Below are positions 1 through 64,000 of a stretch of DNA of 64,000 nucleotides, piece after piece; within the stretch, counting starts at the first letter, position 1, and the number at the start of each line of letters is the position of its first letter. Source of the stretch: Escherichia coli (GTDB lineage: Bacteria > Pseudomonadota > Gammaproteobacteria > Enterobacterales > Enterobacteriaceae); the NCBI RefSeq assembly GCF_013315695.1, contig NZ_CP054354.1; one strand, 5' to 3'. The notes under the pieces were generated by a model. The model ran no database searches and was not told the origin of the DNA. It saw nothing but the letters and a program-made list of their open reading frames with translations. The position numbers and the translations under genes are program-made.

Positions 1-1032
1 GTGGCAGGTCTGAAGAATACTTCATATAACGCAGTACACTGGAGTCAGTTAGCACCCGAAGAGCAGATCCGTTTCTGGGAAGACTATGAAGCGGGAAGGG
101 CGACCACTTTCCTGGTTGAACCGGAAAGGAAGCGCACGAAGCGCCGTCGCGGTGAGCACTCCACCAAACCCAAATGCGAAAATCCGTCCTGGTATCGTCC
201 TGAGCGCTATAAAGCGCTGAAAGGGCAGCTCGGGCACGCCTATAACCGTCTGGTGAAAAAGGACCCGGTGACCGGCGAGCAGAGCCTGCGCATGCGCATG
301 TCGCGGCATCCTTTTTATGTACAGAAACGGACGTTCGTCGGTCGCAAATACGCTTTCCGGCCGGAAAAACAACGTCTCCTCGATGCCATCTGGCCGGTTC
401 TGGTCAGCTTCAGTGATGCCGGCACACATACCGTGGGGATGAGCGTCACTCGGCTGGCTGAAGAAATCAGCCCGAAAGACAGCGAGGGACATGTTATTCC
501 GGAACTGGAAGTGACGGTCTCCCGTCTTTCCCGTCTGCTGGCCGAACAGGTGCGCTTTGGTGTGCTGGGTGTGTCAGAGGAAACAATGTGGGACCGTGAA
601 CATCGTCAGCGTCTGCCACGTTACGTCTGGATAACACCGGCAGGCTGGCAGATGCTGGGCGTCGACATGGTAAAACTTCACGAACAGCAGCAGAAACGAC
701 TGCGTGAAAGTGAAATCCGCCAGCAGCTCATTCGGGAAGGTGTTCTGCGTGAGGATGAAGATATCTCCGTTCATGCGGCCAGAAAACGCTGGTATCTGCA
801 GCGCAGCCAGGATGCCCTGAAGAAGCGCCGAGAAAAAGCCGCAGCCAGCAAGCGTGCCAACCGCCTGAAGAAATTACCTGTTGACCAGCAGATTTATGAG
901 ATGGCTGAGTATCTCCGGAAGCGTCTGCCGCCGGATGAAGCCTATTTCTGTTCCGATGACCATCTGAAGCGACTGGCCATCAGGGAGTTGCGTCAGCTTG
1001 AACTGACGCTGGCTGCCCCGCCACCGCACTAG
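1..1032 (+). CDS. Plasmid replication initiation protein (RepZ/RepA1-type); ORF begins with GTG at window position 1, so true start may be here or upstream
   Basis: 343-aa basic protein with Lys/Arg-rich C-terminal half; followed 167 bp downstream by a consensus DnaA box, as at IncFII/IncI origins. Family assignment from memory, not alignment. Confidence 0.65.
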   Translation: MAGLKNTSYNAVHWSQLAPEEQIRFWEDYEAGRATTFLVEPERKRTKRRRGEHSTKPKCENPSWYRPERYKALKGQLGHAYNRLVKKDPVTGEQSLRMRMSRHPFYVQKRTFVGRKYAFRPEKQRLLDAIWPVLVSFSDAGTHTVGMSVTRLAEEISPKDSEGHVIPELEVTVSRLSRLLAEQVRFGVLGVSEETMWDREHRQRLPRYVWITPAGWQMLGVDMVKLHEQQQKRLRESEIRQQLIREGVLREDEDISVHAARKRWYLQRSQDALKKRREKAAASKRANRLKKLPVDQQIYEMAEYLRKRLPPDEAYFCSDDHLKRLAIRELRQLELTLAAPPPH

Positions 1033-1198
1033 ACAGCATCATTCCCTCAGCACTGAATCATCGCCAGCCCCTCCGGGGCTTTCGGCGCAGATTCCGCTCA
1101 GCCCAAAATCCTTAGTAGTCACCTTAAATCCCCTCAGAGGGGCATATCTGCCCATAAAACCACGCATCAGTCATCAGAACGTGGCCACGTTGTTTCAG

Positions 1199-1207
1199 TT
1201 ATCCACA
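1199..1207 (+). promoter_or_regulatory. DnaA box TTATCCACA in the putative origin region downstream of rep
   Basis: Exact 9-mer TTATCCACA at 1199-1207; GC-rich hairpins follow (e.g. cccgccc-gaa-gggcggg near 1530-1546). Confidence 0.45.
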
Positions 1208-1939
1208 TAAATCCGCAAACAAAGAACTTTAAGAAGCTGCAAACCTGAAACAGCAAACCTGCAATATATTCTTAACCCCATCATTTAATCCCCTGCGTTG
1301 CTTCGCCGCAGGGAAAGTCTTTATCTCTGAAACCACTGTGAACAAATACAAAGAGGCCTTCGCTTGCAGCGGCCAAGGCCGCGCCGCTCAGAATCTAAAA
1401 GCACCTCCCACGCTGACGCGCGGGCCCCGAACCTCACCGTTCTGAAACCACAACAAAAAGACATCAGGAATAAAAACACCACACAAACGCAGCACCGTGC
1501 CTACCCCTCATAACTGAAAAGCGAGGCCGCCCCCGCCCGAAGGGCGGGAACAACATCGCTTTTAATTATGAATGTTGTAACTATACTCCGTCATCGCTGT
1601 CAGTCTTCTCGCTGGAAGTATTGAGTACACGCTCGTAAGCGGCCCTCACGGCCCGCTAACGCGGAGATACGCCCCGACTTCGGGTAAACCCTCGTCGGGA
1701 CCACTCCGACCGCGCACAGAAGCTCTGTCATGGCTGAAAACGGGTATGGCTTAGCAGGGCTGGGGATGGGTAAGGTGAAATCTATCAATCAGTACCGGCT
1801 TACGCCGGGCTTCGGCGGTTTCACACCTGTGCTACATGTAACCACCGTATGCCGCCTTACATGCGCTGACGCGCATTATTTGCCTTGTTTCGTCTGAAAG
1901 TAATCACTATGATTAAATATGATTAACAACTAATCGGAT

Positions 1940-2224
1940 ATGCAAATGAAAAACAATACCGCACAGGCAACAAAAGTCATTACCGCGCATGTGCCATTAC
2001 CTATGGCTGATAAAGTCGACCAGATGGCCGCCAGGCTGGAACGCTCCCGGGGCTGGGTTATCAAACAGGCGCTTTCTGCATGGCTTGCCCAGGAGGAGGA
2101 GCGTAATCGCCTGACGCTGGAAGCCCTGGACGATGTGACATCCGGACAGGTTATCGACCATCAGGCTGTACAGGCCTGGGCGGACAGCCTCAGTACTGAC
2201 AATCCGTTACCGGTGCCACGCTGA
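1940..2224 (+). CDS. Type II antitoxin, ribbon-helix-helix (RelB/ParD/CopG-like)
   Basis: 94-aa ORF whose stop overlaps the toxin start (TGATG at 2222-2226); small acidic protein upstream of a RelE/ParE-like toxin. Confidence 0.75.
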   Translation: MQMKNNTAQATKVITAHVPLPMADKVDQMAARLERSRGWVIKQALSAWLAQEEERNRLTLEALDDVTSGQVIDHQAVQAWADSLSTDNPLPVPR

Positions 2225-2499
2225 TGGAACTGAAGTGGACCAGTAAGGCGCTTTCTGATTTGGCGCGGTTATATGATTTTCTGGTGCTGGCCAGTAAACC
2301 TGCGGCCGCCAGAACGGTGCAATCCCTGACACAGGCACCGGTCATTCTGTTAACTCATCCACGTATGGGAGAACAGTTGTTTCAGTTTGAACCCAGGGAG
2401 GTCAGACGGATTTTTGCTGGCGAGTACGAAATCCGTTACGAACTTAATGGCCAGACTATTTATGTATTGCGCCTGTGGCACACACGAGAAAACAGGTAG
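2224..2499 (+). CDS. Type II toxin, RelE/ParE family
   Basis: 91 aa, MELKWT...YEIRYELNGQTIYVLRLWHTRE, typical RelE/ParE length and C-terminal motif; translationally coupled to the upstream antitoxin. Confidence 0.8.
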   Translation: MELKWTSKALSDLARLYDFLVLASKPAAARTVQSLTQAPVILLTHPRMGEQLFQFEPREVRRIFAGEYEIRYELNGQTIYVLRLWHTRENR

Positions 2500-2604
2500 A
2501 TTGTGTGTGGGGACAACTTAACATAGCCTGCAGATATTAATTCTGGAATATTATTATCAGGCCAGATATTTTTCATTCCATTAAATAATCTTGTAGGAGA
2601 TAAA

Positions 2605-2886
2605 ATGAATTACGATGAAATAACAAAAATTACCGCTGAACGTATTAGCGACTACATGACCGAAGCAGTTAATACAGACTCTATAGCCGTTGCGGAAATG
2701 TTTCATAACGCTGCCTGGGGAGTGCGAACATTGTGGTTTGAACTCGTCACAAAAATAGATATAGATATACATAAAAAGAACAGGTATGCGAGTTATGATC
2801 TTAGAAGGAAAATCGAAATGCAGCATGAAGAGTTTCAGAAAATGACAGAGCGCGAGCAAGTGCCTTTATTGAAATCGCCAGAATAA
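2605..2886 (+). CDS. Hypothetical protein (93 aa), low-GC
   Basis: ATG preceded by RBS taggagataaa; AT-rich codon usage unlike the flanking backbone. Confidence 0.5.
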
Positions 2887-3076
2887 TAGAAACAGTACAA
2901 GTACATTGCTGTATTGTGTTTTCCTTGAATATTGAATCGCGGTGCCCATGTACTACGATTCCTTTCGTGTTGTTTATCATTGCACACTTTCCCTGACTGA
3001 GCGTAAACACTGACTACTTTCCCCTCAAACTCCTGGACGGCGAATGCAAAATTGGTCTGTTCCAGCATAGAATATG

Positions 3077-3346
3077 TTACTTTTTCATGACCGAACCCGA
3101 AATTTTGCGCGTCAATAAGAGACGTTGTGTAAACTCAGTCCTTTTATCTGGCAGGTTAACCCCTATCAATCTTAGGATGAAACCACGCCATCCTCTGTTT
3201 GCCTGGTTATTAATTTCATAAAGACGATTGTTTTCCTCTCGTAGTTTTGTCCACTCTAAACAAAGTGTTATATCATCCAGTTCTGTGATGTGTTTCACTT
3301 TTCCATTGACAGTTACAGTGTTTATTCCATTTCCTGTGATCATCAT
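3077..3346 (-). CDS. Hypothetical protein (89 aa), last gene of a minus-strand three-gene unit
   Basis: Start overlaps the stop of the upstream ORF (3343-3346); low GC. Confidence 0.4.
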   Translation of the reverse strand: MMITGNGINTVTVNGKVKHITELDDITLCLEWTKLREENNRLYEINNQANRGWRGFILRLIGVNLPDKRTEFTQRLLLTRKISGSVMKK

Positions 3347-3819
3347 CTTATGCCTTTTTTATCTTCATTTGGGACCGTGCTTTTCTTCGGAGTATCACTA
3401 TTCGTTAACTGCTGTTTATCAATAAAATTCCTGATGTTATCAAGTGCTTCCTTTGTTTTTAGAATGCGCTTGATATCCATTTCATCCCGCCCGGTCATTC
3501 TTTTTCCGGACAAAAGACGTTCAAGAAGCTCCTGTTTCGCATCAGGAGAATCTTTGGCGAGATCCATCAGGTTAAGCAAATCTTCACGATCGAGAGGAAA
3601 GAAGTATTTTACAAAATACTCGAAAAGCGAAAGAAAGTAGTATGCTGTCCATGCAATACCGAAACCGATTCCTATACAGAAATGCAGGTATATAATCAGG
3701 AGAATAGGTAAAATCCATAATACTATAGCTAAAAAAATATATACGGGGTACTGGCATCTGTATGCCCGTTCATGTTTATCCAGGATGAATAAAATCTTCT
3801 CCGCTTCTGAATCACACAT
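3343..3819 (-). CDS. Hypothetical membrane protein (~158 aa from ATG at 3819; ORF track extends to GTG at 3858)
   Basis: Two long hydrophobic segments (YPVYIFLAIVLWILPILLIIYLHFCIGIGFGIAWTAYYFL); GGGAAGAG SD-like sequence before the ATG at 3819. Confidence 0.45.
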   Translation of the reverse strand: MCDSEAEKILFILDKHERAYRCQYPVYIFLAIVLWILPILLIIYLHFCIGIGFGIAWTAYYFLSLFEYFVKYFFPLDREDLLNLMDLAKDSPDAKQELLERLLSGKRMTGRDEMDIKRILKTKEALDNIRNFIDKQQLTNSDTPKKSTVPNEDKKGIR

Positions 3820-3874
3820 AACATTCTCTTCCCATTTTTTCTGATACGTAATGTCCACCTGTTATCAGGAGTGT

Positions 3875-4477
3875 TTATTGCCCAGAAATATTCTCCTGCT
3901 GTGCCTGCATCCTGAGCCACTTTTGTTCTAATGTCGCCAGTCTGCGACCGGCACTCTGTGCTTCAGAGTCTGAGACCTGCCCTTTGGGGTGACCATCCAG
4001 GCCATAACGTGGGACGCCGGCGACAGCTGTCCGCTGCAGATATACGCGGCGGGATGTGATGCAGGACACTGCACAGAGCCATTCGTCCATGGTCAGTTCT
4101 GTCTCCGGGTGTTCTGCCAGAAATGCCGAAATATCATTGTTTATGCCAATTTTCAGGGGAATAAATCCACCACCTTCAGCACGAAGATGAGGAAACAGGG
4201 CCTTTATTTTTTCCACGCACTCGTGAGTATACTCACGGGTCCAGTGGGAGGGACGTGGAAAACGGTGTCTTTTCTTTTTCTTCTTCCTGGCTGGCGCTTC
4301 GGGGATATGTGTTTCGACGGCAGATGAATTTATTCCGGCGGGGGCTGATTCTGCCGTCTGTTCAGTAAATACAGGTGCGATAATATCTGTTTTTTCGGAT
4401 AAGGACGGTGGCGAAAAAGTACGACGTTTTTTCACCACAATGACGGGAGTTTTCCTTTCTTCCTGATTTTTTCCCAT
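3875..4477 (-). CDS. FinO/ProQ-domain RNA-binding protein
   Basis: 200 aa; Lys/Arg-rich N-terminal region (ARKKKKKRHRFPR) and a C-terminal segment (IPLKIGINNDI...ITSRRVYLQRTAVAGVPRYGLDGHPKGQV) that aligns by eye with the FinO C-terminal domain; GAGG RBS. Confidence 0.65.
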   Translation of the reverse strand: MGKNQEERKTPVIVVKKRRTFSPPSLSEKTDIIAPVFTEQTAESAPAGINSSAVETHIPEAPARKKKKKRHRFPRPSHWTREYTHECVEKIKALFPHLRAEGGGFIPLKIGINNDISAFLAEHPETELTMDEWLCAVSCITSRRVYLQRTAVAGVPRYGLDGHPKGQVSDSEAQSAGRRLATLEQKWLRMQAQQENISGQ

Positions 4478-4830
4478 AAATACCTCGGCTGGCTGGTTTT
4501 ACTCTTTAATAATATCACAATTCATAAATTAGTAAATTTCCCATCAGGTGATTTTTCATGGCTAATAAGTCCGTTCTCTGAGTATTTATACTCGAGGTAG
4601 TAACAGTTATGGCGTGACAGTCGAATTGATATTCTACTGAACCCTGACAGAAACATGGTTGATATATTCTCTCACTTTAATGTTGTCATGATATAAATAA
4701 AAACAATTCATTTGAAAGGATATCAGAAGAAGATATCGGGGCGCACAGTTCATCTCTGCCTTTGTTTCATGGGGTGTTCTTTGTATATTTTACTTACTGT
4801 TTAAGCATGTACATAAGGAGTGCTTTCATT

Positions 4831-6177
4831 ATGCCAATGATACTTGTAAAGAAGAATCCCCGGGGCAAAGTGATTCGGGAGCTTAGCAGTGAGGAAGAGA
4901 CTGCAGTAAAGACGGTCTGTGGACTGAAAAAGCCAGCAACCATGGCACTACATAACCTGGCCAATGATATTCTCCGGGAAATGCGTGAGTATGATGCATG
5001 GTTACAGTGTGACTGTATTCCGGGAGATTCGCCGGCCATGAATTTTGCTGCTCTTAAAAACAATACGGGTACTCTTTATCTGTCCAGTTTTAATCATGAG
5101 CATGCACCTGAATGCCCCATGTATCGTCAGTTATCCGGAAATGAAGAGGAAACATCTTCCGGAGCAAGCCGGCATCCCGTTAGCACCCGTATAAATTACA
5201 GAAACTTTTTACCACCTGATGACAGTAATTCTGTTATCAAACTGCAGGCCCGCTCTGCTTACCATAATGGTGAGAGCTCCTCCGTTCGCAAGAAACGTCC
5301 GCGCCTTGCCCGTTTACTCCTGTCGCTTATTGACGATGCTGGGCTGAATAAACTGGATTCCCTGGCTAATCCCCGTATCCGGACTAATTATCGTGAGTGT
5401 CTTGATGCCATACGGCAGGTTACACTGCAGCAGGAGTATATTCGGGGAAGATCCTTATCTGAAATTATCCATTTCCGGCCTGGAATGTCTGAAAGGTCTC
5501 AGGAGCGGTTAATGGAAACGCTGGAGAATTCAGAACGACACTGGCCTGCCAGAAGAAAACATATGTTCTTTCAGATTTTTATGGCGCAGCACATCTGTCG
5601 TGATGCTGTGGAAATTCACTGGGCGAACGGTAATATTCAGGTCATCAGACCTGTGCGGGGGATCAGTATTAATGGTGAAGCGCAGGGCGGAATACGTCCC
5701 CCTTACTGGGTTATTCTTGCTTTTTGCCGGAGTGCCGATGGCAGAATCATCTGCAGTGAAGGGTATGCTCATGCTCTTTATCAACTGACATGTCCGGTGC
5801 CTGTGGACAGCAAACTGGAACGAAACACGCTCACTGCTCTTCTGAATGTGGCCAGCTGGCTTAAAAGAAAGCCAGGTACGCCGGAATTAAGTCTGGAAAG
5901 GCCCCTGTTTGATACAGAAGTTTATGTTAATGGTGAAAAGAAATATGTCCTGCCGGATTTCATTGTCACTGCAAGGGCTCCTGACGGAAAGACGGCCAGA
6001 GTGGTCATCGAAACGATGGGATATGAAGACAGTGATTACTGCGCGAGAAAATCCAGGCAGCATACCGGCATGAAGCAGATTGGTGTTCTGCATACCGATC
6101 CACCGAAATGGCTGGATAACGATCATCCCCCTTTTGAGAAACATATGTACGGTGTTTTTATGCATCTCAGGTACTGA
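4831..6177 (+). CDS. Hypothetical protein (~449 aa) with a Cys/His cluster and a degenerate PD-(D/E)xK-like C-terminal motif
   Basis: ORF track 4762-6177; ATG at 4831 follows AAGGAG (4814-4819). CDCIPGD...HEHAPECP cluster; C-terminal YVLPDFIV...VVIETMGY resembles a TnsA/PD-(D/E)xK core but lacks the Lys. Confidence 0.6.
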   Translation: MPMILVKKNPRGKVIRELSSEEETAVKTVCGLKKPATMALHNLANDILREMREYDAWLQCDCIPGDSPAMNFAALKNNTGTLYLSSFNHEHAPECPMYRQLSGNEEETSSGASRHPVSTRINYRNFLPPDDSNSVIKLQARSAYHNGESSSVRKKRPRLARLLLSLIDDAGLNKLDSLANPRIRTNYRECLDAIRQVTLQQEYIRGRSLSEIIHFRPGMSERSQERLMETLENSERHWPARRKHMFFQIFMAQHICRDAVEIHWANGNIQVIRPVRGISINGEAQGGIRPPYWVILAFCRSADGRIICSEGYAHALYQLTCPVPVDSKLERNTLTALLNVASWLKRKPGTPELSLERPLFDTEVYVNGEKKYVLPDFIVTARAPDGKTARVVIETMGYEDSDYCARKSRQHTGMKQIGVLHTDPPKWLDNDHPPFEKHMYGVFMHLRY

Positions 6178-6204
6178 GATATTTTGTGGCTCAGTTCTGT
6201 AACT

Positions 6205-6250
6205 TTTCCCGTAACATTGTCTGTTGTTACGGGAAAGTCCGGTTTTTGTA
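6205..6250 (+). terminator. Putative rho-independent terminator after the 449-aa gene
   Basis: 12-bp stem tttcccgtaaca / tgttacgggaaa (6205-6236) followed by ggttttt. Confidence 0.4.
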
Positions 6251-6622
6251 TTGCACCAGAGAATACTCAGACTGTGATGCTGCCACAGCGTCAGCAGGCT
6301 TTCTGAACGGTGTAACATTACTTCATGTTAATGATAATCACTATCATTAAATCTTGACATGCCATTTTCTCCTTAATAAATTAATACTGTATATGTATCC
6401 ATATACGTAAGCAGTTAATTCATTTGTTTTCCTCAGAGGATGAAGGAGATACCGAATGTCTGACCCTGTACGGGGTTCAGTGAGTTAGCTGGCCTGGATG
6501 TAACCACTCGTTCAACTCAATTCTCTTAGCGTGGGAAAATTTCCCTTTTCCAAGCGGACCCCTATTAATATTTGTTTTGTTTTAGGTTCTATTCAACATA
6601 GGTCATCCTAAAATACATTGAA

Positions 6623-6654
6623 GATAACAAGATAACAAGATAACAAGATAACAA
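6623..6654. repeat. Iteron array: 4 tandem copies of GATAACAA plus inverted copies, downstream of the partition operon
   Basis: gataacaa x4 at 6623-6654, then ggtgttatcttgttatc inverted copies to ~6690. Confidence 0.55.
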
Positions 6655-6679
6655 GGTGTTATCTTGTTATCTCAAGGTG

Positions 6680-6982
6680 TTATCTTTGTTTTACTTCTGC
6701 TATCAATCGTGATACCTCTGTTTTTGATAGTGTTTTAAGTGCTTCTACCGCCGCCCTGACAACATCAGAACGATTCACTCTGCCTTTACCTGAAACCATC
6801 TCAGCCGTTATAAGGGCATCAATGTCTTTTAGGTTTTCTTCAAAAAAAGAAATACTCACTGGTTTTGCTTTGCTTACAACCGATGATTTATCTGATGACT
6901 TTTTGGTATTATCAAGGCCAGCCGTGCCACCGTTAATAAATGCTGCCTCGTCACGAGGTGAAGTGTTTGCTCTATTTCTCAC
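6680..6982 (-). CDS. Partition centromere-binding protein, ParG-like (predicted ribbon-helix-helix C-terminus)
   Basis: 100 aa; GTG start overlapping the ParA stop (GTGA); C-terminal GRVNRSDVVRAAVEALKTL fits a strand-helix-helix pattern; sits immediately after a small ParA. Confidence 0.55.
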   Translation of the reverse strand: MRNRANTSPRDEAAFINGGTAGLDNTKKSSDKSSVVSKAKPVSISFFEENLKDIDALITAEMVSGKGRVNRSDVVRAAVEALKTLSKTEVSRLIAEVKQR

Positions 6983-7605
6983 AGAATAACCTCTTTCACT
7001 AACGCTTCGATTTCTTGCTGGGCTTTATCATTTTGCGTTTCAAAAATTGTCATTGATTCGGCCCAAGCATCTCGATGTGCTTTACGATCACATACCCGGG
7101 AGTTTGCCAGATGCATTTCAGGGTAATCCTTAAGTACTTCAGCTGCCTCATTGGCTTCATTAACAAACATATTTGTGGGCGTCATGTTTAAAACGAGATA
7201 TCCCCGAACATCCTCATTAAAATCTTTTGCTGCTGTAAAAACGGAGCATGTATGAGGCACAACATCCAGGTCCATCTGAGATGGGCGCAAAGGAGAAATG
7301 AATACATCTGCGGCCATCAATCCACTACGCATTTCTGCGCTATCACGGCCAGCACAGTCTGCAATAACAAAATCATAGGATTTTTCGTGTTCCTTTAACA
7401 TGGCTTTGATGTTACCTGTCGCGCCTGTAACCGGAATATGAGGGAGATCTTCAGGGCGATTGTTGTACCAGGTTAATACTGATTTCTGGTCATCTGCGTC
7501 GACAATAATCACTCTATTGCCTAGTGACATCAGATACGCAGCTATAGATACCGCCAGTGTACTTTTACCTACCCCACCCTTTTGACTACCTAATACTATT
7601 ATCAT
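6979..7605 (-). CDS. Partition ATPase, small ParA (type Ib, ParF-like)
   Basis: 208 aa with deviant Walker A KGGVGKST near the N-terminus; GAGG RBS; flanked by iteron arrays. Confidence 0.9.
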   Translation of the reverse strand: MIIVLGSQKGGVGKSTLAVSIAAYLMSLGNRVIIVDADDQKSVLTWYNNRPEDLPHIPVTGATGNIKAMLKEHEKSYDFVIADCAGRDSAEMRSGLMAADVFISPLRPSQMDLDVVPHTCSVFTAAKDFNEDVRGYLVLNMTPTNMFVNEANEAAEVLKDYPEMHLANSRVCDRKAHRDAWAESMTIFETQNDKAQQEIEALVKEVIL

Positions 7606-7731
7606 TATAGCCTCATATTAAGCTGTTAAGTTAACAACTTAATATTGCCATCTGAACGCGAACCATGCAATTATTTTTGTTATGTTAACAACTTAGCAAG
7701 TTGTTAAGTATTTGATTTATAGATTAATTAA

Positions 7732-7795
7732 GATAACAAGATAACAAGATAACAAGATAACAAGATAACAAGATAACAAGATAACAGGATAACAA
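7732..7795. repeat. Iteron array: 8 tandem copies of GATAACAA (one GATAACAG) upstream of parA; likely centromere/operator
   Basis: Perfect 8-bp tandem repeats 7732-7795; additional palindromes (ttaagttaacaactt) at 7620-7710. Confidence 0.6.
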
Positions 7796-7816
7796 TATTA
7801 TGGGTGGATTACATAT

Positions 7817-9088
7817 TCATAACTGGGCTACTGGCAAATCTGTCCATCTGGTGGTATACGCAGGAGAAAGCATTTCCCGTTTCATTTGCCATTCAGGGGC
7901 GGTTCCTCGCCCCGCAAACCACACTTTCCCTTTTCCCGACTGGTTCAGTTCATCGAGTGTTTTCATTAACTTTTCACTGTTTTTACGGGGCTGGATTTCA
8001 TCAAATAATCCCGGCTGCGCTATACCCGATGGTGTGAAATCAGCCAGCATGACACCTGCCTTCATATAGCGGTACCCTTCACGCCAGACATGGTTTAACG
8101 CTCTGCATGCTGCGGCAATAATGTCCCGGCTGTCCTGTGTGGGCAATGGAAGCTTTTCCACAGCGGCATTGCTGTAACAGGGTTCTTTTACTGCAAAGGG
8201 GGATGTCCGTACAAATGTCGTCACCTGCCGGCAATACTGACGCTCCCCACGTAGTTTCTCTGCGGCCCGCTCTGCATACTGAACAACAGCCTGGTGCATG
8301 GCATCTTTGTCTGTGATTCGTTCACCAAAACTGCGACTACAGACAATCTGCTGTTTTGCCGGCGGTGCTTCTTCCAGAGATATGCAGGACTCGCCGTTGA
8401 GTTCGCGTACCGTACGCTCAAGAATGACGCTGAAGTTTTTCCGGATGAATGCCGTGTTAGCCTGCGCCAGCTGCAGTGCTGTGTTAATACCCAGCGCATT
8501 CAGCTTTTCCGTCAGTCTGCGTCCTACTCCCCAGACCTCACCAACTGGCTGCAACCCCAGTAGCTTCAAGATCCGATTACGGTTTTCTGCCGTCAGCGCG
8601 ACCACACCGGAAAACTGTGGCCATTGCTTTGTTGCCCACTGGGCACTTTTAGCCAGCGTTTTTGTAGGCGCAATGCCCACCCCCATGGTGAGTCCTGTCC
8701 AGCTCTTTACCTGTTCCCTGAGCTGATGACCAAAAATCTCCGGAGAGATGCAATGATTTATCCCCCGCAAATCAATGAACATTTCATCAATTGAGTAGGG
8801 CTCAACTGCGGGAGAAAGCGACTCCAGAACAGCCATAACCCGTTGGCTCATGCTGTGGTACAGCGCATAATTGCTGGAAAATACATGTATTTTCTTCTCC
8901 AGGCGCATTTGTCTCACCTGAAACCAGGGCTGCCCCATTCTGATGCCAAGGGCTTTTGCCTCCGGGCTGCGCGCGATCACACAGCCATCGTTATTGCTGA
9001 GTACGATGACCGGTTCGTTGCGAAGGTCCGGGCGGAAAACTTTTTCACATGAGGCGTAGAAACTGTTGATATCAGCCAGTGCAAACAT
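7817..9088 (-). CDS. impB: Error-prone Y-family DNA polymerase subunit, UmuC homologue (ImpB)
   Basis: 423 aa, N-terminus MFALADINSFYASCE...VIVLSNNDGCVIARS typical of UmuC/MucB/ImpB; start overlaps impA stop. Confidence 0.95.
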   Translation of the reverse strand: MFALADINSFYASCEKVFRPDLRNEPVIVLSNNDGCVIARSPEAKALGIRMGQPWFQVRQMRLEKKIHVFSSNYALYHSMSQRVMAVLESLSPAVEPYSIDEMFIDLRGINHCISPEIFGHQLREQVKSWTGLTMGVGIAPTKTLAKSAQWATKQWPQFSGVVALTAENRNRILKLLGLQPVGEVWGVGRRLTEKLNALGINTALQLAQANTAFIRKNFSVILERTVRELNGESCISLEEAPPAKQQIVCSRSFGERITDKDAMHQAVVQYAERAAEKLRGERQYCRQVTTFVRTSPFAVKEPCYSNAAVEKLPLPTQDSRDIIAAACRALNHVWREGYRYMKAGVMLADFTPSGIAQPGLFDEIQPRKNSEKLMKTLDELNQSGKGKVWFAGRGTAPEWQMKREMLSPAYTTRWTDLPVAQL

Positions 9089-9525
9089 CAGCGTAACTCC
9101 CGCGTCCTGTGTATCACGTGAGTGACAACACCAAAAATACAGATGTTTTCCGGATACAGTGTGCGGAACTCCGGGCTGTCTGAAACCGGCTCCAGTGCCG
9201 GGCGTGGGCGCAACAGCAGTCGTTTGACGGTGGACTCACCGTCGATCTCAGCGATAACGATGTCCCCGTGTTGTGGTTTTTCGGCCCTGTCCACTACCAG
9301 CAGATCACCATTCTGCACGCCAGCCTGGTTCATCGATTCACCGCTGGCGCGCAGAAAGAAGGTGGCTGCAGGTCTGCTGATGCAATAGCTGTTCAGATCC
9401 AGTTCCTGCTCAGCATAATCAGTGGCAGGCGAAGGAAAACCGGCCTGGCAACGATCGGCAAACAACGGTCGCACGTAACTGTCATCGCCTGAAGGGTCAG
9501 CCGGACGGTGATAAACGGTACTCAT
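9088..9525 (-). CDS. impA: UmuD homologue (ImpA), LexA-like S24 peptidase
   Basis: 145 aa with the S24 self-cleavage region (GESMNQAGVQNGDLLVVDR) and Lys in VKRL; overlaps impC stop. Confidence 0.9.
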   Translation of the reverse strand: MSTVYHRPADPSGDDSYVRPLFADRCQAGFPSPATDYAEQELDLNSYCISRPAATFFLRASGESMNQAGVQNGDLLVVDRAEKPQHGDIVIAEIDGESTVKRLLLRPRPALEPVSDSPEFRTLYPENICIFGVVTHVIHRTRELR

Positions 9526-9770
9526 GCTGCAGGCAGCCAGCTGTCGTCCTGCCAGATTTCTTCCAGCAGAGACAGGATACGTTCTTTATCCTTGTCGTTG
9601 CGGGCTCCTGTGACAGATACAGACGGGGCGCTGCCCTGGTCTATACGCAGCCAGATTTCCGGGTAGTGTGGTTTCAGACGTTGTTCGATTTCATTCTGTA
9701 GCGCCTGAAGTGTGCCTGATTTGAGGTTTTTTGTGCTCTGGCGGTCGAAAAGAATTTCAATGCGGATCAT
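9522..9770 (-). CDS. impC: ImpC, small first gene of the impCAB operon
   Basis: 82 aa from ATG at 9770 (MIRIEILFDRQ...), GGAG RBS; ORF track extends it to 9941 but upstream codons lack an RBS and overlap the LexA box. Confidence 0.7.
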   Translation of the reverse strand: MIRIEILFDRQSTKNLKSGTLQALQNEIEQRLKPHYPEIWLRIDQGSAPSVSVTGARNDKDKERILSLLEEIWQDDSWLPAA

Positions 9771-9794
9771 GTTCTCATCTCCCTTTTCTTTATG

Positions 9795-9810
9795 CTGTAT
9801 GTTTATACAG
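9795..9810 (-). promoter_or_regulatory. LexA (SOS) box CTGT-N8-ACAG upstream of impC
   Basis: ctgtatgtttatacag at 9795-9810, 25 bp upstream of the impC start. Confidence 0.75.
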
Positions 9811-10164
9811 TATTCTAATAACTGAATCCGCACACAGTCAAATGTCATTGTTGTGACTAAAAAACGCTCAATTCTCTGAGTGTGTGGCTGTATGCCTGCT
9901 GTGGGCTGCTGTGTCCAGCTTATCCACAGCATTTTGTGCACGGTTCTGTGGACAAAATACCTGGTTACCCAGGCCGTGCCGGCACGTTAACCGGGCTGCA
10001 TCCGATGCAAGTGTGTCGCTGTCGCCGGCCTCCTCACCCGGTCACGTTTCGTCGTTCCTCCTCCACGCGCTGCGGCTTCGGGGCCGCACCTGCATTCGTA
10101 TGCGGTCGCCCGGTAACAGGTGCGGCACGGCCTGATGGAGGCCGCATGTGAGAGGAGAATTCCC

Positions 10165-11091
10165 ATGCCAAACTGGTGCTCGAATCGTATGTATTTTTCT
10201 GGTGAACCGGCACAGATCGCTGAGATTAAACGACTGGCCAGCGGTGCAGTCACACCGCTTTATCGCCGCGCTACAAATGAAGGTATTCAGCTGTTTCTGG
10301 CCGGAAGTGCCGGACTTCTGCAGATCACTGAAAATATCCGCTCTGAGCAGTGCCCCGGAGTGACGGCTGCCGGACGTGGTGCTGTATCACCGGAAAATAT
10401 CGCGTTCACCCGCTGGCTGACACACCTGCAGAACGGTGTACTGCTGGATGAGCAAAACTGCCTGATGCTGCATGAACTCTGGCTGCAGAGCGGTACTGGA
10501 CAGCGTCGCTGGGAAGAGTTACCGGATGATGTCAGGGAAACTATCACTGTGCATTTCACCGCAAAAAGAGGTGACTGGTGTGACATCTGGGGTAACGAGG
10601 ATGTATCGGTGTGGTGGAACCGTCTGTGTGACAACGTACTGCCGGAAAAAACCATGCCGTTTGACCTGCTGACGGTTTTGCCGACCCGCCTGGATATTGA
10701 AGTGAATGGCTTTAACGGCGGTGTTCTGAACGGTGTTCCTTCTGCATATCACTGGTATACAGAACGGTATGGCGTGAAGTGGCCTTGTGGGTATGACCTG
10801 AATATCAGCAGTCAGGGGGAAAACTTCATTCAGGTAGATTTCGACACGCCGTGGTGTCAGCCGGAAAGCGACGTTGTTGCAGAATTAAGCCGCCGTTTCG
10901 GCTGCACGCTGGAGCACTGGTACGCCGAACAGGGCTGCAATTTCTGTGGCTGGCAGTTGTATGAGCGCGGAGAGCTCGTTGATGTGCTGTGGGGGGAACT
11001 GGAATGGTCTTCCCCGACAGATGATGATGAGCTGCCGGAAGTCACCGGACCTGCGTGGATAATCGACAATGTGGCGCATTATGGCGGATGA
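10165..11091 (+). CDS. Conserved hypothetical leading-region protein (~308 aa)
   Basis: ATG at 10165 follows GAGGAG (10152-10157); ORF track start 10120 has no RBS; Trp/Cys-rich. Confidence 0.6.
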   Translation: MPNWCSNRMYFSGEPAQIAEIKRLASGAVTPLYRRATNEGIQLFLAGSAGLLQITENIRSEQCPGVTAAGRGAVSPENIAFTRWLTHLQNGVLLDEQNCLMLHELWLQSGTGQRRWEELPDDVRETITVHFTAKRGDWCDIWGNEDVSVWWNRLCDNVLPEKTMPFDLLTVLPTRLDIEVNGFNGGVLNGVPSAYHWYTERYGVKWPCGYDLNISSQGENFIQVDFDTPWCQPESDVVAELSRRFGCTLEHWYAEQGCNFCGWQLYERGELVDVLWGELEWSSPTDDDELPEVTGPAWIIDNVAHYGG

Positions 11092-11103
11092 AGTATGACG
11101 GAG

Positions 11104-11130
11104 ACGGGCGGGCAACCGCCCGTTTCTTTT
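11104..11130 (+). terminator. Putative rho-independent terminator
   Basis: Stem acgggcgg / ccgcccgt with loop gcaa, followed by ttcttttcc. Confidence 0.4.
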
Positions 11131-11475
11131 CCGACAAAGGATGTCGCCGTGCTCCTCTTTTTACTGCGCCGGCTGACGCGGCGCGGCATAAACGCTGCCT
11201 GTGGTCAGTGTCCCGCGTCCGGCCGGGCACGGGACGGGCGCTTTTACCGCTCCCGGCTGGCGTCGGTGACAGTGTACGCCAGCCCGTCGCCCTTTTCTGA
11301 TGAACGCCCTTCAAGCCGCTTTCGCGGCATAGCCTTGCCGTCAGAAAGACGACGGCTGCGGTATTCCACGGTCGGCCTGACCCGTTACCGGACGCGGTGA
11401 ACAGCCCACAGGCAGCGGGGAACGGGCACCACAGGGGTGCCCTCCCGGTGCCCTCTGTAAGAGAAGGAGTTTGGT

Positions 11476-12159
11476 ATGTCCCGTTTTGTCCTCGGTAACT
11501 GCATCGATGTTATGGCCCGTATCCCTGATAACGCCATTGATTTCATCCTCACCGACCCGCCGTACCTCGTCGGTTTTCGTGACCGTCAGGGGCGTACCAT
11601 TGCCGGCGATAAAACCGATGAATGGCTGCAACCGGCCTGTAATGAGATGTACCGCGTACTCAAAAAAGACGCGTTAATGGTGAGCTTCTATGGCTGGAAT
11701 CGCGTCGATCGTTTTATGTCTGCCTGGAAAAATGCGGGATTCAGCGTTGTTGGTCACCTGGTCTTCACCAAAAACTACACATCGAAGGCCGCATATGTGG
11801 GCTATCGCCACGAATGTGCCTACATCCTGGCAAAAGGCCGTCCACGTCTGCCACAAAACCCGCTGCCGGACGTGCTGGGCTGGAAATATTCGGGCAATCG
11901 CCATCACCCGACGGAAAAGCCCGTTACCAGCCTGCAACCACTGATTGAGAGCTTCACACATCCGAACGCGATTGTGCTGGACCCGTTTGCAGGCAGCGGA
12001 TCAACCTGCGTGGCCGCTCTTCAGTCCGGACGCCGGTATATCGGTATCGAGCTGCTTGAACAGTATCACCGTGCCGGACAGCAACGACTGACCGCCGTGC
12101 AACGGGCCATGCAGCAGGGGGCCGCGAATGATAACTGGTTTGAACCGGAGGCTGCGTAA
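11476..12159 (+). CDS. Orphan DNA N6-adenine methyltransferase
   Basis: 227 aa with DPPY motif (ILTDPPYLVG) and AdoMet-binding FAGSGST; AAGGAG RBS; no adjacent restriction gene. Confidence 0.9.
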   Translation: MSRFVLGNCIDVMARIPDNAIDFILTDPPYLVGFRDRQGRTIAGDKTDEWLQPACNEMYRVLKKDALMVSFYGWNRVDRFMSAWKNAGFSVVGHLVFTKNYTSKAAYVGYRHECAYILAKGRPRLPQNPLPDVLGWKYSGNRHHPTEKPVTSLQPLIESFTHPNAIVLDPFAGSGSTCVAALQSGRRYIGIELLEQYHRAGQQRLTAVQRAMQQGAANDNWFEPEAA

Positions 12160-12381
12160 ATGAACTATGCCGGACACGAAAAACTTCGCGCCGACGTGGC
12201 GGAGGTGGCCAACACCATGTGTGACCTTCGGGCCAGGCTGAACGATATGGAGCATCGCTGTCGCTTTGATTCCGATGTGCTTGTTGAACGCCTGACACGC
12301 CAGACGCTGTATCGCGCCAATCGCCTGTTCATGGAAGCGTATACCGAAATTCTGGAACTGGATTCCTGCTTCAAAGATTGA
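12160..12381 (+). CDS. Hypothetical leading-region protein (73 aa)
   Basis: ATG immediately after the methylase stop (taaATG). Confidence 0.5.
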   Translation: MNYAGHEKLRADVAEVANTMCDLRARLNDMEHRCRFDSDVLVERLTRQTLYRANRLFMEAYTEILELDSCFKD

Positions 12382-12394
12382 GAAGGAGACGAGA

Positions 12395-12829
12395 ATGTAC
12401 GGAACATGCGAAACGCTCTGCCGGGCGCTGGCAGCAAAGTATCCGGGAGATACGCCGCTGATGCTGGTTATCTGGTCCCCGGAAGAAATTCAGGCCCTCG
12501 CTGACGGAATGGATATTTCCCTGTCCGATCATGAAATCAGGACTGTCCTGGCGCGCCTGGAGGACATCCCGGAAGACCAGCGGACTGAATCCGGTATTTC
12601 TTCCGGTGCGGCGATGGAGATCATCAATAACGTGAGAGAAAACCGCCAGGTGACCGTCCCTGCTGAACTGCTGGCGTCCCTGATTCAGACCGCCGAACAG
12701 GCACTGTGGAAACGTGAGTGGGCCGCCCGTGATAACGGCCTCGCCGTCCCGGAATGCGTCACCCGCCGACAGGCGGTGGTTAATCAGGCCCGCGCCCTGC
12801 TGAAAAACAACACACGCGAAAACGACTGA
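12395..12829 (+). CDS. Hypothetical leading-region protein (144 aa); paralogue of 14532-14954
   Basis: RBS gaaggagacgaga-ATG; shares N-terminal MY.T..E and central HVTVPA segment with the 140-aa protein at 14532. Confidence 0.6.
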   Translation: MYGTCETLCRALAAKYPGDTPLMLVIWSPEEIQALADGMDISLSDHEIRTVLARLEDIPEDQRTESGISSGAAMEIINNVRENRQVTVPAELLASLIQTAEQALWKREWAARDNGLAVPECVTRRQAVVNQARALLKNNTREND

Positions 12830-12873
12830 TGTTATCGCCGCCTGCGGGCGGCGATTCAGGGAGACCATGAATC

Positions 12874-13644
12874 ATGAACGAAACGCTGAATGCACTGATT
12901 TGTCGCCACGCCCGTAACCTGCTGCTGGCGCAGGGCTGGCCGGAAGAGACGGATGTTGACCAGCGTAACCCGAAGTATCCGGGCTGGATCAGCATTTATG
13001 TTCTGCTGGATGCGCCCCGGCTGGCGACGTTACTTATCAACCGTCACGGCGGCGTACTGCCGCCGCTCCTGGCCTCTGCCATTCAGAAACTGACCGGAAC
13101 CGGGGCGGAACTTGTTCTGTCCGGCAGTCAGTGGCAGTCGCTGCCGGTACTTCCGGCAGACGGAACGCAGGTGTCTTTCCCGTATGCCGGAGAATGGCTG
13201 ACCGAAGACGAAATCAGGGCAGTTCTTGATGCGGTGCACGATGCGGTACGCAGTGTCAGTTGCCGGGTGGCAGAAGATGCGCGGCGTATCAGGGCGGCGC
13301 TGACCACAACCGGTCAGACGTTGCTGACCCGCCAGACGCGCCGCTTTCGCCTGGTTGTGAAGGAAAGCGATCACCCCTGCTGGCTCGATGAAGACGACGA
13401 AAACCTGCCCGTGGTGCTCGATGCCATCCTGAACCGGGGCGCTCGTTTTTCGTCGGTGGAAATGTATCTGGTCAGTGAGTGTGTGGAGCATATCCTGTCC
13501 AGTGGGCTGGCCTGCGATGTGCTGCGTATACCTGATGAACCGTCCCGTCGCTGGTTTGACCGGGATATTCTGCGGGAGGTGGTCCTGGAAGCCCGGACTG
13601 AAATCCGCAGCATGGCGGATGCACTGGCGAAAATCCGGAAATGA
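12874..13644 (+). CDS. Hypothetical leading-region protein (256 aa)
   Basis: Long ORF with backbone-like codon usage, no competing frame. Confidence 0.6.
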
Positions 13645-13700
13645 TGACGCTGGCGGGGAAAAATCTCCGCCTTTTCCAGCCGGTCCCCGGAAAGAGCAAA

Positions 13701-14040
13701 AGGATGTCGCCGCAGGCTCCGCTTTACCCGGCCATGCGGGGCATGGCCTTGTGGGTTTTCAGTTATGTGGCCTCAGCGCCGTGTGCGGGCTGTGCCGTGC
13801 CTCCATCGTAGCCGGGCTTCTGCGGGCGGGTTGCAAGGTAAGGTGAACCGCTGCGGTCACCCGGTCCCTCCTTCCCGTCTGCCGTGATTTTCCGGTCGTT
13901 CACCCGCTCAGATTTCGCGGTCTCACCCTTCAACTCCCGTCAGCCGTGCGCGTCAGGCTGCGGCTTCCCTTGCGCCCTTGCAACCCTGCAGGCCCGGCAA
14001 AGATGGAGGCACGGCACCGCCCGGTGTCGCGGAATATGTG
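13701..14040. repeat. GC-rich ~340-bp non-coding element, family A copy 1, immediately upstream of klcA
   Basis: Near-identical to 20650-20992; contains palindromes such as gccatgcggggcatggc; no supported ORF. Confidence 0.7.
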
Positions 14041-14059
14041 AACAACGGAGGAAAACATC

Positions 14060-14485
14060 ATGCAATATGCGAAACCTGTCACTCTGAACGTTGAAGAGTG
14101 CGACCGTCTGTCTTTTCTGCCTTACCTGTTTGGCCTGGATTTTCTGTATGCCGAAGCGTCTGTATACGCGCTGGCGAAAAAAATGATGCCGGAATATCAG
14201 GGAGGCTTCTGGCACTTCATCCGCCTGCCGGACGGTGGCGGTTACATGATGCCGGATGGCGACCGTTTCCACATGGTGAACGGTGCAAACTGGTTTGACC
14301 GTACCGTGAGTGCTGATGCCGCAGGCATCATCCTTACCTCCCTTGTGATTAACCGCCAGTTGTGGCTGTACCACGACAGCGGGGATGCAGGGTTGACACA
14401 CCTGTACAGGATGCGTGATGCGCAGTTGTGGAGCCACATCGAATTTCACCCCGAATGCAACGCGATTTACGCGGCACTTGACTGA
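14060..14485 (+). CDS. klcA: Antirestriction protein, KlcA/ArdB family
   Basis: 141 aa; FLPYLFG...[21 protein letters not shown]...SADAAGI matches the KlcA/ArdB pattern from memory; RBS aacggaggaaaa. Confidence 0.8.
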
Positions 14486-14531
14486 TTAACGGACGGGGCG
14501 GCAATGCCGCCCCTGTAAAGGAGACGAGAAC

Positions 14532-14954
14532 ATGTACTGTACTGTTAAAGAAATCATCCGCGATGTACTGGATACAGACGTGCCGGACAGTGAATGCGTT
14601 TTTGCCGTGGTGCTGACCCGTGGGGATGTGCGTCACATAGCCCAGGACTGGAACCTGTCAGACGATGAGCTGGAAACCGTCATGCAGCGACTGGACGATG
14701 CCTTTGAGCATGGTGCGGATGTCAGCGTTGTTCACGACGTTGTTCGTGAACTGATGGAAGAAAAGCGCGCCAGCCGTCATGTGACAGTCCCGGCGGTGAT
14801 GCTGGAAAAAGTGATGGCGCTGGCAGGCAGTGAAATGAAGCGCCTGTATGCCGTCGGGAGTGAGAACGGGGGCGACGGTGACGCATTCGTCAGGGAGGAA
14901 CGCGAAGCAATGGACGTTGTGTTACAGGCGCTGGACGGGGAGACGATGTCATGA
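14532..14954 (+). CDS. Hypothetical leading-region protein (140 aa); paralogue of 12395-12829
   Basis: RBS aaggagacgagaac-ATG nearly identical to that of 12395; acidic. Confidence 0.6.
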   Translation: MYCTVKEIIRDVLDTDVPDSECVFAVVLTRGDVRHIAQDWNLSDDELETVMQRLDDAFEHGADVSVVHDVVRELMEEKRASRHVTVPAVMLEKVMALAGSEMKRLYAVGSENGGDGDAFVREEREAMDVVLQALDGETMS

Positions 14955-15142
14955 ATATCAGCACAGAAACCCGCGAAATTCTGCGTAATTACAGGGCCGT
15001 GATTAATGCGCGGCGTCGTGAAATGGGGCAGAAACCGCTCACCACCGCGCAGATTGTTGATGAAATCTGCGATTTTGTGGCGAATCAGCAGGCGGTTTTC
15101 CTGGGCGGTCACTACATCCTTCAGGGCAGCAGAAACAGGTGA
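14951..15142 (+). CDS. Hypothetical small protein (63 aa)
   Basis: Start overlaps upstream stop (ATGTCATGA). Confidence 0.4.
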   Translation: MNISTETREILRNYRAVINARRREMGQKPLTTAQIVDEICDFVANQQAVFLGGHYILQGSRNR

Positions 15143-15342
15143 TACAGGGGCAGGCGGTGGAGGCCGCCTGTCAGCCCGCGCGAAAACCCCTGGCAGGCTG
15201 ACGCCTGCCGGAAACGCGGGGTGCAGCGCCTGCGGCGCTGCCGGCCCGGCTTTCCGGTCAGAAGGTAGTGTATGGCTGTATGCAGGGAACAGGAGTGATA
15301 TTCCGTGACACTGTCACCGTTTCTGGCTGTCTTTTATTGCGC

Positions 15343-15905
15343 CCACTTCGGCTCCCGGCTGCCTGGCGGCATCCGGTCGTCAGGCCCGACTCCGACGGGC
15401 AGCTGCTGGCGCACCCGCCAGTCTCCGCCGAACCCGCTGGCGCGGTTTCGGGCTGCCGCTACGGTCCGATGCGTGAAAACCCGGGCTTGCAGCGACCGTT
15501 CCGGTCGCGCCGCCCCTGTCGCGCCGTGACCTGCGCTCCCTGCACACCTGACGGTGTGTGAGGAAACTGCGCCTGATGGCGCAGCAGTCCTCCCTCCTGC
15601 CGCCCCCCCTGCGGCCTGTTTCCCCGCTGTGGACTTTCCGGGGGGCAGACGTAACCCCCTCCCGTTCCATCTGTCCAGGGTGAGATGCACCGGCCACAAA
15701 ATTTTTAGCCATGAACCCGGCAAAAAATTTTGCGTCCGCCCCCGGACAGCTGCCCCGTGAGGCGGTAAACGGGCCCCCATCGGAAAGGTCCACTGCGGGG
15801 AGAAACCCCTGTGAAGTGGACGGCAGGAGGAGCTTTCGCTCCTCTGAAGGGGCACATGAACGTCCCGTCGCCGGTATCCGGTTTATCTCACATCTTTCAG
15901 TCAGG
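15343..15905. repeat. GC-rich ~560-bp non-coding element, family B copy 1 (Frpo/ssi-like), upstream of ssb
   Basis: Repeated at 21690-22240 and partially at 25230-25600; hairpins such as ctgcgcc-tgat-ggcgcag; ORFs here lie on both strands without RBS. Confidence 0.65.
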
Positions 15906-15913
15906 AGGTTCTT

Positions 15914-16441
15914 ATGAGTGCACGTGGTATCAACAAGGTCATCCTCGTCGGGCGTCTGGGCAATGATCCGGAAGTCCGTTACATCCCCAACGGGGGCGCA
16001 GTGGCAAACCTGCAGGTGGCCACATCAGAAAGCTGGCGTGACAAACAGACGGGGGAGATGCGGGAGCAGACGGAATGGCACCGCGTGGTGCTGTTCGGCA
16101 AGCTCGCGGAAGTGGCAGGTGAATATCTGCGCAAGGGTGCGCAGGTCTACATCGAAGGTCAGCTTCGCACCCGTAGCTGGGAAGATAACGGTATCACCCG
16201 TTACGTCACTGAAATTCTTGTTAAGACCACGGGCACCGTGCAGATGCTGGGACGTGCACCACAGCAGAACGCTCAGGCGCAACCGAAGCCTCAGCAGAAT
16301 GGGCAGCCACAGAGTGCTGACGCGACGAAAAAAGGTGGCGCGAAAACGAAAGGCCGTGGACGTAAGGCCGCGCAGCCAGAGCCTCAGCCGCAACCGCCGG
16401 AGGGGGAGGATTACGGGTTTTCAGACGACATCCCGTTCTGA
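15914..16441 (+). CDS. ssb: Plasmid single-stranded DNA-binding protein
   Basis: 175 aa; OB-fold N-terminus ([18 protein letters not shown]), Gln/Pro-rich linker, acidic tail ending DDIPF; AGGAGG RBS. Confidence 0.95.
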
Positions 16442-16498
16442 TCGGGCTGACTGTGACAACCGCCCCGCCCTGTGCGGGGCATCACCGGAGATATGAGG

Positions 16499-16732
16499 AT
16501 GAGCGAATATTTCAGAATACTTCAGGGACTGCCGGACGGCTCCTTTACCCGCGAACAGGCGGAAGCCGTTGCCGCACAGCACCGGAACGTCTTTATCGAG
16601 GATGATCAGGGAACGCATTTTCGCCTGGTTGTCCGTCAGGATGGCACGTTGATCTGGCGCTCCTGGAATTTTGAGGACTGTGCCGGGTACTGGATGAACC
16701 AGTACATCAGGGATTTCGGGATTCTTAAGTAA
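16499..16732 (+). CDS. Hypothetical leading-region protein (77 aa)
   Basis: ATG at 16499 is 8 nt after GGAG (16487-16490); ORF track start 16472 is GTG without RBS. Confidence 0.5.
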
Positions 16733-16790
16733 GAGAGGTGCCGGACGCGCGAACGTCCGGCAGGACATAAGCAATTATAAGGGGATGATT

Positions 16791-18749
16791 ATGCCTGTAA
16801 CGAAGTGTGAACCAGAAACCACCCGCAAAGCAAGCCGTAAATCTGTAAAAACGCAGGAAACTGTCCTGTCTGCCCTGCTGGCGCAGACGGAGGAAGTGAG
16901 CGTGCCGCTGGCCTCGCTGATTAAATCACCGCTGAATGTGCGCACGGTGCCGTATTCTGCGGAGTCCGTCAGCGAACTGGCGGAGTCCATTAAGGGCGTC
17001 GGACTGCTGCAGAATCTGGTCGTGCATACCCTGCCTGGTGACCGTTACGCTGTCGCCGCAGGCGGTCGCCGACTGGCAGCACTCAACATGCTGGCAGAGC
17101 GCAACATCCTTCCGGCTGACTGGCCTGTACGCGTGAAGGTCATTCCGCAGGAGCTGGCGACTGCCGCATCGATGACCGAGAACGGTCAGCGTCGGGATAT
17201 GCACCCTGCCGAACAGATTGCCGGATTCCGCGCAATGGCGCAGGAAGGCAAAACACCTGCACAAATCGGTGATTTGCTGGGCTATTCACCCCGCCACGTT
17301 CAGCGAATGCTGAAACTGGCAGACCTTGCTCCGGTTATCCTCGATGCGCTGGCAGAAGACCGCATCACCACAGAGCACTGTCAGGCGCTGGCGCTGGAGA
17401 ACGACACCGCGCGTCAGGTGCAGGTGTTTGAAGCCGCCTGCCAGTCGGGATGGGGCGGTAAACCGGAAGTACAGACCATTCGTCGTCTGGTGACCGAAAG
17501 TGAAGTGGCGGTGGCGGGGAACAGTAAATTCCGCTTCGTGGGGGCTGATGCCTTCTCGCCAGACGAACTGCGCACCGATTTGTTCAGCGATGACGGGGAC
17601 GGTTATGTCGACCGCGTGGCGCTCGATGCCGCCCTGCTGGAAAAACTCCAGGCTGTCGCAGAGTTCCTTCGGGAAGCCGAAGGCTGGGAATGGTGCGCCG
17701 GACGCATGGAGCCTGTCGGTGAGTGCCGTGAAGATGCCCGGGCATACCGCAACCTGCCGGAGCCGGAAGCGGTGCTGACGGAGGCGGAAGACGAACGTCT
17801 GAACGAACTGATGGCTCGTTACGACTCGCTGGAAAACCAGTGTGAGGAATCTGACCTGCTGGCAGCAGAAATGAAGCTGATTGACTGCATGGCGAAGGTC
17901 AGGGCGTGGACGCCGGAGATGCGTGCCGGAAGTGGCGTGGTGGTGTCCTGGCGTTACGGTAATGTGTGTATCCAGCGTGGTGTGCAGTTGCGCAGTGAGG
18001 ATGATGTGGCTGACGACGCTGACCGCACGGAACAGGGGCTGGAGAGCGCGTCAGTGGAGGAAATTAGTCTGCCGTTGCTGACTAAATTGACCTCAGAGCG
18101 CACGCTGGCTGTCCAGGCAGCACTGATGCAGCAACCGGACAAATCCCTGGCACTGCTGGCATGGACGCTCTGCCTGAATGTGTTTGACAGCAAAGCGCAT
18201 AGTAGTCCCGCCAGAATTCGCCTGGAATGTGAGCATTATGCGCTGACCAGCGATGCACCGTCAGGGAAGGAAGGTGCCGCATTCATGGCGCTGATGGCAG
18301 AACACTCTCGTTTTGCTGCCCTGCTGCCGGAAGGATGGGAACGGGATATGACGACGTTCCTGTCACTTAGCCAGGAGGTGCTGTTATCCCTGCTCAGTTT
18401 CTGTACCGCGTGCAGTCTTAACGGTGTCCAGACCCGCGAGTGTGGTCACACGTCACGCAGTCCGCTGGACTCGCTGGAAACCGCCATCGGCTTTCACATG
18501 CGCGACTGGTGGCAGCCGACAAAAGCAAACTTCTTCGGACACCTGAAAAAGCCGCAGATTATCGCAGCCCTGAATGAGGCCGGACTGTCCGGTGCCGCAC
18601 GGGACGCGGAGAAAATGAAGAAAGGCGATGCGGCTGAACATGCAGAGTTCCATATGAAAGACAACCGCTGGGTGCCTGGCTGGATGTGTGCACCACGTCC
18701 ACAGACGGATGCCACTGAACACACCGCTAACCTGGCTGATGCCGCCTGA
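16791..18749 (+). CDS. ParB-like nuclease-domain protein of the leading region (~652 aa)
   Basis: N-terminal ParB/Srx-like segment (GLLQNLVVHTLPGDRYAVAAGGRRLAALNML); alternative ATG at 16785. Confidence 0.8.
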   Translation: MPVTKCEPETTRKASRKSVKTQETVLSALLAQTEEVSVPLASLIKSPLNVRTVPYSAESVSELAESIKGVGLLQNLVVHTLPGDRYAVAAGGRRLAALNMLAERNILPADWPVRVKVIPQELATAASMTENGQRRDMHPAEQIAGFRAMAQEGKTPAQIGDLLGYSPRHVQRMLKLADLAPVILDALAEDRITTEHCQALALENDTARQVQVFEAACQSGWGGKPEVQTIRRLVTESEVAVAGNSKFRFVGADAFSPDELRTDLFSDDGDGYVDRVALDAALLEKLQAVAEFLREAEGWEWCAGRMEPVGECREDARAYRNLPEPEAVLTEAEDERLNELMARYDSLENQCEESDLLAAEMKLIDCMAKVRAWTPEMRAGSGVVVSWRYGNVCIQRGVQLRSEDDVADDADRTEQGLESASVEEISLPLLTKLTSERTLAVQAALMQQPDKSLALLAWTLCLNVFDSKAHSSPARIRLECEHYALTSDAPSGKEGAAFMALMAEHSRFAALLPEGWERDMTTFLSLSQEVLLSLLSFCTACSLNGVQTRECGHTSRSPLDSLETAIGFHMRDWWQPTKANFFGHLKKPQIIAALNEAGLSGAARDAEKMKKGDAAEHAEFHMKDNRWVPGWMCAPRPQTDATEHTANLADAA

Positions 18750-18803
18750 TGAACAACCACACCGCCCCGCCGGAGACGGGGCGGCAGCAAGGGAGATACC
18801 GTG

Positions 18804-19238
18804 ATGAAAACTGAACTGACCCTGAATGCCCTGCAGTCCATGAACGCACAGGAATATGAAGATATCCGTGCTGCGGGAAGCGATATGCGCCGTAATCTCA
18901 CTCACGAGGTGATGCGTGAAGTGGACGCACCGGCTAACTGGGTGATGAACGGAGAGTATGGCAGTGAGTTCGGGGGCTTTTTCCCCGTCCAGGTTCGTTT
19001 CACGCCAGCCCACGAACGTTTCCACCTGGCATTATGTTCGCCGGGAGACGTCTCTCAGCTCTGGATGCTGGTTCTGGTGAATGGTGGTGGACAGCCTTTC
19101 GCCGTCGTTCAGGTGCAACATATCTTCACGCCTGTCGCGATCAGTCACACGCTGGCGCTTGCCGCGACACTGGATGCGCAGGGATACAGTGTTAACGACA
19201 TCATCCATATCCTGATGGCAGAAGGAGGTCAGGCATGA
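18804..19238 (+). CDS. psiB: Plasmid SOS inhibition protein PsiB
   Basis: [27 protein letters not shown]...[34 protein letters not shown] matches F PsiB as recalled; GGGAG RBS 8 nt upstream; GTG at 18801 used by the ORF track. Confidence 0.95.
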
Positions 19239-19954
19239 GCGCACGTTCACGGGCACTGATCCCCCTCAGCGCAGAACAACAGGCCGCCATGCAGGCGGTG
19301 GCTGTCACAGAACAACGTCGTCGTCAGGGACGCACACTTTCAGCATGGCCTTATGCCACCGCTTTCTTTCGCTGCCTGAATGGCAGTCGCCGGATTTCGC
19401 TGACCGATCTCCGCTTTTTTGCCCCTGCGCTGACGAAGGAGGAATTTCATGGCAACCGTCTCCTGTGGCTGGCTGCCGTGGATAAACTGATTGAAAGTTT
19501 TGGGGAAGTCTGTGTTCTTCCCCTGCCATCCGATGCGGGGCACCGTCTGTTCCCGTCCGTGCCTTTTCGTGAAGGTGAGCGTCGTCGTCAGAAAACCACG
19601 CTGACAGAGCAGAAATACAGCCGCCAGCGGGAACGTGAGGCAGAACGACGGGAACTGGAATACCAGACATGTTTTGCTCAGGCGCAGATTGACCTTGCGT
19701 TTCATACTCCCGCCACGGTCGGAAGCTGGTTGTCCCGCTGGTCTGGTGTTGTTGAGGAGCATGATCTGGAAACGATTTTCTGGGGGTGGTGCGGGCGTTT
19801 TCCATCACTGTCATCATTTGACCGGTTTTTCTGGCAGGAGGAACCACTCTGGCGGCTGATTTTTGAAGCCGGTGAGGCCGGTCGTGGTGCACCGGTACAG
19901 GTACGTGCACTTGAGCAGTGGATGATCCCGAACAAGCTGGAGAACGTAATATGA
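19235..19954 (+). CDS. psiA: PsiA
   Basis: 239 aa directly downstream of and overlapping psiB (ATGA), the conserved psiB-psiA arrangement. Confidence 0.85.
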
Positions 19955-20547
19955 TGAAATCAGACGAAAAATACCAGGTTCCCGCGTGGATGCGACCTCT
20001 GTTGCCGTTGCTCTGCAACACCGGGGGGAACGATCCGGAAGAACTGCTGAATGATACAGAAACCACTGCCAGTGCGAATGTTGTCCGTTATGTACTGATA
20101 GTTGCTGTGCGGTCGCAGGTTGATCTGCTGCAGCTTCTGTACAGGAAAGGGCTGTTGCGCACAGAGATACCAGGTGGCTTTTCACCGGAAGAAGCGCAGG
20201 CACTCCTGGATAATCTGGTGCGCAGCCATATCAGCAAGGCGCTGTCGGGCGAGCGAATGGCAGCCCGTGACAGAAATGCCGATCTGGCCTGGATTGGACA
20301 GCAACTGGTCGATGCCGCCTGGTTTGTCCGTGCCACACTGGAAGCGCATGGGATGAGCGTCGGAAATGAGAGTCCCCCTGCTCCGCCGGAGACAATGCCG
20401 GACATACAGACACGGGAACTGGTGATGTTGATCAAGCGACTGGCATCATCGCTGAAAGCGGTGAAACCGGACAGTTGTGTGGTGCGTGAAGCGCAGGACT
20501 GGCTGCGCGACAGAAAACTTGTGGATATCACAGATATTCTCCGGTGA
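19951..20547 (+). CDS. Hypothetical leading-region protein (198 aa)
   Basis: ATG overlaps psiA stop (ATATGA); ORF track start 19918 lies inside psiA. Confidence 0.55.
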   Translation: MMKSDEKYQVPAWMRPLLPLLCNTGGNDPEELLNDTETTASANVVRYVLIVAVRSQVDLLQLLYRKGLLRTEIPGGFSPEEAQALLDNLVRSHISKALSGERMAARDRNADLAWIGQQLVDAAWFVRATLEAHGMSVGNESPPAPPETMPDIQTRELVMLIKRLASSLKAVKPDSCVVREAQDWLRDRKLVDITDILR

Positions 20548-20649
20548 ACCAGGCATGTATATTTTACGCAGGGACATGCCGGTCATGATCGTTTCGTTCC
20601 AGGGGTGGTCTGGAGATCATGCGGTGTGCTCCCTGCTCTCGCCGGAATA

Positions 20650-20992
20650 AGGACGTCGCCGCCGGCTCCGCTTTTACCCGGCCATGCGGGGCATGGCCTT
20701 GTGGGTTTTCAGTTATGTGGCCGCCGTGTCGTGTGCGGGCTGTGCCGTGCCTCCATCGTAGCCGGGCTTCTGCGGGCGGGATGCAAGGTAAGATGAACCG
20801 CTGCGGTCACCCGGTCCCTCCTTCCCGTCTGCCGTGATTTTCCGGTCGTTCACCCGCTCAGATTTCGCGGTCTCACCCTCCAACTCCCGCCAGCCGTGTG
20901 CGTCAGGCTGCGGCTTCCCTTGCGCCCTTGCATCCCTGCAGGCCCGGCAAAGATGGAGGCACGGCACCGCCCGGTGTCGCAGAACATGTGAC
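20650..20992. repeat. GC-rich ~340-bp non-coding element, family A copy 2, immediately upstream of ardA
   Basis: Near-identical to 13701-14040 over ~330 bp. Confidence 0.7.
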
Positions 20993-21008
20993 TATGGAGG
21001 ATTCGGGA

Positions 21009-21509
21009 ATGTCTGTTGTTGCACCTGCTGTATACGTTGGAACCTGGCACAAATACAACTGTGGAAGCATCGCTGGCCGCTGGTTTGACCTGACAACGTT
21101 TGATGATGAACGCGACTTTTTCGCCGCCTGCCGTGCCCTTCACCAGGATGAAACCGACCCGGAACTGATGTTTCAGGATTATGAGGGATTCCCGGGGAAT
21201 ATGGCCTCTGAATGCCATATCAACTGGGCCTGGGTTGAAGGCTTCCGCCAGGCGCGGGATGAAGGCTGCGAAGAGGCTTATCGTCTCTGGGTGGATGATA
21301 CCGGTGAGACGGATTTTGACAGCTTCCGCGATGCCTGGTGGGGCGAGGCTGACAGTGAGGAGGCTTTTGCGGTTGAGTTCGTCAGTGATACCGGCCTGCT
21401 GGCTGACGTGCCGGAGACGGTGGCGCTCTATTTTGACTATGAGGCGTATGCGCGGGATTTATTCCTGGACTCCTTCACCTTTATTGACGGTCATGTGTTC
21501 CGTCGGTGA
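21009..21509 (+). CDS. ardA: Antirestriction protein ArdA
   Basis: 166 aa from ATG at 21009 (GGAGG RBS 20996-21000); MSVVAPAVYVGTWHKYNCGSIAGRWFDLTTFDDE and very acidic C-terminal half typical of ArdA DNA mimics. Confidence 0.85.
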   Translation: MSVVAPAVYVGTWHKYNCGSIAGRWFDLTTFDDERDFFAACRALHQDETDPELMFQDYEGFPGNMASECHINWAWVEGFRQARDEGCEEAYRLWVDDTGETDFDSFRDAWWGEADSEEAFAVEFVSDTGLLADVPETVALYFDYEAYARDLFLDSFTFIDGHVFRR

Positions 21510-21689
21510 TTTACTCCCCGCTCCGGCGGGGGGATGGCCTGCCAGGCCCCCGGAAAACCCTGGCAGGCTTACGCCTGCCTGAAATACAGGAGGGCCGCGC
21601 CTGCGGCGCTACCCTTCCTGCCTGTCATAGTGTGAGGCATTTTTCTGTTTTGTCGTTTCTGTTGTTCTGACTCCCGGGGGCGGGGACAC

Positions 21690-22240
21690 CCTTCGGCTCC
21701 CGGCTGCCTGGCGGCATCCGGTCGTCAGGCCCGACTCCGACAGGCAGCTGCTGGCGCACCCGCCAGTCTCCGCCGAACCCGCTGGCGCGGTTTCGGGCTG
21801 CCGCTACGGTCCGATGTCTGAAAAACCAGGCTTGCAGCGACCGTTCCGGTCGCGCCGCCTCTGTCGCGCCGTGACCTGCGCTCCCTGCACACCTGACGGT
21901 GTGTAAGGAAACTGCGCCTGATGGCGCAGTTGTCTGCCCTTCCGCCGCCCCCCCTGCGGCCTGTTTCCCCGCTGTGGACTTTCCGGGGGCTGAAGCGGCC
22001 ACAACACGTTTCAGCCGTCCAGGGGAGAGATGTACCAGCCACAAAACTTTTTGCCGCAAGCGTCAAAAACTTTTGCGTCTGCCCCCGGACAACTGCCCCG
22101 TGCCGTGGCAGTCGCTGCCCCATCGGAAAGGTCCACTGCGGGGAGAAACCCCGAAGAAGTGGACGGCAGAAGGGGCTTTCGCCCCTCCGGGGGAGCAACC
22201 GGTCGGCCCGGCGACCTGATTCAGCAGAAGGAGACGTTTT
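21690..22240. repeat. GC-rich non-coding element, family B copy 2 (Frpo/ssi-like)
   Basis: Aligns with 15343-15905 along most of its length; ends at the RBS of the 22242 gene. Confidence 0.65.
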
Positions 22241-22241
22241 C

Positions 22242-22676
22242 ATGACAGTCAGCAGCACGATTTCCGTTTTTTGCCGCGACGGGGTGTTCCGTACCGTTTA
22301 CTGCCACCTGCACGGTGAGCCGACCTGGAACGGTCGCATCCTGCATACCCACTATGCCACCGGTCAGCAGGCCGAAGCCCTGGTTGAACACGGTGATATC
22401 CGTTGCCTCGGTCCCCGTTGCGACAAACCCGCCGGGCATACGCTTCAGAACCCGGTGGACGGTGTGACGGCTTATTACGGACGTGACAGTGGTTTCCGGA
22501 TGGACAGTGAGGCGCGTGAGTACCGTTCTTTCAGGGAGGCCATCGCCACGGAAAGCACTGAAGAGGTGCGCTTCCATTATGTGTTCATCGACGGCTACTG
22601 GAAGGTGATGTACCGCACGCCGGAAGGCTGGAAGATGAAAGCGCTCGCGCTGGCACTGCGTCGCTGTCCGGAATGA
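22242..22676 (+). CDS. Hypothetical leading-region protein (144 aa)
   Basis: AAGGAG RBS then ATG at 22242; followed by hairpin terminator gcagggcgataaaccctgc (22682-22700). Confidence 0.55.
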   Translation: MTVSSTISVFCRDGVFRTVYCHLHGEPTWNGRILHTHYATGQQAEALVEHGDIRCLGPRCDKPAGHTLQNPVDGVTAYYGRDSGFRMDSEAREYRSFREAIATESTEEVRFHYVFIDGYWKVMYRTPEGWKMKALALALRRCPE

Positions 22677-22768
22677 AAAAAAGCAGGGCGATAAACCCTG
22701 CCTTTCTCCGCTGGCGCTTCCCCGTACGGAAGTCCGGCATCTCATTCACTAACTATGGAGATTATGCC

Positions 22769-23035
22769 ATGAGACCATCAATTATCTTCGCAACCGCCGA
22801 GTATGTAAAGCGTCTGCGAGAAGAGTGCCTGCGGGAGAACAAACCCCTGCACCGCCATACCCGCTTCAGACGCCAGGAACTGGCACCGGATGAGATTAAC
22901 CCGGACGTCCTGGCGATGGGCGGTCATATCGCCAGACGCTGCAGTGAGCAGAAGCGGGTACGTATCCCCGCCATGAAAGTCAGCGAATGGGGCCACCTGC
23001 TCCGCGCGCTTGAAATTGAACGGGTCTGTCACTGA
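22769..23035 (+). CDS. Hypothetical basic protein (88 aa)
   Basis: ATG at 22769 after ctatggagattatgcc; Arg/His-rich. Confidence 0.45.
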   Translation: MRPSIIFATAEYVKRLREECLRENKPLHRHTRFRRQELAPDEINPDVLAMGGHIARRCSEQKRVRIPAMKVSEWGHLLRALEIERVCH

Positions 23036-23211
23036 TTAACCCCTGCCGTCTGCCTGTGCAGGTGGCAGGATGTGTTCAGGTACTTTACCAGGAGGAACCG
23101 TGAGCAAGATGAAAAACATCACGACGTCTGTGTTGCATGGTGTCTCCACAAAAAACAGAAAAGGGAAACAGATTCTCTTTCATTCAGGGCCCGGGAGGGC
23201 TGGAGATAACA

Positions 23212-23601
23212 ATGAAGTCTTGTTTTGATACTGACAAAGCTTTTCATATGTCTTTTGATGAAGTCACTTTCAACGCTGACAGAATTCGCTCAAAACTGGA
23301 ACTATTATCCGAAGAACTAATGCCCCGTTGTGGTCTTGTTTATGAGCTATATCAGCGACGTTTGAGTGCTGCTATTGATAATTTTGTGGCCACATTGCCG
23401 ACAGAACAACATCTACTGGTCCTGGAACTGGCCCGTGAGGAGTTTGATTACCTTTCCGCAGAAGAGATTGCTGAAGAAATACGCCGTGACTCAGAACGCG
23501 GCTATTGTTGTCATGGCTTTGAACGCAATTGCTGTCCTCTCGGTTGTGGGGATTTGGGCGATGATTGCTGCGATGCTGCTGATTTGATGGAGGAACCGTG
23601 A
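23212..23601 (+). CDS. Hypothetical acidic protein with Cys-rich C-terminus (129 aa)
   Basis: GGAG RBS 23202-23205; C-terminal CCHGFERNCCPLGCGDLGDDCCD. Confidence 0.5.
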   Translation: MKSCFDTDKAFHMSFDEVTFNADRIRSKLELLSEELMPRCGLVYELYQRRLSAAIDNFVATLPTEQHLLVLELAREEFDYLSAEEIAEEIRRDSERGYCCHGFERNCCPLGCGDLGDDCCDAADLMEEP

Positions 23602-24512
23602 GTAAGAAGAAAAACACCACAACGCCCACGCCGCATGATGCCGCGTTCCGGTCGTTCCTGGCGAATCCCGACGTCGCCAGAGATTTTCTGGAACTGCATC
23701 TTCCTGCGGAGTACCGGCAGTTGTGCGACCTGTCCACGCTGAAGCTGGAACCCGCCACCTTTGTAGAGCCGGACCTGCATCAGTACGCCAGCGATATCCT
23801 CTGGAGCGTGAAAACCACCGGGGGTGAAGACGGCTATGTTTATACGCTCATCGAGCACCAGAGCACAGAAAATCTGTACATGCCTTTTCGCATGTTACGC
23901 TACAGTGTGGCGGCGATGCAGAGACATCTGGAGCAGCACAAAACGTTGCCACTGGTGATTCCGGTGCTGTTCTATCACGGTGAGCGCAGCCCGTACCCGT
24001 ACAGCATGAACTGGCTGGACTGTTTTGAGAATCCGGCACTTGCGGCTAAAATATACACAAAACCGTTTCCGCTGGTTGATATCACTGTCGTTGATGACAA
24101 TGAAATCATGAATCATCGCCGGATGGCCGCACTGACGCTGCTGATGAAGCATATCCGCCATCGTGACATGATGGAGCTGCTGGACAAACTCCCGCAGGTC
24201 ATGGTGGAAATTTCAGACGAGCAGGTGCGTGTTCTGATTCATTACATCGTTAACGCAGGGGACTCTGTATCACCGGAATTTATGCGGGCGCTGGCTGAGC
24301 GTCTGCCGCAGCATGAGGATAAACTGATGACTATCGCAGAACGTCTTGAGCAAAAAGGTCGCCAGGAAGGCAGGATGGAAGGACGCATGGAAGGAGCGCT
24401 TGAAAAAGCCCTGGCTATTGCGTGCCAGCTTCAGAAAATGGGGATGACGCCGGAGCAGATTAAGCAGGCTACCGGACTTTCCGATGACGAACTGAAGAAA
24501 ATCACTCACTGA
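23598..24512 (+). CDS. Rpn (YhgA-like) recombination-promoting nuclease, PD-(D/E)xK family
   Basis: 304 aa, GTG start after GGAGG; N-terminal PHDAAFRSFLANPDVARDFLELHLP and C-terminal QEGRMEGRMEG...MGMTPEQIKQATGLSDDELKK are characteristic of Rpn proteins as recalled. Confidence 0.8.
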   Translation: MSKKKNTTTPTPHDAAFRSFLANPDVARDFLELHLPAEYRQLCDLSTLKLEPATFVEPDLHQYASDILWSVKTTGGEDGYVYTLIEHQSTENLYMPFRMLRYSVAAMQRHLEQHKTLPLVIPVLFYHGERSPYPYSMNWLDCFENPALAAKIYTKPFPLVDITVVDDNEIMNHRRMAALTLLMKHIRHRDMMELLDKLPQVMVEISDEQVRVLIHYIVNAGDSVSPEFMRALAERLPQHEDKLMTIAERLEQKGRQEGRMEGRMEGALEKALAIACQLQKMGMTPEQIKQATGLSDDELKKITH

Positions 24513-24519
24513 TGAGAAC

Positions 24520-24552
24520 CGCAAAGCCCGGCAAAATCCCGGGCTTTTTTGC
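24520..24552 (+). terminator. Rho-independent terminator after rpn
   Basis: aaagcccggcaaaatcccgggctttttt: GC stem plus T-run. Confidence 0.6.
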
Positions 24553-24574
24553 CTGCAGGAGCAGAGCAAACAGC

Positions 24575-24745
24575 ATGACGATTGCAGAACGTCTTATACA
24601 GAAAGGTTTTGAAAAAGGTGCTCTTGAAGTGGCGCGGGAAATAGCCTGCCGGCTGCGGGATATGGGCTGGACGCCGGAACGGATTCAGGAGGCGACCGGA
24701 CTTTCCGGTGAAGAACTGAAAAAGCTGTTTCCTGATGAGCAGTAG
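24575..24745 (+). CDS. Free-standing Rpn C-terminal-domain paralogue (RpnS-like small protein, 56 aa)
   Basis: MTIAERLIQKGFEKGALEVAREIACRLRDMGWTPERIQEATGLSGEELKK parallels the rpn C-terminus MTIAERLEQKG...; begins after the rpn terminator; weak RBS. Confidence 0.45.
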   Translation: MTIAERLIQKGFEKGALEVAREIACRLRDMGWTPERIQEATGLSGEELKKLFPDEQ

Positions 24746-24775
24746 CCTGGCATTCTGCCAGGCTGTGAATCACGC

Positions 24776-25027
24776 TCACACATCCTCTGCCGTTTCCCCC
24801 AGTTCATTTTCCAGTCGCCTGATGATATCTGCCTTACGCATCCCCTGCATGTGAGGCAGCAGGTCACGGACTGAAAGTGCCTGGGTGGTCCTCCAGACGG
24901 TGACATCCACCTGCTCCGCATTTTCCCAGGCGTGCCATGTTCTCTGTGTCACGCCAAATTCTCTGGCCGCTTTTTCGCGTGACCAGAGCATGCTTTTTCG
25001 CCAGATTCGCAGTTCCCAGCCGGTCAT
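24776..25027 (-). CDS. Small Xre-like helix-turn-helix regulator (83 aa)
   Basis: REKAAREFGVTQRTWHAWE resembles an Xre-type HTH; divergent from the leading-region genes; operator-like repeats upstream. Confidence 0.5.
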   Translation of the reverse strand: MTGWELRIWRKSMLWSREKAAREFGVTQRTWHAWENAEQVDVTVWRTTQALSVRDLLPHMQGMRKADIIRRLENELGETAEDV

Positions 25028-25039
25028 AAAATACCTTTT

Positions 25040-25140
25040 AAAAAGTGAAAAAACTTCACTTTATTTTATCACCATAATCACCAAATCAGCGCGAAAAATA
25101 AATGTGAAAAAGTGAAGAAATTTCACTTTTTTTAGTTGTA
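25040..25140. promoter_or_regulatory. Inverted-repeat operator candidates (GTGAA-N-TTCAC) upstream of the Xre-like gene
   Basis: aaagtgaaaaaacttcacttt and gtgaaaaagtgaagaaatttcac in an AT-rich stretch. Confidence 0.4.
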
Positions 25141-25229
25141 GATGTCGTGCTGTTTTCTCTGTTTTCACCTGTGCGGGAGTGGGTGTCAGTGACCACCACA
25201 TGCCATTGTTGTGCCGTCGTTTTTCTTCA

Positions 25230-25600
25230 GTCGCGCCGGATGCAGCGCTCCCTGCACACCTTACGGTGTGTAAGGCCACTGCGCCTGATGGCGCAGCTGT
25301 CTCTGCCTGTCTGCCGCCGCACTGCGGCCTGTTCTCCGCAGACGGACTTTCCGGGGAACATACACGACCACATCCCGTTTCAGTTATCCAGGGGAGAGAT
25401 GTACCAGCCACAAAACTTTTTGCCGCAGGCGTCAAAAACTTTTGCGTCTGCCCCCGGACAACTGCCCCGTGACGTGGTGAGCATCCCCCGTCGGAAAGGT
25501 CCACTGCGGGGAAATCCCCGAAGACCCGGACGGCAGAAGGAGCTTCGCTCCTCCGGGAAATGACCTGGCTGACCCGGCAGTCGTGACGATGAGGAGACAA
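25230..25600. repeat. GC-rich non-coding element, family B copy 3 (partial, 3' ~370 bp)
   Basis: Aligns with the 3' part of 15343-15905 and 21690-22240; ends at the RBS of the 25605 gene. Confidence 0.6.
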
Positions 25601-25604
25601 TGTG

Positions 25605-26453
25605 ATGAATCAGACTTTACCCACTGCTGACCTGAATACTGCCGGCACGACAGATGTTATTCCGTCTGTAGCTATCGACCGCATCATCGCGCAGCGTAAC
25701 GAAGGTATTGCACTGTTCATGCAGGCGATGGAATGCCTGGCGACAGCGCGCAAGATTCTGCTCGATGCGTCAGGTGATATTTTTCTTTACGGGTTTGAAG
25801 ACTGCGTGACTGATTCCGTTCGTCGCATGGATAAGACGGAAGAAGCGAAAAGGAATATCACCCGTCTTGCCGACCGGAAAATCTGGGACCGCCTGATGAC
25901 AGATACGGGCATGTACACCTTCATGAGTTCATGCCAGCGTGATGAGTGGAACAGCCAGCTGATGAGCGACACCTGTCCTGAAATCACCCTGGACAATGTA
26001 CTGGCAACATTCCGCCATCTTAATGCCAGCAAGATGCAGACGTTTGAACAGGGGCTGATTGATGTCTACCGGAAATTGTCATGGGATTACAGAACCAATA
26101 ATCCCTGCCGTCTGGGTAAGAAAATCATTATTGAAAACCTACTGTACCGCTGGAGTAACGGGCGTGTGACGCTGGACTGCAGCGGACGGGAGGCACTGGA
26201 TGACCTGGTACGTCCGTTTTATCTGCTGGAGGGGCGCAACGTTCCTGACTTCAGGAACAGCATCGGGGCGCAGTATGGTGAATTTCTCGGGAACGGTGAC
26301 AATGTCGGTAAGCTGTTAGAAGGGGAATATTTTACGGTGCGTGGCTACCAGAAAGGGACCGTACACATTGTCTTTAAGCGTTCTGACCTTGTTGAAAAAC
26401 TGAATGATATTATTGCACGGCATTATCCTGGTGCATTGCCGCCACGAGTCTGA
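25605..26453 (+). CDS. Hypothetical leading-region protein (283 aa)
   Basis: GAGGAG RBS 25591-25596 then ATG at 25605; terminator-like hairpin at 26464-26496. Confidence 0.6.
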   Translation: MNQTLPTADLNTAGTTDVIPSVAIDRIIAQRNEGIALFMQAMECLATARKILLDASGDIFLYGFEDCVTDSVRRMDKTEEAKRNITRLADRKIWDRLMTDTGMYTFMSSCQRDEWNSQLMSDTCPEITLDNVLATFRHLNASKMQTFEQGLIDVYRKLSWDYRTNNPCRLGKKIIIENLLYRWSNGRVTLDCSGREALDDLVRPFYLLEGRNVPDFRNSIGAQYGEFLGNGDNVGKLLEGEYFTVRGYQKGTVHIVFKRSDLVEKLNDIIARHYPGALPPRV

Positions 26454-26538
26454 TTAAACAGAAAAGCCCAGGTATTTATGCCGGGGCTTTTTTTTCTGTA
26501 ATCATCATAATCTCAGAACACAATGTGACATTGTCACA

Positions 26539-26880
26539 TCAATTGTTGTTCATATCGATGCCATCTTTCCTGCCTGAATCTGTCTTTTTAGGTGCTGTTT
26601 TAGAGGAAGAACGGCGGGATGGTTTTTTCGATTCTGCTTCCCGAATAATGTCACGAAGTGCTTTCTCTCCTACTTCATATCCTGCATTTTTGAGCGTGTC
26701 ACGAACATCTGTCAGTGTATAACCCTTTGTCCTTACCAGGATAATGATGTCATCACGAATGGCATCAAGAAAATCACGCAATGTTTTCCGTTGAGCGGTG
26801 AGGTCTGGCAATTCCGATAAAGCAGCTTTTGCCAGCTGGATGTCATCATCTGAGTAAAATTTTTTAGACGCCATTGGCAC
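26539..26880 (-). CDS. Hypothetical Lys/Ser-rich protein adjacent to oriT (113 aa)
   Basis: GGAGAG RBS before GTG at 26880 (alternative ATG at 26874); basic C-terminal tail. Confidence 0.5.
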   Translation of the reverse strand: MPMASKKFYSDDDIQLAKAALSELPDLTAQRKTLRDFLDAIRDDIIILVRTKGYTLTDVRDTLKNAGYEVGEKALRDIIREAESKKPSRRSSSKTAPKKTDSGRKDGIDMNNN

Positions 26881-26989
26881 TTTCTCTCCGTTTAATGTTG
26901 AAGCCTGATTTTATCATCAAAAACTGCCTCCTGGCAGGGCTGCGCCCTGCCTCTGCCGTCTGCATAAGACTATGATGCACAAAAATAAC

Positions 26990-27065
26990 AGGCTATAATG
27001 GACTGAAAAACGGGACAGGATGTGTAATCGTATAACCGCGCACGCACGGCTATACGATTACCACC
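26990..27065 (-). other. oriT core: MOBP-type nic site ATCCTG|T on the minus strand (nick between 27016 and 27015) plus 11-bp inverted repeat
   Basis: Minus strand reads cacATCCTG|TCCCGTTTTTC; inverted repeat GTAATCGTATA...TATACGATTAC at 27024-27061, 7-8 nt from the nick; sits just upstream of nikA-nikB. Confidence 0.75.
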
Positions 27066-27106
27066 TGGTCAGGGCTTAGCCCCGACACCCCGGTAAGGAG
27101 CAGACC

Positions 27107-27439
27107 ATGAGTGAGAAGAAAACCCGAAGTGGCAGTGAGAAACGGCAAAAGAATGTCCTCATTGCTGTTCGTTTTTCACCAGAAGAGGCTGAGATTGTTA
27201 AAGAAAAGGCAGAAAAAAACGGACTGACAGTTTCAACTCTGATAAGAAAAACTGTGCTGGGAAAACAGATAAATGCCCGCATTGACGAAGATTTTTTGAA
27301 AGAGCTGATGCGTCTTGGTCGCCTGCAGAAGCATCTGTTTGTGGAAGGAAAACGCACGGGAGATAAAGAGTATGCAGAGGTTCTCGTTGCTATTACAGAG
27401 CTTGCTAATACTCTGCGAAGAAATTTAATGGGACGCTGA
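27107..27439 (+). CDS. nikA: Relaxosome accessory protein NikA (ribbon-helix-helix)
   Basis: 110 aa; VRFSPEEAEIVKEKAEKNGLTVSTLIRK...LMRLGRLQKHLFVEGKR matches R64 NikA as recalled; AAGGAG RBS. Confidence 0.9.
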   Translation: MSEKKTRSGSEKRQKNVLIAVRFSPEEAEIVKEKAEKNGLTVSTLIRKTVLGKQINARIDEDFLKELMRLGRLQKHLFVEGKRTGDKEYAEVLVAITELANTLRRNLMGR

Positions 27440-27450
27440 GATAATCGCTG

Positions 27451-30171
27451 ATGAATGCCATCATTCCGAAAAAAAGACGTGACGGAAAGTCTTCTTTTGA
27501 AGACCTGATTGCGTACACCTCAGTGCGGGATGATGTGCCGGAAGATGAACTCAGGCCTGACACGGAAATGAAAGCTGAGATTCCGCACCGGAACCGCTTC
27601 AGACGTCTTGTTGATTATGCAACACGTCTGCGTAATGAAAAATTTGTTTCCCTGATTGATGTGATGAAAGACGGCAGTCAGTGGGTGAATTTCTATGGTG
27701 TGACCTGCTTTCATAACTGTTTGTCTCTTGAATCTGCGGCTGAAGAAATGCAGAAAGCAGCAGAGCTTGCTCATTTTTCCAAAGATGATACAGACCCTGT
27801 TTTTCACTATATTCTCTCCTGGCCTGCGCACGAAAGTCCGCGTTCTGAGCAGCTTTTTGACTGTGTGCGTCACACCCTGAAATCCCTTGAGCTGTCAAAA
27901 CATCAGTATGTGGCAGCCGTTCATACAGACACGGATAACCTGCATGTACATGTTGCAGTGAATCGTGTCCACCCTGAAACCGGCTATATCAATTGCCTTC
28001 CGTGGAGCCAGGAAAAACTCAGTCGTGCATGCCGTGAACTTGAACTTAAGCACGGATTCGCGCCGGATAATGGTTGCTTTGTACATGCACCGGGCAATCG
28101 TATTGTGCGCAAAACAGCGCTGGTACGTGAGCGCCGTAATGCCTGGCGACGCGGGAAAAAGCAGACGTTCAGGGAATATATTGATCAGATGTCGATTGCC
28201 GGGCTGCGTGAAGAGCCAGCACAGGACTGGTTATCTTTGCATAAACGGCTGGCCAGTGATGGTCTGTATATCACGATGCAGGAAGGGGAACTGGTGGTGA
28301 AGGATGGCTGGGACAAAGCGCGGGAAGGTATTGCACTCAGTTCGTTCGGACCGTCATGGACAGCTGAAAAACTGGGGCGGAAACTGGGGGAATATCAGCC
28401 TGTACCGACAGATATTTTCAGTCAGGTGGGGACACCCGGTCGTTATGATCCGGAAGCCATAAACGTTGATATCCGGCCGGAAAAAGTGGCAGAAACGGAG
28501 AGTCTGAAACAGTACGCCTGCCGTCATTTTGCCGAACGCTTACTGGCAATGGCGCGCAATGGTGAACTGAAAAGCTGCCTGGCTGTACACCGTACTCTGG
28601 CAGAGGCGGGATTATGGATGGGGATTCAACACGGGCATCTGGTACTGCATGATGGATTTGATAAACAACAGACACCAGTACGTGCAGACAGTGTGTGGCC
28701 GTTAATGACGCTGGATTACATGCAGGATCTGGATGGTGGATGGCAGCCTGTACCGAAGGATATTTTTACTCAGGTCGTTCCCGGAGAACGATTCCGGGGA
28801 CACAGTATTGGCTCTCAGCCTGTCAGTGATTACGAATGGTATCGCATGAGGATGGGCACAGGTCCGCAGGGGGCTATAAAGCGTGAACTGTTTTCTGATA
28901 AGGAAAGTCTGTGGGGATACGGCCTTATTCAGTGCAGGAGCCTGATTGAAGAGATGATAGCTGACGGGGATTTCAGCTGGCAGGCATGTCATGAGATGTT
29001 TGCACGTAAAGGGCTTATGCTGCAGAAACAGCATCATGGTCTTGTGATTGTGGATGCGTTTAATCATGAGCTGACACCGGTGAAGGCCAGCAGTATCCAT
29101 CCTGATTTGACGTTATCCCGTGCCGAGCCTCAGGCCGGGCCATTTGAAATTGCGGCTGCAGATATTTTCGAACGGGTGAAGCCTGAATGTCGTTACAATC
29201 CGGAACTTGCTGCCAGTGATGAAGTGGAACCCGGCTTCCGGCGCGATCCTGAGATTCGTCGTGAGCGCCGTGAAGCCCGTGCAGCTGCGCGGGAAGATTT
29301 GCGTGCGCGTTATCTTGCATGGAAGGAGCACTGGCGTAAACCCGACTTACGTTACGGAGAACGGTTACGGGAAATTCATGCTGCCTGCCGTCGGCGCAAG
29401 GCGTATATCCGTGTGCAGTTCCGGGATCCACAATTGCGTAAGCTGCATTACCATATTGCGGAAGTGCAGCGTATGCAGGCGCTGATCAGGCTGAAGGAGA
29501 GTGTGAAGGAAGAGCGGTTGTCACTGATTGCGGAGGGTAAGTGGTATCCTTTGTCCTACCGGCAGTGGGTGGAACAACAGGCGGCTCAGGGAGACAGGGC
29601 TGCAGTATCGCAGTTACGTGGCTGGGATTATCGTGATCGTCGCTCGCGTAATAAGGATAAAAGACGCACAACTAATGTTGATCGTTGTGTCGTACTCTGC
29701 GAACCCGGAGGAACGCCACTTTTTAATAATGTTGCAAAACTTGAAGCTCGTCTTCAGAAAAATGGAAGTGTTCATTTCAGGGATACGCGGACAGGAAAAA
29801 ATGTCTGTACGGATTACGGAGATCGGGTTGTTTTCTACCATCACACGGACCGAAATGAACTGGCAGAGAAGCTTGATTTAATTGCGCCAGTTCTGTTCAG
29901 CCGCAACGGAAAGCTTGGTTTTGAGCCGGAAGGTTCATACCAGCAGTTTAATGATGTGTTTGCAGAAATGGTGGCCTGGCACAATGCAGCGGGAATAACC
30001 GGAAACGGACACTTCACCATTACTCGTCCGGACGTGGATTTGCACCGTCAACGCAGTGAGCAGTATTACCGGGAATATATCAGACAGCAGACCCGTTTAT
30101 CGGAGAGCCATGATGATAATTATACGTTACGGCAGGAGAAAACATGGGAGCCACCATCACCTGGAATGTAA
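27451..30171 (+). CDS. nikB: Relaxase NikB (MOBP family)
   Basis: 906 aa; relaxase histidine motif HVHVAVNRVHP; directly downstream of nikA. Confidence 0.95.
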   Translation: MNAIIPKKRRDGKSSFEDLIAYTSVRDDVPEDELRPDTEMKAEIPHRNRFRRLVDYATRLRNEKFVSLIDVMKDGSQWVNFYGVTCFHNCLSLESAAEEMQKAAELAHFSKDDTDPVFHYILSWPAHESPRSEQLFDCVRHTLKSLELSKHQYVAAVHTDTDNLHVHVAVNRVHPETGYINCLPWSQEKLSRACRELELKHGFAPDNGCFVHAPGNRIVRKTALVRERRNAWRRGKKQTFREYIDQMSIAGLREEPAQDWLSLHKRLASDGLYITMQEGELVVKDGWDKAREGIALSSFGPSWTAEKLGRKLGEYQPVPTDIFSQVGTPGRYDPEAINVDIRPEKVAETESLKQYACRHFAERLLAMARNGELKSCLAVHRTLAEAGLWMGIQHGHLVLHDGFDKQQTPVRADSVWPLMTLDYMQDLDGGWQPVPKDIFTQVVPGERFRGHSIGSQPVSDYEWYRMRMGTGPQGAIKRELFSDKESLWGYGLIQCRSLIEEMIADGDFSWQACHEMFARKGLMLQKQHHGLVIVDAFNHELTPVKASSIHPDLTLSRAEPQAGPFEIAAADIFERVKPECRYNPELAASDEVEPGFRRDPEIRRERREARAAAREDLRARYLAWKEHWRKPDLRYGERLREIHAACRRRKAYIRVQFRDPQLRKLHYHIAEVQRMQALIRLKESVKEERLSLIAEGKWYPLSYRQWVEQQAAQGDRAAVSQLRGWDYRDRRSRNKDKRRTTNVDRCVVLCEPGGTPLFNNVAKLEARLQKNGSVHFRDTRTGKNVCTDYGDRVVFYHHTDRNELAEKLDLIAPVLFSRNGKLGFEPEGSYQQFNDVFAEMVAWHNAAGITGNGHFTITRPDVDLHRQRSEQYYREYIRQQTRLSESHDDNYTLRQEKTWEPPSPGM

Positions 30172-30391
30172 GCCCGGATAAGTGATGGTGCAAAGATTCA
30201 GCCCAAAAACGGCAGGAATCTTCGTCAATAAGGGCGGGAGTAGTCACTGAATTGAGTTTATACCCGGTTAACTCTGAATTAAGGGCCGTGTCTGCGGCCC
30301 TTATCCAGTGCGCCGTAAAACCCCGGACTTAGTGAACAGGGTTTTACAGTCTGATTGACAGATATGGTCACCAGAAAATATTTGTATTCCT

Positions 30392-32692
30392 TCAGTATTT
30401 TTCGTCAGTTGTTGGTTGTGCTCCACATGATTTCTGGGGATGATCATTATTTATTGTCTTCGATTTATTATTTTCAGCGACCGGTAACAGTATCTCCAGG
30501 GGGAGCAGGGTATTCAGAATCGCCTTCACTGAAGGTATATCTTCAGGACCGGAGTGTTCCTCTTCCGGACGATTCAGTGTGATATAACATACCCGGCGTT
30601 CTTCCCTGGTTGTGTTATTGATAGTGTGCACAGCCTTTTTCCACAGTTCGTTTGCCCGGGATTCGATATCTGTATCATATTGCGGAAGCAGATCCAGTGA
30701 TGTCTGCGCTGTTGCCAACCGGCGCTGGAATGTATCAATGATACGGTAAGGCTCTGTACGGTTTTTACGACGTTTACGGGATGGTTTTGCTGTCAGTACA
30801 CCGATGATGCTGCTGACATGCTCCGGTGTGGGGAGCCTGCGCTGCACTGTCCTGGGGACGAGACGGCGGAGACGCTCCAGCCGGGGGGCTTCAACGGAAA
30901 TATAGCGGTTGATGACCACCGGATCACTGTCGCAACTTTTCTCGCTGTCCGGAATATACACAGAGGCTGACGGCACCACATCCCCCTGGAAAACGGTAAA
31001 GAACTCACCGGCATTCAGTCTGATCAAATCCTGCACGTCGATTTTGCTTTCCATCTGGATGGTGATCTGGTTACCGTCCACCCAGGACTCACCCATCACA
31101 CCATCGTGGCGCTGCAGGCTGCCCATTCTGGCCCGTGCCTCTTCACCGGCGGCATTTTTCACCGTTCTTGCCGTTTTGTCGTCACTGACAATGCGTCCGG
31201 CGAATTTGGTGCCGGCGTTCTGCATCAGTGTGGCGGTGTTGGTGGCGGAGGTCTGCCCTTCAATTCGCTCCTGATCCTGCGCCATCATTATCAGGGAAAA
31301 CTCCAGTGAACGTACCTGGGTGGCCTCCACAGCAATGCGGTCTGTGTAGTAGGCACCGACTTCGTCAAGGATACAGATATAGGGGAAGCTGCCTTTGTAT
31401 TTTTTGACTTCCAGGGTCTGTGCATCTGTGCCTTCCAGGCGGTAGCCCAGGTCACGGGCGAGGAGCATGCTCTGCTGGGTGACGAACATACGACCGAGTG
31501 CCGACGTGGTATGGGCCGATGTGTCCAGTGCAGGGATCATCACAATCAGAATGCGGTCGCTGTGAATACTGTCGCGAATATCGATATCGCCGGCATCTGC
31601 CGCAAAGACGTCCCCGAAGGTTTCGGCAAAGGTTGTGAACGTTTCCGAGAACTGACCGGAGAGATAAGCATGCTGTTTACGGGGCTCCTCAGTCCAGGCT
31701 GACGGCGTTCTCACCAGTGACATATCGAATCCCGGGACATCCTGCAGGTAGTTTCGCAGTGGTGCGATAGCTTCTTCCGGCCACTGGTCATCAAGGCCAC
31801 GGCAATAGAGTTTTGCCATCCCTTCCAGCGTCATATGTTCCCGTAACATCTGCAGGGACATGGTTTTACCTTCCCGGACGCACCAGAATTTTGTGCCAAA
31901 GACCAGGGCTTTGTTCATGGCTATCGCCCGTGACTGCCATTCACCGCCCTGAACGTTCTGGGGCAGCATGGACTGCATGGTTTCGGCGGTGAAGGCTTCG
32001 GTGCTGAATGCGAACGGGTTCCAGGTGTTTGACTGTGGGCGGGATTTATCGCCACTCTGAATGACTTCACTGCGGGATTTTCCGCCGTTCATGAAGTTGA
32101 TGACTTCGATATCATCCTCCCTGCCAAAACGTCGGGAGAGATACCAGATTGTCCTCGTGGTATCGTTCTGTGCCTTGCCGTCAACAAAGGTAAAGCCTCT
32201 TCCCCAGCAGAGCGGGTTGAGCAGCCAGGCAAAGGTGGTTTCTGTTTTACCGCCACCGGTGGTGGCAAAAAACATGACATGCCGGGTGAGGTCATCCATG
32301 CTCAGCCAGAGTTCGCGACCGATATCGTTGATACGGCGGTAACCGACATAAAAAATCCCCCGGGCGGGGAATGTTTCATCCGCTTCATACTGAAACAGGG
32401 TGGGCCAGAAGCTGAAGAGGCTTCTCCTGACCTTTCTGTCCTGGGAGGGGTCATCAAGGCTGAGTGTCATGGGCATACGCAGGGGGCATCGCCAGCGTTG
32501 CAGCATGAATATCACGGAGGTGACCAGGGTGAACAGCAGGCAGACAGGAAGGGCCAGTGGCCATATCAGCGCCGTAATGATACTGCCGGCCAGACACAGA
32601 CCAGTGATGTTCAGGTTATGCAGTGCATTCCACAACGGGTTTCCCCAGGCCGTGCGGTGTATGAGGTCAGGATTAACGTGGTGCTGGCTCAT
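30392..32692 (-). CDS. trbC: TrbC, DotL-like type IV coupling protein
   Basis: 766 aa; N-terminal transmembrane segments and Walker A TTGGGKT; GAGGAG RBS. Confidence 0.85.
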   Translation of the reverse strand: MSQHHVNPDLIHRTAWGNPLWNALHNLNITGLCLAGSIITALIWPLALPVCLLFTLVTSVIFMLQRWRCPLRMPMTLSLDDPSQDRKVRRSLFSFWPTLFQYEADETFPARGIFYVGYRRINDIGRELWLSMDDLTRHVMFFATTGGGKTETTFAWLLNPLCWGRGFTFVDGKAQNDTTRTIWYLSRRFGREDDIEVINFMNGGKSRSEVIQSGDKSRPQSNTWNPFAFSTEAFTAETMQSMLPQNVQGGEWQSRAIAMNKALVFGTKFWCVREGKTMSLQMLREHMTLEGMAKLYCRGLDDQWPEEAIAPLRNYLQDVPGFDMSLVRTPSAWTEEPRKQHAYLSGQFSETFTTFAETFGDVFAADAGDIDIRDSIHSDRILIVMIPALDTSAHTTSALGRMFVTQQSMLLARDLGYRLEGTDAQTLEVKKYKGSFPYICILDEVGAYYTDRIAVEATQVRSLEFSLIMMAQDQERIEGQTSATNTATLMQNAGTKFAGRIVSDDKTARTVKNAAGEEARARMGSLQRHDGVMGESWVDGNQITIQMESKIDVQDLIRLNAGEFFTVFQGDVVPSASVYIPDSEKSCDSDPVVINRYISVEAPRLERLRRLVPRTVQRRLPTPEHVSSIIGVLTAKPSRKRRKNRTEPYRIIDTFQRRLATAQTSLDLLPQYDTDIESRANELWKKAVHTINNTTREERRVCYITLNRPEEEHSGPEDIPSVKAILNTLLPLEILLPVAENNKSKTINNDHPQKSCGAQPTTDEKY

Positions 32693-33797
32693 TGTGATAC
32701 TCCTCGCTATCTGTTGCTTTCAGGAAGAGGCGAACGGAAGTGGCGTCTTTCAGGATGCCGGACGGCAGGTGCCAGCCGGTATCTGATAACACCCAGGGGG
32801 TTCCGCCAAAACCGAACTGGCGGAAAGCCTGGTTATTGACATCGATGGCAGCACGTGCGGCGGTCAGACACTGTCCATCCTGTGCGGCCGGTGCATCGCC
32901 GGTGGGGGCCATACCACTGTCAGCGGAATACAGCTGATGCCATCCGGTCGCCCGTTTTTGTGAGTCCGGTTCACACAGCAGCGGAGCAGTCCGCTTTGTA
33001 CTGGACTCCCCGCCAATCACGGAGACCGGATAAATCACCACGCTGAATTCCCGGGCCAGTTGCTTAAGCGCGGGTTCCAGCAGACGGCAGTTGATGCATG
33101 CGGGGTCAAGGAAGGCGTACAGCGTGCGTTCATGACCAGTGGACAGGTTAATGGTGAACATCCCCCGGTCTGCGTTGCGTTTAAGTACTGTGGCCAGATT
33201 ACGGCGGGCCTCAGCGGCCTGAACGTGTTGTTCTTCCGTCACTGCCGTCGGGGCGGGGGCAGAAGAAGGTTCCTGCTGTGTGGGAGCCGGGCGGACCGGG
33301 ATGCTGTTAACATGATGTTCCGTATGTGGGCGTGGTGTCTCTGTGTCGGTTACTGGTTCAGCTCTCCATTCCTGAGATGTAGGGTAAGCCAGCGTGGAAG
33401 GGGACTCTGCCTTCATCCAGTGGTAACCTGCAACTGTCGCCGGCAGAGCAATTCCGGCGATAAAGCCACACATCAGTGTCCGCCAGAAGCCATTTTTCCG
33501 GGAGGGATGTTTTCCTTTTCCGGCATATTCGGCATCCAGGCAGGCATCAATCGCTGAGAGCATTCTGCCGATGTGATGTCCGGGACGTTCTGCATCAACG
33601 GTATCAACAAGCACCGTTTCGGTTATTTCGCGAAAAGGGGAACTGAAGGACAGGTGCATCAGCCTGTTATTACGGTTAATCAGTGCGCCCAGTTCTGTGA
33701 CTGGCAGGATGGCAATCACCTCCCGATTACCGTCAGGGTACAGGGCGGTCAGGGACAGGTGTTTATTATTCAGTGTTGCAGTGTAGTGGATGGTCAT
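32673..33797 (-). CDS. trbB: TrbB, thioredoxin-fold disulfide isomerase-like
   Basis: 374 aa; CxxC motif (DPACINC) in the C-terminal domain; start overlaps trbA stop (ATGA). Confidence 0.75.
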   Translation of the reverse strand: MTIHYTATLNNKHLSLTALYPDGNREVIAILPVTELGALINRNNRLMHLSFSSPFREITETVLVDTVDAERPGHHIGRMLSAIDACLDAEYAGKGKHPSRKNGFWRTLMCGFIAGIALPATVAGYHWMKAESPSTLAYPTSQEWRAEPVTDTETPRPHTEHHVNSIPVRPAPTQQEPSSAPAPTAVTEEQHVQAAEARRNLATVLKRNADRGMFTINLSTGHERTLYAFLDPACINCRLLEPALKQLAREFSVVIYPVSVIGGESSTKRTAPLLCEPDSQKRATGWHQLYSADSGMAPTGDAPAAQDGQCLTAARAAIDVNNQAFRQFGFGGTPWVLSDTGWHLPSGILKDATSVRLFLKATDSEEYHNEPAPR

Positions 33798-35137
33798 TGT
33801 TCTTTTTCCTTGTCGGCGGGATGCTGTTTTTCGGTGGTTTCGGTGGTTTCGGTGGTTTCGGTGGTTTCGGTGGTTTCGGTGGTTTCGGTGGTTTCGGTGG
33901 TTTCGGTGGTTTCGGTGGTTTCACCAGTGTCAGTGTCTTCGTCGTTATCATGGCGGCGGGGTATCACGTCATCCGTGAGTGACCAGCGGGTTCTGATCTG
34001 ACGTTTACGATCGCGATCTGGCTGAGGTTCGTCCCATATCAGGCCCAGCCCCAGCATGTCCCGTCGAAGCCCTTCAATGGCCTCTTCCACACAGGGTTCC
34101 GGGCAGGGGAGGCCGAGACGGCTGGCTTCATTTTCTGCCCGGGCAACGGCCACCACGCCGGCCCCTTCGATGAAGCCTTTTGTGGTGTTTGCCCGGTGAA
34201 GGGCATAGAAGAGCGTCCGGTCAACGCCCTTGAGCCACAGCCAGTTGGGGGGCGTCAGGCGCAAATCATGTGCGTAAAGCCAGACCAGACCGCTGCGAAC
34301 GTAACGGTGCTGCCTGAGCCACTGTTGTGCACCTTCTGTTTTTATGACCCGGATAAAGGCGTTTCTGGCCAGTGAATACACTGGCGTGCTGAAACGCCCC
34401 TGGTCCCGCTTGCTTTTGAGTCTGCAGGAGAGGTTGAGGTTATTCATCAGGGAAACAGCCGCTTTCCGGTCCCCGAGGAAGAACTGCAGGCCAAAGACGG
34501 CAAAGAGCGCTTTTTCATGTGGAGCCATGTCTTTCCAGGTGGTCAGAGGCTGGCCCAGCTGCGCCATAAAGCGCTGGCGCGTGGCCGCAACATCGAGCTG
34601 CATGTTGCGGATAAGGTTGTTCTGCGCCACAAAGACTTCCGGGGTTAGAGCGACACGGCGCTCGGGACGTTTTTGTCCGTGGAAGAGTCTGTTGCTGTCT
34701 CCGTCAGCCAGAACGGGGGCGATCGCCGGTGACAGTGATGAAAACAGATGTGGCAGCGTGTGGATATTCAGTGGTCTGCGGGTGAAGCGGGGCTGGGCCG
34801 GATGCTGAAACCACATCCACAGAAAGCCGATCGTCATGGGAAGCAGAATCAGCCAGAGGATCCCCACGGTCTGTGACATGACATCCAGCCACTGGCTGAA
34901 AGTGATCGTTGCAGCGTTGTTGGCGGTGTTGGCCAGCAGGTTATAACGGGGGGCGGCAAAATGGTGAAAAGGCCCCCAGTCAGTCATCCCCCACATTGTG
35001 TGCAGGATCAGGCAGGTGGCAAAGACGATGTCGGGTAAAAAGAGCCAGATGAGAAGCGCAAAGAGCAGACATATGGTGCCAACGATATACCATATGTTCA
35101 TCGGGTCTTCTGTTGTGGGGGAGTGTTGGTAAGACAC
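33794..35137 (-). CDS. trbA: TrbA (membrane protein) with a C-terminal Thr-Thr-Glu repeat tract
   Basis: 447 aa; GTG start 7 nt after GGAGG; N-terminal transmembrane segments; C-terminus (TTE)x9. Confidence 0.75.
   Translation of the reverse strand: MSYQHSPTTEDPMNIWYIVGTICLLFALLIWLFLPDIVFATCLILHTMWGMTDWGPFHHFAAPRYNLLANTANNAATITFSQWLDVMSQTVGILWLILLPMTIGFLWMWFQHPAQPRFTRRPLNIHTLPHLFSSLSPAIAPVLADGDSNRLFHGQKRPERRVALTPEVFVAQNNLIRNMQLDVAATRQRFMAQLGQPLTTWKDMAPHEKALFAVFGLQFFLGDRKAAVSLMNNLNLSCRLKSKRDQGRFSTPVYSLARNAFIRVIKTEGAQQWLRQHRYVRSGLVWLYAHDLRLTPPNWLWLKGVDRTLFYALHRANTTKGFIEGAGVVAVARAENEASRLGLPCPEPCVEEAIEGLRRDMLGLGLIWDEPQPDRDRKRQIRTRWSLTDDVIPRRHDNDEDTDTGETTETTETTETTETTETTETTETTETTETTEKQHPADKEKEQ
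33832..33921. repeat. Perfect 9-bp tandem repeat (cggtggttt x10) encoding the TrbA TTE tract
   Basis: Ten exact units at 33832-33921. Confidence 0.9.
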
Positions 35138-35281
35138 GAGGATTCCTCCATCGATAAATAGATAAATTTCGGGATGAGGCTGAGTGGAATTAATGCGAAC
35201 AATCGCCGGTAATGACCGGGCAGGGCTGAATTCAGCAGGGCATTTTCACAGGAACAACAGAAGGTGGTGAGAGACAGGCAC

Positions 35282-35312
35282 AAAAAAGCCGACTGGTGAG
35301 GCCGGCTTTTTT
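35282..35312. terminator. Hairpin flanked by A-run and T-run (bidirectional terminator geometry) at the start of type I module 1
   Basis: aaaaaagccgactggtgaggccggctttttt; on the minus strand the hairpin is followed by a T-run. Confidence 0.55.
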
Positions 35313-35375
35313 GCGATCCCAGGGAGAGTGGGTGGCTCTGGCCCGGAGGAAGTCTCTTTTCAACTAACGTTACCA
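35313..35375 (-). ncRNA. Predicted antisense sRNA for module 1 (cis-encoded upstream, minus strand)
   Basis: 35335-35367 repeats 35570-35601 (in the toxin leader) at ~31/33; a minus-strand transcript here would be complementary to the leader and end at the 35282-35312 terminator. Not demonstrated. Confidence 0.3.
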
Positions 35376-35673
35376 GAATATCGTTATATTCACCTGATCG
35401 CAATCTGTTCGTTACAGTCTATTGTTCCGGGAGTAGCGATATCGCCTGAAACAAGTATAATCAGCAAGTTAGCCTTGTCTGGAGACTTACCTTCGCATCA
35501 ATCCATCGGGACTATGGATCTGTGCTATTCAAAGACCTGGGCGGACAAACAGGTGGTGCTGCGTCTGGTGCTCTGGCCGGAGGAAGTCTCTTTTCAGCTA
35601 ACAATGAAAGAGCTGTTGTGACAGGCAATGTAAGAGTAAACAACAGTGATTTCCTCCATTGATGGAGAAACGG

Positions 35674-35769
35674 ATGATTAACCTGTTAATCATCGTTCTC
35701 AGGGCGGTTGTTGCTGTGGCTAACGCAGTGATAGCTCTCCTGGAACTGATCCGGGAACTGGTTGACTGA
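35674..35769 (+). CDS. DinQ/TisB-like type I toxin, copy 1 (31 aa, single transmembrane helix)
   Basis: MINLLIIVLRAVVAVANAVIALLELIRELVD; GGAG RBS 6 nt upstream next to a CCTCC stretch; strong terminator 35791-35816; below the ORF-track size cutoff. Confidence 0.6.
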   Translation: MINLLIIVLRAVVAVANAVIALLELIRELVD

Positions 35770-35790
35770 TAATCCCGGAAACGTACTTAA

Positions 35791-35819
35791 GGGCAGAGGG
35801 TCACCGCCCTCTGCCCTTT
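35791..35819 (+). terminator. Terminator hairpin after toxin copy 1
   Basis: gggcagaggg-tcaccg-ccctctgccc followed by ttt. Confidence 0.55.
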
Positions 35820-36010
35820 AATAATCTACGGACAGATTACTTTCTGTACTTCCAGAGCCTGTTTCTGTGAGTCAAACATGAGCTGGTTTTTACCGACTAC
35901 ACCCAAGTAAATATATTCGATATCTCCCATTTGCCGTATTTTCGTAAAATTCAACAGGAAATATTCAACGGGAGTGAGAGAACTGCTGTCCGGGGAGGAG
36001 GTACAGACGC

Positions 36011-36044
36011 AAAAAAACCGACTGGTGAGGCCGGTTTTTTTGCG
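36011..36044. terminator. Hairpin with flanking A/T runs at the start of type I module 2
   Basis: aaaaaaaccgactggtgaggccggttttttt, paralogue of 35282-35312. Confidence 0.55.
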
Positions 36045-36105
36045 ATTCCGGATCGAAGTTGGTAGCCCTGACCGGAAGATAACTGCCTATAACTGACTAT
36101 GAAAT
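36045..36105 (-). ncRNA. Predicted antisense sRNA for module 2
   Basis: 36071-36101 repeats 36254-36292 (toxin 2 leader) at ~26/30; repeat sequence differs from module 1. Confidence 0.3.
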
Positions 36106-36357
36106 AATACGGCTGAAATAATATTTCTGCAAGCACAGTATAAGTATATACTCGGTGTGTCAGCTTTGAGGCACGTTCTTTCCGGCATATCGTTCACCGG
36201 GATGAACAGGTTGCAAGTCCTGGCCAAAACATCAGGTGGTGCTGGTTTTGGTGCTCTGGCCGGAGAAGAACTGTCTATAACTGACACTATAGAAAACGTG
36301 GCGACAGGCAATGTAAGGGCAAACCACGGTGTTCTTTCTCCATTGATGGAGAAGCGG

Positions 36358-36453
36358 ATGATTAACCTGTTAATCATCGTTCTCAGGGCGGTTGTTGCTG
36401 TGGCTAACGCAGTGATAGCAATCCTGGAACTGATCCGGGAACTGGTTGACTGA
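36358..36453 (+). CDS. DinQ/TisB-like type I toxin, copy 2 (31 aa)
   Basis: MINLLIIVLRAVVAVANAVIAILELIRELVD, one substitution from copy 1; same RBS context and terminator. Confidence 0.6.
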   Translation: MINLLIIVLRAVVAVANAVIAILELIRELVD

Positions 36454-36473
36454 TAATCCCGGAAACGTACTTA

Positions 36474-36503
36474 AGGGCAGAGGGTCACCGCCTTCTGCCC
36501 TTT
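36474..36503 (+). terminator. Terminator hairpin after toxin copy 2
   Basis: gggcagaggg-tcaccg-ccttctgccc then ttt. Confidence 0.55.
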
Positions 36504-36515
36504 AACAAAATATGC

Positions 36516-36692
36516 TCAGGTTAAAAATCGAAAACCTTCCTGCACTTCCTGTGCCTGTTCCCGTGAGTCAAACATGAGCCGGCTTTTACCCGGAACTCCC
36601 CAGGAAATATATTCTACATCCACCCACCATTTTCCGTATTCTTCATACGGTCCGGATATCACTTTAGTGACAAATGCATCAACCAGGTTCAT
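36516..36692 (-). CDS. Hypothetical small protein (58 aa) convergent with toxin copy 2, possibly co-transcribed with nuc
   Basis: AAGGTG RBS then ATG at 36692; MNLVDAFVTKVISGPYEEYGKWWVD...; a frameshifted paralogous stretch lies at ~35830-35950. Confidence 0.35.
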   Translation of the reverse strand: MNLVDAFVTKVISGPYEEYGKWWVDVEYISWGVPGKSRLMFDSREQAQEVQEGFRFLT

Positions 36693-36842
36693 TTTTACAC
36701 CTTTCTGTTATTCTGCTTATTACGACCAGCAGACAGCAAATATTAAAAATAACGCGGCGGTAAAAATGGCAATTTTTTTCCATGCTGTATTTTTGCCATT
36801 TATTTTCTTTGAAATGGTTTTTTTCTTCATATCAGCAAATAA

Positions 36843-37310
36843 TTATTTCTTATTCTGTTTTCTCCAGGTCCATGGTGGTACCGGATTTTTATCTGCCCAT
36901 AATCCCCGCTTCAGGGCGCGGGCATCACGCTGGAGCGGCGGGAGAGTATAGTCATTATTGTAGTCCGGGTACACCCAGGCAGCGCCGTTACGGACCTGCC
37001 AGCGATTTGCTTCTGTGCCGTCAGCGGTATAGACCCGGCCGAGAATACGGCCATACCTGTCTGTCTGCGCGTATTGCACGGTTACGGGCTTTCCGGCCAC
37101 CAGGTCCTTCAGCTGAGTGGCTGACCAGCGTCCAAAGGGCTGTTTCTTTTCCGGTGCATCAATATTAGCCAGACGGACCCTGACAGGCTTTTTGTCCTGT
37201 AATATTTCCAGCGTATCACCATCAAGAACGCGGATGACGTGCCCCTGAATCTGTGCAGCACAGAGAGAAGCGGAAAAAATAATGGTGAGTGAAAAGATAT
37301 ATTTTATCAT
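36843..37310 (-). CDS. nuc: Secreted thermonuclease (micrococcal nuclease-like)
   Basis: 155 aa; signal peptide then VIRVLDGDTLEI...VRVRLANIDAPE, matching SNase active-site pattern; GGAG RBS. Confidence 0.85.
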   Translation of the reverse strand: MIKYIFSLTIIFSASLCAAQIQGHVIRVLDGDTLEILQDKKPVRVRLANIDAPEKKQPFGRWSATQLKDLVAGKPVTVQYAQTDRYGRILGRVYTADGTEANRWQVRNGAAWVYPDYNNDYTLPPLQRDARALKRGLWADKNPVPPWTWRKQNKK

Positions 37311-37412
37311 TTCATCGTCTCCTTTTTATTTATGAAAACAGGTGCAATTAATATTGCGAAATAATAACGTTCAGGTGTGTTTTTTTTGGCAGTGTGATAC
37401 TTCACGCAGGGC

Positions 37413-38093
37413 ATGAATTCCAGTACGCTGATATCCGTGATGATACGGCAACAGATATCCGGTGACGGTATGCAGGAACATATTGATTATCAGATTGAGA
37501 AATATCAGTTCAGGGCCAGGAATGAGTCACCGCGACTGATGCGCCAGTGGGAAGATGTCATGCGTGAATGCCGTGATACCGGAGCAGGAGCCAGGGAGCG
37601 GCTGCGGATTGCCTTACTTAATGTTGATTATGTGACCAGTTTTGAACTGCCGTTTCGTCTGCTGTTAACCCGGACACCGCAGATGATTGACAGCGTGCGG
37701 CGGGAATGGCAGCTCAGCCAGAAAAAAGTTGTATTCAATGAGCGGCAGCGGGGATGTGTATACAGTCTGCAGAATGACTTATCCGGCGTGCCGGATAGCT
37801 TCAGTTACAGTCTTGCGACGCGAATACGGCGGGCGGACAGCTATGGCATGACGACGCGTTGTTTCACTGATATAGCCGGGCAGGTTAAAGCCCCGACAGC
37901 ACGGCTGAAACTGGCGCTGGAAAGCGGGTTAATTGTCACCGCGCTGGATGGTCTGTTCTGGCTTGGTATTCAACGTATTGCCGCAGATGTGCAGCGGCTG
38001 CGTCAGTCCGGAATGACAATCATCACCCGGGATGTTGAGGTCTCAGACTCGCTGACCGGAACCACACGGGTTGTTTCCGGGTACAGCCTTTGA
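37413..38093 (+). CDS. Hypothetical protein (226 aa)
   Basis: Long ORF, no clear RBS at any candidate start; 3' end overlaps the convergent 38043-38294 ORF by 51 nt. Confidence 0.45.
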   Translation: MNSSTLISVMIRQQISGDGMQEHIDYQIEKYQFRARNESPRLMRQWEDVMRECRDTGAGARERLRIALLNVDYVTSFELPFRLLLTRTPQMIDSVRREWQLSQKKVVFNERQRGCVYSLQNDLSGVPDSFSYSLATRIRRADSYGMTTRCFTDIAGQVKAPTARLKLALESGLIVTALDGLFWLGIQRIAADVQRLRQSGMTIITRDVEVSDSLTGTTRVVSGYSL

Positions 38094-38294
38094 TTTATGC
38101 AACAAAGTATCGCAGCGTCGAATATGAGCTATGGCCAGATTTTTGTTAATCGTGGTTGTTGCAACATGTAAGGCGAATGACCACACTATTCTGGCACGCT
38201 CGTAATCATGCTGAAATTCTGCTTCCTGTCCTGCCGTGATGAGTTCCGACCAGGACATACGGCGAAGTGTATGTCTGTCAGTAATATCCGTCAT
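38043..38294 (-). CDS. Small putative regulatory protein (83 aa), possibly PerC-like
   Basis: GGAGGAGG upstream of ATG; YERARIVW...AIAHIRRC loosely recalls PerC-type motifs; weak assignment. Confidence 0.4.
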   Translation of the reverse strand: MTDITDRHTLRRMSWSELITAGQEAEFQHDYERARIVWSFALHVATTTINKNLAIAHIRRCDTLLHKSKAVPGNNPCGSGQRV

Positions 38295-38506
38295 GAGCTC
38301 TCAGCCTCCTCCTTCGTATTTCCGTCAGAAACACAAACGCCCCGCAGAGAAAATTCGCCAACATTCTCCTTTTTAATGGCGCGCAATGCATCGCGGCAGG
38401 CCCGTTCGGTATGAAAGGCCTGGCTGTGCACCGCCAGTGTGGGCTGACGGGCATCACCGGAAGAGACATTAAAGGGCGATGAAAGCCAGAAAATCAGTAG
38501 CCACAT
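38291..38506 (-). CDS. Hypothetical small protein (71 aa) with hydrophobic N-terminus
   Basis: GAGGTG RBS 6 nt before ATG; N-terminal MWLLIFWLSSPF. Confidence 0.5.
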   Translation of the reverse strand: MWLLIFWLSSPFNVSSGDARQPTLAVHSQAFHTERACRDALRAIKKENVGEFSLRGVCVSDGNTKEEAESS

Positions 38507-38509
38507 GCG

Positions 38510-38878
38510 TCACACCTCGTCCTTTTTATGCGGGTATCTGGACAGAATATTGAGCGCCTGTAATGGCGCTTCATGCATTTCACGGATACAACGGGCATCG
38601 GTGATATTTTCCCGGTAATGTGTGGTTTCCAGCATCATATGATGCATATGGAGCATCCGGGCCAGGGCTGCGCGGAGTTCTTCAATATGTTGTTCATGGG
38701 AATGCTGGCGGGGCTGTATCCGGCAGAGAGGGATAACCTCCACATCATCCGGGTGCGCGCGAAGCCACGCGTCAGTGACTGCAATGTCGTCAGTGTAAAA
38801 CCATGTGCCGGATGTCCCGTTGGCCAGAAAACGCATTTTCCAGGCTTCTGGGGTGGCGGTTGTGTTGTTATCTTTCAT
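38510..38878 (-). CDS. Hypothetical His-rich protein (122 aa)
   Basis: ATG at 38878 after GGTGG; ORF track start 38893 is upstream alternative. Confidence 0.5.
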   Translation of the reverse strand: MKDNNTTATPEAWKMRFLANGTSGTWFYTDDIAVTDAWLRAHPDDVEVIPLCRIQPRQHSHEQHIEELRAALARMLHMHHMMLETTHYRENITDARCIREMHEAPLQALNILSRYPHKKDEV

Positions 38879-39177
38879 GGTGCCACCACTCATTCAACAG
38901 GCTTAATGCTGTCCAGGCGCAGTCTGCTCAGACTGTCGTGGCTGCCACAGCGGCGTCCAGTGCTTTTGCTGTAGCACTCCTGCCCCCTGATACACCATGC
39001 CGTTGGCGTTTCGTAGAGGCTGACACGTCGGGTTTTATCTTTAATGATGAGAAGCCCGGTGTGAGTTTTTGTCTTTTTCATCGGTGGGGTACAAACGCAG
39101 AAATTTTGTTGTCATTACATCATCAGTTTTAGCCTGCAGAGACGCTGAAAAATCAGCGTTTTCAGACCCTGTTCAGG

Positions 39178-39420
39178 TTAGTGAATATTCTTGCCTGGCC
39201 TTTCGGCAATATCAATCCCCTGAAGTTGCATGGATATCCCATGCCCATTGAGCATCTGGCTGTCCATGGAATGGATACCGCATGTCATCATCAGGTTGTA
39301 ACAAAGCGTACTCAGCATGGCGAGTGCCTCTTCTGAGGATTTACAATGTGTGTTCATAAGGGCCAGAAACTGCTCAACAACATCCGGGTTAATGCTGGTA
39401 CTGTGTATTTCATCCTTCAT
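39178..39420 (-). CDS. Hypothetical small protein (80 aa)
   Basis: AAGGA RBS 6 nt before ATG at 39420; ORF track extends to 39498 without RBS. Confidence 0.4.
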   Translation of the reverse strand: MKDEIHSTSINPDVVEQFLALMNTHCKSSEEALAMLSTLCYNLMMTCGIHSMDSQMLNGHGISMQLQGIDIAERPGKNIH

Positions 39421-39749
39421 GATGTGTCCTTGTTTTTTATTATTTTGCATTTCAGAAAATAACACGATGCCTGCAGCCCGGAAAACAGATGTGTGCACAC
39501 GTAGTCACTTTCCGGCTTTATTTCTGTCCCTGACACAAAATACGTGGTGGCATGAAAAGGATTGTGGCGGACTGGAAAACGATTAGAATAGCGGCGGGCG
39601 CTTGAGGCTGTATGCCGAAAGCGTTTTGTGGACGGCATGTAGCAGAAAGCCCCAGGCGATTTTTTTATCAATCAACCCAGGGCCCACTGTAATGCCTCAA
39701 CAACATTATAGTAGCCCGATGACGGCCGAAAGGCAATGGAGGGGCTGCG

Positions 39750-39902
39750 ATGCCACAACGAACGTTTTTAATGATGTTAATCGTCGTCTGTGTGACGATA
39801 CTGTGTTTTGTCTGGATGGTGAGGGATTCGCTTTGCGGATTTCGTATCGAGCAGGGAAATACGGTGCTTGTGGCAACGTTAGCCTACGAAGTTAAACGTT
39901 AA
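39750..39902 (+). CDS. Hok/Gef-family type I toxin (PndA-like, 50 aa) with overlapping mok-like frame
   Basis: MPQRTFLMMLIVVCVTILCFVWMVRDSLCGFRIEQGNTVLVATLAYEVKR fits the Hok pattern (...R.SLC....G...V.A.LAYE.K); overlapping ORF 39692-39895 ends 7 nt before the hok stop, as mok does; below the ORF-track cutoff. Confidence 0.7.
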   Translation: MPQRTFLMMLIVVCVTILCFVWMVRDSLCGFRIEQGNTVLVATLAYEVKR

Positions 39903-40039
39903 CGGGCAACACGGCGGTAGAGAATCTGCCGCCGGATTGTTGCGAAGGCTGACCTCAATGCGCCTTGTTTGTCTTTTTTACCGGACGACTGCTGGTTGCT
40001 GCTGTCCGGCAGCTATTATTTTTTCCGTCCTGTGCGTCA

Positions 40040-41626
40040 TCAATTATGACAGTCGCTCTCATTTAGTTGTCTCTGGTTAGATGTATTATTAGATATTTTC
40101 GGGGTAATTCGATAAAAGTTATCCACTTCAGCACCAGACTGAATGATATATGCAATAAGATCTAAACGATGAATCTCGTATCGTGTACGTAACTCCATCA
40201 TTTCACGCCATGCTAAAATCCTTGATGTTTTCAGTTCAGCCTCTATAAGTTTCCATGTGTTTGTTGAGATGGCATGTTCTTCCAGCTGACGTAACGAGAA
40301 CCTATCACTAATGACCAACCATCCCCATCCTCGAGTATGTGCCCATTTGCGACCTGCATTACTTTTTATTCTCGTGAGACTCAAGGTCATTCGGTCTGTT
40401 GGCTTCACTTCCATAAGTAGGCACCGACCATCAACTGTCGCAATGAGTAAATCTGGATAGTATTTTTTTGATTTGTTTTTAAAACAATATGGAATAGAAA
40501 ATGGTTGTTCTTGATAGAAAAGAACCTGATCGCAACATTCTAATAGATTCATTATTTTAAACTCAAGCCCTGATTCGTACTGGACTGTACGACCTAATTT
40601 TTGAGAGTAAAAGAATCCAGATATGTCAGTATCATTAACCGCTCTCTGTGAACATAGCTGTTCTACGGGGGGAGGAGGTGCGATATATTTTGGCCAATGT
40701 GTATTGTCTAGCCATTTACTGAATATGAACTCAACTCTTTCTTTCTTGATTCGGGCTCTTTCCTGAGCGCGAGCGTGTGCTAATTCTGCTCTTCGTTCAC
40801 GTAACCTCTGCTTTTGTAATTGTGATATTAATGAGAGCGAACTTTTTATTTCATCTCGTCTTGCTTTAGGAATGCCTGCGGTAAAAATAATGAATTTGGC
40901 GGCTAAGTCAGAGGATGTAACGAAATCCCGATGAACAATACGATAAATCCATACTGCTATATCATATGGTGAATTACCTATTGAGTTAATAAGGGCTTTA
41001 AGGCAAGCTCCAGGTGTCCCTTCATAGCGAGATTTAGCAGCTAGTAAGCCAAGGGCTCGTTCCTGAAGTTGTCTTACCCTTTCACGGGAAATTCCTAATT
41101 TGACGGCAATATCTGCCAGAGAATGAGGTGAATCATCTGTGCCGAGTCGCATTAGAAGAATATATTGATGTCGTTTATTAGATAAACTTTCGATAGCAGA
41201 ATGAATTAGCATAATGACATCATGTTCATCGGCTATATAATCTTTAAAATCTGTATTGGGTTGGCAGAGGGGGAGTGGGGTATTTTGTTTAAAACTATTC
41301 TTTTGTATTTCAACTTTATCATGAGCAATTGTTTTTGCAGTGCTCAATGATATTAAATTATTGATGATACTATTGTGTTCTTGGCGAGGAATCTTGTTGA
41401 AGTAATTGCTGAGATCATTCACCGTGTTTATATCGTTGAACTCAAGAAACTCAGAAGGAAGCAGGCGTTTGATTGCTCCACGTATTCCCCCGGACGATCG
41501 TTGATGTGTTTGAGTAAGTTTTTTTAGCGAGACGCCCTCCGCTATGGATACGAGAAGACGCTGTAACTCTTCAGTATTCCATGGAGTACCATGTCGTGCT
41601 GGAAAATTGCTGCGGGATTCAGACAT
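40040..41626 (-). CDS. AT-rich multi-domain protein: Myb/SANT-like N-terminus, sigma-70 region-4-type HTH, C-terminal TnsA-like PD-(D/E)xK endonuclease (528 aa)
   Basis: GTPWNTEELQRLL (SANT-like W..EEL), SLADIAVKLGISRERVRQLQERALGLL (sigma r4/LuxR-type HTH), QYESGLEF...YYPDLLIATVDGRCLLMEVKP (E...PD...EVK nuclease core). Domain calls by eye. Confidence 0.65.
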   Translation of the reverse strand: MSESRSNFPARHGTPWNTEELQRLLVSIAEGVSLKKLTQTHQRSSGGIRGAIKRLLPSEFLEFNDINTVNDLSNYFNKIPRQEHNSIINNLISLSTAKTIAHDKVEIQKNSFKQNTPLPLCQPNTDFKDYIADEHDVIMLIHSAIESLSNKRHQYILLMRLGTDDSPHSLADIAVKLGISRERVRQLQERALGLLAAKSRYEGTPGACLKALINSIGNSPYDIAVWIYRIVHRDFVTSSDLAAKFIIFTAGIPKARRDEIKSSLSLISQLQKQRLRERRAELAHARAQERARIKKERVEFIFSKWLDNTHWPKYIAPPPPVEQLCSQRAVNDTDISGFFYSQKLGRTVQYESGLEFKIMNLLECCDQVLFYQEQPFSIPYCFKNKSKKYYPDLLIATVDGRCLLMEVKPTDRMTLSLTRIKSNAGRKWAHTRGWGWLVISDRFSLRQLEEHAISTNTWKLIEAELKTSRILAWREMMELRTRYEIHRLDLIAYIIQSGAEVDNFYRITPKISNNTSNQRQLNESDCHN

Positions 41627-41832
41627 GATTTTATCTTTATGTTTTCTAGGTACTGCCTTGAGTGTGTGGATATGATAATTATTTGTAATGATATTGTTAT
41701 CTTTTATAGATAACTGATATGCAGAATTGTATTGATTTTGTCTACAGTGGGCAAGACAGTGCTAAGAATTTGTGGGGAAAACATAGAGACTCCATGCGGC
41801 GTCCTGAGATAGACGGCAGACAGGCATTCTGC

Positions 41833-41867
41833 CTGAAAAGAAAAAGCCGGTTCAGAGAAAACCGGCT
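41833..41867 (-). terminator. Rho-independent terminator after the excA-like gene
   Basis: Minus strand: agccggttttctctgaaccggct followed by ttttt. Confidence 0.5.
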
Positions 41868-41899
41868 GACGGATTATCGTCTAACAGTTGATAGCTACC

Positions 41900-42553
41900 T
41901 CAAAATACTTCTGCAACAGGAACACCGGCAACTTTTTCCCACTCTTTAACCCGATACCGGATCATCTGTGGGAAACGTTCCTTGTACTCATATCCACGTG
42001 CAGCCATGGTGTGCATGGTGTTGGCCAGCGTCCTTGCTGAGATGCCGGAGATCTCAAGAGGAATCATCGGCAGACTCACATAGGTGGTGTGGATTTCCAG
42101 CTTGCCGTCTTCAGCAACCGTGCGGGTAAAGTTGTGAATATCCAGACCAATCACATCCATCACATTGTTTGGATAAATACGCACATACAGCATGGTGCCG
42201 TTTTTAATGTCGATCCCGAAATAACAACTCTTCGAGAATGACAGTTGCTCATAATCGCTGGTCGGCGCAAAGGGACTGCTTTCTTTTATCTGCTGAACAA
42301 CCTGCTGGACTTTCTTTTTCTTCGCTCTGGTTTTCATATATAGCCAGAGTGATGGGAGTATTAATAGGAGCCAACTGCCATAAGTATATAGATATGCTTG
42401 AATATCTGTTTCTATATATGGTTCTGTAAGCATCATACCGGTAAATCCTAGAGAACATAGTAATAAAAAAGGAACACCAAATATAAAATAAGCAGTGCGG
42501 ATAAGGTAATAATATGCCCACCAGGAAGGATATCTGCTTTTTGTTGTGTTCAT
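41900..42553 (-). CDS. Putative entry-exclusion inner-membrane protein (ExcA-like by position)
   Basis: 217 aa, two N-terminal transmembrane segments, GGAGG RBS; lies directly downstream of traY where I-type plasmids carry exc; AT-rich; sequence itself not recognised. Confidence 0.45.
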   Translation of the reverse strand: MNTTKSRYPSWWAYYYLIRTAYFIFGVPFLLLCSLGFTGMMLTEPYIETDIQAYLYTYGSWLLLILPSLWLYMKTRAKKKKVQQVVQQIKESSPFAPTSDYEQLSFSKSCYFGIDIKNGTMLYVRIYPNNVMDVIGLDIHNFTRTVAEDGKLEIHTTYVSLPMIPLEISGISARTLANTMHTMAARGYEYKERFPQMIRYRVKEWEKVAGVPVAEVF

Positions 42554-42640
42554 AATAAACCTCCATATTCACCTGAATGTATTTTAATCTCTTCAGGTGA
42601 ATATGGCAATGGTGTTTTAGTGGTTTTTCGATATTTTCAT

Positions 42641-44806
42641 TTATTGTTTTATTCCGTCTTTATCATCTCTATTAATATTTTTCAGTTTTTCTTCACGAAC
42701 GCCAGGTGTTCTGCGCATATTGGTATTACCTCCGGCAATAATATCTTTGACTGAAGAAACCATATTCCCCAGCATATTAACACCGTCACGTCCGCCCAGA
42801 AAATTAATTACATGGTCAGGCAGATAAGCCTGAAGCGCAAAAACGGCTGCAACCAGTGTGGTACAGGCGCGGGCATAAATCATCAAAAATCCCGCCATGC
42901 TGAACACACCCGTCACAGAGTTTATCTGGACATTCATCAGTGCAGCAGCATACAGCGCATTCAGGATTGTGCCGCCGGCCACGATGGCGACTGATGCAAA
43001 AAAGAACCCGAACACCATCAGCAGCGGTCTGATCATGCTGTCTATCAGGTAGATGTAACCGTAAGCGGCTCGGCTTCCCCGGTCCTGACTTGTTCCCAGA
43101 TGGGTGGCGGCCCACAGGGGGCCAGCAGCACATCCAATCAGTACGCTGACTATCCAGTTGCCGATGCCGGTCATCCAGAAGATAAACGGGATAAACGGCA
43201 GGTAAATGGATAACGAAAAACCGGCACAAAACAGCAAAAACAGCAGGAAGTAGAGTGGTGGTGCGGATGCTTCCAGAAAAGCCTTTGCGGCGTCAGATAA
43301 TCCGCTGACGGCATTGACCAGTCGACCAAAAACGGAGTTGCTGCCGGCCGTGGAAAGTACCCTGACGGTGGTATAACCCGCCCAGATGGTTTCGGTCGTA
43401 ACCATGGTGTAATCGCCAATGTTTTTCATTTTTATCAACGGATTTAGTTGATTAGTTGTGGTACCTGTACCGCTCAGATAAGTGGCTGTCCAGTTAGTCA
43501 TTCTTGTTAGGTTAAACCCAATCAATTTTAAGATTGCTGATTGAGGGTCTTGAGTTTTAGATGCGTGGTATTCACTGGCAGAGGTGGCGGTTCCCAGTGC
43601 AGGAGTATACGCTGAGTTCTGCAGCTGTGCCTGGTAAGCCCCCTTGACTTCCTTCAGGAATTCCGTATCCCCGGCTTCGCCCAGTGACGAGACGCCACTC
43701 ACTGTAGGAGCACGGTCGGCCAGTTCAGCCAGTCGCTGGTTGGCGGTGGCAAAGGTCTGGTACCAGGCGCCCAGGGCAACCCAGCCGTAGGTGGTCAGGT
43801 AGGATTTCAGCTGCTCCCTGCGCTCAGTTTCTGCGTTATCTGCCGGCAACGCCTTCTGCACCGTTTCTTCATACCGGTTGGCTGCCTTCTGAATACGGCT
43901 TTCAATATCCGGCAGGTTGCCGTTACCCGTGTCGCGCCGGGTCCGGTATGCCGACACAAATTCCTGCGCCGCGCTGTCCAGGTCACGGAGCATGGTATCC
44001 ATGGCGGAGCGCTGTGCCGTCAGAACCCCCTGATATTCCGTTTCAATGAAGGGATTGAAAAAATGGGCCAGCGCGGACTGCTTGTTACTGCCGTTTCCTT
44101 TCACGGAGAGACTCACACTCCCGCAGGTGGCGCTGCCATTTGAGACGGTGACGGTATATCTGCCATTCTCTGTCCGTGAGGATTCGCTCATGGGCGGCGT
44201 TGATGAACGTGCGGTACGGTTAAAGTCATCGAGGCCCGTATTCATGGCGTGTTTGCACAGTTCCATCTCCAGAATTCCCCGTGCTGCCGTGCGGGTGGAG
44301 ACATGTACTGGCTGTACGGTCATTGAATAGCCTTCAGCAATGTTTTCTGCCGCTGTCTGAACCATGATATTGGCGGAACCGATGCCCATGATGGATGCGC
44401 CCCACAGCATGACCAGTTGCGCCAGACTCCAGCCGGAAGCGGTGGGCACAATCATCAAAAATCCACTCACGACACTGAGTATGCCGACGACGTCCCGTCC
44501 GTTGTTAAAGACACTGCCCTGGTGTCCCGTGCGGACAGCATGACGGATACCAATAAACAGAAACCAGACTATCCCCATCGTGGCGATAATTGCGTTAAAC
44601 ACCATGAACAGGTTGCCAATGATGGTGTTGCTGCTGGCTGTCAGGGGATTTGTGACCACATCACCAAAAATGGTGACCAGTGCCTGGCGCGACAGGTCAT
44701 CCGGATTGGTGGCGGCACTCACAATGTCCTGATAGGTGACGAAAGCCTGTGCAGGTACGGCAGCCAGCGCCAGACCTGCACTCAGTGCTCTGGGTATGAT
44801 TTTCAC
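42641..44806 (-). CDS. traY: TraY, polytopic inner-membrane T4SS protein (DotA-like)
   Basis: 721 aa, signal peptide plus many transmembrane segments; GTG start 5 nt after GGAG. Confidence 0.8.
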   Translation of the reverse strand: MKIIPRALSAGLALAAVPAQAFVTYQDIVSAATNPDDLSRQALVTIFGDVVTNPLTASSNTIIGNLFMVFNAIIATMGIVWFLFIGIRHAVRTGHQGSVFNNGRDVVGILSVVSGFLMIVPTASGWSLAQLVMLWGASIMGIGSANIMVQTAAENIAEGYSMTVQPVHVSTRTAARGILEMELCKHAMNTGLDDFNRTARSSTPPMSESSRTENGRYTVTVSNGSATCGSVSLSVKGNGSNKQSALAHFFNPFIETEYQGVLTAQRSAMDTMLRDLDSAAQEFVSAYRTRRDTGNGNLPDIESRIQKAANRYEETVQKALPADNAETERREQLKSYLTTYGWVALGAWYQTFATANQRLAELADRAPTVSGVSSLGEAGDTEFLKEVKGAYQAQLQNSAYTPALGTATSASEYHASKTQDPQSAILKLIGFNLTRMTNWTATYLSGTGTTTNQLNPLIKMKNIGDYTMVTTETIWAGYTTVRVLSTAGSNSVFGRLVNAVSGLSDAAKAFLEASAPPLYFLLFLLFCAGFSLSIYLPFIPFIFWMTGIGNWIVSVLIGCAAGPLWAATHLGTSQDRGSRAAYGYIYLIDSMIRPLLMVFGFFFASVAIVAGGTILNALYAAALMNVQINSVTGVFSMAGFLMIYARACTTLVAAVFALQAYLPDHVINFLGGRDGVNMLGNMVSSVKDIIAGGNTNMRRTPGVREEKLKNINRDDKDGIKQ

Positions 44807-44880
44807 GGTAACTCCGGAACCGAAGGGGATGCCCGGGCATCAGCCCCCGGAATGAGGAAAAGAAATTGCAGACCGGACAG

Positions 44881-45450
44881 TCAGTACTGCCGGTGGGTAA
44901 TGGCCAGCCATGTGGCCTGTTTCCAGCCGTGCCGGGCCTGCAGGTAATCGGGGAATGTGCCCTGTTCGTCCTCGCTGACCCGACGTTCATTCAGCTGCCA
45001 GAGGCGGTATGACGCAATCAGGGCTTTTGAGGCACACAGTGCTGCAATGGTGCTCATCAGTAACAGGCAGACCAGGATACGTATCAGGGTGATGACCGGC
45101 AGTGCGGTGGCCGCAAGGGCCATACCACACAGCAGAAGTACCGGTATCATCATCAGCCAGAATCCTGTCCGCCAGAACATCCTGCGACGTCGCAGACGCC
45201 GGTCCAGTTCGTCGACCGTCAGTCCGCTGGCCCTGACCGCTTCCTCCCAGGTCATACAGACCGGACTCTCCGGTTGCCGGTCGGGCATGAGGCGCTTCAG
45301 GCGCGTTTTATGCTGGTCCAGCATATGGCGGCAGCTGCGCAGCATCCAGCGGGTTTCGGCCAGTGGTGCGAACAGATTTATCCCTATATCACCGATGCGG
45401 CGGAGACGGGGGGCCGGTTTTTTTTCGTCGATGCTGTTGTCGTCTTTCAT
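44881..45450 (-). CDS. traX: TraX, membrane protein
   Basis: 189 aa with two central transmembrane helices; assigned by synteny between traW and traY. Confidence 0.6.
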   Translation of the reverse strand: MKDDNSIDEKKPAPRLRRIGDIGINLFAPLAETRWMLRSCRHMLDQHKTRLKRLMPDRQPESPVCMTWEEAVRASGLTVDELDRRLRRRRMFWRTGFWLMMIPVLLLCGMALAATALPVITLIRILVCLLLMSTIAALCASKALIASYRLWQLNERRVSEDEQGTFPDYLQARHGWKQATWLAITHRQY

Positions 45451-46652
45451 CTTACGCTCCCCTGGCTCATGGCCTGTGACAGTTCGCCAAGGCGCTGTCC
45501 GTAATACTGCCGTGCGGCCAGCGCAAGTTGCTGCCCGGCGATAACGTTACCCTGACGAATCTGCTCTTTCAGATCGTTCATCTGCCAGTTCAGCAGGGCG
45601 GTGGTGCGCAGCAGCTCACGGAGAAGGTTATCGCCTTCCATGCCCTGCAGATCCTGCTGCCAGTCGGTGTTGGCATACCGTCTGCCGGCTTCAAAGGCCT
45701 CAAACTCCCGCTGGCTCATGTGGCCACGGGTGCGGGCTTCTGATGATGCGGTCCGGTCAAAATATGCCGCAGCTGACGGTGACTGCAGGGCTTCAGTCAG
45801 TGCCCCACGGGTGGCTTCATTAGGGGTACTGTCAGCAATCAGTGACAGCTGCGGATGAGAGGCGGCATCGATGATGCCGTTGTATTCATTCTGCAGGCCC
45901 ACATACGTGCGCCCGGTCTGTGTGCCCACTTCTCCTTTCCCCGGGGCACGACCCGCTGACGGTCTGGCGGTGTTTTTCATATAAGCCGTCGCGGCATCAA
46001 TCTGTTTCTGATCCCAGGTGAGAGCGGCCGGGGTATCTGCTGTGCCTGCGCCCTGATAGAGCGATCGTACCTGGCTGTCTCCGCCCGGCAGATCGCCCAC
46101 GGCAGGGCAGACATCAGTTCCGCCAAAGCGGGCATACTCCGCTTCCGTGCAGTAACCGGCGTGGATGCCGGCACTGTCATACGCCTCGCGGACCGGGGAG
46201 TCCGCAGCCCGGGAGAGACGTTCCCGGATGGGTTTACTGCTGACCCCTCCCCCCTGACTCAGACGTGCCGCTGCAGACGCTGCTGCCCGGCGGCTTTCTG
46301 CTGCAATGCCGGACGCGGATTCACTGCAGATGGAGTCCGGCACGCTGAAGCTTTTCCTGGCCTCCTCGAGGCGGTGTGTTTCATTACTGAATATCATCTG
46401 CTGACGGGTGGCCTGCCCGTCCTGGGCAATGACGGTGGCCAGTTTTTCTGAGTTCTGGGTGATGGCTGTGCCGGTGGCCGTCTGCATACGGACCATTTCC
46501 TCCATGATGCCCTGTATGGTGGCCAGCTCCGGCATGATCTGTCGGGTGACGGGCTGACTGGACACAACATTCACAGAGTAGGCATGGGTGGCAGGGATAA
46601 CCGCACAGCCTACAAGGAGTGCAAGCAGTGTGGTTGCAGATTGTCTTTGCAT
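45447..46652 (-). CDS. traW: TraW, lipoprotein
   Basis: ATG at 46652 with GGAG RBS gives MQRQSATTLLALLVGCAVIP (lipobox LVGC); ORF track starts further upstream at 46757. Confidence 0.65.
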   Translation of the reverse strand: MQRQSATTLLALLVGCAVIPATHAYSVNVVSSQPVTRQIMPELATIQGIMEEMVRMQTATGTAITQNSEKLATVIAQDGQATRQQMIFSNETHRLEEARKSFSVPDSICSESASGIAAESRRAAASAAARLSQGGGVSSKPIRERLSRAADSPVREAYDSAGIHAGYCTEAEYARFGGTDVCPAVGDLPGGDSQVRSLYQGAGTADTPAALTWDQKQIDAATAYMKNTARPSAGRAPGKGEVGTQTGRTYVGLQNEYNGIIDAASHPQLSLIADSTPNEATRGALTEALQSPSAAAYFDRTASSEARTRGHMSQREFEAFEAGRRYANTDWQQDLQGMEGDNLLRELLRTTALLNWQMNDLKEQIRQGNVIAGQQLALAARQYYGQRLGELSQAMSQGSVR

Positions 46653-47230
46653 TCTTTTTTCTCCGTTTTCGGGGGATACAGGATGTCTGGTACGCGATGA
46701 CTGAGTGATTCCGGCAGCGGAGCCAGCGGGAAACACTGGAAGCGGCGCGTGATCCATCCCTGACGGTTACGGTTATCGATGAGCGTGAAGGTACGACGCT
46801 TCACGCGTTTCAGTGTCGGGGTGTCGCTTTCCATGACCGGCCAGTCTCCGGCTGTGAGTGCCGGTGTGCCGGGGACATCCGGCCACAGCCAGGTGTTGTC
46901 AGACATCAGCGCAGTGAGTGGTGCGGGCAGAAGCCAGTGAATGACATGCTGTATATCAAAAGGCGGTCGCTCCGGCACGTTAACCTGCCAGGTGGCCGTT
47001 GTTATCAGCGTGCCTGTCTCTCCGGGCAGGGCCAGGCGAATACCACTCATCTCCCCGTCAGCCCGTCTGTCACTGGCAAAAATGACCCGGGGATTAGGGG
47101 ACGGTCGCAGTGTGAAGCAGGCGGACGGCAGGGTGAAGCTGAAACTGTCACCGTCCACGCGCAGTGTTTTCAGGAAGACCTGTCCCCGGGCAGGACGCCG
47201 GCAGCGGGGGGTGATATGAATGCTGTACAT
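46610..47230 (-). CDS. traV: TraV
   Basis: 206 aa; start overlaps traU stop; assigned by synteny. Confidence 0.55.
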   Translation of the reverse strand: MYSIHITPRCRRPARGQVFLKTLRVDGDSFSFTLPSACFTLRPSPNPRVIFASDRRADGEMSGIRLALPGETGTLITTATWQVNVPERPPFDIQHVIHWLLPAPLTALMSDNTWLWPDVPGTPALTAGDWPVMESDTPTLKRVKRRTFTLIDNRNRQGWITRRFQCFPLAPLPESLSHRVPDILYPPKTEKKECKDNLQPHCLHSL

Positions 47231-50200
47231 CAGAGGTTATATCCCTGCTTACGGATGAGTTCTGCTGCCAGCTCATGGATGACGTTTTCACTGTCATGTG
47301 TACGGGCGCGGTGTTCTATCAGTGAGGTGGCTGAACCCCGGGGAAAGTGTTCGGCCAGGATCTGGCGTGCCCGCAGTGACCCCACCTCCTGCGTCAGCGC
47401 ACGTCGCAGGGCGCTGTCTTTAGGAGAGGAGTTCAGTGCCCACAGCTCCAGTGGACCGAGGGTGAATTTCAGGATCCGGGCCAGCGTGCCGTTTTTTACA
47501 CGGAACACAGCCAGTACCGGGACACCACTGCCGTCCGGTGCGGCCCCTTCCGGCATTTTCAGGAAGCGCCGCAGTGTGACTTCCGGGACGCCAAAGTTAT
47601 CCCGCAGGAACGGAATTTCGTCAGGGCGGTAACGCAGCAGCCACAGGGTGTTGGCGGATTTGAGCACGGCCGGAGGATAATGCTGCAGCAGCTGGGTGCT
47701 CAGCACCGTGCGTATCCCGAACTTACGCTGCTCCAGCTCCTGGGTGTCCAGGGCTTCCCAGATGAAGTTGATCCCTTTTGCATTGTGCAGTTCGTCATAG
47801 ACTTTGGTCTTGACCTCCTGATCAAGCTGTTCAATGCGGCGGAAAATCACCTCATGGTAGCGTGGGTCGAGATTTTTCCGTATTTCCTCCTGATACTGCG
47901 GCAGGACAAAATCCCCGCCGGCGATCTGCCCGGCCAGCAGATACATGATACCGGTGCGCAGACGTCCGGCAGGTGTCTTGTCCCCGGCCACATTGTTCAG
48001 ATCAACGGCGACCACGCGGGTGTCGGGGCTGAGCATAAACCGGGTACAGCCGGACATCATCGGGTAGTCACTGTGTCCCTGATCGAGGGCACGGCGGATG
48101 TAGTCCAGCAACCGCTCTTCCGAGTTATCACGCTGAACGGTGCCGAACACATCCCGGATGGACGGCTGTCCCAGCAGGGCGGACATTTCAGCCAGCAGGG
48201 GCATGGCCTGGTAGTGTGCCCGCTGGGCGGCGGGGATATTCCCTGCAATATGCAGCATGTCCCTGATTTCAAACCAGGTGGCGGCATTCCACCATCCGGC
48301 ATCATGTTGTTCAGCGATGCCGCTCTCTTCCAGGGCGAGATCCACCAGGGGTTCCGTACCTGCGCGGTAAAGTCTGGGGTTATTCTCGCCATATTCCCGG
48401 AAGGCCAGGTCCACCAGGCTGCTGATGATTTGCCGGGTGTCGCCGGGATTACAGGGCTGACCGGTGCCGGTATCCACACACAATGCACAGAGGACGGAGA
48501 CCATGAAGTTCTTTTCCGGTGTGACGGGTTTTCTGGCCCCGTACATCACATCAAACAGGTTGCGGGTGTGGTCCGGGTCATTACTCAGAATGATCCCCAC
48601 GGCTTCGTCCTTTCTCTGCTCAGGCAGGCTGTCACGGATAAGCTGTACCAGTCCCTGTGCACTGAATCCCTTGTCGATATAGGCAATGAAAGGGAGATTC
48701 TTCTGGGCTGAGGCTATCTGGATCTCCGACAGTGCGTTGATGAGTACCGATTTGCCCAGACCGGGTGCGCCGGGTGTCAGCTCCGTGTGCTTGTTCTGTT
48801 GTGATGACGCCAGCGCCACCTCCCATGCAGAGCCGTCTTCGGTGTGCATCATCAGATTTCCCTGTCCCCGCCAGACAGAGCCTGCCCTGTTCAGGGGAAA
48901 CAGGGAAAGGGCGTGTGAAAGGGGCGGGTAAAGGGGGATCGGGCCGGAGCTGTGGGAGGCTGCCAGAACCGTGTTCACCCAGGCACGTCTCGGATCACCG
49001 AAGGTTGTGGTGGTGCCGCATACCCCCCAGCCTTCCAGCGCAGATTTCAGGAGAGCCTGGTTACGGGTACAGACTTCCCGGCTGTTTCCCCATGTGGTGG
49101 CAACAATGGTCATGATACAGACCGGATCATGCTTGTTGATGTCATTCAGCATCATTACCGAGTCATACATGGGCCGGAGAGGAGGAATAAAGCTGCTGTA
49201 GGTCAGCAGGGTTTTCTTGACCCCCAGCGCCTTCATGCCGTCGGGCATCAGATCCATCCGGATACGCCAGGGGATTGCACGGGGCACATCCCTGACCAGC
49301 TGGTTGAATGTCCGCAGATTCTGAGGGGGCAGGGTAATGGCGACCATACCGTGCCAGAGCTCACCGGCCTGAATCAGGCTGCCGTGTGTTTCAGGCTGTG
49401 TGGTGAATAACTGCAGATTCAGCGACGGTGCGTGGAATACAGAGGTATCCCCGCCCTGTCGCCAGCCGGCAGGACGGGCATCTTCAGGCAGATGAGGCTG
49501 CCATACTGCCGGTGTACTGTTGCGCTCCAGCTGGCGGCGGATTTCCCGTCCCACTTCATGGATATCCATCAGGCGAATCAGCAGGCCATCAGAATCATGT
49601 GTCAGGGCCTGCTCCAGCGTGTCCAGTAAGGCGTCATGCCGTATTTTGAGGGCGGAAAGTGTCCAGCGCCAGGGATCCTGCGCAAAACGGGCTGGCGGAG
49701 CGTGTTCAGCGAGTTTCCTGACACGGGTCTGATGGTCCTTGCGATCGGTCCGGCTCAGCAGTTCTTCAGAGCTCCAGACGGTCAGCCAGCAGCGCTCCCG
49801 GACAAGCCAGGGGGTGAGTGTGGTGACTTTTTCATCCAGGACGTCCTGAAGCAGGATCCCCGTGCGTGCGATGGATTTTCGCTGGGGTAAGAGCATGGCT
49901 TCGATTTCATCCCTTCCACGCTCCGGATCGCGTTCGAAAACAAAACTGATTTTGTGGCCGGAATTTTTCCAGGCCGTGTTCATTCGCTCAGCCAGTGCTG
50001 CAATCAGTGACTCCAGTGTCCCGGGGGCCGTCTGGTCCGGGTTTTCATCCATTTCTTTCAGGGCACCGCTGATTTCAAAGACGGAAAGGTAATACCCCTG
50101 TTTTGTGGTGGCAATGTAGGGGGCTTTCAGCCAGGGGCGGCGTTCGCGGTCCTGCTGGTCCAGACCGATGACGGTGTGCAGATCACAGTAATCGGGGAAG

Positions 50201-50286
50201 AATGCGGAAACGGAATACCGTGACAGGGTACTGATACAGTCTTCAATGGCAAAAATAATGCGGTTGATATTCATGGCATGGGGCAC
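47230..50286 (-). CDS. traU: TraU, large nucleotide-binding T4SS protein (DotO-like)
   Basis: 1018 aa; Walker A GAPGLGKS; size and position match R64 TraU. Confidence 0.85.
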   Translation of the reverse strand: MPHAMNINRIIFAIEDCISTLSRYSVSAFFPDYCDLHTVIGLDQQDRERRPWLKAPYIATTKQGYYLSVFEISGALKEMDENPDQTAPGTLESLIAALAERMNTAWKNSGHKISFVFERDPERGRDEIEAMLLPQRKSIARTGILLQDVLDEKVTTLTPWLVRERCWLTVWSSEELLSRTDRKDHQTRVRKLAEHAPPARFAQDPWRWTLSALKIRHDALLDTLEQALTHDSDGLLIRLMDIHEVGREIRRQLERNSTPAVWQPHLPEDARPAGWRQGGDTSVFHAPSLNLQLFTTQPETHGSLIQAGELWHGMVAITLPPQNLRTFNQLVRDVPRAIPWRIRMDLMPDGMKALGVKKTLLTYSSFIPPLRPMYDSVMMLNDINKHDPVCIMTIVATTWGNSREVCTRNQALLKSALEGWGVCGTTTTFGDPRRAWVNTVLAASHSSGPIPLYPPLSHALSLFPLNRAGSVWRGQGNLMMHTEDGSAWEVALASSQQNKHTELTPGAPGLGKSVLINALSEIQIASAQKNLPFIAYIDKGFSAQGLVQLIRDSLPEQRKDEAVGIILSNDPDHTRNLFDVMYGARKPVTPEKNFMVSVLCALCVDTGTGQPCNPGDTRQIISSLVDLAFREYGENNPRLYRAGTEPLVDLALEESGIAEQHDAGWWNAATWFEIRDMLHIAGNIPAAQRAHYQAMPLLAEMSALLGQPSIRDVFGTVQRDNSEERLLDYIRRALDQGHSDYPMMSGCTRFMLSPDTRVVAVDLNNVAGDKTPAGRLRTGIMYLLAGQIAGGDFVLPQYQEEIRKNLDPRYHEVIFRRIEQLDQEVKTKVYDELHNAKGINFIWEALDTQELEQRKFGIRTVLSTQLLQHYPPAVLKSANTLWLLRYRPDEIPFLRDNFGVPEVTLRRFLKMPEGAAPDGSGVPVLAVFRVKNGTLARILKFTLGPLELWALNSSPKDSALRRALTQEVGSLRARQILAEHFPRGSATSLIEHRARTHDSENVIHELAAELIRKQGYNL

Positions 50287-50568
50287 TCCGGTAAGGATGA
50301 ATCATCACGGTCTTATATTTTTTGATGCCACAGCAGGGGATGTGGCATGAAAAAACAGCAGAGAAGATAAATAATCTGTTGAGGGGCAGGGGCGTATTTC
50401 TGTGTGATTACACCCGGATAAATAAACTGCTGGCGGCGAATGAACCGGGCAATCTCTTTTTCATCTCCGTCAGGCGGAATATCGTCAGTCAGCGACCGGA
50501 TAATAAAGTGCCGGAATGCATCTGCGGAGAACTGATATCCGGCAGAACGTCACCGGCACCGGTGTGTG

Positions 50569-51387
50569 TCACATGACGTACTTTTTGTCAGGAAACGAAT
50601 CCGGCAGCAGAATGAGCGCCACCCCGTCCATTTTCTCCCTCAACGTTTTACGCTGTGCCGGCGGCCAGCGGCGCAGGGCATCAGCAAAATCCGCCGGACG
50701 CCAGGTGCGGAATTTCTCCTCAACGGCCAGACGGTTCTGTACCAGGGCATTCAGGACTGCCCGTCCCTGCCTGACCCGCTGACGGTTATCGCTGAAAATC
50801 TCCTGCAGTGCCCGCGCATTGAGGGCAACCACCGAGGCCGGATGCAAATCGGGGAGCCAGACCATCACTCCCTGTGCGGCAGCGTAGCCGTTCAGACAGT
50901 GCCAGGCGTGGCAGAAGGCACAGAGATGAAAGGGCGGGCCTTCCGGCTGCAGCAGGTCACTTTCATTTTCGCTGAGTGCATCCGTTGTGACGATTTGCGA
51001 CTTTTCCACATGACGCAGGGCCAGTCGCCTGGCCGACAGGCGGGCCTGTGCCAGGGACCGCTCCGCATCCTGCAGGGTTCGGGTGTGTTTCTTTTTTTCG
51101 TCAGCGTTTTCCGGTACCGGACGTTTTTTCAGGCGCATCACCCGGGTGAGGTTTTTTTCCAGCAGGACGATCGTATCCCGGCAGGTGTCAGCCATCTGCT
51201 GTAATGGCCATGAATCTTCCAGAATGAAGCGGTGAGTGACGGTTCTGCGACAGCAGGGGCAGCGTCCCTCTGTTGAGAGCACTGGCGGTGGTAACAGGGC
51301 TTCACCGCTGAATACCGTGTCCGGTTGCGGGAGCGGGAAAAGCCATCGTTCCCGGACCGGGGCGATGAGTGGCGGGGTCTTTTTCAT
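50569..51387 (-). CDS. traT: TraT (I-type transfer protein, not the F surface-exclusion TraT)
   Basis: 272 aa; assigned by synteny upstream of traU; start uncertain because it overlaps the traS candidate. Confidence 0.55.
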   Translation of the reverse strand: MKKTPPLIAPVRERWLFPLPQPDTVFSGEALLPPPVLSTEGRCPCCRRTVTHRFILEDSWPLQQMADTCRDTIVLLEKNLTRVMRLKKRPVPENADEKKKHTRTLQDAERSLAQARLSARRLALRHVEKSQIVTTDALSENESDLLQPEGPPFHLCAFCHAWHCLNGYAAAQGVMVWLPDLHPASVVALNARALQEIFSDNRQRVRQGRAVLNALVQNRLAVEEKFRTWRPADFADALRRWPPAQRKTLREKMDGVALILLPDSFPDKKYVM

Positions 51388-51553
51388 ACGCTTTTCTCTC
51401 TGTATACAGGGTGACGGCAGCCAGAATCAGTGCTGCTATAGCGGTGGAGTAACACTCTGCAAACACAAACTCCTGATTATCCCGGTTGTCGCGGGCAATC
51501 ACGTTGCCGTGCTCTGTTCTGAGCAGGGTGAAAGGGGGTAGCTCACAGGACAT
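51302..51553 (-). CDS. Small membrane protein, TraS candidate (83 aa)
   Basis: GGAGG RBS 8 nt before ATG at 51553; one transmembrane segment; overlaps traT by 86 nt in another frame. Confidence 0.35.
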   Translation of the reverse strand: MSCELPPFTLLRTEHGNVIARDNRDNQEFVFAECYSTAIAALILAAVTLYTERKAYEKDPATHRPGPGTMAFPAPATGHGIQR

Positions 51554-51609
51554 GGTCTGGTCCTCCTCATTGTGTGAAGACGGCACCGGTTTCCCGGTGC
51601 CTTTGCGGA

Positions 51610-52008
51610 TTAACTGATTGAAACCGGAGAAAGACCGAGCGTTTTCTGTCCGCTGCCCATCAGTTCCGGTACGACGGCAAGGCAGACGCCGACCAGAATT
51701 GACAGCAGGCAGGCCAGCCCTGCACCGGGTTTTTTACCGATTTGTTTGAGGCCAAGCAGTCCGCCGATAAAGAGCACCAGGCCAATAACCTGACCGATAG
51801 CCACAAACGAACTGCTGGAGCCTCTGGCACCATCGCCAACGGTTTTAATCATATCGAAGAGGGTATTTGCCATTGCGGTGTGGGGCAGCAGCATCACGGG
51901 AAGCAGCAGTAACAGGCGTACCAGCCGGTCACGGCAGGCCATCAGGCATAACTGAACATAAACAGATGCAGCGCGCAGACGCGCCGCCATGGCACGAAGT
52001 CGTGACAT
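51610..52008 (-). CDS. traR: TraR, small membrane protein
   Basis: 133 aa from ATG at 52008 (GGAG RBS); hydrophobic core; ORF track starts at 52161 inside traQ. Confidence 0.55.
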   Translation of the reverse strand: MSRLRAMAARLRAASVYVQLCLMACRDRLVRLLLLLPVMLLPHTAMANTLFDMIKTVGDGARGSSSSFVAIGQVIGLVLFIGGLLGLKQIGKKPGAGLACLLSILVGVCLAVVPELMGSGQKTLGLSPVSIS

Positions 52009-52054
52009 AGTGTCTCCTTTATTAACAGATTGATTTACTGAAAAAATACAGGGG

Positions 52055-52585
52055 TCAGAAGGCGATACCGAGGCTTGCCAGAGTGGCATCGATAACCCGG
52101 TCGTTGAAAACCAGCAGAACGCCGGCCACAAACTTGACGTTCCCTTTACTGATGGATTCACTGGCGCTCAGGGCGGTGTGCCCGTCCAGCAGTGATTTGC
52201 GCCAGATGGATATGCCGTTCATGACAAAACCGACGCCGGCCAGTTTTGCCAGTGAGAGAATGGCATTGACGGCACCGGCAGCGGCACCAAAGGAGCCCGG
52301 CTGCACGTATGCGATGGGGGCGAAAGAATCTGCCCTGAAGCCCATCTGGGTACCACCGGCATTGATCATTGAGGGCAGACTGACCAGCATGCCGCAGATG
52401 AAGATACCGGCAATAAATTTTCCCGGTCCCATACTGTGACGTCCTTCTGCCCGGGCGCGCATCAGATGACCGATAAGGCCGATAATCCCCAGCAGCTCTC
52501 CCCAGGTAAAGAGAAACTCCATGCCTGCACTGAAAATACCGCTGGCAAAGTTCTCTATGGCTGTCAGGGCATCAATGCTCATCAT
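52055..52585 (-). CDS. traQ: TraQ, membrane protein
   Basis: 176 aa, Gly/Ala-rich hydrophobic segments; synteny. Confidence 0.6.
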   Translation of the reverse strand: MMSIDALTAIENFASGIFSAGMEFLFTWGELLGIIGLIGHLMRARAEGRHSMGPGKFIAGIFICGMLVSLPSMINAGGTQMGFRADSFAPIAYVQPGSFGAAAGAVNAILSLAKLAGVGFVMNGISIWRKSLLDGHTALSASESISKGNVKFVAGVLLVFNDRVIDATLASLGIAF

Positions 52586-53295
52586 CGTAATGTACCGGCA
52601 GAGGTGATGACTGCCCGGCTGGACGGGTCAATCCGAGTGATGGTGATGTTTCCCAGACTGTCGCCTTCCCGTACTGCCCAGGCACTGCCCTGCCAGCGGA
52701 TCCAGGCCATGCCTTTCTCCACCGACATGATTTTCATGCCCTGCAGAGGTGAAGGCAGGGTTTTCGCAGGCTGTCTGTTATTCCCGGTCGGGGCTGGCAG
52801 TGCTCCCTGCATCTGCAGGGTATGCACCTGCTTACGGGTCTCCTCAAGCAACTGACGGGTTTCCTGTGCCCAGGCCTCATCCTTCTGAATGGCGTTACTG
52901 AGGGTGGTGATACTGTCCTTCAGCATGGTCAGGGTGCGCCGGATTTCCTCATCCCGTCTGTCCAGCTCTGCTTTCAGATCACGGGCAAGTTGCTGCATGT
53001 CTGCCTGTGGGGTAACCGGCGGTGCGGGCATGTTGTTTCCGCTCCCGGACTCCGTCATGGTCATGGGCTCTGCCCAGCTCTCAGCAGCGGGCGGTGTGAC
53101 AGCAAAGCCTGCATCTGCAGGGGGCTCTGAGGGTGTCCGCAGAAACTTGTACCAGATGGCGACCAGGATGATGAGGGCACAGCCGGCCCAGACCGGCAGG
53201 CTGTATCCCATATACTGGCGTTTCAGGAAGGATTTGCCGGATGCCGGTGCCGTCGTTTCGCCAAAGCTGCCGGGATCTTCATGTTCGTTTTTCAT
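52582..53295 (-). CDS. traP: TraP (DotF/IcmG-like bitopic protein)
   Basis: 237 aa, single transmembrane segment then coiled-coil-like region; synteny. Confidence 0.6.
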   Translation of the reverse strand: MKNEHEDPGSFGETTAPASGKSFLKRQYMGYSLPVWAGCALIILVAIWYKFLRTPSEPPADAGFAVTPPAAESWAEPMTMTESGSGNNMPAPPVTPQADMQQLARDLKAELDRRDEEIRRTLTMLKDSITTLSNAIQKDEAWAQETRQLLEETRKQVHTLQMQGALPAPTGNNRQPAKTLPSPLQGMKIMSVEKGMAWIRWQGSAWAVREGDSLGNITITRIDPSSRAVITSAGTLR

Positions 53296-54629
53296 GGATA
53301 ACTTTCCTGTTGTATGCCGTAGCGTTGCTGCATTTCATTCTGTTTACGGAGGACCGCCGCCCGGATCCTGTCAGAGGCCTGGTGCTCTGCCTCCGCCTGG
53401 GTGAGCGGACGTCCGGAGGAGGGGGACTCAGAAGGGGCAGTGCCGGAGGACGGCGTACTGATATCGTTGCTCATGACCGGCTCAACAAACAGAATGGAGA
53501 CGACCTCGCCCCGTGATACTGTCACCTGACGGTAAGGTTCGCTCTCTGCCTGGCGGGTCAGCAGCTGGCTGCCCCGTTCGGCCATGCCACCTGCAATGAC
53601 GCCGGCCAGCGCCTCTCCATCAGGCATTCCCACCCTGCCGGTAATACTGCCGTAGTTTCCCTGAAGGATCTGTGTGTTGGCGTCTTTGTAAAGACTTCCG
53701 ACATTGCCCACCCCGCCAAGTACGGACGGCAGAACGATGTGCTTAAACCAGCGGTGGTTCACGTCGCTGGCCACGGTTGACATTCCTGTTCGTTCATTCA
53801 GGGCATATGCATTCACCTTCAGAAACATGCCCCTCCACATCATCCGGTCAAAGTGGATATCCATTCCCTGACCTGCGAGTCTGGCGTCCTGGCTGTAGAG
53901 GACGGCCCCGGCCCATGGGCCGGCAGGTACGGAGGCCACCACACGGGAGACCGCATTGTCAGAGTCCACTTCGGTATCAATGTAGGCCGGTACGCGGGTC
54001 AGTGCCGGTATCAGCTGGATCCCCGGACGTGCTGCCGGGGTTGCCAGACTCGTCTCCTGCAGACGGGGATGTTGTGATGTAACGGTACCGGGCGGTGACG
54101 CATGTGGGGCTGTCCCGGGAGTGCCGGTGGTGCTCCACATGGCTGCTGCCACTACCGGTGGCCGGGCATCCTGATGCTGTGTATTGATACGGGCAAGCAG
54201 TTTCTGTAATGCCTCACGCCGTTTTTCCCGGGCAGTCTGATCTTCCTGAGGGGGGGATGCGTTTTGCCCGGAAGTGCCTGACTGATCATCGGGGGGATTA
54301 TCCCTTTTCTGATCGTTTCCGGTATCGGTATCCAGTCCCCGGGGCAGACTGGCGATAAACGTCTCGTTATTACGTAACGCTTCTGCAGCACCACGTTCAT
54401 TGTCAGCCCGCAGTAAATCCCGGTAGTGCTGTGTCTCCATCACGTTCCGTCCGCCGCCGGACGTTGTGCTGTTGATATTGACTGACGAGAGCGATGCAGC
54501 GTTTTCGGGGGACAGCCAGGTGAGCAGCAGGTATCCGCCCCCGATGATAATCACGCCCCCCATAACCAGCAGGGCTGACAGCTTTTTGCCGGATTTTGCG
54601 GCTGTGTCCTGTTCTTGTTCTGCGCTCAT
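53292..54629 (-). CDS. traO: TraO (DotG/IcmE-like, VirB10-type)
   Basis: 445 aa; N-terminal transmembrane segment, Pro/Thr-rich linker, conserved C-terminal domain; synteny. Confidence 0.65.
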   Translation of the reverse strand: MSAEQEQDTAAKSGKKLSALLVMGGVIIIGGGYLLLTWLSPENAASLSSVNINSTTSGGGRNVMETQHYRDLLRADNERGAAEALRNNETFIASLPRGLDTDTGNDQKRDNPPDDQSGTSGQNASPPQEDQTAREKRREALQKLLARINTQHQDARPPVVAAAMWSTTGTPGTAPHASPPGTVTSQHPRLQETSLATPAARPGIQLIPALTRVPAYIDTEVDSDNAVSRVVASVPAGPWAGAVLYSQDARLAGQGMDIHFDRMMWRGMFLKVNAYALNERTGMSTVASDVNHRWFKHIVLPSVLGGVGNVGSLYKDANTQILQGNYGSITGRVGMPDGEALAGVIAGGMAERGSQLLTRQAESEPYRQVTVSRGEVVSILFVEPVMSNDISTPSSGTAPSESPSSGRPLTQAEAEHQASDRIRAAVLRKQNEMQQRYGIQQESYP

Positions 54630-54632
54630 GAT

Positions 54633-55607
54633 TTACTCCAGTTCCGGGGTGACGTGAACGGACTGACCATTCACGGAGAAGGTGAGTAAGGGGGTCACCG
54701 GCAGTTTCCACAGCCGCGTACCATCAGCCGATGCCAGCGTCTGTTCAAATTCATCCCGCAGCATGGCCCGTGAGCGCACGAGAAGATCATCGCCGTGTTG
54801 CCAGATGGTGGTGTCCGGGACGTTACCGGAGAATTTCAGGCGGCGGATGGCGGGATCATCCGGTGGCACACCGTCCAGAAAGGCCTGCAGAGTGGCGTCA
54901 TGCAGGGCAATTTTTTCTGACGGTATGGACACCACCGGGCTGGCAGGTCCCTGCCGGGGAATGCGCAGATCCAGACGACTGTCGATTTCCTGACTCAGGG
55001 TAGTGGTGTCCGTTTCACCACTGGTGATATTCAGGATGACCGGTACAGACAATCCTTTGAGATAGACCGTCACATTCCCGGCAGCCCAGGCGCGCAGGGG
55101 GGTGACGGACACCATATTGCCGTTGAACTGCACGTCAAAGTGACCGGGCGCAGCGTTATAGGGCGGATCCGACTGTGGCCACGGACTGCCGTTGACGTCC
55201 GTGAAGGTCACCACGCTGACGTTATGCAGAGCGGTACGGACAAGGGGCAGGCTGGCCCCCGGAGACAGATTCACCGTGAGGGAACTGATACGGGGCACCA
55301 CACTGGTGAGCGGGGCACTGATGGCCCGTTCGTTATCGGCCATTATCCCACGGAGTTCACGAATTTCACTGGCATTCAGGGGAGAATCCAGCGATGCGCC
55401 TTCCTGTACAAGAGCAGCGCCGGGAGGCGGCAGGTTTCCCGGGAGTTGTGCGGCTGGCGGGGGACCGCCTGCCGGGGTGTTCCCGGTTGCCTGTGCGGTC
55501 TTTCCGCCGGTCTGCGGGCTTCGTGCATTTTTCCAGCCCGGGTTATCTGCAGCTGTGACAGTGCCGCACACAATAAGCAGTGCGCCAATAAGATGATGTA
55601 TGTGCAT
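54633..55607 (-). CDS. traN: TraN (DotH/IcmK-like secreted protein)
   Basis: 324 aa from ATG at 55607 giving signal peptide MHIHHLIGALLIVCGTVTA; ORF track start 55904 runs into traM. Confidence 0.65.
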   Translation of the reverse strand: MHIHHLIGALLIVCGTVTAADNPGWKNARSPQTGGKTAQATGNTPAGGPPPAAQLPGNLPPPGAALVQEGASLDSPLNASEIRELRGIMADNERAISAPLTSVVPRISSLTVNLSPGASLPLVRTALHNVSVVTFTDVNGSPWPQSDPPYNAAPGHFDVQFNGNMVSVTPLRAWAAGNVTVYLKGLSVPVILNITSGETDTTTLSQEIDSRLDLRIPRQGPASPVVSIPSEKIALHDATLQAFLDGVPPDDPAIRRLKFSGNVPDTTIWQHGDDLLVRSRAMLRDEFEQTLASADGTRLWKLPVTPLLTFSVNGQSVHVTPELE

Positions 55608-55617
55608 GATATGAGTC

Positions 55618-56313
55618 TCAGATTCCTGCTGCGGCGTTACGGGAAACCATCTGGCTGATTTCCATGCCGCCGGGTTTGATGCGGGGGTCAACGCGCCGGA
55701 CAGTGATTTCAAAGGTGAAGGCCTGTTCGGGGCGGGTGCTGGTCTGACCGACCAGGCGCATCCTGACCGGATACTGGAATTTCCAGAACCAGACGCCGTT
55801 CTCCATCTGTCCCTGGTTGACCAGGGTACCTGCCCCGATAGTGGTTGTGAGGTTAAATTTCTCCTTTTTAATAGTGTCGAGAATGTTCGAGGCCTGAAGG
55901 GCATTCACATAGCCGGCAAAGCCGGCTTCGGAAAAGCGGGGGGCCTGTGTCGTGATTTGTTTTCGGTAGTGGACAAAATCGAGATTGAAGGCTTCGCTCA
56001 GCGTCATGCTGCCAAAGTTCATGACGTCGCTCTGACTCCAGGCCGGCTGGCTGGTTGGTGCCAGACGGACCAGTCGGCCATTGTCAGTGGCAAAGTATTC
56101 GCGCGTCACGCCGGTGGCATGCCAGTACTGTATGCCATTAGCCACCAGGCTGATGCAGAGTGCTGCGCCGCTGTACAGCAACGCCCTGACCAGACCGGGT
56201 ACCAGCGCGGCCCGTTGTTCTGACTGTGCGATGGTTCTGAGCACGGGGTTATAAATATCTCCGCTGTTATCCGCTTCCGGTGAGACAGGGGAGGTGGGTT
56301 GTGCTTCGCTCAT
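55618..56313 (-). CDS. traM: TraM (DotI/IcmL-like)
   Basis: 231 aa with one transmembrane segment; AGGAG RBS. Confidence 0.65.
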   Translation of the reverse strand: MSEAQPTSPVSPEADNSGDIYNPVLRTIAQSEQRAALVPGLVRALLYSGAALCISLVANGIQYWHATGVTREYFATDNGRLVRLAPTSQPAWSQSDVMNFGSMTLSEAFNLDFVHYRKQITTQAPRFSEAGFAGYVNALQASNILDTIKKEKFNLTTTIGAGTLVNQGQMENGVWFWKFQYPVRMRLVGQTSTRPEQAFTFEITVRRVDPRIKPGGMEISQMVSRNAAAGI

Positions 56314-56324
56314 GGTGCTCCTGT

Positions 56325-56675
56325 TCAGAGGTTGTAGTCTTTCCAGGGGTCGATATTCCCCGGAAGATGGTCATTCACCCGATCCACGACGGCATCACAG
56401 ACCTGGTTTTCCAGGTCGCGGAGGAGCTTGTCCAGGCTGGGGAACTGCGGAAGAGTGATACTGATGTCCTTGATGCGGGACAGGCAGGACTGCAGGGAGG
56501 AGGCGACGTCATTCTCCCGCTGTGACCATGCCTGGCTGGCTGTGCGCGCCCGCTCCCAGGCGGCTCTGCTGCCGGCTTCGGCAGCGGCCCCCGCCCGGCA
56601 GGTGGCGGCACCTGCCACCGGTGATGCCAGGGTGATGCCGGTCAGTATGACCAGCAGCGTTTTTTTCATGTTCAT
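56325..56675 (-). CDS. traL: TraL, small secreted protein
   Basis: 116 aa from ATG at 56675 (AAGGA RBS), signal peptide MNMKKTLLVILTGITLASPVAGA; ORF track start 56846 overlaps sog. Confidence 0.5.
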   Translation of the reverse strand: MNMKKTLLVILTGITLASPVAGAATCRAGAAAEAGSRAAWERARTASQAWSQRENDVASSLQSCLSRIKDISITLPQFPSLDKLLRDLENQVCDAVVDRVNDHLPGNIDPWKDYNL

Positions 56676-56691
56676 GGTCGTCCTTACCGGC

Positions 56692-59600
56692 TCATCGGCC
56701 GGGGCTGTGGGATTGTGCCTGTTGCAGAGTTTTTTCCTGCCTGTCCTCCGCCTTTTGGCTGTCAGACCACTCTTTCCAGGTCTGCTCAAAACCCAGAGAG
56801 CGGAAAAGCTTGTCCGGTTGCTCTTCCGGTTTGTGGATGGCGGCAAACAACGGGGAGTCCTGTTGCTTCAGGTGAAACTGCATTATTTGTGGGGACGGAC
56901 GCTGATGATTATTCTCATCATGGTTAACAGCTTCACCGTAACCGGCAAACTGCAGACCGTTATCCGTCAGGGCATTGATAACCAGCTGACGGTTGTCAGC
57001 TGACGGGGTGGCCAGTGCCGGGTAAAGGGTGCCGTTCAGGCGGACCACGCCCTGCAGATGATCATCTGCGCTGTGGACCAGCAGAAGATTCAACTGACGA
57101 TTGTCCTTATCGGCAGAGGCGATGGCTGGTATCAGTTCATTGGGGGCATTACCAGCGAGGGGGAGTCGCATTGATTGATCCTGAGGTGCTGATGCAGGTT
57201 GCCTGTCTTCACCAATGTACAGATTATTGGGAGGATTTTTGGGGGAGCGAACTTCCTGCATTATCTGTGGCCAGTGTTGTTGCATCTGTAACATCACCTG
57301 GCTGAATGTTGCCATCGGAAACTCCAGGGTATGCTGACCCGCATGAGGTTGGTCATTATTAACGGTAATGCCGTTACTGACCGGGGTTATGGCCCAGATA
57401 TTACGGATACGATCCCGCGTTTCACCGGACAGCCGGAATGTTTCTCTCGCCTGCAGTGTCAGTGTGACGGGGTCACCCTTCTGATGGTTTTTGACCAGTT
57501 CTTCCAGGCCGTTTCCCCAGTATTCCCGTTTGCCACTGCGGTTGGTGAGCTCCACAAAAAAGCAGCGCCCTTTTCCGGGCGCATACTCTTTTTCTCCGTA
57601 GTTTGTCAGGACGGCAGTCACACTTTCACCGGGGCTGAGCTTGCCGGGCGGCTCTTCCACCGGTGTGTCGGGTTGCTGCGGCTGTGCACTGACAGGGGCT
57701 TTTTCTGGCGCAGACGACGGGGCGGCGGGGTGTTCCGGTCTGTCGGCCCGGGGGGCTTCAGCTTTTGCCGTGACCGGCGCTTCCGGATGCGGTGTTTCAG
57801 CCGTACTGCCTGCTGTTTGTTCAGCCTCTGCCTTCGGTGACACAGGGGGAGCCGGTTGGGCCATTGTTGTCTCTTCCGGTGACTGGCGGTTGAGTTCCGG
57901 CGTGGGTCTGTGGGTGACAATGGCATCATGCGCCATCTCTTTTTCCTTGCGGAGTTTTTCCAGTGCTGCCCGCTGGGCCGGGAGTTTCATGCGAACCTTG
58001 ATGTCGTATTCGACAATCAGCTGCATGGCTTTTTGCTTAAAGGCATCACTGCCGGTCAGCTCGATAACGCCGCCATAGAAGTTGGTGGCCACAGCAAGGG
58101 CAGCCAGGACCTTTTTGTCATCCGCGCTGGCGCCATCCACCATTTCGAGACAGTAGAGTCTGTCCAGGAAGGCGGGTTCACCGTCAACGCTGTAGAGCGC
58201 AGTCCTGTCGGGAAACTCTTTGTGTGTAAGATTTTTAAGGATCTCGTCCAGGTTGTGCCGCTGCGGACTGTCGGGACGGCGGGGTGCAAAGATAATCGTG
58301 TCCGGTTCCGCTGACGATGTGTCTTCCGGGCTGGTTTCCGGTGGTGATGGTGGTGCGACCTCCTCTGTTGCTGTTTCAGCCTCCGTGGGCTTTTTCTCCT
58401 GAATAACGGAAGGTTCTGAGGTGCGTGATTTCACACCGGTCAGAAAACGGCGCAGACGGCTGAAAAGCGATGGCGTTTCAGGGCGGGCTGCTTCATTCGC
58501 TGTGCTGGTCTCAGTGGCGGACACAAGACGCTCTTCCTGCAGTTTATCTTCAGCCGTCGGTTCAGCGGTGGCCTGCCGGACTGGCTGAGTTTCTGCAGGT
58601 TCAGAAGGTGAGGCTGTTTCTGCTGTGCCGGTGTTGTGAACAGCAACCGTGGCATCGGCATTGAGCTCCTCAGCGGGTGCGTTCCTGTTGTCATCGGTGA
58701 TGTCAGAGGAGTGCTCTGCGCCGGTCTCAGCGGCAGACGCAACGCTCTTTTCCTGTGCTTTATCTTCTGCCGTCAGTTCAGTGGTCACCTGCTGAACTGG
58801 CCGCATCCCGGCCGGTTCAGAAACTGTGTTTGTCTCCGCGTTGTCGGTGTTGTGAACAGTGGGGGCCCCCGGAGTGTCAGCGTTGAGATCTTCCGCAAAT
58901 GCGCTCCAGTCGTCAGCGCTGGCCATGGAAACCTGCACTTGTTCTTCAGACTGCGTTGTGGTGGTGTGCTGTGTCCCGGCCGCGTCGGAGAGGGCGGTTT
59001 CCGGTGTGTCTTCACTCCGGGGATGTTCTTCTGCCTGCGTGCTCTGGTTGTCAGCGGTGGTGGCAGAGGCATTTTCTTCACCGGTATCAGCGGTAGCCAC
59101 AGAGGCATTTTCTTCTCTGGTATCGGCAGCGGAAACAACGTTCTCGTGTGGTTTATCTTCTGCGGTCGGTTCAGTGGTTGCCTGCTGCACGGACTGCATC
59201 CCGGCAGGTTCAGGAAGCGCTCCTGTTTCTGCTGTGTCGCTGTTGTGAGCGGTGTCTGTACCTGTGGCGTCTGTATTGAGGTCTTCCTGGTCGCCAGCGG
59301 TAGGCACAGAGGTATTCTCTGTGCCGGTATCAGCGGCAGACGCAATATTCTCCAGTGGTTTATCCGGGGATAACGTCTCCGCAGTTACTGATTGCAGGGA
59401 TGCATAGGCGGCATAGTCATCTTCATATGCCTGGTTTTCTGTATCGTCGGAGTGGGTGTCATAAGGCGTATCCTGTGTCGCCAGCTCCGTTTCCGGGGCT
59501 GTGCTCTGTCTGTTTTCAGGGGACATTTGTGGCTTCTCATCTTTTACCGGTGTGAATATCAGGTTGTCGATCACGACAGCCTCACGATGGTCGGCAGTGT

Positions 59601-60753
59601 CACTGTTGGGTGTGGGGATACCGATATGTTTTAACTGTGCATTCATGGCATTCTGAAAGTTGTCCCGTCCCCGGCTGGCGTCCAGGTCATTGAAATCGGT
59701 CAGTCCCTGTGCTTTTTCCGCCTCCGTAAAGGCCGGAATAATGACTTCGCCATTCGTGACTTCTGCGGCCTTTGTTGCACTAAAAACCCCTTTGTTAATT
59801 TCCCGTTGATGATCGTTGTCGGCACAGAAGACAAAGGGGCTGTCAGTCCAGATTTGGCGGGCATTTTCTGCCACGGCAATCATATTGCTGGCATCAACTG
59901 TCATCAGAACCGGAAGGCCGGTTGCTTCGTGCAGGGAGGCGGCAGTAGCGTAACCTTCCGCAAATAACAGGGGGCGGCCATTTTCCGGGGTTCCGAAGGT
60001 GAACCAGTTGCCGGTTTTCTCGGAGTCTTTCAGAATGCGGGCATCCTTCCCGCCGGTGACCGGAATACGCTGGTACGAACGTATTTCTCCCCGGCCGTTG
60101 CTGAAGGGAATAACCAGCTCATTTTTATTGTTCAGCCGCACGCCAGGCGCGGCCCGGATGCCCTTGCGCGTCAGGTATTCATGTGCTGTTGCCTGTGGCA
60201 ACCTGTTAATATAGGAGCGGGCATAGCCGGCCTGTTTGTTATACTGTTGCTGCAGTTTACGAGCGTTATCATCGCGCTGTTGCTGAGCGAATGCCCGCAG
60301 ATGCAGTCTGGCCAGAGGATCGTGTTGTTCTCCGCCGGAAAATACCCAGTTTGTGGGACTGTCATCGGCGCTCCGGTAGTCGCGGTACCAGCCGGCGGGA
60401 CGACCATCAAGATAGGCCCTGTATGCGCCACTTTTGGCCCCTTTTTTGTCATCCCGGGTGGCCACTCTGTGTATGGCTCCGTCCATCTGTGGCAATCCCT
60501 GAATAACCAGCCCGGCGTTTTCCAGGACCTGAGCAAATTCAGTGACCGGATCGCCGGCATCCATCGACAGTTCCTGTGGCCGGGGTAACCAGCGCTCCAG
60601 CAGTGAAAGTTCGGTACCCGCCCGGGCATACCAGAGCTTTTTTTCTGGATCCCATGCGACAGCTTTGCGGCCATTTAACGGGGGAACTGCATTTTTTACG
60701 GCTTCTGTCTCCTCAGGCGGGACAGCAAGCCAGGTTCGATATCTGGACTTCAT
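56692..60753 (-). CDS. sog: Sog-type conjugative DNA primase with repeat-rich linker
   Basis: 1353 aa; TOPRIM-like motifs (FAEGYATAASL, CADNDH) in the N-terminal third; central region of imperfect ~80-aa Thr/Ala/Glu-rich repeats; GGAG RBS. Confidence 0.85.
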   Translation of the reverse strand: MKSRYRTWLAVPPEETEAVKNAVPPLNGRKAVAWDPEKKLWYARAGTELSLLERWLPRPQELSMDAGDPVTEFAQVLENAGLVIQGLPQMDGAIHRVATRDDKKGAKSGAYRAYLDGRPAGWYRDYRSADDSPTNWVFSGGEQHDPLARLHLRAFAQQQRDDNARKLQQQYNKQAGYARSYINRLPQATAHEYLTRKGIRAAPGVRLNNKNELVIPFSNGRGEIRSYQRIPVTGGKDARILKDSEKTGNWFTFGTPENGRPLLFAEGYATAASLHEATGLPVLMTVDASNMIAVAENARQIWTDSPFVFCADNDHQREINKGVFSATKAAEVTNGEVIIPAFTEAEKAQGLTDFNDLDASRGRDNFQNAMNAQLKHIGIPTPNSDTADHREAVVIDNLIFTPVKDEKPQMSPENRQSTAPETELATQDTPYDTHSDDTENQAYEDDYAAYASLQSVTAETLSPDKPLENIASAADTGTENTSVPTAGDQEDLNTDATGTDTAHNSDTAETGALPEPAGMQSVQQATTEPTAEDKPHENVVSAADTREENASVATADTGEENASATTADNQSTQAEEHPRSEDTPETALSDAAGTQHTTTTQSEEQVQVSMASADDWSAFAEDLNADTPGAPTVHNTDNAETNTVSEPAGMRPVQQVTTELTAEDKAQEKSVASAAETGAEHSSDITDDNRNAPAEELNADATVAVHNTGTAETASPSEPAETQPVRQATAEPTAEDKLQEERLVSATETSTANEAARPETPSLFSRLRRFLTGVKSRTSEPSVIQEKKPTEAETATEEVAPPSPPETSPEDTSSAEPDTIIFAPRRPDSPQRHNLDEILKNLTHKEFPDRTALYSVDGEPAFLDRLYCLEMVDGASADDKKVLAALAVATNFYGGVIELTGSDAFKQKAMQLIVEYDIKVRMKLPAQRAALEKLRKEKEMAHDAIVTHRPTPELNRQSPEETTMAQPAPPVSPKAEAEQTAGSTAETPHPEAPVTAKAEAPRADRPEHPAAPSSAPEKAPVSAQPQQPDTPVEEPPGKLSPGESVTAVLTNYGEKEYAPGKGRCFFVELTNRSGKREYWGNGLEELVKNHQKGDPVTLTLQARETFRLSGETRDRIRNIWAITPVSNGITVNNDQPHAGQHTLEFPMATFSQVMLQMQQHWPQIMQEVRSPKNPPNNLYIGEDRQPASAPQDQSMRLPLAGNAPNELIPAIASADKDNRQLNLLLVHSADDHLQGVVRLNGTLYPALATPSADNRQLVINALTDNGLQFAGYGEAVNHDENNHQRPSPQIMQFHLKQQDSPLFAAIHKPEEQPDKLFRSLGFEQTWKEWSDSQKAEDRQEKTLQQAQSHSPGR

Positions 60754-60816
60754 GTCGTTCTCCGGGGATTAAAGATGAGGGCGTTGTGATACGCCGGGAT
60801 GATGAACAAAAGAGGG

Positions 60817-61107
60817 TTATTCCGTTCCGCGCCATTCACGGGGTAATTCTGTGCGATGCCGGTACCACCAGGGACGGCCTGACGCCTGTTTACCCTGCAC
60901 CAGGCTGTACAGACGCCGGCAGAGCGTCCGGACAGTCCATCCTGAGTACCCCAGGAGCACAAAAAACAGCAAAATGCCGCTGCACACCCAGAATGTTGTT
61001 TTTGACGGATACGGAAACAGCAGCAGGTAAATCATGGTAAACGGCAACGGGACACCATAAATATTCAGTGGCGGAGTGACATCCCGCCAGAAGCCTTCGC
61101 GTTTCAT
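60817..61107 (-). CDS. traK: TraK, small membrane protein
   Basis: 96 aa, two transmembrane helices; start overlaps traJ stop. Confidence 0.5.
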   Translation of the reverse strand: MKREGFWRDVTPPLNIYGVPLPFTMIYLLLFPYPSKTTFWVCSGILLFFVLLGYSGWTVRTLCRRLYSLVQGKQASGRPWWYRHRTELPREWRGTE

Positions 61108-62252
61108 TTGGGGAATTCTCCGGCCGGGATGAAGAGCGCAGCTTCTGATGCCTCAATGCTGCCCGTCTGATACATGGTCAGAACCTGATCCCGTATCCGC
61201 CGTTTTTCCTTGCGAATGATTTCATCAATGTAATGCCCCCATGTCGCATGGGACTGCCGGGAGAGCGTATCACGCAGTTCGTCAGTTATGACGATGTATT
61301 CCCGGACGGCCTGTCTGCCACCGTCATTTGTTCTGACCAGGACCTGCACCAGAATGAACTGCACCAGGGAAAGGGTGGCGGCTGCCATTGAATCCCTGAT
61401 TTCCGGTGGAAATAACCCCAGCAGCCGGGCAAAGGTTTCACCGGGTGATTTGGTGTGCATGGTGCCGATGCATAAGTGACCGGTGTTACCTGCCTGGACG
61501 GCTGCATCTGCCGTTTCATAATCCCTGATTTCACCGATACCGATGATGTCCGGGTTACGGCGAACGGCAGAGCGAAGTCCTGCCGCAAAACTTTCCACAT
61601 CACGCCCGATTTCGGCCTGATGGGGTGGCAGAAGGTCATTCTCTCCCCCCAGAATGTATTCCACCGGATCTTCATAGGTCACCGTTTTGCGGTCGGGGAA
61701 ATGCGTCTGAATGTAGCGGTACAGTGCCGCTGCCAGTGTGGATTTACCGGAGCCGGTCTCTCCGCAGATGAAACCCAGACCGGTTTTCCGGAGCATGGCA
61801 TCCAGCAGGTCCGGTTCAATATTCATGGTGAGGATGTCCGGAATATCGGACGGGATCACCCGCATGGTGACGGAGATTACTTTTTCTTCTGTTGCTGATG
61901 TTCCCTGAATCAGATGACAGCGCAGGCGAACACGCTGCCCCCGTTGCAGACCGTAGCGACCGGAGGCATCACCGCTGACCTGAATGGTACGGTCCACGGG
62001 ATGACCGGACAGCACCCGGGGAAGGACTTCCCGTCCAAACAATTCATCACTCAGCGCCATCATGATGGAGGACGGCAGAGGATGTGCGGACGAACGTACC
62101 CGCCGTCCAAAGCGACTGACAGATACCGGTGAGCCGCCTGTCAGATCGATATCACTGACGCGGTGTCGGGCACACCAGGCAAAAAAATAGCGAAACTCTT
62201 CGGCCGTGAAACGGGCGAAAGGGAATGTGCCGAACTCATCGGGTAATTTCAT
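61104..62252 (-). CDS. traJ: TraJ, PilT/VirB11-family traffic ATPase (DotB-like)
   Basis: 382 aa; Walker A GETGSGKST; GGAAGGAG RBS. Confidence 0.9.
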   Translation of the reverse strand: MKLPDEFGTFPFARFTAEEFRYFFAWCARHRVSDIDLTGGSPVSVSRFGRRVRSSAHPLPSSIMMALSDELFGREVLPRVLSGHPVDRTIQVSGDASGRYGLQRGQRVRLRCHLIQGTSATEEKVISVTMRVIPSDIPDILTMNIEPDLLDAMLRKTGLGFICGETGSGKSTLAAALYRYIQTHFPDRKTVTYEDPVEYILGGENDLLPPHQAEIGRDVESFAAGLRSAVRRNPDIIGIGEIRDYETADAAVQAGNTGHLCIGTMHTKSPGETFARLLGLFPPEIRDSMAAATLSLVQFILVQVLVRTNDGGRQAVREYIVITDELRDTLSRQSHATWGHYIDEIIRKEKRRIRDQVLTMYQTGSIEASEAALFIPAGEFPK

Positions 62253-63072
62253 CGGGGGCTCCTTCCGTGCTGACGACCGGACGCCAGCGTGATTTCTGCA
62301 GGGTGAATTCCGCGTGTGTCTTCAGACGGCGGACGTGGTCTCCGGTGATGAGTTTCCTGCCGTTACCGGTGACGGTCTGCCGCTGTTCAGTCACATCCGG
62401 GCGTGTGATCATGCCCTGACGCCAGAGCAGGGCATAAAGCATCATTCCCCGGTAATCCCGGGTCAGGCGTTTCTGGTTGGCTTCCAGGGTGAGGTCAGCG
62501 TTGTCACGGCCTTCCTGCCAGCCCTGGCGGAGTGCGTTTTCCCAGAGTCTGCGCTGTGCGCGGTCTTCCGGTACAACACGGCCCTCAGTTCCCGGGGTGG
62601 CGGTAGTGGAAAGCCCCCGCAGAAGCCAGTCACGCCAGCCCGGCGGGTTACTGACAAAACGTTCGGGGCGCAGGATGGTCCAGACACGGGACGCGGTTCT
62701 TATCTGGTCAGGCTGAATGTGAGCAACATCCTGCGCTTCATCAATAACAGGGGGTAGCCAGCCTTCCCTGCTGATAAGGGGACGGAAGTCATACAGGGCA
62801 TTCAGTGTACTTTCCCGGGCATTCAGTGCCTGAATCAGTTCCCATGAGCGCTGTGCTTTTCCGCCACGGAATCCCAGCGTTCGTCCGGCGTCCGTGAGCA
62901 TCTGGCGACGGGTGTCTGAAATGCCGTCATCCTGGTTGTCAGTGGGCGTCAGCCATGCCCGGAGATCCGGCGGTGGTAAATTGCCTGCCATACCGGCAGG
63001 GGGGCGATGGTGCTGTCCGGCACAGCCTGCCAGCAGGAGCCCGGACAGCAGGAGACAGACCTGTTTTTTCAT
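62236..63072 (-). CDS. traI: TraI, lipoprotein (DotC-like)
   Basis: 278 aa; MKKQVCLLLSGLLLAGC lipobox; start overlaps traH stop. Confidence 0.65.
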   Translation of the reverse strand: MKKQVCLLLSGLLLAGCAGQHHRPPAGMAGNLPPPDLRAWLTPTDNQDDGISDTRRQMLTDAGRTLGFRGGKAQRSWELIQALNARESTLNALYDFRPLISREGWLPPVIDEAQDVAHIQPDQIRTASRVWTILRPERFVSNPPGWRDWLLRGLSTTATPGTEGRVVPEDRAQRRLWENALRQGWQEGRDNADLTLEANQKRLTRDYRGMMLYALLWRQGMITRPDVTEQRQTVTGNGRKLITGDHVRRLKTHAEFTLQKSRWRPVVSTEGAPDEITR

Positions 63073-63527
63073 TTTTTCTCCGTTGGCATATAGGAAAGAT
63101 GTAAACGCCCGGCTGACTGTGAGAGGACTGCCCGCCAGGCAGTCTGGGCCTCTGTGAGACGAAGGGCATCAGCGAAGGTCATATCGCGTACATGGAGTGA
63201 GACGGGCAGGGGAAGACGCACGCCGCTGTAACTGAACTGTTGTCCGCGCAGACGGGCCAGCTCGCTCAGGAGCTCCAGAGCATCGCCTTCCCAGTCAAAG
63301 GAAACCCGCCCGCTGTGAGCCTGCAGGCTGCCTCCGGGCTGGCGGGAAGGCAGGGCTGCAGAATACGTGCCCTGCTCCCACAACTGATACTGTGCATGTC
63401 GTGTGACAGCGACTTCAGAAGCTGCACCGTACTTCCTGGCCGGTGCGGTATTATCCGGGGGAAGATGACAGCCGCTCAGACAGAGCATGGCAACTCCCCC
63501 TGCAAGGGTGATACGTTTTTTTTGCAT
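63069..63527 (-). CDS. traH: TraH, lipoprotein (DotD-like)
   Basis: 152 aa; MQKKRITLAGGVAMLCLSGC lipobox. Confidence 0.6.
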   Translation of the reverse strand: MQKKRITLAGGVAMLCLSGCHLPPDNTAPARKYGAASEVAVTRHAQYQLWEQGTYSAALPSRQPGGSLQAHSGRVSFDWEGDALELLSELARLRGQQFSYSGVRLPLPVSLHVRDMTFADALRLTEAQTAWRAVLSQSAGRLHLSYMPTEKK

Positions 63528-63630
63528 GGTTTTATCCGGAAAATAATGAACAGGACTGGCGGTGAGTGGCCAGAAGAGCGGAAACGAGCAGATTCAGGTC
63601 AGAAGCCCCGGGCGTCCCGGGGCGTGATAA

Positions 63631-64000
63631 TCAGAAGGTGAACTGTAACTGAGCAATGGCACCGTAGTTGTTGTCGGTGCCCACGAGGCCGGCGACATCA
63701 ATGTGAATCACATCAAACGGTGAGAGCCCAATCCCGGCAGTGAATGCACTGCCGTTGTTGCTGGCCAGATTCTGGCGGTAACCGGTACGTAACTGTGCCC
63801 ATTTCCAGGCATTAAACTCAGCACCTACGGCGGCAAACTGACGTTTGCTGTCTGATGTGAAGCCGCTGGCCGGGGTCAGATCCACATCCAGTGCCGTGGT
63901 GAACATGTCGTTGTGCCATGATACGCCGGTTGTTACCTGCGGACGGATCCTGAAGGTTTCAGTGACACCATGTACCTCTTTGGTCTCAATGCTGCGTGGG
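63631..64000 (-). CDS. 3' end of an upstream transfer gene (start beyond the window), outer-membrane-type C-terminus
   Basis: Frame is open from 64000 down to the stop at 63631 (I translated 63907-63999: no stop); C-terminus ...GAIAQLQFTF ends in aromatic-X-Phe typical of beta-barrel proteins. Confidence 0.5.
   Translation of the reverse strand, partial: PRSIETKEVHGVTETFRIRPQVTTGVSWHNDMFTTALDVDLTPASGFTSDSKRQFAAVGAEFNAWKWAQLRTGYRQNLASNNGSAFTAGIGLSPFDVIHIDVAGLVGTDNNYGAIAQLQFTF

Follow-up and report, generated by a model that had tools for sequence, protein, structure and literature searches.

The RpnP2 locus of an IncI1 plasmid leading region probably combines a displaced tail cassette with a ccgAII cassette set between a decayed and a real rpn start

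The Rpn locus studied here lies in the window, a stretch of 64,000 nucleotides of Escherichia coli DNA, and is probably best read as the RpnP2 module of IncI-complex conjugative plasmids, in which the small downstream gene rpnSs is a displaced tail cassette and a ccgAII cassette sits between a decayed and a real rpn start. The RpnP2 system itself has already been published and is not new. The locus was therefore judged real but largely ordinary, since RpnP2 is known, the small gene appears to be a displaced tail copy and the Cys-rich gene a common insertion variant. The related plasmids number roughly 2,000, and about 30 loci were surveyed in detail. Direct observations are the homologies, the RpnP2 identity, the arrays of cassettes and the polymorphism of the indel.

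An IncI1 plasmid matched the window at 100%, and the window corresponds to the leading region of such a plasmid. The gene order is ardA, ygcA, ygdA, a ccgAII-like gene, rpn, a small open reading frame (ORF), a helix-turn-helix gene, a DUF4942 gene and nikA/relaxase. The rpn module lies 2.4-3.5 kb from oriT, downstream of an Frpo-type single-strand promoter repeat. The minus strand of this repeat folds into a long single-stranded DNA hairpin (z = -8.3), and its repeat families D1, D3, D7 and D9 recur at 25227-25545. Frpo-type repeats have been described in IncI leading regions (Venturini et al. 2013, PMC3817090). A search of Rfam gave no match in the region. The features of the module and its flanks are as follows.

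21860-22178, minus strand: first copy of the Frpo/ssi-like single-strand-promoter repeat, situated upstream of the operon
22769-23035, plus strand: ygdA, 88 aa (ORF list; annotation of loci L001 and L002), adjoining rpn directly in insertion-free plasmids
23598-24512, plus strand: rpn (rpnP2, ygdB), encoding RpnL, 304 aa, GTG start, a PD-(D/E)XK-type nuclease toxin (Pfam PF04754; TIGR01784)
24327-24512, plus strand: intragenic rpnS, 61 aa, predicted internal ATG at M244 (MTIAERL), read from the sequence
24360-24395, plus strand: three 12-nt, 4-aa repeats (RQEG RMEG RMEG) in helix 1 of the tail, read from the sequence
24523-24550, plus strand: hairpin and T-run terminator, the 3' part of the tail cassette, from the fold
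24575-24745, plus strand: rpnSs, tail cassette, 56 aa, with one FEKG repeat, by homology to the Rpn tail
24776-25027, minus strand: ygeA, convergent helix-turn-helix gene ending the block (annotation; ORF list)

The rpn product matched Pfam PF04754 (Transposase_31/YhgA-like) over residues 11-207 with an E-value of 2.2e-78, and the Rpn family TIGR01784 with 181.9 bits against a cutoff of 52.1. No Rpn model was matched in PADLOC, and a PDB sequence search with Rpn returned no match. Over its first 108 nt, rpn agrees exactly with the synthetic RpnP2 gBlock of Zhong et al. 2023. The N-terminal 132 aa of RpnL equal those of RpnP2 except for the four residues engineered in the published active-site mutant; D14, D66, E86 and Q88 are intact in RpnL and are the sole differences from the translated mutant gBlock. 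As judged from these sequences, the rpn gene of the window is the rpnP2 of Zhong et al. 2023 (PNAS), for which the toxicity, the antitoxin action and the defence against T-even phages of RpnP2LS have been published (PMC10400941). A search of the literature after 2023 on RpnS, RpnL or RpnP2 yielded nothing further.

RpnP2 of the E. coli ECOR13 plasmid (PMC10400941) is thus the same gene, and its upstream ygdA context is 93% identical. Both loci have the internal MTIAERL start, the 4-aa repeats and then an rpnSs beginning with MTIAERLIQKGF. The two alleles differ in front of rpn: the ECOR13 allele is insertion-free (ygdA, 64 nt, rpn), whereas the window has a 498-bp ccgAII segment at this place.

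The production of RpnS from an internal start is established for Rpn proteins including RpnP2 (PMC10400941). In the window the predicted rpnS start is intact, with the Shine-Dalgarno sequence GAGGA at 24315-24319 and a 7-nt spacer before the ATG at 24327. The tail repeats that follow are also a known feature, as variable four-amino-acid repeats were already reported by Zhong et al. 2023 (PMC10400941); among the related plasmids the number of RQEG/RMEG repeats in RpnL ranged from 0 to 5. Behind the rpn stop codon, sequence and fold both gave a hairpin, AAAGCCCGG-N7-CCGGGCTTT, at 24523-24547, with a T-run reaching 24550. The terminator proposed for this place in the initial annotation is thus present, and the list produced by a simple terminator scanner lacked it.

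The same annotation had proposed that the 56-codon product downstream parallels the Rpn C-terminus, and alignment identified it as a true homologue. Compared with Rpn residues 244-302, rpnSs showed 34/59 identities (58%, E 2e-17) with one 8-residue gap, its first 11 residues being nearly identical to the Rpn tail. It also matched TIGR01784 positions 225-273 (E 2.9e-7), and its homologues carry precomputed PF27070 HTH_Rpn_C matches. DUF4351 (PF14261), which is mentioned for some species, was not matched by the rpnSs product even at E <= 10. An AF2 model of rpnSs was all-helical (pLDDT 83), and its top match among 350,542 PDB chains was RpnA-S 7TH0, the crystal structure that represents the helical-bundle fold of RpnS, with 44% identity, TM scores of 0.56/0.67 and a Foldseek E-value of 0.57. 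A 77-aa version of the small ORF in RefSeq, starting at 24512 and running through the terminator hairpin, was rejected, since in the equivalent spacers of locus L024 this extension meets a stop or falls out of frame, and since other records annotate the MTIAERL start.

It had further been suggested that the tail is encoded here by a separate gene instead of internally. This did not hold: since the internal RpnS start at M244 and its good Shine-Dalgarno sequence are kept, rpnSs adds a copy and does not replace the internal one. From its sequence, the locus encodes an intragenic RpnS plus an additional rpnSs.

An attractive function for the free-standing 56-aa protein would be that of the dedicated antitoxin of the locus, directed against the adjacent full-length Rpn. 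We consider this unlikely. The similarity to the tail, closest in the first 11 residues, argues for such a role, as do an ORF that is intact in every allele examined with indels in multiples of 12 nt, a pN/pS of 0.32, and the experimental detection of the analogous YpaA/RpnESs protein (PMC10400941). However, the internal start remains available for RpnS, and the published RpnP2 construct ends 101 nt past the rpn stop and includes 13 codons of rpnSs. This RpnP2LS construct, without an intact rpnSs, was non-toxic, grew like the vector control and was protective against phage (PMC10400941). Since it was non-toxic and protective with only these 13 codons, rpnSs is not needed against the toxin, contrary to the counteracting role first assigned to the small gene. 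The repeats also speak against a dedicated antitoxin. For RpnC, a matching repeat number is needed for inhibition and one extra repeat abolishes it (PMC10400941), while the repeat numbers of RpnL and RpnSs were equal in 1/12 distinct combinations. This repeat-matching rule is established for RpnC only, and RpnSs might still bind RpnP2L. Finally, locus L033 is devoid of any rpnSs.

In the first four loci the RpnL/RpnSs repeat numbers were 3/1, 1/3, 1/2 and 4/0. The idea that they are always unequal or complementary was discarded on account of locus L026 (1/1), and the two counts look independent of each other in the sequences compared.

The related plasmids differ in their number of tail cassettes, from a single fused one to two or three, and this comparison led us to read rpnSs as a displaced tail cassette. 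Locus L024 has three tandem cassettes that share the 5' sequence ATGACnATnGCAGAACGTCTT, the terminator hairpin and the spacer, and one that is free-standing in L024 corresponds to the internal tail of this window. In loci L012 and L015-L020 a different tail, of the IQQG type, is fused to RpnL. L033 has a single, fused cassette, the crossover lying at the TGLS motif. This hybrid is the sole case found of an rpnSs-type tail on Rpn: no full-length Rpn with such a tail was present among the best 120 of 329 protein matches.

According to the explanation that we favour, RpnL would be a toxic PD-(D/E)XK nuclease whose cognate antitoxin, RpnS, starts internally at M244. The rpnSs gene would be an older or alternative tail cassette, the unit consisting of the ATG, the helix-1 repeats, the helix-turn-helix tail, the terminator hairpin and the spacer. 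Recombination at the conserved MTIAERL boundary has probably displaced this cassette from the nuclease domain, after which it would have persisted as a small gene of its own, still recombining with the resident tail. Neutralisation of RpnL would not require it.

A small gene that is not needed by its neighbour could also be a non-functional remnant hitch-hiking beside rpn. It is placed behind the terminator with a weak or distant Shine-Dalgarno sequence (AGGAG, 13 nt before the ATG), it was dispensable in the published construct and was lost in L033, and its pN/pS was the highest of the three regions compared (nuclease domain 0.05, internal tail 0.18, rpnSs 0.32; 5-12 non-independent alleles). 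Nevertheless, a pN/pS well below 1, an ORF that stays intact from 0 to 6 repeats in all alleles seen, with no frameshifts and every indel a multiple of 12 nt, and its presence in 1,340/5,426 complete E. coli genomes make decay an improbable explanation as well. The pattern of variation suggests instead that rpnSs is maintained by moderate purifying selection, and we infer that the gene is expressed.

Another role considered for rpnSs is that of a cross-immunity or anti-defence factor. Through early expression in the leading region, it would neutralise those Rpn nucleases of the recipient cell or of competing plasmids whose tail matches its own. Its position near ardA and psiB, downstream of the Frpo-like element, the purifying selection and a repeat number uncoupled from that of the neighbouring RpnL are compatible with this role. 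On the other hand, the best 120 of the 329 matches offered no full-length Rpn with this type of tail, the L033 hybrid being the only one found. We therefore hold both the cross-immunity role and its early action after transfer to be very unlikely.

Free-standing rpnSs genes downstream of chromosomal rpn genes have already been described, namely ypaA (RpnESs) and RpnCSs, next to rpnE and rpnC (PMC10400941). The window gene resembles these in lying directly downstream of rpn, in being closest to the tail of its own neighbour, in its 4-aa repeat variation and in its loss by fusion with the rpn tail. It differs from them in being plasmid-borne, within a conjugative leading region, and in belonging to arrays that reach three cassettes in the relatives. 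With respect to domain content, the window rpnSs lacks the DUF4351 match and its homologues carry HTH_Rpn_C.

Polymorphic toxin loci, such as CDI (cdiA-CT/cdiI) and Rhs, combine a conserved junction with swappable tandem C-terminal cassettes located downstream, the displaced ones being retained. In rpn, by contrast, the variable module is the antitoxin/oligomerisation domain and not the toxin, and no secretion system is involved, so that the resemblance is one of analogy and not of homology. By this analogy, the rpnP2 tail cassettes might form a switching system comparable to the orphan modules of polymorphic toxins, with the displaced tails acting as early cross-immunity or anti-defence proteins; we regard this as quite unlikely.

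The second peculiarity of the locus is found upstream of rpn, where the following features were delimited.

23063-23142, plus strand: diverged pseudo-copy of the rpn initiation region, from alignment with IncK2/Z and insertion-free alleles
23100-23228, plus strand: 42-codon remnant ORF from the pseudo-start, in frame within the ORF 23070-23228
23150-23215, plus strand: conserved 5'UTR element (CUP-like) that travels with leading-region cassettes, from copies in other plasmids
23212-23601, plus strand: ccgAII-like Cys-rich gene, 129 aa, from homologues named CcgAII
23589-23640, plus strand: downstream repeat copy, the genuine ribosome-binding site of rpn with its first 14 codons; insertion-free plasmids (in their single copy) and the RpnP2 gBlock have the identical sequence

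The motif GGAGGAACCGTGAGYAAGAWGAAAAAC was found in exactly two copies in the 64 kb, and 0/100 shuffles gave any match. The duplication that the initial annotation had seen on both sides of the Cys-rich gene is therefore confirmed, at 23091-23117 and 23589-23615, the second position having been one base off. The repeat extends to 52 nt with 79% identity (23091-23142 and 23589-23640). Together with the ~28 nt before it, the upstream copy is 20-33% diverged from the real rpn start; class-specific fixed differences occur at 23063-23086, and conservation is perfect over the 18 nt at 23087-23104. The pseudo-copy comprises ~28 nt of 5'UTR, a Shine-Dalgarno sequence AGGAGG at 23090-23095, a GTG at 23100 and about 14 rpn-like codons. 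The remnant ORF that begins there stops 17 nt inside the ccgAII-like gene. In IncK2/Z plasmids the pseudo-copy keeps about 24 codons and its start is in frame with ccgAII, so that gene callers predict a 171-aa fusion (P0125).

A target-site duplication left by a mobile element was rejected, because the copies, 52-80 nt long, are only 79% identical and because neither a transposase nor terminal inverted repeats were found in 23143-23588. On alignment, the upstream copy is a diverged pseudo-start, as opposed to a recent duplication of a target site. A donor carrying a full-length rpn' with the remnant-type 5' end (GTGAGCAAGATGAAAAACATCAYGACGTCT) was not found.

The product of the ccgAII-like gene is made up of a four-helix core and a C-x-H...CCPLGCGD knuckle; the extensions at both of its termini are non-native. 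It shares 50-76% identity with proteins named CcgAII, including the invariant C99, H101, C107, C108, P109 and G113. The homologues found elsewhere are about 100 aa long, end in ...CCPLGCGDL(DDY) with a different native C-terminus and have no adjacent rpn. In the AF2 model the pLDDT was above 90 at residues 22-95 and below 50 at residues 1-15 and 113-129. Neither Pfam, NCBIfam nor the PDB gave a match, a fold search was without meaningful match, and the "CbiX" label of some records had no support from Pfam or NCBIfam. Like CcgAII of the IncN plasmid pKM101, one of the CUP-controlled leading-region genes, the window copy lies in a leading region, but it differs in its junction-made terminal extensions and in the pseudo-rpn start upstream. 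Copies of the 5'UTR element, 80-84% identical, were present in about 480 other plasmids, with 2-4 per record, before unrelated genes; in the IncX1 locus L004 the element is placed after TTGCCA-17-TATAAT.

Venturini et al. 2013 (PMC3817090) had already noted that ccgAII adjoins a 'transposase' (rpn) in the leading regions of IncI/IncZ plasmids. Among roughly 2,000 related plasmids, counted with a 1-kb query and read by record span, the 498-bp segment was carried by about 500 (~25%) and absent from about 1,500 (~75%), in which ygdA is joined directly to rpn. An insertion of the Cys-rich gene at the rpn start had been put forward, and the comparison of plasmids revealed a presence/absence polymorphism exactly there, while the repeat could not be kept as its fresh footprint.

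The polymorphism can be read in the opposite direction. If the ccgAII-bearing arrangement were ancestral, the common insertion-free allele would have arisen by deletion between the two copies of the rpn start. Copies of 52-80 nt in direct orientation lend themselves well to deletion, the upstream copy is old (21-25% divergence), and both alleles, with and without ccgAII, occur across the IncI1, IncI-gamma/K1 and IncK2/Z labels. Such a deletion is possible but doubtful, because 9/9 insertion-free alleles are purely downstream-type right after the shared 14-18 nt. In addition, the non-native and predicted-disordered C-terminal extension of ccgAII into the rpn Shine-Dalgarno sequence resembles a junction artefact, ccgAII and the UTR element are found as cassettes away from any rpn in IncF and IncX plasmids, and an earlier event creating the duplication would still be required. 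We thus infer that the event was an insertion.

In the insertion reading, a promoter-less ccgAII cassette, made of the 5'UTR element and the Cys-rich gene, would lie between the decayed and the real rpn initiation regions, resulting in a chain of overlapping frames from the remnant ORF through ccgAII to rpn. The TGA of the ccgAII-like gene overlaps the GTG of rpn (GTGA), and translation would be coupled along this chain. As a further part of the quite unlikely switching system, a translationally coupled ccgAII cassette might retune the RpnL:RpnS ratio.

As the system is already published, the value of these results is that of a refinement. The RpnP2 that has been studied experimentally is the ygdB "transposase", which some 2,000 sequenced IncI-complex plasmids encode in their leading region and which one in four complete E. 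coli genomes contains. The role of rpnSs becomes an easily testable question, since its repeats are uncoupled from those of its neighbour and since it is absent from a functional published construct. Natural variants with one, two or three cassettes, together with the alleles that have or lack ccgAII, provide ready comparisons for tail switching and for the control of the RpnL:RpnS ratio. If tail switching does occur, recombination at MTIAERL would change the tail fused to the nuclease and thereby its self-specificity, and the displaced tails would be expressed early after transfer against matching-tail Rpn proteins of the recipient or of rival plasmids. The identity of RpnP2 with ygdB links a defence/toxin module to the part of conjugative plasmids that enters the recipient earliest.

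The Rpn proteins have been described as toxin-antitoxin systems in which the RpnL nuclease is blocked by RpnS, its C-terminal domain made separately from an internal start; the plasmid-encoded RpnP2, from ECOR13, defends against T-even phages (Zhong et al. 2023, PNAS; PMC10400941). The elements of the rpn locus in the window are as follows.

23150-23215: 66-nt element with two small hairpins, second part of a 498-bp segment upstream of rpn
23212-23601, plus strand: Cys-rich, ccgAII-like gene (129 aa), third part of that segment
23598-24512, plus strand: rpn, GTG start, 304 aa
24523-24550: 9-bp GC-rich hairpin with a T-run, 3' of the rpn stop
24575-24745, plus strand: rpnSs, free-standing tail-like gene of 56 codons

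The rpn product matched the Transposase_31/YhgA-like family of Pfam (E 2.2e-78) and scored over the TIGR01784 cutoff. The gene was compared with the synthetic RpnP2 fragment of Dataset S2 of Zhong et al. (2023; PMC10400941). Ahead of the ribosome-binding site, the 305 nt in this fragment were 93% identical to 22800-23104 of the window, a stretch made up of the ygdA end plus intergenic sequence; the first 108 nt of rpn were identical, and the translation of the active-site mutant differed from the first 132 residues encoded in the window only at the engineered D14A, D66A, E86A and Q88K. The gene in the window is therefore rpnP2, and its active site is intact. So is the internal start of RpnS (ATG at 24327, M244, MTIAERL..., with GAGGA upstream and a 7-nt spacer). 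A sigma-70-like site (24025-24052, TTGAGA-16-TAAAAT, 10/12 matches) was observed within rpn, 275 nt upstream of this start; it could yield an RpnS-only transcript and hence alter the RpnL:RpnS ratio.

The initial annotation had proposed that the small ORF 3' of rpn parallels the Rpn C-terminal domain. Alignment of its 56-aa product with Rpn residues 244-302 gave 34/59 identities (E 2e-17) with a single 8-residue gap, and the elements lay at the positions assigned to them. The proposal of a free-standing tail gene was thus correct, but the phenomenon had already been described: such genes were named rpnSs by Zhong et al. (2023; PMC10400941), one being ypaA, which lies 3' of rpnE, and according to that paper they can be lost when deleted or when fused to rpn. 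RefSeq calls instead a 77-aa protein, whose ATG overlaps the rpn stop and whose frame runs through the terminator hairpin. This start was rejected: the extension is not kept in frame in equivalent spacers, and the MTIAERL start is annotated in other records. The 56-codon model is the better one. The AF2 model of the rpnSs product was all-helical (pLDDT 83) and its best fold match among 350,542 PDB chains was E. coli RpnA-S (7TH0; 44% identity, TM 0.56/0.67), with an E-value that is non-significant for so small a domain. Homologues of the product bear the newer Pfam family PF27070, HTH_Rpn_C; a search of the product itself against the Pfam library used gave no match to PF27070 or DUF4351. Of 5,426 complete E. 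coli genomes, 1,340 carried DNA resembling rpnSs; the sites numbered 2,618 on plasmids and 30 on chromosomes.

Four-amino-acid repeats are known to tune the RpnS-RpnL specificity (Zhong et al. 2023; PMC10400941), and the 8-residue gap in the alignment corresponds to two of them: three repeats are found in RpnL/RpnS of the window (RQEG RMEG RMEG) versus one in RpnSs (FEKG). Over about 30 related loci, the numbers ranged from 0 to 5 in RpnL and from 0 to 4 in RpnSs, protein lengths in a large database implying up to 6 for the latter. The idea that the two numbers are complementary or never equal was refuted by locus L026, where both are 1, the only case of equality among 12 distinct combinations. 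The repeat numbers of RpnL and RpnSs also do not show the co-variation to be expected if the two were a cognate pair matched by repeats.

The published RpnP2LS construct ends 101 nt past the rpn stop, 13 codons into rpnSs, where the reverse primer matches ...CTTATACAGAAAGGTTTCGACG; cells carrying it grew like the vector control and were protected, while RpnP2L alone was so toxic that cloning worked only under tight repression (PMC10400941). Since a construct with only 13 rpnSs codons grew normally and protected, rpnSs is not needed to neutralise RpnP2L. The gene is not merely decaying: its frame was intact in every allele examined (all indels being multiples of 12 nt) and its pN/pS, from a crude pooled estimate, was 0.32, whereas the internal tail gave 0.18 and the nuclease domain 0.05.

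Three Rpn tail cassettes were found in tandem in a related locus, L024 (GCA_022812185.1, JAIPXM010000116.1, 1310-1995). In the first, RpnL is fused to a different, IQQG-type tail (KQEG IQQG x4 VQQG ... ALQKAREIARELRNAGM...); the second is a free-standing 53-aa gene corresponding to the EQKG-RQEG tail that is internal in the window; the last is an IQKG-type rpnSs. The cassette start ATGACnATnGCAGAACGTCTT is common to every unit, and each ends with CTGATGAG, a GCCCGG...CCGGGC hairpin and the spacer GCCAGCAGGAGCAGA. A diverged copy of this hairpin follows the last cassette of the window (24746-24775). Seven other loci (L012, L015-L020) contained only the IQQG tail on RpnL and the IQKG rpnSs. In locus L033 (NZ_CP074952.1, 872-1771), a single hybrid tail is of the EQKG type up to the conserved TGLS motif and of the rpnSs type beyond it, and a separate rpnSs is absent; recombination between the two cassettes has caused a deletion here. 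These arrangements show the Rpn tail to be a modular cassette. In the most economical reading, a new tail would be gained at the domain boundary and displace the resident one to a downstream position; there the older tail would persist as a small gene that keeps a start and a terminator of its own, and it could recombine back later. By analogy only, such displaced tails are like the orphan modules in polymorphic toxin loci. The displacement reading agrees with suggestions in Zhong et al. (PMC10400941).

Upstream of rpn, allele classes were read from the length of the record matched by a 1-kb query running from ygdA to rpn. All 1,001 nt were contained in about 500 records; in the majority, both ends of the query were matched within 503 nt, exactly 498 bp being missing. 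An evenly spaced sample gave 8 rows with the segment versus 23 without it, and 116 nt specific to the segment were found at at least 80% coverage in 507 records, the frequency of the ccgAII insertion being about 25%. In pCH41, which lacks the segment (annotated ygdA, ygdB "transposase_31"), and likewise in the RpnP2 construct, 64 nt separate ygdA from AGGAGGAACCGTGAGTAAGAAG..., the downstream-type copy of the rpn start alone. The check put forward in the initial annotation, a comparison with related plasmids lacking the segment, thus had a positive outcome. The adjacency of ccgAII to a "transposase" in IncI/IncZ leading regions had been noted in 2013 (PMC3817090).

The 27-nt motif reported as duplicated at the rpn start occurred exactly twice in the 64 kb and was matched by no shuffle; the second copy spans 23589-23615, so that its initial placement was one base too far to the left. 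Similarity between the copies reaches 52 nt at 79% identity (11/52 positions differ). The first part of the segment is a pseudo-copy of the region where rpn translation is initiated. About 24 rpn-like codons are retained by IncK2/Z plasmids (L005/L006, 2490-3016), of which the window lacks 14 nt. Within the 24 nt that immediately precede the first SD, 8 differences were fixed between 9/9 insertion-free and 5/5 insertion-bearing alleles examined; the first 100 nt of rpn showed 0-2 differing positions, none class-specific. A fresh target-site duplication is ruled out by these 11/52 and 8 class-fixed differences. Of the two directions, the more parsimonious is that a ccgAII cassette without a promoter was inserted, coming from a diverged relative; the converse, in which the insertion-free allele would have arisen by deletion from an ancestral duplicated state, is less so, because cassettes exist elsewhere and the ccgAII C-terminus is non-native.

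Because 18 nt, ACCAGGAGGAACCGTGAG (SD and GTG, 23087-23104), are perfectly conserved inside a pseudo-copy otherwise 20-33% diverged, the pseudo-start may still be used for translation, as this conservation suggests. In the IncK2/Z plasmids, the remnant is 14 nt longer and shares the ccgAII frame; the fusion protein that gene callers predict there has 171 aa and starts with Rpn-like residues (protein group P0125, 200 member sequences). In the window, the pseudo-start opens a 42-codon ORF ending 17 nt inside ccgAII, and the ccgAII TGA overlaps the rpn GTG. We infer that the remnant ORF, ccgAII and rpn would form a chain of translationally coupled frames. No published description of the pseudo-start was found in the literature.

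Copies of the 66-nt element with 80-84% identity precede unrelated genes in about 480 plasmids, IncX1 and others, which often carry 2-4 of them each. Since it directly follows a TTGCCA-17-TATAAT promoter in IncX1 locus L004 (2581-2648), it is a 5'UTR module, and in IncI and IncX plasmids it may correspond to the CUP elements of pKM101. Homologues of the Cys-rich protein are named CcgAII (about 100 aa, ending ...CCPLGCGDL(DDY/P)) and occur without adjacent rpn in IncF, IncN and other plasmids. Compared with these, the window protein has added N- and C-terminal residues (...GDLGDDCCDAADLMEEP), its last codons and stop being supplied by the rpn ribosome-binding site. AF2 gave a confident four-helix core (residues 22-95, pLDDT >90) with extensions below 50, and no match was obtained in Pfam, NCBIfam or a PDB fold search. 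The "CbiX" label of some records had no Pfam or NCBIfam support; an "antirestriction" role is quoted in PMC3817090, where no backing data were found.

The 2.5 kb around the rpn locus were 100% identical to the E. coli IncI1/B/O conjugative plasmid NZ_CP146671.1, and more than 2,000 plasmid records, mostly from Escherichia, Salmonella and Shigella, matched this region, 93% of them predicted conjugative. The annotated order is psiB, psiA, ardA, ygcA, ygdA, the 129-aa hypothetical, the Rpn family nuclease, a small hypothetical, a convergent HTH regulator, a DUF4942 protein, nikA/mobA and the relaxase. The flanking features are:

21860-22178 and 25227-25545: direct repeats of about 320 nt, bracketing the whole ygcA-ygdA-ccgAII-rpn-rpnSs-ygeA block
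27107: start of nikA
27451: start of the relaxase gene

The starts of nikA and the relaxase gene place the rpn locus on the leading side, 2.4-3.5 kb from oriT, with transcription running in the direction of oriT. On the minus strand, each repeat folds as a long ssDNA hairpin (z = -8.3 for one and -7.8 for the other), and the pair is consistent with the Frpo-type single-strand promoters reported for IncI leading regions (PMC3817090). The palindromic motif AAAAAGTGAAnAAAnTTCACTTT occurs twice (25040-25062 and 25109-25131) a short way upstream of ygeA, the HTH gene on the minus strand (24776-25027), and is a likely operator for the ygeA regulator. Elsewhere in the window, a sok antitoxin RNA (39596-39752, plus strand, 124.7 bits) and an AgrB-like antisense RNA (36009-36096, minus strand, 47.7 bits) exceeded the Rfam gathering score.

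Overall, the observation of the initial annotation was confirmed and its interpretation partly supported. The system is already known, both as RpnP2 itself and through the free-standing rpnSs genes, and none of the new points, which are modest, establishes a new kind of system. These are the view of rpnSs as part of a cassette array, with RpnSs repeat numbers uncoupled from those of the neighbouring RpnL; the published RpnP2 construct that is functional without a complete rpnSs; and the anatomy and roughly 25% frequency of a ccgAII insertion with a decayed pseudo-start.

Follow-up and report, generated by a model that had tools for sequence, protein, structure and literature searches.

The gene analysed here lies in the leading region of an IncI-complex plasmid of Escherichia coli, is homologous to the CcgAII gene of IncN plasmids, encodes a nearly invariant Cys/His motif and is subject to an insertion polymorphism among related plasmids. 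Judged by its sequence, it is the IncI-complex allele of CcgAII. As a named member of that family the gene was already known, and it is an ordinary backbone gene for the window, by which we mean the whole stretch of 64,000 nucleotides that was analysed. On balance, we favour an explanation in which the product of this allele would hold a single metal ion in a Cys3His knuckle, would be expressed early from the second ssi/Frpo-like repeat upstream of it (ssi2), and would act as a stand-alone protein that binds a host factor.

The CcgAII family and its allele in the window

The open reading frame is real. It comprises 129 codons plus a stop (a 390-nt CDS; Table 1), is preceded by a GGAG 6 nt upstream of its ATG, and is found as the same CDS in RefSeq and GenBank records; the exactly matching RefSeq CDS is WP_000833767.1 ('hypothetical protein'), annotated on a plasmid that shows 100% identity to the window across the 1.8 kb used as query. 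The original prediction had translated this frame exactly as we find it, with the product ending in ...RGYCCHGFERNCCPLGCGDLGDDCCDAADLMEEP before the stop codon, and had rightly called that product acidic (pI 4.4, with 29 Asp and Glu against 13 Lys and Arg). The cysteine cluster that it described is likewise present, at a slightly lower count than the eight cysteines in 24 residues claimed for it, since CCHGFERNCCPLGCGDLGDDCCD contains seven cysteines in 23 residues; the whole product has nine, at positions 4, 40, 99, 100, 107, 108, 112, 119 and 120. Six-frame translation of the window yields six stop-free 23-residue stretches with at least seven cysteines, against none or one in shuffled sequences, and because five of these lie elsewhere, cysteine density on its own is weak and not diagnostic in this window. 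We count the cluster of ccgAII as real because it is conserved across homologues. The five other stretches (at 20963 and 38907 on the plus strand, and at 42974, 46641 and 61025 on the minus strand) are short Arg/Cys-rich frames, which, judged by eye, look like off-frame translations of real genes.

The assignment to CcgAII rests on several comparisons. BLASTP aligns the IncN CcgAII (WP_001749971.1; pKM101/R46 type) with the window protein at 60% identity over 93 residues (E 2e-41), and homologues named CcgAII appear among the matches both of tblastn against plasmids and of phmmer against a large protein collection. All three signature blocks of CcgAII (CGL-x-YELY-x-RR-LS-x-x-ID, FDY-x-[ST] and C-x-HG-x4-CCP-x-GCG), which are conserved in 143-148 representatives, occur in the window protein. 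The two proteins have in common the helical core, the C-x-H...CCPLGCGD knuckle and a place just downstream of ardA, whereas the IncN protein is 106 aa long, has a serine at the position of C100 and lacks the DDCCDAADLMEEP tail. The label ccgAII already stands on this CDS in some IncI GenBank records, and a 2013 paper on IncI leading regions also uses that name for the gene (PMC3817090).

The family is wide. About 450 plasmid records carry the gene at 99% identity or more, and when 1.84 billion representatives were searched with a profile built from 20 homologues, at least 393 clusters (50% identity) reached E<=1e-3 and 243 of them E<=1e-10. Its hosts extend from Enterobacterales to Xanthomonas, Burkholderiaceae, Desulfogranum and Cytophagales, where it resides on plasmids and on integrative conjugative elements (ICEs). 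Acidity is a trait of the family as a whole (median pI 4.57, median net charge -8, with 88% of members below pI 5). For the window protein, AlphaFold2 gives low confidence to residues 1-21, then four helices spanning residues 22-95 (pLDDT 90-98), and after these the C-terminal Cys/His knuckle, which is modelled with moderate confidence (pLDDT 76 dropping to 50). CcgAII is thus a protein of about 100 residues, strongly acidic and all-helical, that ends in a short Cys/His knuckle.

No model in Pfam, NCBIfam or PHROG covers the CcgAII domain in the window protein or in ten longer fused relatives (Pfam and NCBIfam taken to E<=1), the sole domain match among those ten being bPH_2 in one fusion. Fusions to uncharacterised N- or C-terminal domains occur in several family members (P0084, P0117, P0127 and P0191, the last with bPH_2). 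A profile search of the PDB gave no match below E 0.2, and a fold search found no solved or viral-predicted structure similar to the CcgAII model. The source names of ten distant homologues are 'hypothetical protein' or blank, bar one evidently spurious 'YhdP', and the label 'cobalamin biosynthesis protein CbiX', which many GenBank records carry, is supported by no Pfam or NCBIfam model and was set aside.

A scan with PADLOC matched residues 31-92 (window 23302-23487) weakly to positions 6-66 of PRTase_III-A, a retron type III-A effector (E 5e-4). This match recurs in nine of 20 close CcgAII members, with a best E of 6e-5 and with the reservation that the matches are not independent, and it is absent in the ten distant members; moreover, the published description of the retron III-A effector has no matching helical domain. 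The similarity is probably compositional. It leaves open that the helical core might stand in a decoy relationship to a defence protein.

Table 1. Position of ccgAII, its conserved parts and its neighbours in the window
Feature	Position	Strand	Basis or remark
ssi2, second ssi/Frpo-like repeat	21691..22213	+	minus strand folds as a long ssDNA hairpin; putative early promoter
ygcA	22242-22676	+	upstream, no family match
ygdA	22769-23035	+	upstream, no family match
498-bp segment with the whole ccgAII gene	23091..23588	+	alignment with a plasmid lacking the segment
Left 52-nt direct repeat, diverged rpn ribosome-binding site and first codons	23091..23142	+	79% identical to the right copy
ccgAII-like ORF	23212..23601	+	129 aa + stop, pI 4.4; translation, AlphaFold2
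Second conserved block, residues 40-56 (CGLVYELYQRRLSAAID), start of helix 2	23329..23379	+	alignment
Knuckle, residues 99-113 (CCHGFERNCCPLGCG)	23506..23550	+	alignment conservation
Acidic tail, residues 114-129 (DLGDDCCDAADLMEEP), IncI-subtype-specific, with non-conserved C119 and C120	23551..23598	+	alignment, indel comparison
Right 52-nt repeat, working ribosome-binding site and 5' end of rpn	23589..23640	+	repeat comparison
rpn/ygdB, Rpn-family (YhgA-like, PF04754) recombination-promoting nuclease	23598..24512	+	family match

The C-terminal Cys/His knuckle

The original prediction had proposed a homologue survey among its checks and would have been refuted by unconserved cysteines, a test that it passes: across 143 aligned representatives, each from a separate 50%-identity cluster, C99, C108 and C112 are invariant (143/143) and H101 is retained in all but one (142/143). 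P109 and G111 are kept in 139 and 142 of the 143, respectively. The core motif, C-x-H-G-x4-(C)-C-P-x-G-C-G, is thus almost invariant, with the ligand pattern C-x-H-x6-C-x3-C, and all family members have at least four Cys/His in the knuckle. At position 107 cysteine is found in 100 of 143 representatives (70%); of the 17 cases in which threonine replaces it, 15 have a cysteine at position 110, so that TCPCGCFE stands in place of CCPxGCGD, which looks like ligand compensation. Elsewhere in the protein, the block at the start of helix 2 retains C40 in 119 of 148 representatives (80%), G41 in 143 and S52 in 124.

The remaining cysteines of the cluster behave differently. C100 is a cysteine in only 11 of 143 representatives, and it is specific to the IncI subtype, as is the terminal pair C119 and C120 in the tail; on this alignment, the 'CC...CC' look of the window protein is partly lineage-specific decoration. 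We propose that C100, C119, C120 and the acidic tail would be a by-product of the IncI-specific gene junction and would lie outside the core mechanism of the family.

This pattern of conservation points to a single four-ligand metal site made of three cysteines and one histidine, in which zinc is most likely the bound metal. Of the suggestion that the cluster serves for metal or Fe-S binding, metal binding is supported by a near-invariant four-ligand motif across a very wide family, although C100, C119 and C120, which give the CC..CC look, are not conserved. Because the conserved ligands are four in number, three Cys and one His, one Zn(II) or Fe ion fits better than a multi-cysteine Fe-S cluster. 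The knuckle would then bind one metal ion, most likely Zn(II), tetrahedrally, and the role of the metal would be structural, with the C-terminus pinned onto the helical bundle.

Known zinc-knuckle and rubredoxin C-P-x-C-G sites are built in a comparable way, from four (near-)invariant ligands in two short pairs, each followed by glycine; in CcgAII the pairs are C-x-H and C-P-x-G-C, and both fall within 14 residues. The second pair of CcgAII differs from theirs, however, in being C-x3-C with an inserted glycine instead of C-x2-C, and one of the four ligands of CcgAII is a histidine. No zinc-finger family model matched CcgAII in Pfam, NCBIfam or the PDB profile search.

The same ligands could conceivably serve iron instead. 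CcgAII would in that case be an Fe-S or redox protein, with a [2Fe-2S] or [4Fe-4S] cluster or a rubredoxin-like iron, acting in sensing, electron transfer or the response to oxidative stress in the new host. Sets of three Cys and one His do bind [2Fe-2S] in the CDGSH (mitoNEET) family, where they occupy about 16 residues, much as in CcgAII; furthermore, the C-P-x-G-C-G half-site is similar to the C-P-x-C-G knuckle of rubredoxin, and this allele has spare cysteines at positions 40, 100, 107, 119 and 120. CDGSH proteins differ, however, in ligand order and spacing, the site of CcgAII is a C-terminal appendix of a helical bundle, and the two share no sequence match. Only four ligands are universally conserved, and their confinement to 14 residues is typical of zinc knuckles; there is no Fe-S family match in Pfam, NCBIfam or the PDB, no recurrent Fe-S assembly or redox partner gene nearby, and the CbiX label lacks the backing of any family model. 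We thus consider an Fe-S or redox role unlikely, and continue with the single metal ion in the Cys3His knuckle as the preferred reading.

The leading region, the ssi2 repeat and the 498-bp segment

The window comes from an IncI-complex plasmid (IncI1/B/O, MOBP, MPF_I) and shows its leading region, with the gene order psiB-psiA, ardA, ygcA, ygdA, ccgAII, rpn/ygdB, a small ORF, ygeA (-), DUF4942/ygfB, yggA (-), nikA and nikB. ardA (20898-21509, +) lies 1.7 kb upstream of ccgAII, and nikA (27107, +) with oriT lies 3.5 kb downstream, so that ccgAII is the sixth ORF from oriT and is directed toward it, as leading genes are. Many GenBank records label ygcA 'post-segregation killing protein PndC', which no family model supports. 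Matches above the Rfam gathering threshold to the sok antitoxin RNA (39596-39752, +; 124.7 bits) and to the AgrB antisense RNA (36009-36096, -; 47.7 bits) suggest that other parts of the plasmid hold small-RNA loci of the hok/sok and AgrB types.

The original prediction regarded the gene as unusual cargo for a leading region, and this was not borne out: the name CcgAII was first given to a gene next to ardA in the leading region of IncN plasmids, and the family figures as number 65, with 715 members, among the 'Top 100 leading region families' of Samuel & Burstein (Nature 2024, PMC11541004, supplementary file 3). In that study its enrichment in leading regions has an FDR p of 1.5e-229 and its median position is the fifth ORF from oriT; the family is listed there as uncharacterised, and neither DIAMOND nor Foldseek matched it to the anti-CRISPR or anti-restriction sets. 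Among the plasmid records with a CcgAII homologue, 1126 of 1206 (93%) are predicted to be conjugative.

The IncN order is ardA-ccgAI-ccgAII, and the name 'ccg' comes from CUP (conserved upstream)-controlled gene, after a repeat promoter that goes with ArdK/ArdR. The IncN gene is preceded by ccgAI and by the CUP promoter, whereas the window has neither ccgAI nor a CUP element (no match to the CUP core in the window with up to 3 mismatches); unlike its IncN relative, the window gene lies downstream of a putative ssDNA promoter of the ssi/Frpo type, and its 3' end runs into the ribosome-binding site of rpn. Control by CUP is a feature of IncN plasmids, not of the CcgAII protein family.

The acidity of CcgAII makes DNA binding less likely and speaks for contacts with proteins or for mimicry of nucleic acids, and one form of the latter would be an anti-restriction DNA mimic that blocks type I restriction-modification enzymes as ArdA and Ocr do. 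Apart from acidity throughout the family, this reading is favoured by the position beside ardA in both IncI and IncN plasmids and near an ArdB-type gene in Proteus, where a contig has the CcgAII homologue close to Arc-like and ArdB-type antirestriction genes. It also has names on its side, 'antirestriction' in PMC3817090 and 'Anti-restriction CcgAII' in the table of Samuel & Burstein (PMC11541004). The former label, like that of 'prevention of RecA overproduction', is an annotation without assays, and we found no functional study or restriction-relief assay of CcgAII in the searchable literature. Proteins of the ArdA/Ocr type are, like CcgAII, small, strongly acidic, encoded in leading regions (ardA being a neighbour of the window gene) and made early after entry, which for CcgAII is a prediction; ArdA has no metal site, however, and CcgAII shows no sequence or fold similarity to known anti-restriction proteins (ArdA, ArdB/KlcA, ArdC, Ocr) or to anti-CRISPR proteins. 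A DNA-mimicking role thus seems to us quite unlikely, and the binding of a host factor remains the reading that we prefer.

As to when the gene would be expressed, three ssi/Frpo-like repeats (15346-15870, 21691-22213 and 25227-25477) divide the leading region into cassettes; three such repeats in IncI leading regions were also noted in PMC3817090. Within ssi2, the minus strand of 21780-22140 folds as ssDNA far better than shuffled sequences do (z = -7.9), and no sigma-70-like site was found on the plus strand between ssi2 and ccgAII. The IncI plasmid of the O104:H4 outbreak strain, which we take to be pESBL, has the same gene in the same place. According to PMC12672017, ssi1-3 of pESBL are ssDNA promoters, as established by RNA-seq and 5' RACE, and their operons are induced up to ~500-fold within 15 min of mating; the same paper adds that the induction is not seen for every leading-region gene. 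By analogy, we infer that ssi2 may be the early promoter of an operon ygcA-ygdA-ccgAII-rpn. ccgAII would then have no dsDNA promoter of its own; it would share a transcript from ssi2 with ygcA, ygdA and rpn, made within minutes of the arrival of the plasmid strand in the recipient.

The gene was also predicted to sit in an insertion beside rpn, which holds for ccgAII alone: it is contained in a 498-bp indel relative to most IncI plasmids, and rpn is present in both forms. By record counts, the segment occurs in 509 of 1635 IncI-complex plasmids (~31%), and about 1100 match both flanks and miss roughly 0.5 kb; an alignment with one plasmid lacking ccgAII sets the extra segment at exactly 498 bp. 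At its left end, the diverged copy of the 52-nt repeat opens a 42-codon stub ORF (GTG 23100 to 23228) that overlaps the ccgAII ATG, and at its right end the last three codons and the stop of ccgAII are read from the rpn ribosome-binding-site repeat, with the stop overlapping the rpn GTG start (GTGA). Variant P0005 (91% identical) encodes 171 aa, with the stub and ccgAII joined in one reading frame. An insertion, or a deletion between the repeats, would be expected to give the same picture. A joint insertion of rpn and ccgAII was rejected, as rpn is present in plasmids without ccgAII and belongs to the backbone. Given that some 69% of IncI-complex plasmids are without ccgAII, the gene is therefore dispensable for transfer between ordinary hosts.

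Downstream of rpn, a 77-aa ORF (24512-24745, +) begins at the stop codon of rpn and repeats, as a gene of its own, the C-terminal ~60 residues of Rpn (58% identical to Rpn residues 244-302, E 1e-17; match to the C-terminus of TIGR01784, E 2e-7). The duplication is visible at the DNA level as the repeats 24327-24499 and 24575-24723, and the ORF is kept in IncI plasmids whether or not they carry ccgAII. Rpn genes are reported to harbour a small internal product, the C-terminal antitoxin RpnS; in the window that domain exists a second time, as a separate gene.

The junction with rpn also suggests another role, namely that ccgAII would encode an accessory, a regulator or an antitoxin-like partner of the downstream Rpn nuclease and would be translationally coupled to it. 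The overlap of the ccgAII stop with the rpn start would suit such a role, as would an insertion placed exactly at the rpn ribosome-binding site and flanked by the duplicated 5' end of rpn. Against it, the same rpn occurs in the roughly 69% of IncI-complex plasmids that do without ccgAII, no rpn adjoins the ccgAII homologues of IncN plasmids or of any of the 13 other diverse loci examined, and rpn has its own C-terminal domain copy, separately encoded downstream. A partnership with Rpn is thus very improbable, and the preferred reading is again that of a protein acting by itself.

Possible roles of CcgAII in plasmid establishment

In the model that we favour, CcgAII would act alone, with no conserved partner gene. 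While the plasmid becomes established, it would probably bind some host factor of wide conservation and either neutralise or modulate it, much as anti-defence or anti-stress proteins do. Early expression, independence of partners and binding to a conserved host factor are thus our best guess. It is consistent with the outcome of an all-against-all BLAST of the neighbours in 15 loci, in which no obligate partner gene emerged; the only neighbours that recur are SSB (in 4 loci), ParA-like genes (3), ArdA (2) and topoisomerase III (2).

The distant homologues in conjugative elements open a further line of thought, as they adjoin genes for TraC/TraU/TraG, topoisomerase III, a TraI domain, AcaB, a DEAD-box helicase and DUF3577/DUF3275. 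Distant homologues in Betaproteobacteria and Burkholderiaceae MAGs occupy other positions (L020 5575-6309 and L017 5995-6483, respectively), and one with a C-terminal extension overlaps the end of a 656-aa DEAD-box helicase gene. Another is placed within a type IV secretion operon, with traC and traU on either side, which does not fit a strict leading-region role. It is conceivable on these grounds that CcgAII is an accessory of the conjugation machinery, acting in the donor with the type IV secretion system or the relaxosome, or that it is a protein translocated into the recipient: besides the homologue between traC and traU, others adjoin helicase, topoisomerase III or TraI-domain genes, and the IncI allele ends in an additional tail rich in Glu and Asp. 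This tail is reminiscent of the acidic secretion signals of the Dot/Icm type, which is a speculative comparison. The position of the gene relative to the transfer genes is not fixed, however, no transfer gene recurs as its neighbour, and most IncI plasmids do without it; the acidic tail, for its part, stems from the gene junction and is absent in the rest of the family. We therefore hold a role in the transfer machinery, or translocation, to be very doubtful.

Finally, that ccgAII might be a chance ORF or a non-functional remnant, a thought prompted by the Cys-rich stretches that off-frame translations of the window often give, is refuted by conservation, since hundreds of diverged homologues preserve its reading frame, length and motif, and the start has a good ribosome-binding site.

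A broader view, which we offer tentatively as a possibility, is that CcgAII represents a widespread family, with its at least 393 clusters ranging from Proteobacteria to Bacteroidota, of metal-dependent effectors with which conjugative elements would achieve establishment or anti-defence. Their fold and their C-x-H...C-P-x-G-C site would be unlike any solved, and their conserved host target would be new for plasmids.

CcgAII is among the hundred commonest gene families of plasmid leading regions. Its function is a tractable problem, as the part that is invariant across the family is a Cys3His four-ligand knuckle on a four-helix acidic core, no partner gene is needed, and natural IncI plasmids exist with and without the clean 498-bp cassette. 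Taken together, the invariant knuckle, the stand-alone gene and the natural indel offer point mutants at defined sites, an assay for metal, and pairs of plasmids that are near-isogenic. If CcgAII disarms a host function in the first minutes of conjugation, it would be a new player in the spread of IncI and IncN resistance plasmids.

Follow-up and report, generated by a model that had tools for sequence, protein, structure and literature searches.

The leading-region gene ygeA of IncI-complex plasmids: a putative autoregulated Xre-type repressor with two operators at its own promoter

The leading region of an IncI-complex conjugative plasmid carries, on its minus strand, the small gene ygeA, upstream of which lie two palindromes with identical arms, designated here operators O1 and O2. 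According to our analysis, ygeA is probably a self-contained and dispensable autoregulatory module that encodes a small dimeric repressor of the Xre type and is not the controller of rpn. The regulator comes from an unstudied family but is of an ordinary kind, and most likely it does no more than repress itself. The DNA analyzed, hereafter the window, is a 64-kb stretch of this plasmid. From 24500 to 25650 it is 100% identical to plasmid R16 (IncI-gamma/K1, MOBP, MPF-I; 107 kb), and the same segment is found in about 2000 PLSDB plasmids, across which ygeA is annotated as "helix-turn-helix transcriptional regulator." Leading regions have been studied as antidefense islands expressed from single-stranded DNA (ssDNA), and their later silencing is poorly understood. 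In about 2000 sequenced resistance plasmids of the IncI complex, ygeA represents the one conserved leading-region element with the opposite strand logic.

The ygeA gene and its protein family

The ygeA open reading frame (ORF; 24776-25027, minus strand) starts with ATG and encodes 83 residues, and a Shine-Dalgarno sequence, AAGG, read from the sequence 6 nt 5′ of the ATG (25034-25037, minus strand), is kept in an IncI variant of the locus. The gene is called YgeA in R64 and Hp21 or O3K_25942 in pESBL, and its phage family is phrog_6962; the "ygeA" of the F plasmid is a different gene that shares the name by coincidence. Comparison with the IncI variant (84% protein identity) gives a dN/dS ratio of 0.075 (dS, 1.3; dN, 0.097), and ygeA is a real gene under strong purifying selection. 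It is monocistronic, its transcription unit containing no other ORF, with the operators directly upstream and a convergent ORF directly downstream. An inverted-repeat search found a GC-rich hairpin of 9 bp (24744-24764) separating ygeA from the convergent Hp20 ORF; the hairpin has no T-run on either strand and was not called by a terminator scan. In the transposon sequencing of pESBL, Hp21 scored 1.00 as nonessential and 0.00 as required for transfer (PMC4288162, Table 2), and a TraDIS study of the I-complex did not flag ygeA (PMC10286972). The pESBL transposon data indicate that the IncI gene is dispensable and self-contained, and its practical importance is therefore modest. Public assemblies contain many truncated or frameshifted forms of the protein, such as a 62-residue form with 102 member sequences, and some plasmids (H18, H26, and H111) have no annotated coding sequence (CDS) at the ygeA site. 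These observations are consistent with the occasional loss of a dispensable gene, and contig ends may explain part of them.

The initial annotation described the product as an Xre-like regulator, an assignment that is borne out by the domain matches of the family, by the predicted fold, and by profile matches to solved structures. In Pfam, the ygeA protein itself stays below the cutoffs of HTH_31 (23.5 bits versus 27) and HTH_3 (16.8 bits versus 23), yet within an alignment of 28 family members, HTH_31 matches 26 (best E value, 1.7e-7) and HTH_3 matches 25 (best E value, 8.8e-9) at E < 0.01. An exhaustive HMMER search returned 79 cluster representatives at E ≤ 1e-3, and PHROGs places ygeA in phrog_6962 by full-length homology (E value, 1.8e-13). 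The NCBIfam search gave only subthreshold matches for ygeA, to VC1465, MqsA, and HipB (E values of 0.04 to 0.1, far short of the cutoffs, for the latter two), and no PADLOC model matched the helix-turn-helix (HTH) protein, Rpn, the DUF4942 protein, or the RpnS-like ORF discussed below. Based on the 28-member alignment, AlphaFold2 predicted a bundle of five helices (residues 3 to 12, 17 to 24, 28 to 35, 42 to 60, and 65 to 76) with a pLDDT of 90.5, in which helix 2, the turn, and helix 3 would form the DNA-reading unit. When this model was submitted to Foldseek, the first hit was Aca2 of phage ZF40 (probability, 0.98; TM-score normalized to Aca2, 0.44), and nearly all of the best 50 or so hits were HTH proteins of the Xre type, with E values above 0.1 given the short query. 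Searching the PDB sequences with the family profile likewise ranked Aca2 best (7ezy, E value of 1.8e-6; 8w35 and 7vjo, about 1.5e-4; 7b5j, 2e-3), followed by HipB, MqsA, and other Xre proteins.

Members of the family occur as a solitary gene on plasmids, phage-plasmids, and phages. A solitary member is found at 4001-4219 of L021 and on related viral contigs of about 60 kb (L027 and L032 to L038), where, as judged by eye, it adjoins genes resembling terminase subunits. The members on L020 and L021 have an upstream palindrome of their own, AAGGCGCA-N5-TGCGCTTT. Four large proteins of 450 to 1050 residues (P0118, P0120, P0148, and P0150) contain four to seven tandem stretches that match the small HTH protein, an arrangement that is unusual for an Xre-type domain.

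Operators and promoter of ygeA

Two inverted repeats in an AT-rich region had been noted upstream of the gene, and both features hold up. The proximal operator O1 (AAAGTGAA-AAAAC-TTCACTTT, 25042-25062) has its arms at 25042-25049 and 25055-25062 around a 5-nt spacer, and the distal operator O2 (AAAGTGAA-GAAAT-TTCACTTT, 25109-25129) has the same arms. Both are 21-bp palindromes of the form AAAGTGAA-N5-TTCACTTT, 67 bp apart from start to start. In O2, the perfect arms extend to 25107-25116 and 25122-25131 (AAAAAGTGAA and TTCACTTTTT), and an inverted-repeat search found an extra GTGAAA half-site that abuts it (25103-25108, plus strand). The GTGA and TCAC cores are spaced 11 bp apart, or one helical turn, which is the geometry that would be expected for a symmetric HTH dimer. 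The surrounding 113 bp (25028-25140) are 75% A+T, versus 46% for the window, and of 20,000 first-order Markov simulations that kept this local composition, one produced a pair of separate perfect inverted repeats sharing the same 8-bp arms. The pattern AAGTGAA-N5-TTCACTT has exactly two exact matches in the window; with up to two mismatches allowed, the expected number of matches is 0.27, and three were not reached in any of 100 shuffles. O1 and O2 are far beyond chance. No further operator was found elsewhere in the window or in the remaining 43 kb of R16, and a single site with two mismatches (AAGGGAAACAGATTCTCTT, 23161-23179), inside the 23137 ORF, is most likely due to chance.

The same arrangement recurs in relatives. 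The IncI variant (L002 to L004; 84% protein identity) has kept O1, O2, and the sequence TGATA[A/G]AAT, in contrast to the 46 bp that separate the operators and the sequence past O2, most of which differs. Homologues at 33 to 57% identity share the layout, with palindromes 30 to 60 bp before the ATG and the proximal one abutting a −10 hexamer similar to TAAAAT. On other MOBP plasmids, the loci of homologues at 46 to 57% identity (L005, L006, L007, L010, L011, and L163) carry one to three AAGTGCA-N5-TGCACTT palindromes in the same place (two or three in five of the six), and the proximal palindrome begins 1 or 2 bases after the TAAAAT-like hexamer. Every relative examined has a palindrome equivalent to O1 at this place. 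Among distant members, the consensus AAAGTG-N9-CACTTT is either kept or altered in parallel with the residues of helix 3 and those preceding it. Proteins with TQRT or TLRT go with half-sites GTGAA or GTGTA, and those with SLRT or CLRT go with GTGCA; SLAT members have GTGTCA (AAAGTGTCA-N3), SRRT members have GGCGCA (AAGGCGCA-N5), and Orf20 of pOXA-48, with SRTS, has TGTTCA (AATGTTCA-N4).

This co-variation also bears on whether the palindromes might serve a host factor of the CRP type, which recognizes GTGA...TCAC, and not the plasmid protein. The consensus of CRP is AAATGTGA-N6-TCACATTT, and the window sequence AAAAGTGA-N7-TCACTTTT resembles it. However, the half-sites here are separated by 7 nt rather than 6, and GTGAA gives way to GTGCA, GTGTCA, GGCGCA, or TGTTCA in step with the HTH protein, always directly upstream of the HTH gene. 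On the basis of the spacing and the co-variation, we rejected the CRP reading, which we consider scarcely credible, in favor of operators that belong to ygeA.

A lax sigma-70 scan predicted an extended −10 element, TGATAAAAT (25063-25071, minus strand), with a poor −35 element. Its TAAAAT hexamer is at 25068-25063 and its TG at 25071-25070, 41 nt before the ATG in both the window and the variant locus L002. A stricter scan called no promoter on either strand because the −35 element is weak; this weakness is seen everywhere among the relatives, in which a −10-like hexamer again abuts the proximal operator. Transcription is predicted to start at about 25056, roughly 7 nt downstream of the −10 element and inside O1. 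The literature was also searched for mapped transcription starts of pCol1B9 in Salmonella SL1344, and none of the papers listed looked like a probable source. Since O1 abuts the conserved extended −10 element and covers the predicted start, autorepression is the best-supported mechanism, and O1, as read from the sequence, appears to be a cognate palindromic operator overlapping the core promoter of its own gene. Taken together, the conserved footprint, the co-varying sites of the homologues, and the position of O1 after a conserved −10 element support the reading that the palindromes behave as the operators of ygeA itself, as the initial annotation had proposed.

In the model that we favor, YgeA would act as a small dimeric HTH repressor of the Xre type that recognizes AAAGTG-N9-CACTTT, and once bound to O1 it would block RNA polymerase and thereby repress its own synthesis. 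O2, 67 bp upstream, most likely seats a second dimer that would tighten or buffer this repression. The center of O2 is at about −63 from the predicted start, and the distance between distal and proximal operators ranges from 54 to 68 bp among the relatives, which corresponds to neither helical phasing nor a fixed activator position. In addition, the laxer scan revealed no conserved divergent sigma-70 promoter overlapping O2. Given the unfixed distance and the lack of a divergent promoter, we take O2 to be accessory to the autorepression exerted at O1, an assignment less secure than any other element of the model.

Strand logic in the leading region and possible targets

The positions of nikA (27107) and nikB (27451) place oriT near 26.9 to 27.1 kb. 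The genes on the left side of oriT, namely, ssb, psiB, psiA, ardA, rpn, and the DUF4942 gene, are all on the plus strand and point at oriT, as is usual for leading regions. Since the T-strand is the template for leading-region genes (PMC11541004; PMC12672017), the transferred strand is here the minus strand. The sense strand of ygeA is this transferred strand, so that, unlike its neighbors with ssDNA promoters, ygeA could not use the incoming single strand as a template. With a template strand made only in the recipient, it would be excluded from the early single-strand burst that has been documented for the leading genes of pESBL (PMC12672017), and we expect it to be turned on only after the incoming DNA has become double stranded. 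Following synthesis of the complementary strand, ygeA would then be expressed with a brief overshoot in the repressor-free cell before settling at a low, autoregulated level.

The antisense orientation of ygeA within the leading region is found in seven of seven MOBP lineages examined, namely, the window, the IncI variant, and five more, including lineages from Enterobacter, Salmonella, and Edwardsiella. In all seven, the gene lies 2 to 3 kb from oriT, flanked by the leading operon that enters first and by the block after it. More distant members (Orf20 of pOXA-48, some phage-plasmids, and phages) have another orientation or another location, so the strand logic is a property of the ygeA clade and not of the whole family. 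An earlier description of ygeA as the sole leading-region gene on the minus strand was nearly accurate: within the roughly 14 kb left of oriT that were inspected in the R16 annotation, the one other minus-strand CDS is yggA (26539-26880), beside oriT. The RefSeq label of the latter, [quoted passage not shown] looks misannotated; the gene matches the pESBL "Protein YggA" by position alone. YggA of R64 has been reported as a homologue of pCTX-M3 Orf35, a repressor of nikAB-tra. Orf35 and Orf36 of pCTX-M3 are not homologues of ygeA, Orf35 corresponding to YggA.

Two targets had been suggested for the regulator, rpn and the DUF4942 gene. Control of rpn was not supported, as no operator besides O1 and O2 occurs close to rpn or elsewhere on the plasmid and relatives of ygeA occur without rpn alongside. 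It is likewise very improbable that YgeA is the regulator or antitoxin of an rpn nuclease module consisting of Rpn and an extra ORF for the Rpn C terminus. While ygeA is convergent with and adjoins rpn and the RpnS-like ORF, and many proteins of the Xre type are antitoxins, ygeA is not cotranscribed with rpn, which lies inside a plus-strand block with ORFs from about 22673 ahead of it and no operator nearby. Moreover, the neighbors in relatives are an N6 methylase, a group II intron, or hypothetical genes, and pESBL tolerates insertions in Hp21. The ORF directly 3′ of rpn (24512-24745, plus strand) is free-standing, encodes 77 residues, and is a second copy of the C-terminal 60 or so residues of Rpn (58% identity; E value, 1e-17). 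Its versions at the variant loci give a weak HTH_Rpn_C signal, and it could represent an additional antitoxin module of the RpnS type.

The DUF4942 gene (25602-26453, plus strand; RefSeq start, 25605) is a leading gene whose product is methyltransferase-like (Pfam DUF4942, E value of 5e-51; phrog_6263, DNA methyltransferase). Its control by YgeA is unproven: the gene is preceded by an element of the ssi/Frpo type, and there is no divergent promoter at O2. This element, a class 1 single-strand promoter leading into the DUF4942 gene (25230-25557, plus strand), separates the gene from O2 and has two further copies in the window (21860-22191 and 15518-15844), the three being 80 to 84% identical. 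In IncI1 plasmids, ssi1 to ssi3 are class 1 ssDNA promoters (PMC12672017). Among relatives, the divergent neighbor of ygeA varies. In every case, the promoter of the gene adjoins a long leader, and the T-strand of this leader is much more strongly folded than shuffled sequences, as assessed by z-score in three cases: the T-strand of 25135-25600 folds at −109 kcal/mol (z, −6.06), and the leaders of two relatives, which have no sequence homology to the IncI ssi, give z-scores of −5.67 and −6.25. An Rfam search of 14000-28000 returned nothing.

Since ygeA is strongly conserved and pure self-regulation has no obvious selective value, an unseen target is likely, whether in the host, in a coresident element, or in the adjacent operon with the ssDNA promoter. 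The last option would mean that YgeA keeps the first-entering leading operon (ssi3 and DUF4942) silent in the duplex plasmid. This could occur by two routes: the repressor bound to O1 and O2, together with convergent transcription of ygeA, could form a roadblock or insulator against read-through from ardA-rpn, or the repressor could shut off a weak promoter that works on duplex DNA within the AT-rich region. We view this option as rather unlikely. It draws on the conserved position of the gene, which in seven of seven lineages separates the first-entering operon from the block that follows and has its operators beside a strongly folding T-strand leader, including leaders without homology to the IncI ssi; on the harm done by forced read-through into I-complex leading genes (PMC10286972); and on the existence of repressors of leading or establishment genes, such as ArdK with the CUP elements (PMC6289460) and Reg576 (PMC6294495). 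Yet no conserved divergent promoter lies over the distal operator, such operators are missing from the two remaining ssi copies of the window, insertions in pESBL Hp21 have no maintenance or transfer phenotype, and adjacency to an ssi follows trivially for an antisense gene placed between two operons.

Alternatively, YgeA could act in trans beyond the plasmid, on host genes (a defense-system promoter, for example) or on coresident or incoming mobile elements bearing the same operator, with O1 and O2 serving autoregulation only. Strong conservation with no other target on the plasmid would fit such a role, as would the solitary nature of the gene across plasmids, phage-plasmids, and phages and the fact that its closest solved relatives are Aca2 regulators of antidefense operons. 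We nonetheless find it improbable: no host site was identified, the matches listed by a scan of 100,044 genomes for the exact operator being from unrelated taxa and uninformative, and an antidefense role would favor early expression, for which ygeA is on the wrong strand. Autorepression through O1, with O2 as an auxiliary site, remains our preferred account of the operators.

Comparison with known regulators

The closest solved relatives of YgeA are the Aca2 proteins (ZF40 Aca2, PDB 7VJP and 7VJQ; 7EZY). YgeA and Aca2 have in common an N-terminal "MT.(Y/W)EL...R" motif, and residues R30, W35, and E36 of Aca2 correspond to R29, W34, and E35 of YgeA, of which R29 is present in nearly all family members, W34 occurs as W or Y, and E35 is found in all. 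The ZF40 Aca2 promoter also contains two inverted repeats. YgeA has 83 residues versus about 120 for Aca2, the alignment covers residues 1 to 54 of Aca2 (the family profile matching the N-terminal 52 residues), and YgeA has no counterpart of the C-terminal dimerization part. None of the 28 family members matched DUF1870, which we take to be the Aca2 family in Pfam, at E ≤ 0.01, and ygeA has no acr gene upstream such as would place it in an anti-CRISPR operon. Control through an RNA hairpin in the 5′ untranslated region, in the manner of Aca2, was rejected, as with the predicted start inside O1 the mRNA would lack the hairpin. Similarity confined to the HTH, the short length, and the lack of both DUF1870 and acr argue for an Aca2-like mode of action without membership in the Aca2 family. 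Functionally, YgeA corresponds to a classical autoregulated repressor of the Xre type whose HTH is structurally closest to that of Aca2. Aca2 is a dimeric autorepressor that acts on inverted repeats with the half-site GTTC in its own promoter, and Aca1 has two inverted repeats per promoter (PMC8633003).

YgeA also resembles Xre/Cro repressors, HTH antitoxins (HipB, MqsA, and HigA), and the controller C proteins of restriction-modification systems in its five-helix HTH and in the multiple palindromic operators over its own promoter. It differs from them in having no toxin or restriction-modification partner (no toxin gene is adjacent to and cotranscribed with ygeA, as would be expected for a type II antitoxin) and in sites that are 67 bp apart and do not form an adjacent C-box pair. 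ArdK of IncN plasmids, with its CUP elements (PMC6289460), and Reg576 of Bacillus p576 (PMC6294495) are autoregulated repressors of establishment regions, for which the absence of repressor in a new host gives rise to a transient burst of expression. Their folds, TrfB/KorA for ArdK and ribbon-helix-helix for Reg576, differ from that of YgeA, and they have several operators before antirestriction or establishment genes, whereas those of ygeA are at its own promoter only.

Within the family, the pOXA-48 protein Orf20 (DNDJGHEP_0014, WP_004187394) is 33% identical to the ygeA protein over 76 residues in a full-length, gap-free alignment (E value, 6e-16). Orf20 has the same size as YgeA, and the promoter region of its operon likewise contains a perfect palindrome. 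In contrast to ygeA, orf20 is co-oriented with its neighbors, being the second gene of an operon in which a putative endonuclease follows, and the half-site and spacer differ from those of the ygeA operator. The perfect palindrome, AAAATGTTCA-AATA-TGAACATTTT, lies upstream of orf19 (8452-8475 of L008; about 21842 in the pOXA-48 record), and a copy with three mismatches (5603-5622 of L162; about 37202) immediately precedes a strong promoter, TTGATA-17-TATAAT, located ahead of the ssb block. We regard the palindrome upstream of orf19, AAAATGTTCAAATATGAACATTTT, and the 37202 site as candidate Orf20 operators on the basis of their sequences. While pESBL Hp21 is dispensable (PMC4288162), Orf20 is essential for plasmid maintenance (PMC12365149; PMC12361523), which indicates that this HTH family can control something important. 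It is conceivable, if doubtful, that in MOBP/MPF-I leading regions the family marks a conserved "late" stage, its coding strand being chosen so that the gene stays silent in the single-strand burst and fires once the DNA is duplex. The protein would then bind next to the first-entering operon with its ssDNA promoter and, as an insulator or shutoff switch, hold the leading region in its silent vegetative state, and Orf20 would be the same device in control of a toxic cargo. YgeA belongs to the same uncharacterized family as Orf20, the essential role of which was left unexplained by two studies in 2025, and the operator consensus AAAGTG-N9-CACTTT, with its lineage variants, makes both proteins directly testable.

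Follow-up and report, generated by a model that had tools for sequence, protein, structure and literature searches.

Relaxases of the MOBP family cut DNA 3′ of the motif ATCCTG, and transfer is led by the 5′ end, to which they stay bound (PMC3772185, PMC7736820, PMC8125031). The nic site that pCTX-M3 (IncM) carries, ACATCTTG|T (the bar marks the nick here and below), is described as IncI1-like, and mutation of its nic region, which had been predicted from R64, abolished self-transfer (PMC8125031, PMC7440800). The origins of transfer (oriT) of IncB and IncZ plasmids were previously identified via comparison with R64, and a second inverted repeat of 8 bp has been described for the R64 and IncZ oriTs (PMC3817090). 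Conjugation of pMS7163B (IncB/O/K/Z) requires nikAB (PMC10286972), and small Col plasmids are thought to be mobilised by relaxosomes of the I-complex (PMC9282650, PMC10123127). On the other side of the nick, leading-region genes follow a published rule by which the transferred strand serves as template (PMC11541004, PMC7736820), and IncI1 plasmids carry ssi/Frpo promoters (PMC12672017, PMC7736820). In pESBL (IncI1), inversion of a 120-bp oriT resulted in a restriction sensitivity equal to that caused by deletion of the leading-region methylase (PMC7736820). Previous publications have covered this plasmid group's oriT, how it relates to R64 by homology (PMC3817090), and why its orientation matters (PMC7736820, PMC11541004). 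For the nick position of R64 we relied on established knowledge and on papers citing it (PMC3817090, PMC8125031, PMC7440800, PMC3772185); PMC9282650, PMC5714925 and PMC9412624 yielded no nick sequence.

We analysed a stretch of Escherichia coli DNA of 64,000 nucleotides (the window), for which a preliminary description had proposed an oriT. Positions 27011-27090 of the window are almost certainly the site from which a conjugative IncB/O/K/Z plasmid (I-complex) starts its transfer, an oriT homologous to that of R64 and oriented such that the leading region is transferred first. The oriTs of the IncB/O/K/Z plasmids R16, R805a, p3521, pO26-CRL125, pMS7163B and p86 have essentially the same sequence, of which the window holds another copy. 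Over 6687-35506, the window aligns colinearly with R16 (IncB/O), at 99.5% identity, and 801 bp around the oriT are 99.8% identical to R16 and to the IncB/O reference R805a; in p86 (NZ_CP023387, typed IncK2/Z) a 151-bp oriT query is 100% identical. Identity to R64 amounts to 94% in the leading region and to 83% across oriT-nikAB. Table 1 lists the coordinates of the features.

Table 1. Features of the oriT, the relaxosome genes and the leading region in the window
Feature	Position	Strand	Basis
Nick-region core CATCCTG|T (predicted nick G27016/T27015)	27015-27022	-	Direct reading
Nick-proximal arm of large inverted repeat, CGGTTATACGATTAC	27024-27038	-	Homologue of R64 17-bp repeat arm
Nick-distal arm of large inverted repeat, GTAATCGTATAGCCG	27047-27061	-	Repeat finder, folding
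Second 8-bp inverted repeat, GTCGGGGC-TAA-GCCCTGAC	27068-27086	-	R64 alignment, folding, alignment of 15 oriTs
Comparatively conserved oriT module	27011-27090	-	Block common to relaxase-less small plasmids
nikA, ribbon-helix-helix relaxosome accessory protein (110 aa)	27107-27439	+	PF21983, NCBIfam MobA, PDB 2BA3
nikB, MOBP relaxase (906 aa)	27451-30171	+	NF041893, PF03432
Leading region	10120-26453	+	Pfam; annotation of 99.5%-identical R16 and of p86
ArdA	21008-21509 (ORF 20898-21509, annotated start ~21008)	+	Pfam
PsiA	19235-19954	+	Pfam
PsiB	18801-19238	+	Pfam
SSB	15914-16441	+	Pfam
KlcA/ArdB-type antirestriction protein	14060-14485	+	Pfam
DNA methylase	11476-12159	+	Pfam
Frpo/ssi-like hairpin repeat (~330 nt)	25227-25557	-	Repeat search, folding
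Frpo/ssi-like hairpin repeat, further copy	21860-22191	-	Repeat search, folding
Frpo/ssi-like hairpin repeat, further copy	15518-15844	-	Repeat search, folding

Direct reading of the minus strand from 27061 to 27008 yields GTAATCGTATAGCCG-TGCGTGCG-CGGTTATACGATTAC-ACATCCTG|TCCCGTTT, and from 27090 to 27008 GGGGTGTCGGGGCTAAGCCCTGACCAGGTG-GTAATCGTATAGCCG-TGCGTGCG-CGGTTATACGATTAC-ACATCCTG-TCCCGTTT. The MOBP-type nick consensus ATCCTG|T reported for this strand in the preliminary description is present at 27022-27015, a span occupied by the octamer CATCCTGT in a motif search. This nick core fits the MOBP consensus YATCCTG|Y (PMC3772185) as well as the nic of IncM and IncI1 (PMC8125031). It is embedded in the 12-mer CACATCCTGTCC (27024 to 27013), which is identical in R64, invariant in 15 of 15 diverse oriTs (see below) and matched exactly at this site only within the window. 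Other MOBP origins are cleaved on the 3′ side of this G; on that pattern, the predicted nick separates G27016 from T27015, the latter being the expected 5′ end of the strand to be transferred.

An ATCCTG beside a palindrome might be a coincidence, with the real oriT or nick elsewhere in the plasmid. YATCCTGY occurs 18 times in the window versus 8.5 expected copies, and the motif alone was dropped as evidence for an oriT on these grounds. The leading region also contains a near-copy of the nick core, CATATCCTGTCC at 13489-13500 (plus strand), which differs by one mismatch, lacks an adjacent inverted repeat and is probably due to chance. However, when the 70 nt 5′ of each YATCCTGY copy were scanned for inverted repeats that end at a distance of 4-12 nt, a flanking repeat was found at the 27015-27022 copy only (score 10), while the other 17 copies scored at most 4. 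Furthermore, the site has the same position as in R64, immediately upstream (45 bp) of nikA-nikB, a gene pair read in the direction away from the leading region, and related versions of the 80-bp block are conserved in 3654 plasmids, including relaxase-less plasmids of 1.5 kb that share nothing else. In view of these data, a chance arrangement appears extremely improbable.

The nick-proximal arm of the large inverted repeat lies 5′ of the predicted nick and ends at 27024, leaving a spacer of exactly 8 nt (ACATCCTG). The repeat has a perfect 11-bp core (GTAATCGTATA / TATACGATTAC) and comprises 15 bp if one G·T pair is included; a repeat finder stretches it to 18 nt with 89% complementarity (arms 27024-27041 and 27044-27061). 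The preliminary description of an 11-bp inverted repeat 7-8 nt 5′ of the nick thus holds for the core and the spacing, whereas the repeat as such is longer, being the homologue of the 17-bp repeat of R64. The arms of the second repeat (27086-27079 and 27075-27068) enclose a loop of 3 nt. The originally proposed oriT range of 26990-27065 omits this conserved 8-bp repeat and needs to be revised, as the oriT reaches to about 27090. In the alignment with small plasmids, conservation runs from GGGTGTCGGGG to CATCCTGTCCYG (TCCYG) with unrelated flanks on both sides, and the oriT was comparatively delimited by these limits of similarity. Folded as single-stranded DNA, the minus strand forms both oriT hairpins at -26.2 kcal/mol (z = -5.9 versus dinucleotide shuffles). 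Rfam yielded no match at the oriT or at the hairpin repeats. A reading of the large repeat as a terminator was rejected: a terminator scan made no call, and no minus-strand gene runs into the repeat.

A promoter scan found no canonical nikA promoter on the plus strand, the only candidate being located on the minus strand in front of a divergent ORF; a perfect TATAAT at 26994-26999 (plus strand) has a poor -35 element. The stretch 26885-27005 is nearly identical between the window and R64, in contrast to the neighbouring repeat and nikA, both of which have diverged. This TATAAT lies in it, as do a promoter-like site on the minus strand (26937 to 26908) and a perfect 8-bp palindrome (26933-26940 / 26944-26951); the stretch is probably a conserved divergent control region.

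Alignment with the R64 oriT, which had been suggested as a check of the assignment, shows conservation of the nick core, of the 8-nt spacing and of the 8-bp repeat, together with about 120 bp on the leading-region side, while the arms of the large repeat diverge. R64 and ColIb-P9 (IncI1) resemble the window in that the oriT is located upstream of nikAB with the CACATCCTGTCC core, the same spacing and the 8-bp repeat, and in the gene order and orientation of the leading region. The 8-bp repeat of R64 is identical to that of the window apart from its loop. In contrast, the distal arm of the large repeat reads GCAATTGTAATAGCGTC in R64 versus GTAATCGTATAGCCG in the window, the arm changes being mostly compensatory, and the loop is 1-2 nt shorter in the window. 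RP4 (IncP), the MOBP prototype with TraJ-TraI, is like the window with respect to YATCCTG|Y, a repeat few nucleotides 5′ of the nick, a ribbon-helix-helix (RHH) accessory protein, a relaxase with Tyr22 and a histidine triad, and 5′-first transfer away from the relaxase operon (PMC3772185). Unlike the window, it has no 8-bp second repeat, an MPF_T rather than an MPF_I type IV secretion system and a different leading region, and there is no sequence similarity beyond the nick hexamer.

The NikA protein encoded in the window matches PF21983 (NikA-like, 6e-22), the NCBIfam model MobA (111 bits) and PDB entry 2BA3, the N-terminal RHH domain of R64 NikA; in a profile search it also matches TraJ weakly. 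Its identity to R64 NikA is 67%, with divergence in residues 1-60 and a nearly identical C-terminal half. Between repeat classes (see below), NikA differs mainly at residues ~14-23, which are expected to form the β-strand of the RHH fold, and also elsewhere in the N-terminal half. The joint divergence of the repeat arms and of the NikA N-terminus from R64 suggests, at the level of sequence, a different NikA/oriT specificity class. NikB matches NF041893 (TraI/MobA(P) relaxase, 410 bits) and PF03432, and is 72% identical to R64 NikB, with conservation of Tyr22 and of the histidine motif HTDTDNLHVHVAVNRVH; a sequence search of NikB against the PDB gave only marginal matches to HUH transposases.

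We compared 15 diverse oriTs, of which nine are from small plasmids (1.5-3.9 kb) and the others from IncI1, IncIγ and IncK2/Z plasmids and one Enterobacter plasmid. Compensatory double changes that keep the pairing are found at 8 of the 16 pairs of the large repeat. For the whole structure with both repeats, 94.8% of the cells are paired, versus 33-49% in slid controls in which the 3′ partner was moved by 1-3 columns, and none of 500 shuffles matched the observed covariation score. In the 8-bp repeat 99.2% of the cells are paired. One G·T pair of this repeat on the minus strand is invariant in all 15 oriTs and never restored to a Watson-Crick pair; on the opposite strand it becomes a C·A mismatch. 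This suggests, from the sequences, that the wobble, or the matching base pair in the duplex, may itself be recognised.

By itself, covariation in a palindrome does not prove a hairpin, because a symmetric protein site in duplex DNA would be expected to produce it just as well. Accordingly, the palindrome might primarily be a NikA operator in double-stranded DNA that autoregulates the nikAB promoter, its symmetry reflecting binding of a dimer instead of a transfer hairpin. The covariation fits both models alike, RHH proteins are typical repressors, and the repeat is located between the perfect TATAAT and the nikA start codon. Such regulation would be compatible with oriT function, however, as the accessory proteins of relaxosomes usually combine the two roles. 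Both repeats and the nick core persist in small plasmids without nikA and nikB, where there is nothing to regulate, and the G·T pairs of both repeats exist on the minus strand only; a role as single strand is favoured for these two reasons. R64 NikA reportedly binds one repeat arm only, judging by the title of a report by Furuya and Komano from 1995 (cited in PMC5789077), which also speaks against a symmetric operator. We consider a primary operator function very unlikely, and retain the interpretation of the repeats as parts of the oriT.

The distribution of the module among plasmids is wide. The 57-bp segment of nick and repeat (27010-27066) is at least 99% identical in 166 database plasmids. 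The exact repeat class of the window is found in 339, of which 214 are typed 'mobilizable' and 124 conjugative, i.e. small carriers outnumber conjugative ones. Among the 'mobilizable' carriers, the examples listed are 1.5-4.4 kb in size, among them one of 1549 bp from E. coli O104:H4 2009EL-2050. The 80-bp module with both repeats and the nick core is common to the window and to small Col plasmids, namely the pCERC7/NTP16 family and 1549-bp Col(MG828) plasmids. In hundreds of small plasmids typed as mobilizable, this module is all that they have in common with the window, which agrees indirectly with a putative cis-acting role in mobilisation. The window holds a complete self-transmissible system, whereas the oriT-only or nikA-only plasmids have neither nikB nor a leading region, and often no nikA either; nikB is absent from each of nine small plasmids that were retrieved.

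Around one invariant nick core we distinguish the repeat classes of the window and IncB/O (GTAATCGTATA), of R64 (GCAATTGTAATA), of K2/Z (GGGGAATGTCTGA) and of Enterobacter (GCATTTGTAATA). Each of these is present in relaxase-less small plasmids, as copies of the R64, K2/Z and Enterobacter types were found there too. Based on this, we tentatively hypothesize that the large repeat and the β-strand of NikA constitute a small specificity code of at least four classes, each with a private set of hitchhikers per I-complex lineage; we regard this as possible, with the chances somewhat against it. In a 2117-bp Salmonella plasmid (CP093083.1, positions 136-242), the distal arm is of the window type (GTAATCGTATAGCCG) and the proximal arm of the IncIγ type (CGGTTATACAATTGC), with two pairs broken. 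This chimeric oriT may be a recombinant between oriT classes and hints at exchange between them.

Since the predicted nick lies on the minus strand, the 5′ to 3′ direction heads towards lower coordinates, and the leading region enters first. All Pfam-confirmed leading genes are located below the nick (11476-21509) on the plus strand, which makes the minus strand their template; of the 28 CDS in the corresponding stretch of p86, 26 have plus-strand and 2 minus-strand orientation. The data support an order of entry in which, from 26.9 kb, a DUF4942 gene and an Rpn-family gene are followed by ardA, psiA/psiB, a parB-like gene, ssb, klcA and the methylase gene, then by the remaining part of the circle, by tra/trb, nikB and nikA and, at last, by both repeats.

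The three Frpo-like hairpin repeats gain 17-18 kcal/mol in stability on the minus strand relative to the plus strand (-93.8 versus -75.7 kcal/mol at 25227-25557, -107.1 versus -90.3 at 21860-22191, and -105.4 versus -87.0 at 15518-15844). The oriT fold displays a modest asymmetry of 3.6 kcal/mol (-26.2 on the minus versus -22.6 on the plus strand). Mononucleotide shuffles, 30 per sequence, were used in this strand comparison. Such an asymmetry is characteristic of G·T pairs turning into C·A mismatches on the complement, and could possibly serve as an indicator of the transferred strand that is independent of homology. A second family of dispersed repeats, a pair of 353 nt (13700-14052 / 20649-21001), is located just upstream of klcA and ardA and forms long hairpins.

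Transfer in the opposite sense, with the plus strand nicked and nikAB and trb/tra entering first, found no supporting point in these data. At this site ATCCTG exists on the minus strand only, the repeat must be 5′ of the nick, as it is in RP4 and R64 (PMC3772185), plus-strand transfer would place the leading genes on the wrong strand for transcription from single-stranded DNA (PMC11541004), and the Frpo-like hairpins favour the minus strand. In the related pESBL, inversion of the oriT is deleterious under restriction (PMC7736820). Such a reversed polarity has, in our estimate, next to no likelihood. The polarity proposed initially, with ardA, psiB and ssb transferred before nikAB and the tra genes, is supported by the homology of the layout to R64 and RP4, the strand of the genes and the asymmetry of the hairpins.

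The first ORF on the leading side of the oriT (26539-26880, minus strand, 113 aa) is coded on the transferred strand. RefSeq names it 'molybdopterin-guanine dinucleotide biosynthesis protein MobC', with no match to a Pfam or NCBIfam model; this name is probably a propagated misnomer. Elsewhere in the window, a type I toxin-antitoxin region of the dqlB/AgrB type is duplicated (35282-35940 and 36003-36794, with an Rfam AgrB match at 36009-36096 on the minus strand), and a hok/sok locus is indicated by an Rfam sok match at 39596-39752 (plus strand).

A possible mechanism may be outlined by analogy to the biochemistry of R64 and RP4, from which we infer where the nick falls, what NikA and NikB do and that hairpins mediate termination. 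NikA would bind the nick-proximal arm of the large repeat and position NikB; within CATCCTG|T of the minus strand, NikB would cut after G27016, its Tyr22 becoming linked to the 5′ phosphate of T27015. The minus strand would then be unwound and exported 5′-first towards lower coordinates. First to arrive would be the leading region (ardA, psiAB, ssb, klcA, methylase), as template-sense single-stranded DNA with putative hairpin promoters. The rest of the circle, with tra/trb, nikB and nikA last, would follow, and both repeats would come at the very end, where they could form hairpins for recognition and re-ligation, and thus for termination.

The value of this oriT assignment lies in a sound premise for the annotation of the leading region; it adds no new biology. 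The anti-defence interpretation of the leading region that had been built on this polarity starts from a sound premise as well. With strand and direction fixed, the stretch from ~10 to 26.5 kb can be read as leading region, and its uncharacterised plus-strand genes become candidates for establishment and anti-defence functions expressed early.
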